Shown here: one piece after another, positions 1 to 42,284 of the stretch
Position numbering within the stretch: position 1 is the first letter of the stretch
Layout: each line of letters begins with the position of its first letter
Assembly (NCBI GenBank): GCA_900617105.1
Contig: UYFQ01000075.1
Location: 1 to 42,284 of the forward strand
Length of the DNA: 42,284 bases
Direction: 5' to 3'
DNA from: Hydrurus foetidus
Taxonomy: Eukaryota
The notes under the pieces: model-generated
Databases searched by the model: none
What the model was told of the DNA's origin: nothing
Seen by the model: the letters and a program-made list of their open reading frames with translations, nothing else
Made by a program: the position numbers and the translations under genes

Positions 1-3000
1 TTCCAAATCGATTTCGTCTCGCGGGAGTAGGATATTGGCATCGAGGTCGATAGCGTTGCCATAGATGAGTTGTGCAGGTGATACTTTCATACGGTCGTTT
101 ACAGTTGAATTTAGTATTCTTTGTACGAATGGTAGTATTTCCGCGTAATTTTCCGTTGTTGCGCGTTCGTACGCGTATGCGGTGATGTGACGATTTATTT
201 CTTTGTTGATACGTTCGACGATAGCGTTTTCTTCTGAACAGTATGGTAATATTTTGTTGTGGGTTGTACCAACAATTTTCACGAACTCATCGATAATGTG
301 AGCGACGAAGTGTGGGCCATTATCTGATCGAAGTATAGATGGTGTGCCGTATCGGCCCACGTGTTCTATGAGTGCTTTGCACGCTGCTTTAGCTGTTGCA
401 TCAGGTGTAGCATAGAGTTCGACAAATCTCGAAAATGTGTCGATCATAACAAGGATGTATCCTTTATCTGGGAATGGTCCGATGAAGTCAATATTAAGAC
501 ATTCCATTGGTTTGTATGTTGATGTCGTGTACCTATATGCATTGATGGGATATTTCATAGCCGACATCTTTTGGCAACAAGGACAATTTTTTATGAATGT
601 TTTTACTGCGTCACGCATTCCCAACCATATGTTATTTGATTTTTTTAAGTTACGCAGAGTGCGTTGAACACCACCGTGTCCGACTGTAGTGTTATGACAC
701 TTTGCAATTATGTTATATTGCTCTGTCGTCATCGGTTTGTGTGTCAGAATTGCAGCTATTATTCCTGATTTAGGTAGCATTCTGTTTTTACATAGGCGAG
801 ACATTGCATCGGCAATTTCGTTTTGTTTCCCAGGGATATATCCTATCGTATATTCTAATTCTTGCAGGGCCATACGCCATCTGCTGACCATTTCGTTCTT
901 GTCTTTTTCAAGGAACGTCAGATTTTTGTGGTCTGTTAGAATAGTGAATTTACGATCTCGTAGCAGTGCGTCGAGATAGGTACAGCAATAATATAGCGCG
1001 AAGGCTTCTTTTTGTATTACTGACCATTTCAGTTGAGTCTTGGTAAGAGACTTGCTTACAAGAGCGACAAGTTGTTTTTCCCCGTCGACTTCTTGATACA
1101 AATAGCCGCCTATACCGTAATCCGAAGCATCGGTCATTAGGGTTATGGGCGCTGTATCGTGTATAAAATATAATAAAGGACTCTGTGCAATTAGATCTTT
1201 GATCTTTTGGAAAGAGTTCGCAGCGTCATCTGTCCAGATAAGCAATGATTGCTTTTTCGCTGCGTGATCGATCATTTTATGCAGTGGTGCAACCACGTTA
1301 GAGTGATTTGGTACATGATCCCGAAAATAGTTGGTGAGACCAAGAAACGATCTTAGTTCGGTCGTCTTTCTTGGCATAGGAAAGTCGGTCACACCTCTTA
1401 TTTTTTTAGAGCTCATAGTTATACCATCTTTAGATATTTGTTTACCAACATATTCAACTAATTTTACATTTAGTTTAAGCTTTGCAGCTTTTAGTGATAT
1501 GTTTTTTTCTTCGAGACGTTGAAACAATATTTCTAAACGTTCGCAGAACTCCTCAAATCCATTACCATAAACGATGATATCGTCGAGGTATACTTCACAA
1601 ATGTGATATATTAGTCCCAGAAGGACTATTGTGGCCATCATTTCTTGGAAATATGAGGGAGCTCTTTTGGGTCCGAATGGTAGTCGGGTAAAGTGGTAAA
1701 TACCCATAAAGGTGATGAACGCGGTGTACACGCGTGTACTCAGAGTCAGTGGGGCTTGGTGATAACCTGCAGTGAGGTCGATTACACCGAATGTGTCTGC
1801 CTTTTGTGAACCTAATCTTGCTAACATTTGTCTAATATTAGGAATTGGCCAGCTTGCTGACTCTGTTGCATCGTTGAGGTGACGGTAGTCAATACAGAAT
1901 CGGTATGAACCGTCTGGCTTAGACGCAAGTGTTACTTGCGAGTAGTATGATGCCTCTGATTTGACTATTATACCCTGTTCTAGCATAGTATCAACCTGTT
2001 TACGGATTTCAATTTGTTTTCGTGTAGACGTTGGTCGGGGTGCTACACGATTCCTGAATACTTTCCATTCTGGATCCCGTACGGGTAGTCCAAACGGTGG
2101 AATACGTGCAGGTTCCGGCCCGAGTTTGTTGTTGAAAAGCTTAATGTATTTGACACAGATTGCTCTTATTTTTGCTATTTGGTCAGGGGTACCATCGATG
2201 TGTATTAAATCGATGAGGTACATTTTATCCTCTGTTGGATTGTCTTGGAAAGGAGCGAAGGTATCCTTCGACTTGTAGTCAATCTCTTCGGGTCCGAAGG
2301 GTTGAACCTCCGGGAGTTCTTCACGCTCCCGGAGTAGAGCAGCAACTAGACCACGCGTTTGGGCTGGTGCCTTGGATGAGGGAGTTGGAGTAGCTAATTC
2401 CGGACTCCTGTCGGTTGTTAAACCTAAATCACTGTGTCGGGGAGGTGACAACAAAACTGCTGCCTCGACCGTAGAGTGCACAGTGAACTCATCTAAAACA
2501 AGTTGAGCCGCTGCCGCAGCTGAACCTGTGGGACACCCGCATGATGCAGTGCATGTCTTGCTTGTACAAGCACCTCGAGCCACCAGGTCGTCTTGCCATC
2601 GACTGTCTGCGTCTGAGGGTTTTATCCCCTCCTGGCTAGTTATAACCAGAGGTATGTTGTGTGTGTTTTTATTTTGTTGCGTTGTGTCAGTGTAGGTGAC
2701 GACATGTTCAGGTTCTGCATATAGCAGCTGTACTGGAATAGTTGTAAGAACGTCCGTTCTCGACTTTTGTAATTGTTTTGACGTCGGATGTGGAAGAAGT
2801 TCTGTTCCGATTTGATCTACATTTTGGAAGAATTCTGGAAGAATTTTTACCAGGTTGAGATCTTTTATTGTTTTTAATCCGAGGATTAAATCGACTTTGG
2901 AGTCTTCCGCAATTCGGACAGGAAGAGCGAAAGTGTATTTGAGAAAATCTTTTTTAAATGATACAACAATATCAAGCACATGTGTAGATTCAATACATTG

Positions 3001-3586
3001 ATTATTTAGACCGGAACACATCCATAAGGGAGTGTCCGTTGTGCGCAAGTGGGGTTCGCCTTGCAGGCCCCGAAGGACTCTACGGTTGACTACGTCCCCA
3101 ACTTGGCATCCGGTGTCGAGTTGTGCGAGAGCGGCCAAGTCGTTACTTGGGCTCGTATTTGTTGGAGGAGGAGGATTTCCCGGAGGTGTTGTTGTCGTCC
3201 CGGCGGTTGTCTTTGTCTTTCGCCGAGTCGCGCGACTCTTCCTTGCGGGAGTTGTCACGGTCGCGATCGTTAGCGCGGTGGTTGGGACGGTAACCGGGGA
3301 TCGGATCTGTGGTAGAGATATTGTTACTTGTAAGTAATCGTCTATGTTTTCAGGTAATATCGCTGATAGTAGTTGTGTCATGTTTGGAATTTTCTGACTG
3401 TCGTCAGAATGCAATGTATGCGCGTCAGTCAATGACAACTTACTTTTGCCTTTGTATCCGAACTCTTGGCCGGTTTTGTTGTTGACGTTTCCGCGGCTAC
3501 GGTTTGCGTCACGATCGGTGTTGCGGTCGTTGGCGTTGTTGTTGTTGCGTTCGTTATCGCGATCGTTGTTGGTACGATCCGACTTC

Positions 3587-3622
<36 letters not shown>

Positions 3623-5622
3623 TTGTTATTGTTGTGTTTGTTTTTGTTGTTGTTGTTTTGGGGTTGTTTCTCTGGACCCTTGTCGGTGGTGTCTCCTTCC
3701 GTGGGATAGATGTATGTGGACGCTCCATGATTGATGGTAGTTTTCGTCATTACCCCGTTGAGGTAGACGTTTGGCACGAAGTGAGGGTGGCCGATTCGGC
3801 GGAAATCGGCTGACTCCGGTGACTGTGACCACGTGGTGTGTGTGTTGTTACAGTGTGTGTTCATGAAGAGTGTACACGTGTAACGATTGTGGCCGACCAC
3901 CCCACACGTGTGGCATGTGTTGGTGGAGCGACTGAGGCCGTTGTGTTCGTAGTCTTGTGAACGTGAGAACATGCTTTTGTATTGGGACTGCGGCACGTAC
4001 TCGTTGGGTGGTGTGTCGGCCTGTTCCCTTAGGGTGAGTTTTGTTTTGAAGTGGTATAACAATCCACCCATGTTTTGTGCGTCCTCAACTGTTCGGCGGG
4101 ATTTCTGTAAACAGATGTTGAGGCGCTGAATCATGTCGGGGATGTTATCCTTCTTTTTCCCTTTGATGTATTTTTTGGTTTGGGCCATGAAGTTGTCGGT
4201 GAATTTGTTGTTGATGGGTAGCTTCTTGTAGAAGATTTTACACATGTCATCATGTGTTGTTGAGTCAATCAGAGAATATTCGCTGTAGTGTCCCAAGATG
4301 ATGTCTCGGAACTGCGCGATTGAGGCGTCCTCGAGGGATTCGTCTTGCCAGCAAAATTCGAATTGGAAATTTTTTAAAGATAAATCCAATTCGAATGTTG
4401 TCAGCGTACGTTTGTTATCGTAGTAGATTTTTTTAAGATCTTCTGCGATTTCCTGAAGGGTGAGTGTCCCCGAGGGGAGTTCGGGCCAGGCTTTACACTC
4501 AGCTCTGGTGTAACCGGTTTCCTTCATGTGTTTGACTAACCGATCTTGGATCGATAGTCTCGCCTCTTTCTCAATGACTTCGTCCCATTTGGATTTAAAT
4601 CCCGGGCGATATGCCTGTTGGTAGAAAAGGCGTGCTGCCTTATCCATTCCACCAAACAGGGCTTTTCGGTCCAGGAAGAAAACCTCTCTCATATTAATGA
4701 GTGAGGTGGATATTTCTCGGGCTTCCTTTTGGGGGTCGCGGGACTCGAAGACGAGATCTGTGTCATCTTGTTTGCGTTTTCGAATAGGTTTTTCAGCTGT
4801 CGGTTTAGACGCGACTGATGTTACCTTTGCTTTTGCTGATGATGTAGATGAGGATGATGATGATTTGTCTTGTTTGGTAGCCCTTGCGGGCTTCTTCTTC
4901 GCCAGAGGCTTGATAGCCAATGGTTTAGATTTTTTAGACTTGACGACAGGGAGTTCGACAGCGTCTGAGTTTGACTTGTCGTCGTCGTTGTCGTCTTCCT
5001 CGTTGTCGTCGTTGTCTTCATCATCATCCTCGCCGTTGTCGTCGGCGTCGTCATTGGTGACGTCGTCGTCGGCGTCGTCAGTGTCGCTGTTGTCGTCATC
5101 GTCCTCGTCCTCCTCATCATCGTCGTCGTCGTCGTCCTCCTCAGACGAGGAGTTGTCGTTCTTTTCCTCCTTCTCCTCTTGCGACTGTTTAACGTCTTGG
5201 TTGTTGTTGTCGTCATCAAGAGGAGTTGGTGGGGGTGACTCGACTGACTGATAGGGGCGTTGGTTTGTGTCGACGGATGCGACGAGGTCCCTCATTTCTT
5301 CCTCGTCAGCGCCAACTTTGTCTGCCCATTCTTGCAGCTTAGCAATGCGTTCGCGTTCTGCGATGCGCATTTTATTTGCTTCGCGCTTGGTTATCTTGCC
5401 GCGAGCGGCTTCGTCTTGAAGACGTGTTGGGGTATCTCCGACTCGGATGGCTTCCTTAGCCAGAGCCGCAGTGGATTTTTCGACATTGCGGAGGCGTTCC
5501 CGCTCCGCTGCTGCGTGTTTTTACCTCGCAGTTTGCGGAAGCTGGCGCTGGTCGGATGGGTTTGAACCCTCAGAGATAGCATCGCTAGAGCTCCGTTTGT
5601 TGGCATTTATGCCTTTGGCCAT
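1..5622 (-). CDS. Gypsy-1 single-frame Gag-Pol polyprotein, open off the left edge; in-frame TAA at 5521-5523 after codon 33, open again from ATG 5370
   Basis: All motifs checked share one frame: zinc knuckle CHTCGVVGHNRYTC (~3874-3915), protease LDTG (3109-3120), RT YLDD (1579-1590), RNase H DASDYGIGG (~1105-1131), integrase RSDNGPHF (~307-330). It is absent from the ORF track, consistent with no stop before position 1. Confidence 0.9.
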
Positions 5623-6174
5623 CTTGAAAAGTCGTCGGCAGTTGGATCGATGGCGCTTCCTGTCTTGGTCCGCAACGGAACTCGGACGCTATGCTAAATG
5701 ATCAGTAGGATGTGCTCCTTCGAAAGAGCTGTTGGTGGTATGTTGGCGGCTGTAAAAAGTGAAGATTAGATTAAGATGCTTTCCCCCCGATTTCGGGAGA
5801 AAATTGATGGAAAGTTGAATCGGACGGTGGAGCTCGCAGGCCACGAAGTTGGGCGCGACCTCTGTAGGCTTTCGTTTACGAACGAATTTGATGTTTTCAC
5901 TTGCTTACAAGTTACTCGCTTGCGTTGTCCTTCAAGTTTTGAATGGAGCAACGATTTAAGTCGGCAAAAGTCGTCGAGACGAACTTTTTACTGGAAGCGT
6001 TTCAGAGGCTGTCGCTTTGACAGAGCCTTTGTAGTGTGTTTTTATGATGTTTTCACTTATAAAAGTTACTCGCTTGGTGCGGCACGCCTTTGAAAAGGAC
6101 GCTGCCGACTTTTTTTGGATGTTTTTGGAAGCTGGTCTCGTAGAGAGATCCTAGCTGATTCCAAATACCGGTAT

Positions 6175-6390
6175 TGTGGTCTCACTAAGACTCTGGGCTG
6201 GAACGGAGGGCTGCTGGAACGCGGGCGAAGGAAAGGGGGTGATGGGGCTGGTGCTATGGATAGCAAAGTGGTTAGCTTACAGATAAACACAGCAGGTATC
6301 ATGGCAATGAATCGTGTGGATCGGATCGTCCTCGATCCGATCCGAACGTACGCCTGTACCCGTACCGCCCGTACGGGTGTACGGGTCACA
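6175..6390 (-). repeat. Gypsy-1 5' LTR (216 bp)
   Basis: Sense strand begins TGTGACC and ends GACCACA. Shares GTAAGCTAACCA with the Gypsy-2 LTR. Two hairpins at 6318-6343 and 6358-6378. Partner LTR is outside the window. Confidence 0.75.
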
Positions 6391-6498
6391 GTGATTACTG
6401 ACTACACCAAGCTTATTTCACGAGCCCTGACCGAGAGATCTTCAACAGCTGTACCGCGAGAGGCTGTACGTGACTGCAAAACCGAAGATCCGTCAATA
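6391..6498 (+). repeat. Copia 5' LTR, last 108 bp only
   Basis: Direct repeat of 19619-19726; ends TCAATA versus TCAACA in the 3' LTR. Confidence 0.92.
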
Positions 6499-6523
6499 TA
6501 ATTGACTGGTACAGGCATTCTCA

Positions 6524-8562
6524 ATGCCTCCCAAACGCGCCGTTGAAGCCCTTAAGAATACAGAAGAGTGTACGCTTCAATACGGCAAACACAGCAACAT
6601 TATCAAATGGAGAGAACATATGCAGACGATAGTTACCGAACTATACGGAATAGTGGGCATGTTCTTCACAACTAACGAGAGATACGAACTTCCGAAAGCA
6701 TCTCACAGGGATTACCCTTCAGATTCGTCATCGGAAAGTTCGGAATACGATACCGAAGAAGAGGAATCGGACGCCACAGATACCGCAGTTCCTGCGATCA
6801 CTGCAGCTGAAGCCGCGGCTAAAGCAGCGAGGGCCGCGGTGCGATTGGCAAGCAAAGAGAGCAAACGCAAGGCGTCAGAGAAATCGCGTGCAAAATTCAG
6901 AGAGGATGCGTTCATCCAGAGGAAGCGGGACCTCAAGACCCAACGCGAGAACGAACGTACGGTCTTCCCCATGATGTGGAAGCGTATGTCACTCGTGTCA
7001 CAGAGTAGAGTAAGGGAGGAAGAGGAATATAAGACGGCATACCTCACGCTGGACTGCGTCCTCCTGTGGACACTCATCCGGAGGACCCACCTGACACACA
7101 TGTTCGGTGCAGACGAGGCACTACAAGAATACAATCAGCACGAACAGGAGAATAAGTATTCGTCAATGAGACAAGGTGAGAGAGAACACCTAGTCACATT
7201 CAAGAATCGATTTGATGAACAGGTGGAGGCGAACTTTACCGTTGGGATCGCAGCGGTGTCCGATTCCAAACGTGCACTTGACTTCCTGGGCAAGCTAGAC
7301 CCCCAGAGGTTCAAAATCATCATGGACGACATGAAGCACGACGCACTCAGACGCAAACCGGATGCGTTCCCCAGCACACTAGCCTTAGCATTCCACATAT
7401 CAAACCAATGGAATGAAGGGAACGCTCCCGCACACACACCCACACCAGCACCCGCTGGGGTGAACGCAGCGTACGTTACCGAAGAAGTACACGTCACCAT
7501 GGCCAAGGATACCGAGAAGAAAGCAGGGAAAGCCGGAGGGGGAAGTAAGAAATCTTTGGATGATGTCGAATGCTTCAAATGCGAGAAGAAAGGTCACTAC
7601 GCGAGGAACTGCCCTCTTAGAAAACCGTCAGTGGAAAAAGTCCACGTCACGGTGACGGAGTCAGACAGTGAATACGAAGGGGAGACTAGCGAATGGGGTA
7701 TAGCGCTTGTCGCTACAGAAGAGATGTGCTGCTTTACAAAATTCGACGTGCTACTAGACAATGAGGCATCATTGAACATATTCAGTAACATGGACCTACT
7801 AACCGACGTGAGGAAGTCAAACAAGACTGTGAGAGTGAGTGGCATTGAGCAGGGTGGTGGCGTGTCTGTTGATCGAGAGGGGAACTTCGGAGAATTCGGA
7901 ACGGTCTATTACAGCGGAGCAGCATCGGCGAACATCCTATCGTTTGCAGCGCAAGTGGATTCGGGAGCAGAGATAAGATACGATCATCTAGTGGACTGCT
8001 TTACCCTGCAGCCGAAGGGGAGCGAGAAGACGTATCGATTCGGGAGGAAGCGCATCGTAGGCAGCGAAGGGAGATTTTACTCCTGTGATTGGAGAGAAGT
8101 CGATCATGATCGAGCATTAGTAACGACCGTGACTGACAATCTGAAAGCGTTCACTAAACGCGAAGTGGAGCAAGCGAGGCGAGCTCGGGAGATGCTCGCG
8201 AGAATTGGATTCCCAACCGTAGAGCAAGCTATGTCGATCATCAACTGCGGAAGCAATTTCGATGTGACAGCAAGGGACTTTCAGATTGCCGACGCAATAT
8301 GGGGGAAGGACATAGCCTCCCTGAAAGAAAAAACTACTAAGCGAGCGACTGCCACCGCCGATATAGCCGTCAGCACGAAACTTCTACAAAGGGATCAGGT
8401 GTTGTCGATCGACATTATGTATTTAGATAAATTAGCTATTCTGATTGGAGTGGCTACTCCACTGGGACTAACTATTGCATACAGTCTAAACGCAGCTGAT
8501 CTAAAGAAGCCAGCTAGGACGGCTGGCCATGTGAAGACCGGAATCAACCACTTTATCGGAGT
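6524..8562 (+). CDS. Copia Gag-Pol 5' part (Gag, zinc knuckle, protease, integrase N-part)
   Basis: CFKCEKKGHYARNC knuckle, LLDNEAS protease-like motif, SIDIMY first integrase Asp. The ORF-track tail past 8562 is read-through into the Gypsy-2 LTR. Confidence 0.92.
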
Positions 8563-8688
8563 TGTGGTCGTCTGGGGTTCTAGGTTAGCCACATGCACTA
8601 ATCCTATACCTTCTCCACTAAGTTTCATAGTAAGCTAACCAGCATTCTCCCTCGCACCATCTTTAGCCTAGATTCCTTCTAGGCCACA
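8563..8688 (+). repeat. Gypsy-2 5' LTR
   Basis: TGTGG...CCACA; identical to 16373-16498. Confidence 0.97.
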
Positions 8689-8787
8689 GTGACGTCACTC
8701 AGCCGTTTAAATTCCCTCTTTCCGTCTTCTATAACCCTACCCCATTTGTCATTTCCATCTCCTTGAGATAACTGCTCGAATCCCGCC

Positions 8788-11022
8788 GTGGAGGACTTCC
8801 AGAAAGTTCCTCTCCTCAGAGATCGTCTTTATCTTGAAGAGCTTCGTCTTATCAACGAAGAACTCCAGTTTCGGAGAGATACAACTCCCGTAGAAGGAGA
8901 GGCAGCAGTCGTTTCGACTGACCAAAATCTCCCAACTTTTGTTGAAACTTCGATTCCTCAACCGAGAAGTCGTTCCAGAGTCGTAAGACCTGTGCTCCTT
9001 CGGGAAGACGCGAGTTCATCGCGATTTGCCACCTCTAATCTCCATTCTACTCCTTCCACACGCCAAACACAACCCCGATTCAATTCGGCGACTTCAGCTT
9101 TTAAGCCTAGGAGACCGACTTCCAAGTCGAGAACATCCTTCCCAGGGCCTCCTGCGACTTTAGTCAGCAGTGAAACAGGGTTTGCAACTCAAACCTTGCG
9201 GAATTTGTTGCTGGACAACGATTTCCTGACAGAATTCCCAGTTTCAGTTTCAGAAACTGCGCCGAGAAAAAACTCGCACTTTCGTTCGGAGTTAAACTCC
9301 AACTTAAGCCTAAGCTCTAAGCCTAGCGAAAAATACATCCGGGGATTATATCCTGTTGAAGCACCTCCCGCTTCTAACGAGGTGCCGGAAGACATTTTTC
9401 CTTACGAAAAAGCTCCGAAAATAAATCCTACATTACGAGTAGGAAATCTCGATAGAATTGCTCCTTTGACAAGGAGAAAGTCGAAGATAGCCCTCCTGCG
9501 TGCTGCAGCGACTCCGCTCTCAGCAGGGAGAACACCCTTGACCGGGCCAAAAGTCTTGAAACCCAATTTGAAATTGGTGACAAAATCACCCTCCATCATG
9601 GAAGACATAGTTGACCAGTTTGACTCAAGTCCTGGTGACTTTGGCGAAGAGTTAGGTGAGATAGTTGATTCTAACTATGCCGAACTCTCTGACAACGAAC
9701 TCGTTGACGAATTTCTCGCCGAACCCGGTGATTTACAGCAATCATCGGAGACAAATCCATCGCAAATACCACTTTTAAGTGCTATAACTGATGTGACAAC
9801 CCAAGTTTTACCTGTGCCTACTATTACTAGAGCACAACAACTTGAGAACCTTTTTAATACACGCATGTCTGGTGGTATTAACTTGAATAGTGCACTTGTT
9901 GTACTCGACTCATTCGAAATTTCGGGTGAGTTAGCCTTGAAATTTCAAACTCAAGCGAATGCTTTTGCAAATAACTTTACTTTAAGTCAAGTAATAGTTT
10001 ATCCTGCAACTGAGATCATACAATTTGCTTTTGCAAGTGATCCCAAATTTACTATTCTTACGAAAGATAAATTTGCGACGTGGCTTGAACACGTTACAGT
10101 CGCTCAGGCTGCCCAAATTGTCACAAAGTACTTTGGTGCTAAATCAGACATTGGTAGAACACTAGTAGAGAATTTTTCTCAAATTCCTATTAGATTCAAC
10201 TTCTCTCATCGAGCACTTGAAAGACAAACATTTGTCGCGATGAAATCGTTAACACACGATTACTCCATCGTTGAACCAATCACTCAGGCACAGCATGCTG
10301 CCTTGATAATTACGATTGAGAAAAAGTTAAAACCGGATAGTCAATTGAGAACTGATTATTTCGAGAAAAAGAAAGCAAATCCTACTCAAGGTGAAACTTG
10401 GGAGGATGCTTACACACGCTTGGTAGCGTGCATTGCGTCCGTTCGCGAACTAAACGAGCATATTGCACGATATGGCAGTATGACCTCAGACAATGAACTT
10501 GCTCTGAGGTCTTCTGATTACTCAGTTGTCAAATCCACACCCAATGTGATGATGCCTTCGGTGCCGTTGATCCATCAACGATCCTTCGCAGCTTCAGTTT
10601 ATGAAAAACAAGCTGGTGTTCCTAATACACAATCCCAGCCCTTAATATCGGCTGGAGTAACAAAGCGAGCTTCTTTGAAGGGATTCCAATGTCGTTCATG
10701 CGGCCATACTACACACAAAGTAGCGGCCTGTCCAGTCCTGTTTTATACAGATGCCAACAATGAGCTCCATCTGGAATGGAAGGATTCACCTATGGGTAAG
10801 GAGTGGGCGCGTCATAACTATACAACTCACTCCTTGGACATAGCGCTTCCAGGCCATGAAGATCAGTATCTGAACAGACTTCAGAGCGAGTTTCATGTGT
10901 CCATGTTGAACCCTCCCCGGAATGACTTCAAGCGAACACGTTTCGACAATAACATTCCGGGTGGTCAACAACAGCCGGGCTCATCGAATCCTCAACAACC
11001 GATGTCGAATTCGCAGAAATAA
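8788..11022 (+). CDS. Gypsy-2 Gag (GTG at 8788; first ATG at 9598)
   Basis: 744-aa ORF after the 5' LTR with CRSCGHTTHKVAAC zinc knuckle near the C-terminus. Confidence 0.8.
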   Translation: MEDFQKVPLLRDRLYLEELRLINEELQFRRDTTPVEGEAAVVSTDQNLPTFVETSIPQPRSRSRVVRPVLLREDASSSRFATSNLHSTPSTRQTQPRFNSATSAFKPRRPTSKSRTSFPGPPATLVSSETGFATQTLRNLLLDNDFLTEFPVSVSETAPRKNSHFRSELNSNLSLSSKPSEKYIRGLYPVEAPPASNEVPEDIFPYEKAPKINPTLRVGNLDRIAPLTRRKSKIALLRAAATPLSAGRTPLTGPKVLKPNLKLVTKSPSIMEDIVDQFDSSPGDFGEELGEIVDSNYAELSDNELVDEFLAEPGDLQQSSETNPSQIPLLSAITDVTTQVLPVPTITRAQQLENLFNTRMSGGINLNSALVVLDSFEISGELALKFQTQANAFANNFTLSQVIVYPATEIIQFAFASDPKFTILTKDKFATWLEHVTVAQAAQIVTKYFGAKSDIGRTLVENFSQIPIRFNFSHRALERQTFVAMKSLTHDYSIVEPITQAQHAALIITIEKKLKPDSQLRTDYFEKKKANPTQGETWEDAYTRLVACIASVRELNEHIARYGSMTSDNELALRSSDYSVVKSTPNVMMPSVPLIHQRSFAASVYEKQAGVPNTQSQPLISAGVTKRASLKGFQCRSCGHTTHKVAACPVLFYTDANNELHLEWKDSPMGKEWARHNYTTHSLDIALPGHEDQYLNRLQSEFHVSMLNPPRNDFKRTRFDNNIPGGQQQPGSSNPQQPMSNSQK

Positions 11023-14000
11023 AAAACAAGGTAACAATGAAACCTTGGCATCCTTACTAGCTGCAGTAGTATCGAAAATTAACACTGATACTAATTTCCT
11101 TTCTTCTTGGATTTTCATTAATCAGCCAAGTTGCAAGCAGCTCAGAGCCAGGGGATATACCAACCCCCGCCATCCTCCTTGCCATGAGATGGTTATGGGA
11201 GATGTCCTGCTAGACACGGGTAGTCTACCAGGCGACTTTATTAGTCAGGAATTAGTTCATAAGTTACATGGAGATAGTTTTGTATATACATCTCCTTCAC
11301 CTTTAACTATATGTTCTGGTCTCGATAACACTTGTTATGTCAGAGACCAGGTTGTCGATATTGGGTTATCATTTGTGACCCATTCCCTTGTAATTAAAAC
11401 GATATACTTAACAGTACGAATTATACCAAATTCGATTGATTTAATTTTGGGCCGACAAACTTTGAAAAAATTAGATTTTTTTCACTGACCCCATTTGAAA
11501 TGGGTATGCCAAATATTGTTAATTCAAGGAAAAGACTTGAATTACTGTATACTGTGAAAGGTATTTGTCCTGAATTTGACAGTTCGGAGAAGAATAAGAG
11601 ATGCCCTCATTCTGGTGTAGGTACCTTGCCTGTTCACTCTTCAAACACAGACAGAGTCGCTAACTGTCTGGATGTTGAATGTGCATGTCAGTCTAGCGCC
11701 GCTGGGGCACAAACTATGCGCGACGACTGTAACTATGTATCAACCCATAGTGGTGTTGCTTGTACTCGTACATACACCCTCGCACACATAAGTGAACAGC
11801 CAGATAGTACTGTGACAGCTACTAGAGTGGAAACACCTAGTGGTATCGTAATCTCTTGTGACGAGATAGATAATGAGAAAGCTGATACTTTTTCACCATT
11901 CGTTCCTGAACAGACTCAGTCAGATACCTTGCCTGTAAAGCTTGAGGAATATTTATCGTTGATTACTTTTGAAGGCACACAAAGCCAGATAGAAGATATG
12001 AAACGCCTCTGTCGCAAGTATTCAGATATCTTCAGTGATAAACTGCCAGCTAAACCTGCGAAACTACCGCCATTTCAAATCAATGCAGATAAAAAATTAT
12101 GGCACAGTCCTAAAAATAGGACTGCCGTTCGTCTACAATCCGTACGAAAAGAACGTGAAATTAAACGGTTCATCGATGAGATGTTACTGTCAGGGATCAT
12201 CGAGAAATCGGATGCAGTGTACTATTCCCATCCTGTAATTGTACAAAAAACAGCGGAATTATTCAGATTTTGTATTGACTATCGACTTCTGAATAAGTGC
12301 ACTGAGGCATCTAGTTGGCCTCTCCCGAATATTCGTGCCCTCCTCGAAAGAGTCGGCCATTACAAGCCAGATACATTCGGGGTTATGGATTTAACCTCAG
12401 GCTACCATCAAGCACCTATGGACGCTGCATCCAAAGTCTTGACTGCGTTTATTTGTTATTCTGGCGTATACCAATTCACCAGGCTCCCCTTCGGTCCTCG
12501 AAGAGCTCCATCTTACTTCCAAGAGATGATGACAACTGTTGTCCTTAATGGACTCATTTACACTAAATGTGAGATGTACTTAGATGATTGTATCGTCTTT
12601 GCCCGAGGACACGATGAATTCCTGGAGAGACTAGAACGAGTCTTTCGACGTTTTCGTTGTTTTGGTCTATTCCTAAAAGCAAAAAAATGCAGATTTGGTA
12701 TGAAACAAATCGACTATGTGGGTCGCCAAATCTCTTCTCAAGGCATTTCTATGTCGAAAGAAAAGATTGAGTCGGTATTAAATTTTCCGAAACCCAAATC
12801 ACTAACTGCTTTACGCAGCTTTTTAGGATTGGCGAACTATTTCAGAAGTTTCGTACCGTTTCATTCAGATATAGTTAAACCTCTGCAACAAATGATTGAT
12901 CCCAAAGGGAAAAAGAAATCTTCAATTCTTTGGACCCCCGAAGCTGAAAAAGCTTTCGTTAAAATTCGAGAACAAGTTGCTCGTTGCCCATTACTACACT
13001 TTATGGATGAAGAATCACCAGTAGAGTTATATACTGACGCTTCCGATTATGGAATTGGAGGTGTACTTTTCCAAAGAGTAAATGGTGACTTAAAACCTAT
13101 TTCATTTGTCAGTAAGTCGCTAAGCGCAACACAATGTAAATGGTCGACAATCCAAAAGGAAGCTTACGCAATATATCATTGCTGTAAACAATTGGACTCT
13201 CTTATAAGAGATAGAAAATTTAAAATTTTTACTGACCATAAGAATTTAACATTCTTAATGTCTACACTCCAGCTGTTTGTCCGACCGGTGGACATGGGCA
13301 CTGTCCGACCGGTCGGACAGTGCTGACATATGACATTTTTGACTCCTTACATGATCCTATAGCTTAGAAATCGATTGCAATTAGTTGCCTAGCATTAAAT
13401 TGACATGCTTGATGATATTGCTTGATGATATTGGTCGAACAGAAAAAAACTAGTTATAGTGAAATAATATGTTTAATACGTTCTTTTAGTGCTCATGCAG
13501 GACACTGATACATCAAACTTTTAGGAGCAAAAAAGGAATATACAACTGCAAGAACCATTGAAGAAGGGTCGAGTAGGTAAGATGCCATGAAGGCGACATC
13601 AAGGGCTGATAATATCATTTGTTTGAAGACAGGTGGAGTACGCAGGAAAATCGACACAATAAAAATATTGAGGGATACCCAAAACAGAGACTTTACACCA
13701 ATATGCAATATCAAAACGATGATTCATAACACATTTGATGCTCTGGAACGATACAAGTGACTGCATCGGAGAGATTCGCTTGAAATAGCCGTCCGAGGTG
13801 AAAATCTGAAATCGGTCCAAAATCGGTCGATGGGGCAAACGCTGACAGCTATAACTTCACTACAAAAGTGGCGCTTTCTCAGGCATCGATGGGAAACTGT
13901 TGAGGAAGTCCTGATCAATAGAAGCATGAAAATTTCCTAGTCAGAATGGGCGTTGCTCAGAAATTATCAGGCTGCATTTCCTTGTGAAAATCGATTTGCA

Positions 14001-16093
14001 TTCTGGATTGCAATCCTCACCATATTCCAATCGCTCCGCTATTACACCAATATTCCGTGATCTCCTTTTGGCGTTTGAACTTGACCATCATTTATGACAC
14101 AAAATAATATGATCTGCAGGCACAGAAGTGAAGAAATTTCAGAGAAAATTTTGACAGAAGATTTCAGCCACAAATCGCCAAACCAAAGGAGCAATCAGCT
14201 ATTGCGCTGTCGCCACATAACCAAAATTCGAGGCGATTGTGGAGGGGAAACTGTTCATTGCACTCTAGTCAAACAGTCGACGTCGAAAATGATTCCAACA
14301 CCTTAGAGATTCGCTTGGAAGTTAGACCATCGCCAAATTTGGCGAACCAGCGAGTTGATCCACTGCCCCAGTCCATATCTCAGCAAAGAAGTCTCCGTTT
14401 GAAGAGGTGAAGTTATGCCTTTGATCGGCACATTTGGAGCTATCGAATTCGCCGAGATACTGCTTCAAACTCATCGAATTGAGAAATATTTCATATGGGT
14501 CAAAATTGTCCTACCGGTCGGACAAACGTCCTACCGGGTGGACGGCCTGGAGGATAGACATTAAGTCAAGACCCATCTACGATGGTGAACCGTTGGTCTA
14601 TAGCGCTACAAGAATTAGACTACTCAATTGAATACATTGCTGGTTCAAATAACGATCTGGCTGATGCAATGTCACGCTTGTGCCCCAACCTAACTCCTGT
14701 TCCTACAGTGCCAGATAGTGTTCCTTCAGACATTGCTGAAGCAGTTGTATCAGCTTTACACAAAATTATACCCGTGTCTGATTCACAACTTGAAAAAATA
14801 GAGATGTCTCATAACTCCATGATGGGACATGGAGGAGTACTACGAACCATTGAACACCTAAAAGGGTTAGAAGAACAATGGCTTGACATGGAACATCATG
14901 TCAAAGACTTCATTCAAAACTGTGCCTGCTGCCAGAAGATGAGTGTCATCAAAATTCCTGTGCATATTCACAGATATACAACGTCAACATACAGACCGTT
15001 CGATACCGTAAATATTGATTACGTTGGTCCATTTCCGGATAACGGTTATGTGTTAGTAATGATATGTTCATTCACTCGATGGACAGAACTTTACTGGTGT
15101 TCGAACAACACAGCACATTCGGCTTGCGAATGCCTTCTCCAATTTTTTGGCAGGTTTGGAGCACCAAGCATGATCAGGTCAGATCGTGGTCCTCATTTTA
15201 TGAATGAGATTGTAAAAGAATTTTTAATTCGAACAAATACTCCACACAACTTAACGTTGGCATATTCTAAACAAGAGAATGCAATAGTGGAAAGAATTAA
15301 CAAAGAAGTAAATCGCCATTTAAGAGCATTTACTTTCGATTCAGCAAGTCTAGAATCATATAAACTTTGCCTGCCTTTTGTGCAGAGAATCATAAACAGC
15401 GCGGTACACTCAAGTACTGGTGCTTCTCCAGCAAGCTTGCTGTTCGGAAATCAGCTTAATCTCAATAGAGGTATTCTGACTAAATTTCCATATAATCCTG
15501 AGTTACCGATCTCAGCATCTAAAATTATAGCTAATATGCTATTAATACAACAACAGCTCAACAACATGGCTGAAACTCACTTAAAGAGCGCTGACAAATT
15601 ACATGTCGCTGTCAATCTAACTCCAGAAACAATTTTTGAAATTGATTCTTATGTTCTTGCTCTTAACCCTAAAGGGCCAGAGACAAGATTACACTGTAAA
15701 TAGCTTGGCCCATTCAAAGTAGTAACCTTTGATAAAAGTCAGTACACTATACTGAACTTGATCACTCACAAAACCCGTGATGTTCATGCTAGTCAATTAA
15801 AGCTATTTAAATTTGATCCGACTAAAAGATCCCCGACTGATACAGCACGTCGTGATTACATGGAATTCTTCATTGAAGACATTCTTTCTCATGTTGGAAA
15901 TAAGTCTAAACCATCCACAATGAGATTCCATGTTAAGTGGTTGAATTACGACTCAACTCATAATACGTGGGAACCTTGGCAATCCCTACGCACGACAGAT
16001 CAATTACATAAATATCTTCGTGATAACAACATGGTTAAAACAATACCGAAACAATTTCGAGATAAACCTCCATTTGACATGGAGCACCCGTGA
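11023..16093 (+). pseudogene. Gypsy-2 Pol (PR, RT, RNase H, IN, chromodomain), disrupted
   Basis: LLDTGS, YLDD, DASDYGIGG, RSDRGPHF, and chromodomain FFIEDILSH...VKWLNY...NTWEP. Frameshifts near 11020 and 11480, transposon insertion 13259-14560, TAG at 15701-15703 where Gypsy-3 has Trp (W-x-GP motif). Confidence 0.92.
13259..14560. mobile_element. Non-autonomous TIR DNA transposon (1302 bp) inserted at TTAA in Gypsy-2 RNase H
   Basis: TTAA at 13255-13258 and 14561-14564. TIRs TGTCTACACTCCAG / CTGGAGGATAGACA (12 of 14 match). Subterminal TGTCCGACCGGT repeats. Removal restores TFLSQDPSTMVNRW in frame. Confidence 0.9.
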
Positions 16094-16096
16094 ATT

Positions 16097-16184
16097 TTAT
16101 CTATGAAGATTCCTCCTATTTTTTTTAATCAGTTCACAACTGATTTTTTTTTGGAGGTTTAGTTAGTAAGAATCTGACATAATC
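16097..16184 (+). other. ENE-like structured RNA element in the Gypsy-2 3' UTR
   Basis: CCUCC/GGAGG stem, U8 and U7 internal loop, AAUCAGUU-CAC-AACUGAUU upper stem; homologous to 39371-39456. Confidence 0.7.
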
Positions 16185-16372
16185 AATCACGGGTAGCCCA
16201 CACTTCACCTTCTTTTTGACAAAATTGTTTTTATACTTCATGTTTTATTTCAACTGCCCTTCCTTCTGAAGCGCTAGACTAGTTTCACAAAATTTAGTTT
16301 TAGTACCCTTCATTTCGAAGCGCTAGACTAGTCAAACATTTGCTAAATCTTTTTTGAAATAAGTAGGGGTAG

Positions 16373-16498
16373 TGTGGTCGTCTGGGGTTCTAGGTTAGCC
16401 ACATGCACTAATCCTATACCTTCTCCACTAAGTTTCATAGTAAGCTAACCAGCATTCTCCCTCGCACCATCTTTAGCCTAGATTCCTTCTAGGCCACA
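16373..16498 (+). repeat. Gypsy-2 3' LTR
   Basis: Identical to 8563-8688; follows AAGTAGGGGTAG. Confidence 0.97.
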
Positions 16499-16502
16499 GA
16501 GT

Positions 16503-19317
16503 CCTCGCGGCGCAGAATTTCAGGACGTCCGTGATTATGAGCGACGGAGAGGGGGCAGTGGTCAGCCTTGTCGATGAGCTTGGGAAACTTGGAGTGGAGG
16601 TGGACATCAGCGGAGCCGGTGGACACGTCGCTAGGATTGAAAGAAAGATCAGGATTGTTAAAGAGAGAGTACGCTGTCATGTAGCGTACCACCTTCCGTT
16701 TGTACTGTCAACCGTGGGTATCGCGATGCTCGTACTGTACTGTATATCTAGGTTAAACTATGAACCAACCGGACTGCGGAAACGGGGCCCCAGCCCCCGG
16801 GAGGCGTTTATAGGTCGGAAGCCAGAGGGTAAGAGGGATTTTCGCTGCTCTTTCGGAGACTATGCACAGTGTACTGTCACTAACACAGACTCAGGCATGG
16901 AGAGCAGAACAGAAGACTGTGTGGTGATGCTGCCCCTCGGGAACCGCACCGGGTCGGTGCGAATGTTGTCTCTCAAAACGGGCAGACTAGTCAATCGAGA
17001 TCAGTTCCGCATACTGCCGATGCCGGAGTCGGTCATTAAACGCCTTAACGAGCTTGCGCTCGCTGACGGAAGAATGAAGGGCAAGGGGGAGATATACACC
17101 AAACCTACATCGTACGAACAGGACAGCGGGGCTAAGTCCGATCTCCCCGACACGATCGACAGCCTGGTTAATAACGGGGTCGATCCTGCAATACTGTCAC
17201 TGGATATACACGACGACGAGTCTGACATCATTGACACTCTCAATGAGGAACAGTATGACAATGGGGGTGAGTACGGACGCGGACAGCAAAGTGACGATGC
17301 GGCGGGGAACGATTCAGATCTGCATGGTGAGACCGCTGAGTACCAAGAATTAGAAATACGGGAGCAGACACACGGCTATGACCATGAGATGGATAGCTTG
17401 GTAGATGACACGAACCGCATGCGTGCCGGACCGAGAGACTACGACGAGAAGGGGCTGGACGGCATCGACTCGAGCGGGGTGCCAGCCGACTACACAGCGA
17501 GCGGCGGCGCGGACCACGACGGCGGAGACCCGAGGGACGCATTAGACCGGACAGAGAGATTGCTAGCAGCACCGAGAGTTCCACTGGAAAGGGGAGTAAA
17601 CAGACACGAGCTGATGGATTTTTTCAGGGCGAAGAGTGGGACAGCACTGTTAACTCGCAGCTACGAGGGGGACGGCGCAGAGTGGGGTGACTACGTATTC
17701 AACATATCGGTCAACGAGGCGCTACGCACCAGGGGTGACGCGGCGGTGAGTGTCATACAGAAAGAGCTCCAGCAAATGATAGACAAGAAGGTGTGGGAAC
17801 CGGTGTGTGTGAAGGGACTGACGATGGAAGAGAAACATAGGATCATCAGGTCGAGTATGTTCCTGAAAGAGAAGTTCCTAGCGAGCGGAGACTTTGAGAA
17901 ACTGAAAGCGCGACTTGTCGCGGGAGGTAACCAACAAGATCGCAACCTATATGATGACTTATCTGCACCCACAGTGGCCACCAGCTCGGTGTTCACGCTG
18001 CTGAGCATAGCGGGACATGAGGCGCGGAGGATCACAGTGATTGATATCGGCGGAGCGTTCCTGAACGCGGACATGACAACCGGGCTCGCGGTGCACATGC
18101 GATTGGATAGGAATATGACGAGCATTATGACACGGCTGTCTCCGCGGTACTCGCAGTTCGTGGACCATAAGGGGTGTGTCGTGGTGAGGCTTGACAACGC
18201 CCTGTATGGGTGTGTGGAGTCGGCAGCCCTGTGGTACGAGAACCTGCGAGAAGGACTGTCACGGATGGGATATGTACCGAACGCGCATGACATGTGTGTC
18301 TTCAACAAGAACGACGAGTACGGGGTGCAGTACACCATTGCTGTGCACGTAGATGACCTCATGATCACCAGTGTCAACGGGGCGATGATCGAGGCGGTCG
18401 CGACTGGACTGATAGAAAGGTATGGTGATATCACCAGAAAGGATGGCCCTATAGTGAACTACCTAGGTATGGTATTCAACCTATCAATCGCAGGTGTCGC
18501 CAGGGTATCGATGACCGGGTATGTCGAGGACATGATGAAGGAAAGCGGGACGATAGGGGGTGCGAGGACACCGGCCACCGAGGGACTATTCGACACGAGA
18601 GATGATGCCGTACCGGCGAGCGAAGAGGACCGAATCAGATTCCACCGCCTTGTGGCCAAGGGTCTGTACCTCGGGAAGCGCGCGAGGCCCGACTGCATGA
18701 CCGCCTTGGCATTCTTGGCGACCCGAGTGACCAGATGCACAGCGGACGATCTGGTGAAGCTCGAGCGACTGCTCAAGTATATCAATGCGACGAAGGACAG
18801 AGGGATAGTTTTCGCGCCGGGGAAACAGGGGATCGATGTCAGTTTGCTGATAGATGCAGCGTACGGTGTGCACCCTGATGGCAAGTCCCACACCGGGAGT
18901 TGTGTGGTAGTGGGAGAGTTGGGTGCGGTACACTCGAAGTCGGCGAAGCAGCAGATTGTGACGAAGTCCAGTACGGAGGCAGAGCTGGTTGCTCTTTCCG
19001 ATTCAACTAACCAAGCATTACACATGAGACAATTTATCATAGGGCAAGGACATGCGTGCGGGCCGGTGACAGTATACCAGGATAACATGTCTTGCATGGC
19101 GCTCATTGAGAGAGGGCGGTCAGCGGCGGAGCGCACGCGGCACATAGCGATCAAGTACTTCTGGCTCAAGGAGCGGGTGGACCAAGGAGAAGCGAGAGTG
19201 CGCCACCTTGGAACTAAGCACATGTACGCCAACCTTCTGACCAAGCCGCTGCAGGGGGCACAGTTCAAGTCAGAGAGGCAGGCACTCACCGGATGGGACC
19301 AAGAGATAGTAGTTTAG
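16503..19317 (+). CDS. Copia Gag-Pol 3' part (integrase core, RT, RNase H)
   Basis: Removing Gypsy-2 and one GAGT restores HFIGVLAAQNFRTSVIMSDGEG and a 4854-nt ORF (1617 aa). Motifs KARLVAGG, DIGGAFL, ALYG, HVDD, IDAAYG, SSTEAE, YQDN. Confidence 0.95.
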
Positions 19318-19385
19318 ACAATGTTTAATTAAAGACTTATGCGTGATGCGTGAATAGGAGTTGATTGTGATGCGGCATAGGGGTG

Positions 19386-19448
19386 TGTTGGAGATATCTG
19401 TATTTATGACACGAACACAATCAGTGTACTTATGCACGTACGGATTAT

Positions 19449-19485
<37 letters not shown>

Positions 19486-19726
19486 ACATACGTGAAGACG
19501 ATGGATGGATCCGTGCATCGTCACTAAATACTTCAACTGTAGTGTTTGATTGATTGTTGTTGTTGCGTTGGAAGGGACTCGGGGACTTCAGCAGGGATGA
19601 AGCACAGTCAATTAACAAGTGATTACTGACTACACCAAGCTTATTTCACGAGCCCTGACCGAGAGATCTTCAACAGCTGTACCGCGAGAGGCTGTACGTG
19701 ACTGCAAAACCGAAGATCCGTCAACA
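19386..19726 (+). repeat. Copia 3' LTR (341 bp) containing a (TG)16 microsatellite at 19451-19482
   Basis: TGTTG...CAACA termini, preceded by a purine tract; last 108 bp repeated at 6391-6498. Confidence 0.88.
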
Positions 19727-19873
19727 AACAACAGTAACTTACTCAGCTCTCAGCTCTCCCAGCCAGAAGCCAGAGGACTGCAATGCTCCCACGAGAACTA
19801 CCTTCTGAGAGCAATCTAATCGTTTTGAAGGCTTTGCAATCAGGGCAGCCTTTTTTCTGCCTGCCGTAGAAGC

Positions 19874-20131
19874 ATGTCATTTCTTAGTGGCGGTAAAGAA
19901 ATGAGAATGCTTCGTCCGCAAGTGCTGTCACTCTACAGGATATGTCTGAAGCTGATACGAGACCTACCGCACCAGAGAAAGGTGTACTACGATTACACGA
20001 GATTAAAGTTTAGAGAGAACTTGCATCTTACCGATCCCAAAAAGATAAAGTTTCTGGTTAATGCAAGCGAAGAAGAAATTGCTTGGGTCAGAAAGGTTCT
20101 AGAGAGCCGCGGGAAACCGGGGAATTTCTGA
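19874..20131 (+). CDS. LYR-motif (Complex1_LYR family) small mitochondrial protein
   Basis: VLSLYRICLK...RLKFREN signature, 85 aa. Confidence 0.8.
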   Translation: MSFLSGGKEMRMLRPQVLSLYRICLKLIRDLPHQRKVYYDYTRLKFRENLHLTDPKKIKFLVNASEEEIAWVRKVLESRGKPGNF

Positions 20132-20332
20132 CAATACAGGATTGTATAGCCGTCGCCAAACCTATATTGAGAGTGTCAGCACTTTCGGCGCTGTGCACCA
20201 TTGAAGACAGGGAATTGAAGTGAACAACTCAATGACCTATCGTTCGCTTTCCGAACCTCACAGCTACGACGAGATTATCTCGGAGAAATGAGCTGCTCTG
20301 CAAAATGCTACGCCATTGCGAAGGTTGAGGAT

Positions 20333-22166
20333 TTACTTTATTATGTTTATGAAAACTTTCACGACTTCTGTCATGAAATACTGGTCGGAAAACCTCGACG
20401 AAGAAATTCTTGCCCTGCTCCTCAATTCGATAGATTTCGTGTAGTGATCCAAAGCAGCTGCCATGCATTCAGCGTACTCAGATGCTGTCGTAGCGAGATA
20501 CCCAGTGCAAGAGCATACCTTACCCGAAGAATTAATACTGCAGGTGGAATCATCTTCTGCATGGAAGGGAGTTGGAACAGATTTAATGAGATCCAGCTTG
20601 GGTCCACCAGAATTGTGCGCAACCGTGATGAGTCCTGCTGCCATCATCTCGACCACTGATATGCCGAAGTGCTCATTCCACATTGTGTGGAGACCGATCT
20701 GTGCCACTCTTAACCAGCCTTGAAGCACTGAAAATGGCGCATCAACTACGAGTACAACGTTGCTCAGGATACCCAGGGCATCAGCATCTGATTTTAACGA
20801 TGCAACAAGTGACCGGTCAGCTTCATTTCGTGTGCTACCAACCATAACGAGCTTCACGTCTCTGAACCTGTGTAAAAATAAGTAATTACATTGCTGACGA
20901 ATATTCTTCGCTAGACAATTTTGTTTCAAAGAACAGCGATATAATTTTTGAAAATTCCACAATACCTTTCGGAGCTGTCGAGCAAAGCTTTAAACGACCT
21001 GCAGACAAAATGAACCCTATTAAAAGAATTACTTCTAAAAGCGAAGTATAGATGGATGAGGAGATTGGTTGCGAGAACGCTTACTTGAGTTGGAGCACGT
21101 GATCCTTTTCCGGTCGAAATTGTCCAACAGAGAGAACTATTCTTTGTCTCGTTGTTTCATCACCGAGAGGTATTTCCTGGAGACGAGTTGTATTGCATGG
21201 TGGATAAATTTTCAGCACTATCTTCTTGCCCTGACGACTTCGCGATTTTGTCCGATTATCTAATGAATTCTCAGGGTCCAATATCGACTCCGTTATTTCA
21301 CTGCTCAATTCCAGCCCCCACAGTTGCGAAATATGACTTTCAGTCCAAGAGCTGTTTACAATCGCTTCATCGGCAAAGGAGCCAACGAAAGTGTACATGT
21401 GCGCGAAGAGCTGGTAGTAGACTAGCTTCGCAGCAGATACAGAGATGCTCCCAGATATTGTGCCACTTTCGCTGTGCGCAGGGCGCTGGTCTCTCACACG
21501 TTGCAGCATATCAGAGCTGATGATCGGGTAATGTATATATGCGACCACAGTACACCCGAAAAAGAATTTTGCGAAAGGGTATGTGAACGCGCAACCCATC
21601 GTATCACAGTATACGTCAGGACAGCGTCGGAAAATACATTCAGCCCCAACAATTACTGAAGCAAGGGATTGGCAGAGCATTGTTGCCACAGGATACCTAC
21701 AGGAAGTACAAAAGAAATTGAAACGCAAAGATTGTGAAGCTGTGCAGATGGGGAACTATCAGTCCTCAACACAACTGTACCATTTGGCATCTAACAGTGA
21801 CGAGCTTTTGATGTACACGATCGTAATTCGATCTGCATGAGCCTCGACATTGATTCCAAAGTTGAAATTTACTCCGGCTATGATGGATGATTTGTTCCTT
21901 GGATCTTTTGAGGAATATATACATATTCGCAGCTTCTTTCTGAGGGCATCTTCTTTCAAGAGGGCATCAATCATCACCCACAATACTCTCTCGCCACCAC
22001 CACCATTGTCACAGTTGGGATGGAAAAATGCCAGCATGATTTCTTCATCAGTAGTTGTCTTGTTGGGGAAACGAATCCTGGCAAGTAGACATATGGTCAC
22101 CAGTACAGTCACTAGTATAGTCGAGTAATCAATAGTTATCCCATCTTCTGGCCATTGAAATATCAT
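20333..22166 (-). CDS. ALG11: Alpha-1,2-mannosyltransferase ALG11; exons 22166-21781, 21696-21085, 20998-20966, 20867-20333
   Basis: AFFHPNCDNGGGGERVLW, YIHYPIISSDML, VGQFRPEKDH, HTMWNEHFGISVVEMMAAG, HNSGGPKLD; GT-AG introns join in frame. Confidence 0.95.
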
Positions 22167-22456
22167 GGTTGCGTCGGCAGCTTTCAGCACGGCAACGCCG
22201 TGTTCCTTTTTTCTTCGAGCTTTGCTCGATAATGCTCACTTGGGACAATCATTACAGATTGCGTGCAGTTTACTGAATGCATTAAAACATGGGCCCGGGA
22301 TGCGGATGCCGGATGCTGAGGAACGTTATCAACGAGCCTGACAAACAGGCCGTAGCTGCCGTGAGGTGTTCGGTATCCGGTAGAATACACGCGTAAGAGC
22401 TCAGAGCTACCGCTGGAGTGCTGAAATTGTATCTCGGGGGAGGGGGGGGGGCGGGG

Positions 22457-22528
22457 TATTCTTCAGTTGATCACAAAGATATAACGATCACTATTCTTCA
22501 GTTGATCACAAAGATATAACGATCACTA
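22457..22528. repeat. 35-bp perfect tandem duplication next to a poly-G tract
   Basis: TATTCTTCAGTTGATCACAAAGATATAACGATCAC at 22457 and 22492. Confidence 0.9.
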
Positions 22529-23023
22529 CAATGATGGGCACCAGCATCTCCTTCCTCATTGCCTATATTCGATTAAACCGCCCTTTCTTGTATCTCAGTT
22601 CCATTTTAGTCAACACATATCATATGTTACCATCAACAAGCCTTCTACTGCCACCGACCACATCTCATTGAGTATCGCACCAATCAGAGAGTTGTTTCTT
22701 TCGGCGTTGATAATTGTGATCAACTTCCCGGATACTGTCGTCCACTTGAAAAGTAACGCGTCAAAGACAAAATTTTGTTCAGATGGATGGGTCAGCATTC
22801 GTATTGTCATAAAGTCAAACATTCTAAGAGATGAAAAAATTTACACGGCCTTTCAAAATTGATTGCGTGGCAGAGATACGAGGAATTCCGATTATCTGCA
22901 TGGTAATTTACGGCATGGTTTACCTCCTGTTTTACAGCTTGTAACGACACGAGAATTATAATCAAATAAATGTCTGCCTTTTTGAAGAATCAAGCGAGGC
23001 GAAGACGAAAGAAAGGAAACGGG

Positions 23024-25016
23024 CTAGCTGTCTCGATTACAAATCCCCTCCATTTCGTTCATAAATGCGTCATTATCATTGTCGGTTTCATAGTGCTTTA
23101 CGGCACCCGTGCTTATCATATTGTTCATGTCCTGCTCAAGCGATGAGATCGACTGAGCAACAGGAGGAGGGATGGCGATGCAGACTAGACCCGATGGGGT
23201 GCTCATATAGGAGCTGTTGACTGTCGGGGCATCAGCTTCTAGATCTGGGAGGGAAGAGTCGATGCCGTTACTGTGACCGCAATCGTCGTTCCTTGGAGTA
23301 GAGGAAGAGGAAGAAGAGGAGGTAGTGATGATGTTGGACTTTGAGCTGTTGCTCCTGCCGAGCACTCTGGAAGACACGCGCAGCATTCGGGGCTTGTCCC
23401 CGCTGTTGCCGATGCTCATCTGCTCGTCATCACCATCGAACACCCATGTGGTGCCGGACACGTGTACCGGGGGCACCGTTTTCACACGGCCAACAGGAGA
23501 GAGGGGAGGTGGTGTGTGGGTGGAACATAGTGGAGAATATTTCCCAGATGAGCTGTCACTGCCAGTAAAACCGATGATTCCGTCCCCCCTGTCCCCTCTG
23601 TCTACCCCTGCTTCTACTTCTGCCTGTGTTTGTGGAGGTGATGTGCTGTACGAAGACTCGATGTCTGTCTCCCCTGACCTCCTCTCAAACAACTCAATAG
23701 CAACAGGCCCTTCCCCAGGCAGCGGCTTTCTTCTCAACTCCTCTGCTGATGGCCTCACACTGCTGCTCTGGCCTACGGAGGGGATCCTCTTCAACAGCTG
23801 GTCTACTAAAGCGTAGCAACTTCGATTTTTGAGAAATTTGTGCTTCAGTAATTCTTCCGTAGAGGGTCTCAAACGTGAATTTTTCTGAAGGCATTTCTTG
23901 TAGAAATCATCGAAGTTACTGGAGAATGGTGTACCGTCTCTCTGTTTGTCATTGGGATATTCTTTCAGGCTTGGTGGGGGTTCCTCTATTGTCAGTACTA
24001 AGACCTTCATAGCGCTTAAATGAGCGTAAGGAGCAACCCCCTTCGCAAGCTCGAGTGCTGTTATTCCGACTGACCAGATGTCTGCATGGAAATCATAGCC
24101 ACCAGCTTGTTCCATCACTTCAGGGGCCATGTAGACTGGTAGTTGTGAAGGAAGGGATGTCAGGGTGTACGGAGTTCCTAAGAAGAGTAGAAAAAAATCT
24201 CGACGTGGTTTCATAGAAAACGGAAAGCTACGGTACGCACCTGGAGTTCCAACTTTGATTTTGATCGACAAAAGCGCAAATGAGAAAGAGTGGCACAAGA
24301 AAAAAGAATTAGTGCTCAATAAATTCTTTCGGTCTATTGATTAACATGACAGCTGATTAGTACTCAGAAAATTTTCGCATACAGATAAGTCAAATTAACA
24401 TACCAAATGTCTTGACAGTATCCTTCCTCTGACCCGAGTTTATCGTCCAGCCGGAGACTCCAAAGTCTAAATTGTTCATGAAGGGATCTCCTCGTGAGAG
24501 CGGCATAAGTAAGAATTATGGCGCACAGTAGTGCTCACCAGCAAGTCTCACAGACCCATGAGAATCCACGAGAATGTTCCCTGGTTTAATGTCTCTGTGT
24601 ATTATTTGACCATTGTTGTGTAGATAGTGCAGTCCCTGAAGCGCTTCGCGGAGGATGTATGCCAACCACTCCTCACTCATACCGTCACCCATCCCTAGGC
24701 CTCTCGCGACATTCATGACCCTAAGACAGGAGCCCTTGTCCATCATCTCGGTCACCAACCACAACTGATCAGCATTCACAAAGCTACAGTAGCATTTCAA
24801 GATGTTAGGGTCATCGCACATTTTCATCGTTTGGACCTCCTGCAGAATGTCTTCAAAAGACGATGATATGTGTTCCAGGTCCATTATTTTTATCGCAACG
24901 AACGAATTCTCTTTGCTCTTTATTCTCGCCCGGTACACATTCGAGAAGGCACCACTCCCAATGCGGGCTTGCTGATCGTAGAAGCTGGCATGTAACCAGT
25001 TCGAAATCTCGGTCAT
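23024..25016 (-). CDS. STE20-family Ser/Thr kinase (OSR1/SPAK/Fray-like); exons 25016-24539, 24466-24404, 24252-24241, 24135-23024
   Basis: IGSGAFSNVY, VAIK, IHRDIKPGN, spliced LADFGVSG and TFVGTPVYMAPE, DIWSVGITALELAKG. Confidence 0.92.
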
Positions 25017-26236
25017 TAACGCTAGCTAGTTAAGATACTCATGCACTTTTTCCTTAAAACGAATTTGTCACCACTAACACACTTATTGCGCTGATGATTC
25101 AGTAAGCATAGAAGTGGGTCGATGAGATGACAAGTATCCTTACAAACGATACCGTAGCACTTCTAATCTAAATATTGCTAAGATTTGTTCATTCACCTCT
25201 TGTCGAATCAATGTTTCGAAGGTATATTCGTATTCGAAACTGGGAATACGAGATACCGTACAACATACTGCCCGTAGGCCGGAGGCCCATGCTGGTGGTT
25301 GCTACCGTACAAATATTGTCATTTGGCGTCATAATCGTTTTTTTATGTGTTCTGAAGAACGTTACTGGAGGTTAAGTGAATTCCGAGAGGAAGTATGACT
25401 TCTGCGTAGAACATGAAAAAAACATTGATCAGTATTTTTTTACAGCAAAAAGTACAAAAAAAAGTAACATTCTAGGCTGCTTCCTGTTCTACGCCTCTAG
25501 GTCTAACTATTTTAATGAGTTTTCTCAGGTTAACGTGTATTTGAGAGTTCATTTTCAACTTTCGAATGACACTTCAACATTAAATTTAAGTGTTAGGGTT
25601 GATCGCTTACTAACATACTCGATTGGGTTCATAATTTGAAAAATAACGGGTTAACGTCAACTAGACATGGGCTGACGGGATTTTTCAAAATTATTACGAA
25701 CAGATGACTATCGAGCAATCGGGCAGTACGCTACCGTATATTATTGAAGTCACAACAGAACAGCACTTTTAAGGATTTTCTTGAAGCATGATTGATCAGT
25801 ATAGAGTGAGAGTTGTTTTTCTCAGCAGTTATTTTGAGTGCAAAGAATGGTATTCCTGGTTAGTTGTGACTCCGACAATTTTTGAGTTCTGTTTGAAGTT
25901 GGAAAGTTGCCAGCGGACAGCGGAACTTTTACTGAGTACCGTGTACACCGTGTATACCGTGTACTACTGAATGTTGAGTAATCCCCTCTGCTCCACACAA
26001 AATCTAGAATAATTTATTTGAAATCATGCTGCTTTATTTATATGAATTTTGATGCTCTATTTTGATTTGAGTTTTTGTATTCGTCACGAGGACATTTGCA
26101 GTTAAATCATTCAAGACTGCCAACACTGGAACTCGTTGACAGCGAATCTGTCGGCGTGATACTCCTGATTAATTATCAGAAGTAAACCTTGTCGCTTCAA
26201 AGATAAGGGGTCCTGATTTAATCTAGAGTTATATCA

Positions 26237-29107
26237 ATGATGCTAAATACTCAAAAAGGCGAGGAATTTAGAAAGGTATAGCAAATTGTTTTATTTGAGA
26301 TTACATTCTTCTCATTCGCATGTGCGGCTTCTATTGCGAAGATGTCTGTTGGATCAATCATGCCTATCATGGTTCTCAAATTCAACTTATCGGGTAAAAC
26401 GGTGTTAACGTTGACACAGTATCGCGACATCGCCCCAGAAGCTGTGGAAGATGCCACAATTATAAATCTCATTCAAAAAAGCGCGGGGAATCACTCAGCA
26501 ATCAGCGCAGCAATCGAGAATATGTGGCATGGTGAGTAGCTAAAAAGTTTATATCTCTCATGTACTTTCTGGGTTTTCTGGCCGATGAGTAATCGACAAT
26601 ATTTCGTCACTGAACGGGTGTAAAGACTTGCCGGATCAGAAAGCTGTTGGAGTACGAGATGAATGGAACACGACGTCGAAGTCGAGACCAAAGAAGGTAG
26701 AAAGAATGATGCACCAGTCAAATCAGTTAGTTCACTCCACCTGCAGCCAGAACTCTGTCTGACTCAAACTCTACGGCAGGATGTAATCGCTGCAAATCAA
26801 GGGGATTCGAGGGGTGGTCGCGGTGGCAGAGGGAGAAGTATGCCGCCTTCGGGAGGTAGGGGACAGGGAGCAGGGGGGCGTGGTGATCGTGATCGTGTCT
26901 CAGGTCGAGGGGCGGGGGCATCGGCAGGAAGGGGGGCAAGCACAACACGGCCTGTCGCTCTAGCAGCTTCTTCATCACAGACAACTGCGCCACATCAAAC
27001 TCCAGCTGTTACGGCAACTGAGCAGCCAGTGGTGTCCGCACCCGTCGCAGTCCCAGTAGCTGCCCCTGCCCCTTCCAACGGGGGGTCGGGATGGGGGTGG
27101 GGAGGAACAACTCTCGCACAGAAACTCAAACAAGCCGAAATACAGAAAAATTTACCACCACCTGCTCCTGTTGTACAAGTTGTTGTTGAGGAGGTGAGAT
27201 AAAATGCATTTCGATTTCGTACTATGATTACACTCTTTATCTGCTCTTGTTCTTTGTTCTTATCGGAACCCTATGCTTCTGTTCGTCTGAAGGCACCCGC
27301 AGTCGTTGAAGAAACAGTCAGTGAGGAAGGGGAAGTAACAGCTGATGTTGAAGTTGAGGAGGAGGAGGAGGAAGAAGAGGAGGAGGAGGCATTACCGGAG
27401 GTGATTAGTGTTGATGATGCGGCACTGTCAGAGCACATTGCGGAGCTATCCGTCAAGGAGTCTGTTGCGGAGGTCGTCAGGGAAGAGCTACCAGTAGATG
27501 CACCTGCTACTACCATTCAGCCCATTGCAGTCTCTGCTCCTGTGCCGGAGGTGGTGAGGGAGAGGGAGATCGAACACGTACAAGAGATGATTCCCGAAGT
27601 TGCCCCAAAAGCATTCCTGAAGATGGGGAAGTGGGAGGCACCCTTGGAGTCTTCACCCTTTCAATTCGGCTCCTTCGGCAACTACAGCAGTGCTACTAAC
27701 GATGACTCTATCTCCATGTCAACTCCTGCCCCATGGGGTGGCGTTGCTGAGAGTACCGAGCAGCAGAGCTTAGATACTACTGCTGGTGTGTGGGGTGCGT
27801 CATCAAGCGGCTCTGACGGAGGTGCATCAGCCTCGTCATCATCCGGCCCATCTCCTATGAGTTCTCTATTCCCCGCCCCCAAGGGCTTGCCTTCTGTGCC
27901 GTCTGATTCCCCCTCAGGTGTGTCCAGCTCGTCTCAGAGTCAGAGTGGCAGATATGACCAGAAGCCCTCAGCTCCCCCTGGATTGGAGCTACATTCCCAT
28001 TCAGCGATGTCGAAACCGATTCCAAGACAGGACAGCAGAACATCTACACCTGGACAAGCTCAGAGCAGGGGCAAGCATGAAGCGAATCAGCAACTGCAAC
28101 AGCAGCAGCAGCAACAACAAATACAACAGCAGCAATATCAACCTCCATACCAACACCCTGCCACTGTCCCTCCTGCAGCTGTCAGAGGCAATGCGCCAGT
28201 GGCTTCCTCCCCCTATGCCTATGCCCCTGGGTTTGAGATTCAACCCCAATACCAAGCTCCTTATCAACCCACTCCAGCTATGCCCGCCCCAGTAGCTGGC
28301 ACGAGTCCAGTCGCTGCTGCTGGCACCCCTTCAACCCAGCAGGCATCAGCAGCCCCTCAGGGGCAGCAGCAAGGACAGGGACAGCTGCAATACGGTCCCC
28401 CTCCTGGCATGCCCAGTCACTATGGCAACCCCTACTACGCCAACCCCTACTACGCCAACCCTGCTTATTTTTACGGCCAACCACAGGTCCAGAATCCTTA
28501 CTACAACCAAGGAAGGGACTATCAGGCGTCTAGACCGTATGGCGCTGATCCCTATGCGCCTGGTGTGCAGTACCCCGTCTACCAACAGGGGGGAGGGTTT
28601 CCAGATGCGTCTGGCTCTTACCCCAACATGCCTATGCAGCAGCAACATCCCTCCATGGGCCCCCAGGGACAGGGTGCAGCCACCGCTCCTGGTGCTGCGG
28701 CAGCAGGGGGACAAGGGCAGGGCAAGCAGCAGAAGGGCGTAGGGGCCTCATCAGCGGCACCACAGCAACAGCAGCAGCAAGACCTCAATCAGGGCTACGT
28801 GTACAATCCGTATAACCCTCGAGACGCCCAATGGCAATACCAACAGGCGGCACCCGGGTGGGGTGCCCCTATGATGGGCTTCCCCGGAGGGCCTGGCCAA
28901 TCACCTCCCGGAGCACAAGGATTTTCACAGGGTCAGCCTCCCCAATCTGCTGGTCAAGGTCAACGGCCTAGTGCCTCTTACGGGGGCCCACCCGGACAGG
29001 GCCACCAGCCCCAACAGGGACAAGCACAGGGTCAGTCCTTCTCGAGAGGCCCCGCTCCTAGTGCAGCGGGACCATCAAGTGGAGGAGGATCAGGCCAGCA
29101 CTGGTAG
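26237..29107 (+). CDS. UBA-like, RGG and Q/P/Y-rich low-complexity protein (UBAP2/Lingerer/GIP1-like); about 5 exons
   Basis: Exons 26237-26275 and 26420-26531 give a UBA/CUE-like helix bundle. Then EWNTTSKSRPKK, RGG boxes, poly-E, FQFGSF and a prion-like C-terminus. GT-AG junctions are in frame; the family call is inference. Confidence 0.7.
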
Positions 29108-29841
29108 ACCCCAAGATGGACAAACACCCTTCGTCCATCCATGTCCATGCCCGTGGACTTCACTGCATGCCTCTCGATACTGCGGTTTGTGTCAGGTCGA
29201 ATTATCACTAGGTTAGAAGAACATTTTCTGCCCTCGATATGACATCCTTTACCGTTACGGTACTGCGTAGAGTTCCACGTTGCGACACCGGATAAGGCGA
29301 AGGTCATGTTTAGTCAAAATAAGCCAATATTGTTCATATAATATAAAAAATTCACAAAAATAAGAGCGGTTTTACAAGCAAGAAGGTCTTGTACGTGTGA
29401 GCGAATGGCTCGTCAGACTGATGGAGAGAGATTAAGTATGGTCTACCTATCGGGTCGACAAGGAAAAACAATTAAAGCAGTATGTGCTACTCTCAAAAAT
29501 GTGTGGTAGGGGAATCGAGATGGGAAGCATCTAGTGGAATGTAAGGTACAGCGTCTATCTCAAGGAGGTGGTCACGATACCAGAGGGGACGTATCTGTAA
29601 TAAACACAGTGAGCAGCGCCATGATACGGTGCTGCGAACTAGGCAGTACAGGTGATAAAGAGGGAGAGACAGCGGCGACATTACATCTCCACTCCATAGG
29701 AAAGACTCACTGACTGTGAGAATCGTCACTCTCGTGCCGTCAAGATTGCATGTATGTTTCAGATAGTGCAGAGTTTGTTACACAGACCAGCTACAAGTAC
29801 AGTCAGCACTTCCCATCCTACACCTCATGCACTCGTGTAGG

Positions 29842-32800
29842 CTATATGGTTGAAGAAGTTCCCACCACAACGCCATTCGGCTTGTCCTTCTCCCTTTCCC
29901 TCTCTCTGTGACTGTGGCTGTGGCTGTTTTCTATCCTTGGTGACGAGACCTGAGGGGGGGAGGGCATTCCCCCCCCAGGGATGAGATCCTCCAGCTCTGA
30001 GCAGTCCTCATCATAGTCCTCTGCTGTGCTGTGTGCGTACCTGGGCTCCATGGGCTCTCTCCTCCTTCGCTCAATGGACCGAGGCAGCAGCAGGGCGAGT
30101 CGGGAATTGATCAGTGTGGCAGCTCCGAGGAGAGTGTAGTACACCAGCCAGTCAGTGCGTCTCTTGTTCCCACTCTGTGCCACCATCTGGGAAACTATGA
30201 AGGGCGCGCACAGCCTTGCGAGTGAGACGAAGACCTGTCCTATACCGTTGACAGTCGCTCTCTCGTGACTGTAGCACGAGTTGTTCACCAGGATGAAGAT
30301 GCTCACGAGAGTGAACATTGTGGATGTCCCTGCTGCAGTCAATGCGACAGTGATACTCACCCACACAGCCTGAGCACTGATGTTGTTTTCTTTCACTAGA
30401 AAGAGGATTGGGAGAGCGAATAGCGTCAGAGCGAACAAGGCACATCCGAACCGATATGTGAAGAGCACTCCGTGTGACTCTACTAGCACAGGGTAGACTG
30501 ATAGTTGCAGCAGCACGGTCGAAGCGGCTGGGGATTTATATTTAATGTGTTGATGTGAGATAAACGAGCTTGAGAAGAAAGGGGATTTGAGTTTTGATTT
30601 GTAACTGTGAGCTTAAAGAAAGATTTAGTAGCGCGTTAAGATAAGGACAAGGTTCGAACACACAGATTTGGGTAAGTAATCAGCATGTTATTTTTAGACT
30701 CAAATAAACAGAAAATGTTTACCCAATTCTTTCCTCTCATGCACACAACAGTTTGAGTGAATATATCGGAGCATTTACAAGTATGAGACTGAGTTGCGAC
30801 GATTTCGTTTCTCAAATCGTACTTCATCCCAAGGGTATATGATGGAATTGGCAGTCCAATTATCAAGCAGAAAATATCACACTGCATGGAGGCTGTTCAG
30901 AGCGAAAGACAGGCACATATTAATGATAAAAGTGTACGTGCTCTCACCTGCTATCAGAATGGCAGTGCCTATGTCGTACGTGTTGAAGGAGAACCCCCCT
31001 GACTTGAGAGGAGCCACGAGCCACAGTGAAATCATCTCCGTGAATAGCAGCTGTGCCAACAGAAAGACAGAGAGTGGGAGAGGAGGGAAGTGAAGGGAGT
31101 AGAGATATAGAGAGAGAATGGGAGGGGGAAAGTGAAGGAGAGAGAGGGGGGCAGGGGAGGTAGGAAAGTTAAGGAGATGAGAGATGAGAGAAACCATGTG
31201 TGAGATTATGCAGTTCCGGATAGTAGAGCACTGTGAAATACACCACTAGAAAAAGCATACACAATTGTTGTATCAGTGACTTAGAGTCACACTGCCATTG
31301 GATTTCTCTGCAAGACAGCTTAGCATTCAAAATACCACTCTAACATCGGTACTGCTAGCTGGTATCCATAAAAGTCAGTGATAACATCAGCTAGCTGAGA
31401 AACAAAGCAGTTAATCAAACAAACACATAGTTAGGCAGCCAACAAATCACAACCCCACAATCGCATTACCTGAACAAGTCCGTTCGCACCGTACATAAAA
31501 GTTGTCACAAGAATCTGTTTTTTGCTCAATAGATATCGGACACGTTGAAGTAAAGTGCCGTGTCTTGCTGCAAGGGAATTGTTGAACTCAGATCCGTTAC
31601 TATAGCGTGTGTGTGTGTTGGTGTCCCTGTCAATGTCAATGTCAATGACAATGTTTACGTCAGTATTCATGTTAATGTAAGGAGGACAAATAGATGATTA
31701 TTACTTAGTCAGGATGGCTGGTAGCATGTTGATATGTTGCAGTGCAGTGCAGTGCAGTGCAGAGGGGGCGTTCACTTCTATGTGTCTCCTATCTATGATT
31801 ACAGTGTATGTGAGGCATTCAGAGGGTCAGAGAGGCATTACGAGCAACCAGAGAGACAGCGAAACATTCACATCAGCCAGCCAGCCAGTCAGTGTGTGCA
31901 ATACGGTTCGTTAGACCTACCAGTGTGTCAATCAAGGTATCTATCAGTCAGTCAGCGTGTTAGTCAGTTAGATAGTCAGTCAGTATTCTAGTCAGTCAGT
32001 ACGTCACTCCGTATCGTCACCTGGTATTACTCGTTGGTCGGTCCACACTGTCAGCTACATCAATATGGAGGGACAGCCTGGACTCTGGACCCATCACATT
32101 CTCGATGACATCCAGTCTATCGTCCCGAGATGAGTTCGGGTTGCTCACTGGATGATCATCCGGTCTCAGGTGTTTTAATTGACCGATGCCTAAGCTGCTC
32201 GAGCCTATTACCTTCACCATGACGAGGGAAGAAAAACTCACACGTCTAGAAGACTGCTGGGTACTAGGCATTTCAATATCATCACTATCTTTATCTCTGT
32301 CCCTCTCCCTAAGCACATCAGACGGTCTGCTGTCCCAGTCGTTTTTACGCATTCTATCGACATCCCTATTTTCGGTATCTCTGGTTGGTCTTTTTCCGCA
32401 ACCCTCTGTGCATTTATTGAAATCTAAAGAGATGCAATCCACTCCAATGTCACCAATATCGTGTCTTATTCCCTCCATGTGTCGATCCCCATTTAATTCT
32501 GTGCCGTTTCCACGATGACTTGCATCATAATCGACACCGAATATCTTGTTACGCGGTGGTGAATCAGCACGAAATAAATCATCATCCTCATCGACATCTG
32601 TATGCCTCATCACAACACTTCTGCAGCAGTCGTCTAAGGACATTTTGTCGGCATCTGGAAGATGATTGCCGTTGGGAGTATCTATGCTGGGATTTATGCG
32701 AAAATGAGGAGGGAGAGATTCTTCGATACGAGCAGTGGTGGGCGTACTCAGTCCACTTATATTGCTGTCACACTTATTGATGACGTCAGTCCTAAGAGAT

Positions 32801-33861
32801 ATTAGAGGCAGTGCTAAAGCGAGAGATTTCTTTGTAGCCGTAACCGGTTTCATGACTCTGCTCTGTGCAGTGTGTTGCACAGGACGCAATGCGTAGTAGC
32901 TGCTAGATTGAGTGTCTGGCTTCCCATCACTGCTCTCAACGTCAACCACAGCATCATCTGCATCTATTTCTAGGTCGAGATCAAAGTCGCTGCTACTAAC
33001 CTCACTGTACATCGCATTTCCTCTCCGTAGTATCCTTCTGTTCTTATTCTCGGATTTCTTCCTCTTCTCAGTTGGACTTCGTTTCAGTCGTATTTTTAAG
33101 GTCTCCTGCAATTCGAAATATGCAAATAGAAAAATAATCGCACAGCTAATTGCAACTGCTGCAGATGGCAAAGCAAATGGAAACTTGTCGAGCAAAGTAT
33201 CTTTAAAAACAGAGAATCTGTTTGCCGGAGACACGAGAAATCCACCGACCAGAAAACCAATAAAGCGCCCTGATCCTCCGAATACCCCATAAAGGGCCAT
33301 CCCTTCAGGTGTGTTTGTGTCATCTAGTATCTCACCGATGTATGTTTTCGAAACACCTATGTTACCGTTGAGGATCCCCCATAGAAATCGCAAAGTTACA
33401 GCAGCTGAGAAAGTGGGTGAGAATCCGAATAGAATAGCGGCTATGAGAGTCCCAATGAGACCATTAAGAAGAGCTATCCTCCGACCATATTTATCAGCTA
33501 GTACACCCCAAAAAATATTCCCGAAAATACTTCCACCACTGAATGCAGCTCCTAAATTTTGATTAATCGTCAGACTTAAGTTGATATCTCAATTAATTTA
33601 GTTGCAGTAAGCGCAGATGGTGTAACTCATTACAATCATTTCATTAATAGCGTTACCTAGATATCCAGCCCTGTATCCCAATTCTACAAATGACAGATTG
33701 GAGGAAAGGTGTGCCGTTAAATATGGCAGAAAAGAGAATATCATCCAAATGGACCAATTGTTTATTGCTAGTATCAGGCCGAGAATGACCACTTTTTTGA
33801 AAGGTAAGGGCGTCGTCGGCAAGTGGCCTTGTCTGCCATTTCTGTCTCTGCTTCTGGGCAT
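29842..33861 (-). CDS. MFS transporter (ZIFL/DHA1-like); exons 33861-33657, 33551-32021, 31599-31470, 31050-30948, 30527-29842
   Basis: WGVLADKYGRR motif A, RFLWGILNGNIGVSKTYIGEI, hydrophobic helices, RATVNGIGQ; splice phases are consistent. Confidence 0.88.
31740..32000. repeat. Intronic simple repeats (CAGTG)n and (CAGT/CAGC)n
   Basis: Directly visible inside the MFS intron. Confidence 0.7.
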
Positions 33862-34440
33862 TTTTCAGCTGCTGGAAACGCTGGGTACGGTGCGAGAAGT
33901 TTCTGACGTCACGATGGATTAAATCATAGAATTCATTTAGCGATAAACGAGTGGCATGAAGTGATATCAGTCAAGTGTCCCTCTTCTCTTGGTGCTGTGA
34001 CTGGAACAGTGCGAAGGTGTTCTGTCATTTCTTATTTCTCAACTTTCACTATTATTTTTTCAAAAACTTTCAAAGTGGATGGCATCACACAAAAAGATCC
34101 CCCCTGAATGTAGCTCACGTAGCTACTGGGATCTAAAATGAAGGCGATTGGCGTTAGCTAGAAAGTCTTGATCTTTATCACGAGTTGGTACATTTCGATT
34201 TTTGTTTTTTTGTTCATGACTCGTGACATTTCTATTGTGAACTGTGTGAACTAATAGCAGACTGTACTGCGTTGTAGACTGGAGCACACAGCACTCAGCA
34301 CTCATCAACAGGAGTATCGCTGAGCGCTTGTGATGTTGTTTTGCATTTAGCAGGATGAGCGCAACATTTTCCACCACGGTGTGCCAACTAATCTTCAGCA
34401 TCTAAGTTCACTCGTAGATCCACATGCATGAGGATTCAAA

Positions 34441-35031
34441 ATGGCGTCGCAGGAGTCAGAATGTTATGACGTTAAGAAAAGAAAAATTGAGAAGCTGCTG
34501 GCAACTCGGAAAAGTATAACAGATTTCTTCAGAAAAAGATCGGAAGAACTTCACTTGATCAAGGAATCGTCTACCGTGCCTACGGATTATATACTGGAGT
34601 TTGCTCGCTACACAACCTTTACTCTACGTGCTCCACAAGGATGGATGCCAGGAATGCCATTGATAGGAGGTCATCCCCCTGCTCCTCAACCAGATCAAAT
34701 GCGAGATGGAATCCTTCAGAGGTACAATCAACAGCGTCCGATCATAGATGCACCCAGTGAAGAGAAAGTGATGAAGGAAATGAAAGACATTGTCAAAGTG
34801 CGAGTAGTACCTAAATCCCTCACATCGAATGATTTACATCTAAAAGAGGTCATCAGCGCACCGATTCCGTATGATGCTATAAAATCGCATAGTGGGACAA
34901 CTATTGCAACTGCTACTGTGGACTCTACTGAAATTGCAGCTGATCAGCAACCACTGAAACGAGCGAGACAAATCAATATTTCTTTTGGTCTGTCGGATTC
35001 AGAATCATCTGACGATGATGGCGAGAAGTGA
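34441..35031 (+). CDS. MED4: Mediator subunit 4-like protein
   Basis: ILEFARYTTFTLRAPQGWMPG...PPAPQPDQMRDGIL resembles the Med4 C-terminal motif; acidic tail. Confidence 0.6.
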   Translation: MASQESECYDVKKRKIEKLLATRKSITDFFRKRSEELHLIKESSTVPTDYILEFARYTTFTLRAPQGWMPGMPLIGGHPPAPQPDQMRDGILQRYNQQRPIIDAPSEEKVMKEMKDIVKVRVVPKSLTSNDLHLKEVISAPIPYDAIKSHSGTTIATATVDSTEIAADQQPLKRARQINISFGLSDSESSDDDGEK

Positions 35032-35833
35032 CTATCCGATGAGTTGCATAGATGGCGCGGTCGGAAGATCTTATTCAGGATAACATGCCAGATGGCTTGC
35101 CAAGAAACAATGCATAGAGTCTCTTGAAGACTGCAATACATTATATCACAGAGGTAGCTGCTGGCATTTCAGCTGCTGTGGTCAAGATTGCTCCGATCAA
35201 TACTGCTACATCTTGAAACAGACGTCCAATTTAGCGCGTTAGTAATTTTGGGACTTTTGCTGAATAACACTCTCAACAGAATCTAATCTCGACACTCCCG
35301 CACAGAATTTCAGCTCGACCACGAATACCTGAGCTTAAAAGCACAGACTTGCGACTACATGCTTCAACTTATGTCAGTTCTGTCTCTGCAGTATACTCAT
35401 CGATTCACCTTGCATCATCACTATAATTTGCCAGCATTCAACTACTCTGTGTTAGAGAAATGAAGATAAACAGTAATTTCTGTGAATGTTGTCAGCACAG
35501 TTAATAGATTCATAGAAATTCTTCATCTAATTTTTTATCAGGTTTTCCCTGAAATTTTAAATTGAATCACATAATTGAGGGCTCTTTGAGCTGTAAGCCT
35601 CTCGCGGAGTAACTACTGTACAGTATTGCGGTTTCGACGGTGGGGTGCTGATAAAACTCGTGTGTGGATTTTCTAATAATTTTATGTAATCAAAAGACAC
35701 AAAGAAGAAAGAAGTGCCGACGAGTTTAGGCAACACTTCGGCTGAGAGAAATGAATCCTATTCCCAATTATTGAGAACATAAAAATAAATATTTGAATTC
35801 TACGCCTCAACGAGGCCACCGACGCGGTATCAA

Positions 35834-36535
35834 ATGCTTCCAGCTGCGACAACACGAGGTTTGGTCTTCAGAATCGCTCGAAAAGCTTTCTGCGACAGAT
35901 CTCAAGTTTGCGTAATAAGGAGCACTTCATCATTTACTGCTGGATCGCGGTCATTGTTTGACTTCGACGTGGAGACATCAGCTGCGCCTGAGACAGTCAA
36001 TCTGAGGACATTCAAGTAAGATTTTTTTTGACATGTGCAGTATCTGCTCAGAACGACCGGCATTAACAGACGATATCTCAAACATCTACTGCTGTACTGA
36101 CACAGAGGCAAGAATGCTTACCTGATCGTTAACGTCGCCAGCGAATGAGGGTTGACCCACCAAAATTATAGCGAATTGAGGCTACTCTACGAGAAATACA
36201 GTGATGATCTCGAGATTCTTGCTTTTCCTTGTAATAATTTTGGAGCGCAAGAGCCAGGGACGAACGCTGAGATAGTCAAGTTTGCTACAGCTAAAGGGGC
36301 AAAGTTTCCCATCCTCGGCAAGGTCGACTGCGAGAACGGCAATAAGACAGTTCCTCTGTTCTCATTCTTACGTGCCAGTATTCCAAACGGAATGTTCGGC
36401 CAGGGTTTGAAATGGAATTTCTGCAAGTTTCTTTGTGATAAGGATGGTACACCAGTAAAACGTTACATGCCCATAACTTCACCACTGGGAATCGAGAAGG
36501 ATATCAAAGAGATCATCGCTCAAAGCAAAAAATAA
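35834..36535 (+). CDS. GPX: Selenocysteine glutathione peroxidase (PHGPx-like); exons 35834-36015 and 36106-36535; Sec TGA at 36146-36148
   Basis: Spliced reading IVNVASE-U-GLT, ILAFPCNNFGAQEPG, KWNFCKFL; Arg-rich N-terminal presequence. Confidence 0.93.
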
Positions 36536-36605
36536 TGTCGCCTCTGGTTGGAACTCAGTTGACGCGCTTTGGAAACCTACGGTATAACGGAAACTCAGTC
36601 AACAG

Positions 36606-36667
36606 GCTGAGAATGACGAGTTACCTTTGATACCCATTGCATGTGGGGGAGGAACTCCGATCACAGC
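36606..36667 (+). promoter_or_regulatory. SECIS element (type II) in the GPX 3' UTR
   Basis: Core AUGAC/CGAU, helix GAGUU(A)CCUUU/GGAGGAACUC, apical ministem CCCA/UGGG, lower helix GCUG/CAGC. Confidence 0.8.
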
Positions 36668-37263
36668 TCCTTGACTTTGATACTCGCATGCTGATAGAGC
36701 TCTGAACGCGCCATTGATACTACACCATGGAAGAAGAGGAGGAAGGTACAGGGCAGTGGAATTGAAGCGTAACATTTTGAGAGCTGCGAATCGAGAAAGA
36801 CGCTGTCAAAATGGTCGCTAGTGGTAGTGTTTGATTGATATGTATTCAATACTCCTGATCCAATAGCTTAATTAAAATCTAATATTGTGAATCTGACGAC
36901 CCAACGAAATTATCAACTGTAATTAAAATGCGAATTGAAAGTAACAACGAAGTTTATCGTCATGATGATGGTGCTGCGCAAAACCTTCTCGAATTAATGA
37001 TGAGGAGAACAACTTGCAGTTGAATTGCAGTGGGGAACTCAGGAATCGGCAAATACTAAGATGGAAAAATAATTTTGCTATAAAAATGTTTTTAGATTTA
37101 CAGATATGCTATAAAGCAGTAAATTCTGATTAGAAATTGTCTAGGACACAGCAGATCCTAAGTGAGCGGCAAGCCACTCTTATTAAAGGTTTGGTTTGAT
37201 TGGTTTCTAGTTGCTAGACTGATACAAGTGTTCCAGGTTTGCTAGTAAACTATGCATGCATAT

Positions 37264-37866
37264 TTACTGGTTGAATGGCACGGGGGAGCCGAGGAGGGAG
37301 TTGATGATATAGGGGTCGTTGTTGAGCTTCTCGTGCACCATGAGTGCGAGGATGCCCATCTGGGCAGCACGGCCGTTGTTGAGCTCGATGGCGAGCTTTC
37401 TGTTGATGGTCTCCTCGTCCCATCCTGAGGCGTTGAGCTGGGCCTCTTCGATGTCATCCTTGCGCTCAGCGAATCCAAGCTCGATAAGGCCAATGAAGGC
37501 AATGATCTGGGCAATGCCGGCAGATGGAATGGTGTCAAGGGCGGCAAGACCATTCTTGACTGAGGCAAATGGGACACCGTAGGCAATGTCTCCGGGAAGG
37601 CGGACGCCGGCGGTGGTCACCAAGTGGCCAAGGATGGCAAGCATGGAAATGCGGCCGTGCTTGGTCTCGACAGTGCGGAGGCGATCGAATCTCTCCTGGT
37701 CAGCGTCCTTCAAGAGGCCCAATGGATCCCAGAATCCAAGAGGAGCCTGGGCGCCCAAGGCGTCCTCGAAGTTCATCTTGATGGCAGATGAGCGCGCCAC
37801 TGACGAGGCAGGGGCGAAGGCGGAAGCGCCAACAATTGATGCAAGTACGGCAAGAGTGCGGAACAT
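37264..37866 (-). CDS. LHCF: Fucoxanthin-chlorophyll a/c light-harvesting protein (Lhcf-type), intronless
   Basis: Signal peptide with ASAFAP, GFWDPLG, ETKHGRISMLA, ELNNGRAAQMG. Confidence 0.93.
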   Translation of the reverse strand: MFRTLAVLASIVGASAFAPASSVARSSAIKMNFEDALGAQAPLGFWDPLGLLKDADQERFDRLRTVETKHGRISMLAILGHLVTTAGVRLPGDIAYGVPFASVKNGLAALDTIPSAGIAQIIAFIGLIELGFAERKDDIEEAQLNASGWDEETINRKLAIELNNGRAAQMGILALMVHEKLNNDPYIINSLLGSPVPFNQ

Positions 37867-38145
37867 TTTTCGGATTATGGTTGAGATAATTTATGGCAAG
37901 TTGCAAGAAATACTCGAAGTATCTGTCGCAGAGAAATCCAGAAACTTGTTCAGATGGTTCATTTGAATCTTCCACACGGGGGAGCAGTACGCACTTCCGA
38001 GCACTAAAAGAACACTGCGGACAGAGAGAGACGAGAGAGGGCTGAAGATATTGACTAGCGTCCGTACAGTACACTAACTACTGAGCGTACGTACGATACA
38101 TCCAGTTCAAACTACAGTACAACCATGGGGCTATAAAAGATAAAT

Positions 38146-38904
38146 TAGGGCTGGTGTGCGACTTAAAAATTAGAGTCGCACCGCACAATCGCACAGACAG
38201 GAAACAGTCGGTCGCACTGTGCGACAAAGTCGCACAAAAATGCCATTTTATAAGTCGCACAAGAAAGTCGAACATTATCTCTCAAAAACACGGAAATGGC
38301 TCAAAAATGGTAAAGTGTGATTATTTAGTATAATAGACAGAAAATTGAGAAGTTTTGGACAAAAATGTTAAATGTTATGCGTGTCATAAAAAGGGATGTG
38401 GAATCATAATTTTCTCTTGTGCTCTGCCTCACATTCCTCGGCTAGTTTCCAGCCGTCATGAAGAAAGATGAGGTCGGAAGCATGCTGTGGTTGTACAGAT
38501 GTACGACATTTGGATATAGTTAGTCCAGCAACGGAAAATACTCGCTCAGATGGTGCTGAAGTCGCAGGTACGCACAGAAGCCTGCGCGCGAGGGTACTAA
38601 GATAAGGCAACGCTTTCTCGTGGATTTGCCACCAACTTAGTGGATCGGAAAAGACATCCCCAGATAGCTTGACACTCAATCCCTTCATATTTCTGTAAAT
38701 GTCCAATTCGGTGTTTATCCTTATATCAGCATCGTTGGGGTTATCATCAACAGAATTGTCAGTGTTATTACCAATGCCGAAAAATATATCATCCGGATCT
38801 ACAACTGCCAGTGGCACTACAACTTCAACAACATCCCCGCTCCTTTCAATTGCAATCGATGTCATCGTTCTCTTCATCTCATACCAAATCTTGGTTTTAT
38901 CCAT
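38146..38904 (-). mobile_element. 3' end of a hAT DNA transposon
   Basis: TAGGGCTG terminus at 38146, several GTCGCAC/GTGCGAC subterminal repeats (38154-38260), hAT dimerisation-domain ORF. Confidence 0.82.
38404..38904 (-). pseudogene. hAT transposase C-terminal (dimerisation domain) fragment
   Basis: DPLSWW...PYLSTLARRLLCVPATSAPSERVFS; the 5' portion is not seen in the window. Confidence 0.88.
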
Positions 38905-39016
38905 GATCCCGAATTTTGAATTTTTTAATTAAAATTACGGTTCAGGTTCTAGTCTCGAATCTGAAAATGTAAAAAGTCTCGGATCCCGGATTCCGGATCC
39001 AGGTCCGGAAACCTTG

Positions 39017-39278
39017 TGTGGTCTGGGGCGGGGCCTAGGACGTTGGAGCTGATGTTGGTGGATGGTTGGTGCAAGCGGCGGGCAAGGAAAGCGAGAGTCG
39101 GTGGAATAAACTTGTGTTAGTATCTTACAGTTGAGTATATACAAGTGATGTGTACGCTAAAGTGCATTCACGTCATATGTGGAACTAAGACCTAAAAGTG
39201 GAATCTGGGCGTAATATACCTATTGTACCTAGTTAACCTAGACACATTGTATCCCCTTAGGAATGCAATAAGGCTACA
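39017..39278 (-). repeat. Gypsy-3 3' LTR; distal end uncertain (39017 or 39178)
   Basis: Starts right after the purine tract. Two candidate CCACA ends. 39017-39143 shares GCGGGC(G)AAGGAAAG and GTTAG..CTTACAG with the Gypsy-1 LTR. Confidence 0.55.
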
Positions 39279-39370
39279 CTACCCCTTCTTCCTTTTTTGA
39301 AGATCTTTGATATGATATACAAAAAAAATGAAAAGATATGTAAAACATAAATATGAGATATAGATGAAAC

Positions 39371-39456
39371 GATTATGTCAGACTTTTACTGACTAAACTC
39401 TCCAAAAAAAGACCCGTAGGTAAAAAAAAAAGAAGGAGAGAATCCTCATGGATAAA
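39371..39456 (-). other. ENE-like structured RNA element in the Gypsy-3 3' UTR
   Basis: CUCUCC/GGAGAG stem, U10 and CU7 internal loop, ACC-UACG-GGU upper hairpin; flanks conserved with 16097-16184. Confidence 0.7.
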
Positions 39457-39473
39457 GTTTCAAATATATTAAG

Positions 39474-42284
39474 TCATCGATGTTGCTTATTGATTAATTT
39501 TATCATGTTATTATGACGTAAATAATCATGAAGTTTATCAACATCACGAAGACTTGAGTAAGGTTCCCAAGTGTTTTTGTCTGAAGGGTAATTTAACCAT
39601 TTGACTAAAAACTCTATGTGGGTACGTTGGTGTTTGCCACGATGATCAAGAATGTCTTCAACAAAGTATTCCATGTGATCACGTCGTGCAACATCCAACG
39701 GATTTGTGATTGAAGGGTCAAATAGAAAAGGTTTCATTGCAGAAACATGAAACTCTGAAGTTTTCTGAGTGACTAGATCATAAAGTGTGTAACGCGAATT
39801 TTCGCCACTAACGACTTTTAATGGGCCTCTCCAATGCGTGTGAAGACGTGAAGGAGGAGTTCCATCGCGATAGTGCACTAAGACATAAGAGTCTTTTGGA
39901 TACTCTACATGCTGAAAAATTTGAGACTGACTTTGATGAAGCAAATCTGTGCGAAGAAGTTCTTTAGCAGAAGCTTTAAGAAGACTGTCTTGCGTTTTGA
40001 GTAGATTGCTCATACGCTTTGACAAAGGTGTGTCATCAGTTTTCTCTCAGCAGGAGGTAAAAAAATACCTCTATCGAGTTTGAGTACATTTCCGAAAAGA
40101 AGTTGAGAAGATGATATTTTTAAACGGTCACTGTGATTAGAATTTAAGATTCTTTGCACAAATGGAAGTGACGTTTTATAATCTTCTAATGTGACATTAT
40201 CGAATGTTAATGCACGAAGATGTCTATTTACTTCTTTATTCATGCGCTCAACAATAGCATTTTCTTCTTTAGAGTATGCTAAAGTAAGACAATGTTGAGT
40301 GCCAATATGAGTTAGAAACTCTCTAATAACTTCGGAAATGAAGTGTGGCCCATTATCAGAACGGAGTTGGAGAGGTGCGCCGAAACGACCGAAGTGTTGC
40401 AAGAGGCATTTAGCTGTTGAAAGTGCTGTAGCATCTTCTGTATGAAACAGTTCAACCCATCTTGTGAACGTATCGATAATTACGAGTACGTACCCGCCGT
40501 CTGGAAACGGTCCTATGAAGTCTATGTTAAGGCATTCCATAGGTGTGTAAGTAGAACCATGAGCATGTATTGGTATCTTTAACATACTCATTTTCTGACA
40601 ACACGAACAGTGATCTATGAACCACCTGACATGCTGACGCATATATTGCCATACTATCTTTTTGTCAATGAGACGCTTTAAAGTGCGCTCAAGGCCGAAA
40701 TGCCCAACTTGTGAATTGTGTACTTTACTGATTGTATTGTACTGATCACGTGTTAGTTTGAATTTTTCAATAGTATTAGCAGACATGATTGCATCAGGAG
40801 TATATTCCTGAGGGAAATCAACCATGTTATTGCGACAGAGTCGAGACATCGAATCAGCTATATCATTGTTAGCACCAGGTATATATTCAATTTTAAATGA
40901 ATATTCGGATAAGGCCATAAACCACCGAACAATCATTGGATTTGAATTATCCTTGATGTATAACAAGTTACGATGATCTGTACGCAATGTGAACGTACGA
41001 TCACGTAATAGCGATTTTAAATACGTGCACGAATAAAAGATAGCATATGCTTCTTTTTGTATAACAGCCCAACGAAGCTGAGCTTTGTTAAGTGATTTAC
41101 TGACAAATGCTATGGGCGTCTCTTGACCGTCAACTAGCTGGAAAAGATAGGCACCTACACCATAGTCCGATGCATCAGTGTGCAAGTAAATCGGATCGGT
41201 GTCACTTAAAAAGTGCATAGTCGTGCATTTTGAAATCTCGGATTTGATCAAATTGAATGCTCTGAGAGCTTCTATTGTCCAAGTTATTTTCTTATACTTA
41301 TTATAGTTAAGAAGCAACTGATGTAACGGGTATACAACAGTAGAAGCGTTTCTAACAAAGTCGTGAAAATAATTAACCAATCCTAAAAAACTCTTGAGTT
41401 GTTTAGATAGTACTGGTTTAGGAAAATCTAAGACAGTCCGTATTTTTTCTTGTGACATTCTAAGTCCATCTGCAGATAGAACTTTGCCAACATAATCTAT
41501 TTCGGCATAGCCTAGATAACACTTATTCGGTTTAAGGAATATTTTGTGTTTTCTAAAACGTTCAAACACAAGACGAAGTCTAGAAATAAGTTCGTCAATG
41601 TCTTTACCGAAAACATTGCAATCATCTATGTACATTTCGCATATAGAGTATATCAGCCCTGCTAACACAACAGTCGTCATGATCTGTTGGAAATAGGAGG
41701 GTGCTTGTTTAGGCCCAAAGGGTAAACGAGTGAATTGATATACTCCGCAGAAAAGTATGAATGCAGTATAAGCACGTGCAGCAAGTGTAAGTGGTGCTTG
41801 ATGGTAACCTTGAGTGAGGTCAAGTACAGCAAACACTTTTGCTTTATGTGCACCTATTCTACGCAACATCTCACCGATGTGTGGAATAGGATGTGATTTA
41901 TCTTCGGTACAATTGTTGAGATTCCGAAAATCAATACACATGCGCTTAGTTCCATCAGATTTTGGAACTAGTAAAACTTGGCTATAATAAGCCGCGTTTG
42001 ATTTTTCAACAATATTTTGTTTTCAAGTTTTTTAATTTGACTGAGAATGTCAGCTTGATCAACTGTTGATTTAGACCATGGAGGTTGTCTATTTTTAGGA
42101 ACTCTCCATTGGTCGTCATTGACATGAAAGTCAAACGGTGGAATATCAGCAGGAGTGGCCGAAAGTTCACTGCTAAATATATCCTTGAATTCGTGTACTA
42201 GTAACCGAAGTTTATTTTTCTGATCTTCATCACCTGCTAAGTTTATTAGCGAGAGTGGGTCAGTATCAGGAAATTCATCTATCA
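39474..42284 (-). pseudogene. Gypsy-3 Pol (RT, RNase H, IN, chromodomain) with frameshifts near 42025 and 40020
   Basis: YIDD, DASDYGVG, RSDNGPHF, HWRGP, chromodomain YFVEDILDH...VKWLNY...NTWEP. Confidence 0.92.

Follow-up and report, generated by a model that had tools for sequence, protein, structure and literature searches.

A copia element whose primer-binding site pairs with its own LTR, and predicted self-priming in its lineage

A recent copia insertion broken by gypsy elements

The window (the whole stretch of DNA analysed, 42,284 nt) carries a Ty1/copia element interrupted by two Ty3/gypsy elements (Table 1). The copia assignment was based on zf-CCHC and RVT_2 hits, on the LTR ends and on the order gag-PR-IN-RT-RH between TG...CA LTRs; the RVT_2 score of the RT was only 76 bits, and the Pfam scan gave no rve hit in the element. 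Protease, integrase and RNase H were located using full-length homologues and motifs that we take to be typical of these domains, and what we take to be the catalytic motifs of RT and RNase H are present. The two pol halves are otherwise stop-free and their summed length is a multiple of three, while full-length relatives of ~1,600 aa match the joined halves. The GGGGTG/TGT junction of the likely polypurine tract (PPT) and the 3' LTR also occurs in relatives, for example L002, L010, L021, L040 and L042.

Table 1. Features of the copia element and of the gypsy elements that interrupt it
Feature	Position	Strand	Remarks
Ty3/gypsy LTR interrupting the copia 5' LTR	6175..6390	-	body of this element runs to window start
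Copia 5' LTR remnant, last 108 nt of R-U5	6391..6498	+	1 mismatch to 19619-19726, at 6497
Primer-binding site (PBS), TAATTGACTG, exact complement of LTR tract	6499..6508	+	adjoins 5' LTR end at 6498
gag (CCHC knuckle), protease, start of integrase	6524..8562	+	without stop codon
Nested Ty3/gypsy splitting the copia pol frame	8563..16498	+	identical 126-nt LTRs 8563-8688 and 16373-16498; target duplication GAGT
Remainder of integrase, RT (Pfam RVT_2), RNase H, copia order	16503..19317	+	terminal stop only
Likely PPT, short, purine-rich, ending GGGGTG	19371..19385	+	upstream of 3' LTR
3' LTR, 341 nt, TGTTG...CAACA	19386..19726	+
Predicted self-primer, CAGTCAATTA	19605..19614	+	initiator-like CA at 19603-19604 and 19605-19606; predicted start 19604-19606

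The 5' LTR remnant differs from the 3' LTR at a single position and is cut by the second gypsy element, so the copia copy is young but disrupted: a recent insertion that has since been broken, and inactivated, by two gypsy insertions. The gypsy LTR at 6175-6390 was inserted 4 nt downstream of the expected position of the LTR tract in the 5' LTR, and because it left a remnant of only 108 nt, the tract is visible in this copy only in the 3' LTR. The insertion also parts the site of the predicted primer from the PBS here. The body of that element was named gypsy because its DNA resembles that of the other two gypsy elements, and from reading its sequence, rather than from a Pfam scan.

Further transposon sequences were seen in the window. 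Between the RNase H and integrase of the nested gypsy element lies a DNA element (~13267-14552, boundaries approximate) with CTCCAG...CTGGAG ends and subterminal GTCCGACCGGT repeats, which makes a third layer of nesting. A third gypsy element, on the reverse strand at ~39000-42284, is related to the nested one; it has RT, RH and IN, and its PPT is accompanied by a 3' LTR ending CCACA, as in the other two gypsy elements.

Complementarity between the post-LTR sequence and the LTR

The initial annotation had claimed that the 10 nt directly following the 5' LTR (TAATTGACTG, 6499-6508) are the exact reverse complement of CAGTCAATTA at 19605-19614 in the 3' LTR. This is the case, and the match is exactly 10 nt long; the tract begins at a distance of 122 nt from the 3' LTR end, in agreement with the value of about 120 nt given there. 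Of 20,000 LTR shuffles, 8 gave a match of at least 10 nt at offset 0 and 19 gave one at offsets 0-4, and matches of this length occurred at 19 of 41,749 other window positions. There is likewise no TGG at the LTR edge in the window, as had been stated; one TGG lies further in, at 6507-6509. The PBS thus lies right after the LTR, is complementary to the element's own LTR and is not of the TGG type, as in self-primed elements.

Folding predictions were made for a model of the family leader, composed of R-U5 from the 3' LTR and the PBS. The 10-bp PBS helix was predicted to form with a probability of 0.86-1.0, and the leader as a whole was not unusually stable (-32.7 vs -28.6 +/- 4.0). A hairpin across the LTR end (6492-6506) was considered as the functional structure and rejected, since it is weak (-5.8 kcal/mol) and is lengthened by a T at 6497 that is private to the window. 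Rfam matches in the LTR were far under gathering scores and lay over a GT repeat, and were also discarded. No tRNA genes were found in the window or in the 30 loci scanned of 101 loci of relatives.

Other copies of the family were examined by comparing 6200-7000 with contigs of four sequencing runs (X1, X3, X7 and X8), which, being contigs, are uninformative on RNA ends. The DNA is present in runs from freshwater, sediment and air. Upstream of 6391, loose ends of other copies run into ...CACAGTCAATTAACA (among the matches listed for three of the four runs, X1, X7 and X8). The 5' LTR in the window ends CAATA, where the family end is CAACA: at 6497 the family has C at a depth of 20,051 of 20,163 in X1 and at all listed depth in X3, X7 and X8. 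Position 6510, the base after the internal TGG, is polymorphic (T/C) in the family. Among the differences listed (40 of 231 substitutions and 12 of 17 indels), none falls inside 6499-6508. In all four runs, summed contig depth over the gypsy LTR segment 6254-6390, which is rich in GATCC/GTAC palindromic repeats, was far greater than over the copia region, suggesting that this segment is a very abundant repeat.

Own-LTR pairing across the copia lineage

Relatives were collected with an RT-based scan, which yielded 79 metagenome loci (from the best 80 of 559 confirmed) and 22 loci from prokaryote bins. The latter (L080-L101) are eukaryotic copia-like contigs in GTDB prokaryote bins, six of them in one actinobacterial MAG, and are most likely eukaryotic binning contamination. 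Neither an RT scan of viral contigs nor gag-alignment scans of metagenome and viral contigs yielded relatives. In many loci the end of pol, LTR, PBS and start of gag are contiguous, because the contigs are collapsed LTR-plus-interior sequences. The gag start could be called in 49 of the 101 loci, and 47 had enough upstream sequence to be testable. The tested relatives are 35-55% identical to the window element in RT-RH, and among the loci sampled no relative with an LTR-PBS junction was closer than 55%. Automatic PPT and terminal-repeat calls of LTR starts were unreliable, and the DNA alignment of the window with L002 was poor; both were left out.

Pairing was assessed in two ways. The junction-free test, the only one blind to the junction, compared the last 60 nt before the ATG with the upstream region in 48 elements including the window. 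Matches of at least 10 nt were found in 29/48 elements against their own upstream region and in 93/2,256 cross-pairs; at a threshold of at least 12 nt the figures were 19/48 and 10/2,256. The junction-anchored test was applied to 41 elements, after seven loci without an LTR-end-like pentamer near the called ATG had been dropped, and used a pentamer list that was picked after inspecting the loci. Here, 32/41 elements (the window and 31/40 relatives) had a match of at least 9 nt, in every case at offset 0, the first base after the LTR end, as compared with 21/1,640 cross-pairs and 109/8,200 local shuffles. Covariation of PBS and LTR in related families, which the initial annotation had named as a check on its reading, was thus found: in these 31 of 40 testable relatives the pairing is kept while its letters have changed.

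The remaining nine elements fell below 9 nt in the anchored test, and several of these and of the seven dropped loci proved by eye to be mis-called starts that do pair. Inspection by eye also showed pairing at an LTR-like end in loci missed by the rule, namely L002, L010, L012, L015, L016, L022, L023, L030, L035, L071/L073, L074, L076, L086 and L091. In L021, L026, L028, L040, L042, L077, L078, L079 and L088 the pairing is weak, truncated or doubtful. L077 also has an 18-nt inverted repeat upstream of gag (~1087-1182), which starts from a TCA-like site but has no CA directly before its downstream arm. Tract-bearing relatives are spread over the whole RT-RH tree, which was built from relatives only and in which pairwise identity ranges from 31 to 97% (median 44%).

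For a description of the tracts, 29 cases were kept. The nine below 9 nt were dropped, as were two near-duplicates (L081 and L093) and L044, whose match, 469 nt away, is probably due to chance. The tracts are 9-25 nt long and lie 59-477 nt from the LTR end (median 122). All 29 PBS 9-mers are distinct, and in none of the 41 elements does the PBS begin with TGG. PBS positions 2-4 read AAT in 19/29 cases, giving a conserved CA/NAAT junction. A CA is present at -1 to +1 of the tract start in 25/29 cases (background 0.16), in the window at both -1 and +1, and a YA lies no more than one base from the tract start in all 29 (background 0.41). An initiator would be expected to look like this. At -40 to -15, a TATA[AT]A box was absent from all 29. 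In 24 loci that were re-inspected, a PBS pattern of the kind we associate with tRNA-iMet was not found.

Changes in the two arms are matched. Between L066 and L093 a single base pair differs, with both arms changed, and the pair in L002 (AGTCTAATTA / TAATTAGACT; 54% RT-RH identity) is that of the window apart from a one-base indel, which is matched between the arms. L057, L063 and L065, which share 85-90% RT identity, have differing matched tracts of 21, 19 and 25 nt, respectively; these unrelated primer/PBS pairs are situated 155, 106 and 113 nt from the LTR end. The comparison suggests that start site and PBS may shift together quickly. A C directly follows the PBS in 14/29 cases, as compared with 18% in the leader background, though not in the window; this is a hint only, and such a base could pair with the cap guanosine.

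Predicted self-priming, its alternatives and known systems

To our knowledge, experimental proof of self-priming exists for gypsy elements of the Tf1 type alone; among copia elements, a single plant lineage has been predicted to use it. The complementarity observed here, which starts directly behind the LTR and is retained with differing letters, and the CA at the tract start make it likely, from sequence comparison, that the window copia primes reverse transcription as Tf1 does, with the first 9-11 nt of its own RNA. RNA polymerase II would start at the A of an initiator-like CA, at 19604 or 19606 in 3'-LTR coordinates, which we consider more likely than a start at the C at 19605. The capped 5' end of the RNA would fold onto the PBS ~120 nt downstream. 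Cleavage on the 3' side of the tract, by analogy with Tf1 probably carried out by the RNase H of the element, would free a 3'-OH opposite the terminal CA of the LTR, and RT would then extend to minus-strand strong-stop DNA. The conserved CA/NAAT junction may be part of a cleavage or primer-handling signal. More speculatively, when the primer is copied into the plus strand, the PBS might be overwritten with the sequence of the RNA 5' end; the joint change of the two arms would then be accounted for.

The PBS/LTR pairing could also be functional with a primer other than the 5' end of the same RNA, either the tract as repeated in the 3' R or the 5' terminus of a second packaged RNA, or the duplex could be structural and stand beside another primer. 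A tract at the predicted start of R is also near the RNA 3' end, sequence covariation does not tell whether pairing occurs in cis or in trans or which of the two tract copies, 5' or 3', takes part, and flanking duplexes of the Tf1 type are not conserved in the lineage. However, an initiator-like CA marks the tract start, as expected for a primer taken from a capped 5' end, and the PBS always abuts the LTR end, a geometry found likewise in Tf1 (PMC7175516); we regard readings of this kind as improbable. It is very improbable that a host tRNA or tRNA half, or the TGG at 6507-6509, provides priming and that the LTR match is incidental. Half-tRNA PBSs without TGG do exist in copia lineages (PMC6317226, PMC5445492), but each of the 29 different PBSs is matched to the LTR of its own element and seldom to that of another, and a fixed host primer therefore cannot explain them. 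In addition, the base after the internal TGG is polymorphic and no relative has a TGG at the LTR edge. Judged by eye, the 10-mer also lacks the U33-NNN-R37 register that we take to be typical of an anticodon loop. Membership of the half-tRNA-primed copia elements with a fixed PBS (Osser, Bryco, Bianca, FunCo1) was rejected on the same grounds, all 29 PBS 9-mers being distinct and matched to their own LTR. A chance match has to be weighed, since this is a single 10-mer and many elements are scanned in such a survey, but with its rarity in the LTR shuffles (8 of 20,000) and the recurrence of the geometry in 31/40 relatives we give it hardly any credence.

Self-priming by the RNA 5' end has been demonstrated experimentally for Tf1, which belongs with Tf2 of Schizosaccharomyces pombe, Tj1 and Tosmo to the Tf1/sushi group of Ty3/gypsy chromoviruses (PMC7175516, PMC4600332, PMC10085805). 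As in Tf1, the PBS of the window element directly follows the 5' LTR and is complementary to a tract of its own LTR at the predicted start, over ~10 nt as compared with 11 nt in Tf1 (PMC7175516, PMC4600332, PMC10085805). The primer of Tf1 is released by RNase H cleavage (PMC7175516), and Tf1 needs two extra flanking duplexes (PMC10085805). In contrast to Tf1, the present lineage has the copia domain order and an RVT_2-type RT, its primer tract varies from 9 to 25 nt among relatives, the CA/NAAT junction is conserved and the flanks of the Tf1 'pretzel' are not enriched. When exact Watson-Crick runs were counted, the two duplexes reached p<=0.05 in 0/29 and 2/29 cases; the window has candidates of 6 and 7 bp (p about 0.06 each). 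Membership of Tf1/sushi itself was rejected because of the RVT_2 domain and the position of integrase before RT. The window copia stands outside Tf1/sushi but likely works like Tf1.

The initial annotation had read the pairing as self-priming and regarded such priming as known from gypsy and not from copia. The reading is supported by the 31/40 relatives with an own-LTR match and by the CA at the tract start, whereas the statement about precedent was wrong: self-priming has been predicted for the plant Ty1/copia TAR lineage, which includes Houba, Osr-1 and Fourf, and Neumann et al. (2019) cite Capy (2005) for Houba and Osr-1 (PMC6317226). The window lineage is thus not the first copia case of predicted self-priming. 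Like TAR, it is a copia lineage with a PBS matching its own LTR, and the match in the window falls within the range given by Neumann et al. of at least 10 bp starting 0-5 bp after the LTR (PMC6317226). The two appear to be of different descent. TAR maps to GyDB Tork (PMC6317226), while CoDi-like elements are placed in GyDB Branch 1, a different copia branch (Llorens et al., PMC2774666). The nearest Atlas clusters of the window RT are eukaryotic, with diatoms commonest among the three to four recorded members, and, judged from these taxa, the window element likely shares its broad lineage with the CoDi elements of diatoms (CoDiI/CoDiII; Blackbeard, Surcouf). We infer from these placements that the window lineage is separate from TAR, and an independent origin of its self-priming is plausible. 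The main text of Maumus et al. (2009) on CoDi contains neither 'tRNA' nor 'priming' and describes no priming mode, and the literature searched, which excludes most subscription papers, contains no report that copia elements of diatoms or other stramenopiles are self-primed.

The broader proposal is put forward with considerably more reserve, as a possibility that we favour a little less than its negation. A large and old copia lineage of aquatic microbial eukaryotes, apart from TAR and Tf1, may have evolved tRNA-free priming independently. Its capped 5'-end primer would be free in length (9-25 nt) and sequence and would be released without the Tf1 pretzel at CA/NAAT, and its PBS would be rewritten from the RNA 5' end, allowing a joint shift of start site and PBS from one close family to another. 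With dozens of primer/PBS pairs compensated in nature, the lineage would be a second one within copia, deeply diverged from the first, and it bears on whether tRNA-free priming is ancestral or was repeatedly invented, a question that has been raised previously (PMC3601003). It also suggests a primer-release signal other than that of Tf1, and would offer a ready test system in tractable algae. PBS finders based on tRNAs would miss such elements, which a self-primed PBS explains.

Among tRNA-independent copia elements, fungal GalEa has a Conserved Hairpin Site in place of a tRNA PBS, with a conserved 9-mer after the LTR (CTAATTAGT or CTGATCAGT; PMC5445492). This 9-mer resembles the NAAT start of the PBS in the present lineage, but in GalEa the partner follows 12-41 nt further downstream and a complementary tract in the LTR was not found (PMC5445492), whereas the partner in the window is in the LTR. 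A separate observation concerns the two gypsy elements that interrupt the copia, both of which carry, precisely where the PBS would be, a perfect palindrome of 10 nt without TGG (GTGACGTCAC and ATACCGGTAT; 8689-8698 on the forward and 6174-6165 on the reverse strand). As there are 61 such 10-nt palindromes in the window, two exactly at gypsy PBS positions are unlikely by chance. They may reflect another non-tRNA mode of priming, or of dimerisation, and recall the palindromic CHSeq1 of fungal GalEa.

Follow-up and report, generated by a model that had tools for sequence, protein, structure and literature searches.

Nested retrotransposons in the window

The window, by which we mean the whole 42,284-nt stretch of Hydrurus foetidus DNA that was analysed, contains nested retrotransposons alongside ordinary genes (Table 1), and no tRNA genes were found in it. 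One of these genes is of the light-harvesting type (PF00504), which speaks for an alga and, from its appearance, probably for a photosynthetic stramenopile. Gypsy-1, Gypsy-2 and Gypsy-3 are assigned to Ty3/gypsy by the order RT, RNase H (RH), integrase (IN), Gypsy-2 being complete and the other two partial; LTRs with TG..CA ends, a target site duplication (TSD) and a polypurine tract (PPT) are found as well. The acidic motifs of RT and RNase H are present in all three elements. The RTs of the other two gypsy elements are 53–54% identical to that of Gypsy-2, whose top PDB match is the Ty3 RT. The chromodomain PF00385 occurs in Gypsy-2, Gypsy-3 and most homologues, the end of Gypsy-1 lying off the window; chromodomains arose separately beyond the chromovirus clades too, according to the part of PMC5348765 consulted. 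The RT clade is large: of 5559 candidates, 1959 proteins fall at E ≤ 0.001. A quick tree, built of unnamed relatives only and without reference chromoviruses, places two of them (L003 and L004) on long branches.

Table 1. Positions of the elements and sites discussed, in window coordinates.
Feature	Position	Strand	Remarks
Gypsy-1 gag-pol frame	1..5520	-	continues past window edge
Gypsy-1 12-bp palindrome	6164..6175	-	AATACCGGTATT; PBS position
Gypsy-1 5′ LTR	6175..6390	-	216 bp, TGTG..CACA; inserted in copia 5′ LTR
copia element	6391-19726		holds Gypsy-2; its 5′ LTR hit by the Gypsy-1 insertion
Gypsy-2 (complete)	8563-16498	+
Gypsy-2 5′ LTR	8563..8688	+	126 bp, TGTGG..CCACA
Palindrome with predicted flanking helix	8679..8709	+	predicted pairing of U5 GGC 8682-8684 with leader GCC 8702-8704
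Gypsy-2 12-bp palindrome	8688..8699	+	AGTGACGTCACT; PBS position; base 1 is the LTR terminal A
Gypsy-2 gag and putative protease region	8767..11488	+	two overlapping frames; identity inferred from position
Gypsy-2 RT and RNase H	11440..13258	+	PF00078, PF17917, PF17919; catalytic motifs present
Non-coding DNA element	13259..14560		TIRs and TTAA duplication; interrupts Gypsy-2 pol
Gypsy-2 RNase H end, integrase, chromodomain	14558..16092	+	PF00665, PF17921, PF00385
Three-stem element of Gypsy-2	16099..16180	+	directly 3′ of pol stop
Gypsy-2 3′ LTR	16373-16498	+	polypurine tract 16356-16372 just upstream
Light-harvesting gene	37264-37890		PF00504
hAT transposase dimerisation fragment	38404-38928	-	PF05699; adjoins Gypsy-3 3′ end
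Gypsy-3	39017..42022	-	RT-RH-IN, chromodomain, three-stem element, PPT; 5′ end off-window
Gypsy-3 3′ LTR	39017-39278	-
Three-stem element of Gypsy-3	~39375-39455	-

The boundary of the Gypsy-2 5′ LTR is secure, since the paired LTRs are identical (0 of 126 positions differ) and the element is flanked by a GAGT duplication at 8559–8562 and 16499–16502. The empty site of the insertion is present in contigs from other runs, and the metagenomes that hold Gypsy-2 are mostly from freshwater and sediment. Upstream of 8578 other copies differ from the window copy (8563–8577), and the 126-bp LTR may therefore have a shortened or replaced U3 start. A Pfam search of the gag and putative protease region gave no match; the frame that carries integrase and chromodomain holds one stop (15701–15703). 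The non-coding element, which sits in the RNase H, has TGT..ACA terminal inverted repeats and subterminal palindromic repeats, one of them 26 bp long (13298–13323). In the copia element, the 5′ LTR terminates in TA, not CA (6493–6510), U5 and leader form a small hairpin GTCAAT/ATTGAC (6493–6510) that is not a palindrome of the gypsy kind, and a TGG lies 7 nt 3′ of that LTR, beyond the usual distance.

The three-stem element that follows pol is ~85–100 nt long and is also present in nine relatives (L013, L027, L032, L033, L035, L036, L037, L041 and L051). It consists of a small hairpin ATCC-ATGA-GGAT, a variable stem with double changes at 6/6 predicted pairs, and a nearly invariant hairpin GTCAG-7 nt-CTGAC; the last two stems are RNAalifold predictions, and the first was identified by eye. 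At the gathering score it matched no Rfam family, the three matches obtained being at chance level (E 1.2–2.7), and no complementarity to the palindromes was found. The element is possibly a packaging, export or dimer signal.

A palindrome in register with the end of the LTR

The first-pass annotation had described two perfect 12-bp palindromes, each starting on the terminal A of the LTR, where a primer-binding site (PBS) should lie in Gypsy-2 and Gypsy-1. Both were confirmed. The LTR boundary of Gypsy-1 rests on terminal repeats and on relatives, as its 3′ LTR is off-window. Palindromes of at least 12 bp number 24 in the window against ~11 expected from base composition. At one fixed centre the chance of a 12-bp palindrome is 2.6e-4, and two out of two in register would thus, by arithmetic, be expected at ~7e-8.

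Relatives for comparison, with RT identities of 44–54%, were picked by protein similarity and not by motif. One of them (L003, RT 44%) is a circular contig of a viral collection and has the palindrome; the further ones are retrotransposon contigs mis-binned in bacterial assemblies. Among 14 contigs with a gag start, seven reach the 5′ junction and all seven carry the palindrome; L038–L040, L045, L047, L049 and L050 start inside gag or are chimeric and were dropped. Two chromodomain contigs that read through the LTR into gag (L037 and L051) have it too. One more junction (L087) came from a pattern search that was biased toward the motif and mostly returned background, with 128 matches against 106 in a reversed control. 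When seven regions from this search were followed, L087 was an LTR junction, five were not, and L084 was unclear and not counted; L078 is not an LTR junction. Two distant contigs (L004 and L005, 27% RT identity) are without a definable LTR end and were left unscored, and L006 is chimeric, with bacterial DNA 5′ of the RT. A metagenome scan with a single RT gave no element, its two loci being weak matches over 60 residues, and two of three viral-contig scans gave nothing. Several GTDB bacterial assemblies among G001–G010 are rich in gypsy contigs of eukaryotic origin (G002 gave 47 matches), which is ascribed to binning contamination. For contigs with a single LTR, the start was taken from PPT-TG and the end from the terminal motif beside the palindrome, so that Gypsy-2 has the only fully independent boundary. 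The 3′ LTRs of L052 and L053 share a terminal GGCCACA. Three LTRs (L014:374, L037:726 and L087:412) end in TA, not CA, with the register of the palindrome kept.

The comparison with related families, which the first-pass annotation had proposed, bore the feature out: the palindrome is fixed in position and its letters covary. At all 13 readable 5′ junctions, Gypsy-1 and Gypsy-2 included, a perfect palindrome runs from the terminal A of the LTR; it is exactly 12 bp long in 12 of them and reaches 14 in L037. None of four 3′ junctions is palindromic, two of these (Gypsy-3 and L053) having been scored by eye at 1/6 and 2/6 pairs. Most sites begin ATA directly 3′ of the LTR, and eight distinct central tetramers occur: TTAA (five times), TCGA (twice), ACGT, CCGG, ATAT, TATA, GTAC and GATC. 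In the first 10 junctions 60/60 cells are paired, with double changes at 4/6 pairs. Shuffles, whose figures are inflated by kinship as are those of permutation, paired as highly in 0/500 cases, gave as high a pair count in 6/500 and never reached the covariation score; the number of further pair types did not exceed that of shuffles (153/500). When the register was slid in the same 10 junctions, pairing fell to 32–60%. Alignable DNA is rare among the junction regions, with four pairs showing matches of at least 35 nt. L044 and L051, 81% identical over 147 nt, differ in their centres and are both still palindromic. The palindrome is a real, clade-wide, covarying feature of these gypsy elements.

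Neither a tRNA-type site at the LTR edge nor a Tf1-type site was found. No tRNA-type TGG lies within 8 nt of the LTR at any of the 13 junctions, as had been claimed for the two window elements. These elements were likewise said to have no complement to the site inside their own LTR, and the longest found for the 20 nt after the LTR are 4 and 5 nt, at shuffle level. In a set of 10, in which the LTRs of L043, L044 and L048 may be incomplete at the 5′ side, the longest complement is 4–7 nt, also at shuffle level. A complement of at least 10 nt in the 5′ LTR is the rule for calling self-primers in the portion of PMC6317226 consulted. When G:U pairs are admitted, pairing with the own LTR is predicted to be weaker than the homodimer in 13/13; L046, with a 9-bp wobble duplex near the 5′ end of the LTR (−9.3 against −5.6 when shuffled), is the sole case clearly above shuffle. 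A second arm 12–41 nt downstream, of the type described for GalEa elements, reaches at best 5–7/11 in the 13 sequences, again at shuffle level. Position, exact register, covariation, and the absence of a TGG site and of an LTR complement are thus matters of observation.

Pairing around the site and a candidate priming route

The end of U5 is predicted to pair with the leader just past the palindrome, leaving a bulge or small loop at the base that precedes the terminal A. This flank helix scores −3.9 kcal/mol for cognate against −2.1 for re-paired flanks (permutation p 0.00025, inflated by kinship); shuffled flanks score −2.6, and 9/300 are as low as the cognate. L041 (−0.2) and L044 (−1.8) have a weak helix. 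Related contigs match the window from ~8675 to 8704–8707 and diverge beyond, the two ends not being tied to one contig, which fits a constraint on the palindrome together with the flank helix. Taken by itself, the 12-mer forms no stable hairpin in nine of 10 cases (0 kcal/mol; Gypsy-2, −1.8). In most contexts the predicted fold is a hairpin that has a flanking stem and whose 4-nt loop is self-complementary, and folding models put the dimer 9–20 kcal/mol below two monomers. Homodimers of AU only are weak in seven of 13 (−6.8 to −7.4 kcal/mol), which counts against the priming model below. In a hairpin the four central bases would lie unpaired in the loop, so that their covariation needs either an intermolecular duplex or a copying rule.

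Judging from the sequences, we hold with moderate confidence that the 12-base self-complementary site replaces the tRNA PBS, and that the element's own RNA, in a dimer, probably primes reverse transcription. The steps would be as follows: the site would fold into a weak hairpin that the U5/leader helix closes, and two co-packaged genomes would convert it to an extended duplex of 12 bp plus 3–5 bp on each side, with a bulge or small loop before the terminal A. One strand would then be cut directly after base 12, and the RNase H domain is the probable nuclease; in Tf1, too, RNase H reportedly cleaves an RNA duplex. The cut would leave a 3′-OH U paired to the terminal A of the partner, opposite the bulge, and from this the fixed register would follow. 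The RT would copy U5-R of the partner genome. Plus-strand strong-stop DNA would later copy the primer and so end in the reverse complement of the site, and this end could pair with that of the minus strand only where the whole site, its centre too, reads the same as its reverse complement. Since the second strand transfer of the standard LTR cycle, as we infer it, would need a fully symmetric site, full palindromy would be enforced. A point mutant would form a doubly mismatched duplex whose repair could create another palindrome in a single step; this would account for the variety of central tetramers. HIV-1 RNase H leaves one ribonucleotide, and if the same held here the cDNA would end exactly in CA. 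The model needs a cut in one of two equivalent strands, an asymmetry for which we have no explanation here.

In its fullest form the proposal would be a third mode of LTR priming, in which genomes pair at a palindrome on the LTR edge and one of them, cut opposite the bulge, primes the other. A single 12-base site would then serve dimerisation, priming and the second strand transfer while repairing itself into new palindromes, and, GalEa being included, the mode would have evolved repeatedly in gypsy and copia. We put this forward tentatively, at a probability slightly below even. The first-pass annotation had also suggested a third priming mode; the priming interpretation gains from the fixed, covarying palindrome and from the missing TGG and LTR complement, and its novelty is overstated in view of the GalEa precedent, as described in the part of PMC5445492 consulted.

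The main rival to priming by the own RNA is a signal for dimerisation only. The palindrome would then act in dimerisation or packaging of the genome, through a hairpin, kissing loop and extended duplex, with priming elsewhere, and this we consider unlikely while giving it real weight. It would account for the predicted stability of the dimer and for the predicted hairpins with self-complementary loops, it predicts the central covariation too, and Ty1 PAL palindromes have been proposed to mediate dimers (PMC4974528, in part). Such a signal, however, need not be tied to the last base of the LTR or to 12 bp, yet 13/13 sites keep the register; the sequences showed no other primer site, and known DIS and PAL sites exist in addition to a PBS (PMC5445492, in part). 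Alternatively, a single RNA could fold by a 4-bp stem and the flank helix, be cut after base 12 and prime itself, with the uncut second genome as template and the second strand transfer enforcing the central symmetry. Monomer folds with the hairpin are predicted, and the logic of strand transfer would cover the central covariation as well. Against this, the 12-mer by itself lacks a stable hairpin in nine of 10 cases, and a primer stem of 4 AU pairs is a poor substrate for RT, and we regard the route as rather improbable. Of the two possibilities raised at first, annealing of two genomes or snap-back of one, plain snap-back by itself does not account for the covariation of the central four bases.

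It is very improbable that a host tRNA fragment or other small RNA is the primer and the symmetry incidental. Priming by half-tRNAs exists in copia lineages (PMC6317226 and PMC10886601, in part), and a TGG is found at +12/+13 in Gypsy-1, L044, L048 and L051; the TGG at +12, however, is the partner of the U5 CCA in the predicted flank helix and is missing there in nine of 13, and each of the eight palindromic centres would need its own self-complementary RNA (chance per centre ~0.09). Equally slight is the probability that the palindrome works on DNA, as a protein-binding site or in the pairing of single-stranded cDNA tails. The Gypsy-2 palindrome includes TGACGTCA, and Tf1 cDNA often retains a single-stranded PBS tail (PMC11042837, in part), but a binding site would conserve letters and not symmetry, the TGACGTCA core occurs in one of 13, and the primer would be left unexplained. 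The least probable source of the primer is the 5′ end of the transcript, as in Tf1. The elements are chromodomain gypsy elements with 11 internal bases in the site and an ATA start like that of Tf1, and the wobble duplex of L046 would agree with such a primer; the longest LTR complements in the set of 10 all fall short of the 10-nt rule, and the sequences appear to have largely refuted this kind of self-priming already.

Relation to known priming systems

How elements prime without a tRNA site or a Tf1-type self-primer is an open question in the papers on GalEa, Skipper and SM-Tcn1. The gypsy clade gives a precise rule, namely 12 bp tied to the last base of the LTR with any symmetric centre, and its eight natural variants make priming and dimerisation separable with a few short RNAs. 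If priming by the own RNA is true, these elements would depend on no host tRNA and would escape silencing by tRNA fragments, and they would be missed or misfiled by annotation tools in which a tRNA PBS is required.

A literature search, whose coverage left out Repbase and most subscription papers, returned no description of gypsy elements with a palindromic primer site. Repbase entries for gypsy elements of the diatom Thalassiosira are reported to note a 'self-priming' palindrome; if they do, the same feature and the same idea exist in another stramenopile. The main text of the GyDi paper, in the part consulted, holds no statement on a self-priming palindrome (PMC2806351), and 'palindrom' is absent from the main text of PMC10886601, PMC12440569, PMC5348765, PMC2864245, PMC5006619 and PMC2806351.

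The systems compared here are taken from excerpts of the papers cited. Tf1, Tj1, sushi and Tcn1 resemble the present elements in being gypsy elements, mostly with a chromodomain, whose site abuts the LTR and uses no tRNA (PMC4600332, PMC6317226, PMC11042837, PMC2864245). The Tf1 PBS starts ATAAC (PMC11042837), and Tf1-type self-priming is also treated in PMC3601003. The Tf1 group, however, primes with the 5′ end of the transcript, which is complementary to a PBS that is not palindromic, whereas no such complement is found here. The Skipper elements of dictyostelids are likewise chromodomain gypsy elements without a TGG, without an LTR complement and with priming unexplained, but a polypyrimidine tract and not a palindrome follows their LTR (PMC5006619). 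The retroviral DIS and Ty1 PAL are similar as self-complementary RNA hairpins convertible to an intermolecular duplex (PMC4974528, PMC5445492); they are separate from and additional to the tRNA PBS, whereas in the present elements the palindrome lies where the PBS should be, and a PBS was not found. Bivalve TRIMs are a further neighbouring system (PMC6934838).

Among published cases the nearest is that of the fungal GalEa copia elements, in which a 10-bp palindrome that includes the last A of the LTR replaces the PBS (PMC5445492). The two share the lack of a tRNA PBS, the inclusion of the last A and changes at paired positions, and in GalEa as well the hairpin is often larger and carries a bulge or loop at its junction with the LTR, the mechanism being left open by its authors (PMC5445492). 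The site of GalEa (CHS) has a second complementary arm 12–41 nt downstream and two dominant variants (PMC5445492). In contrast to those fungal copia elements with 10 bp and two dominant variants, the present ones are gypsy elements, by domain order and the PF00078 RT, with 12 bp and eight centres, and the second arm was not found at any of the 13 junctions. The feature is a tRNA-independent variant of the primer site with a partial published precedent in GalEa, and the mechanism proposed for it is sharply testable.
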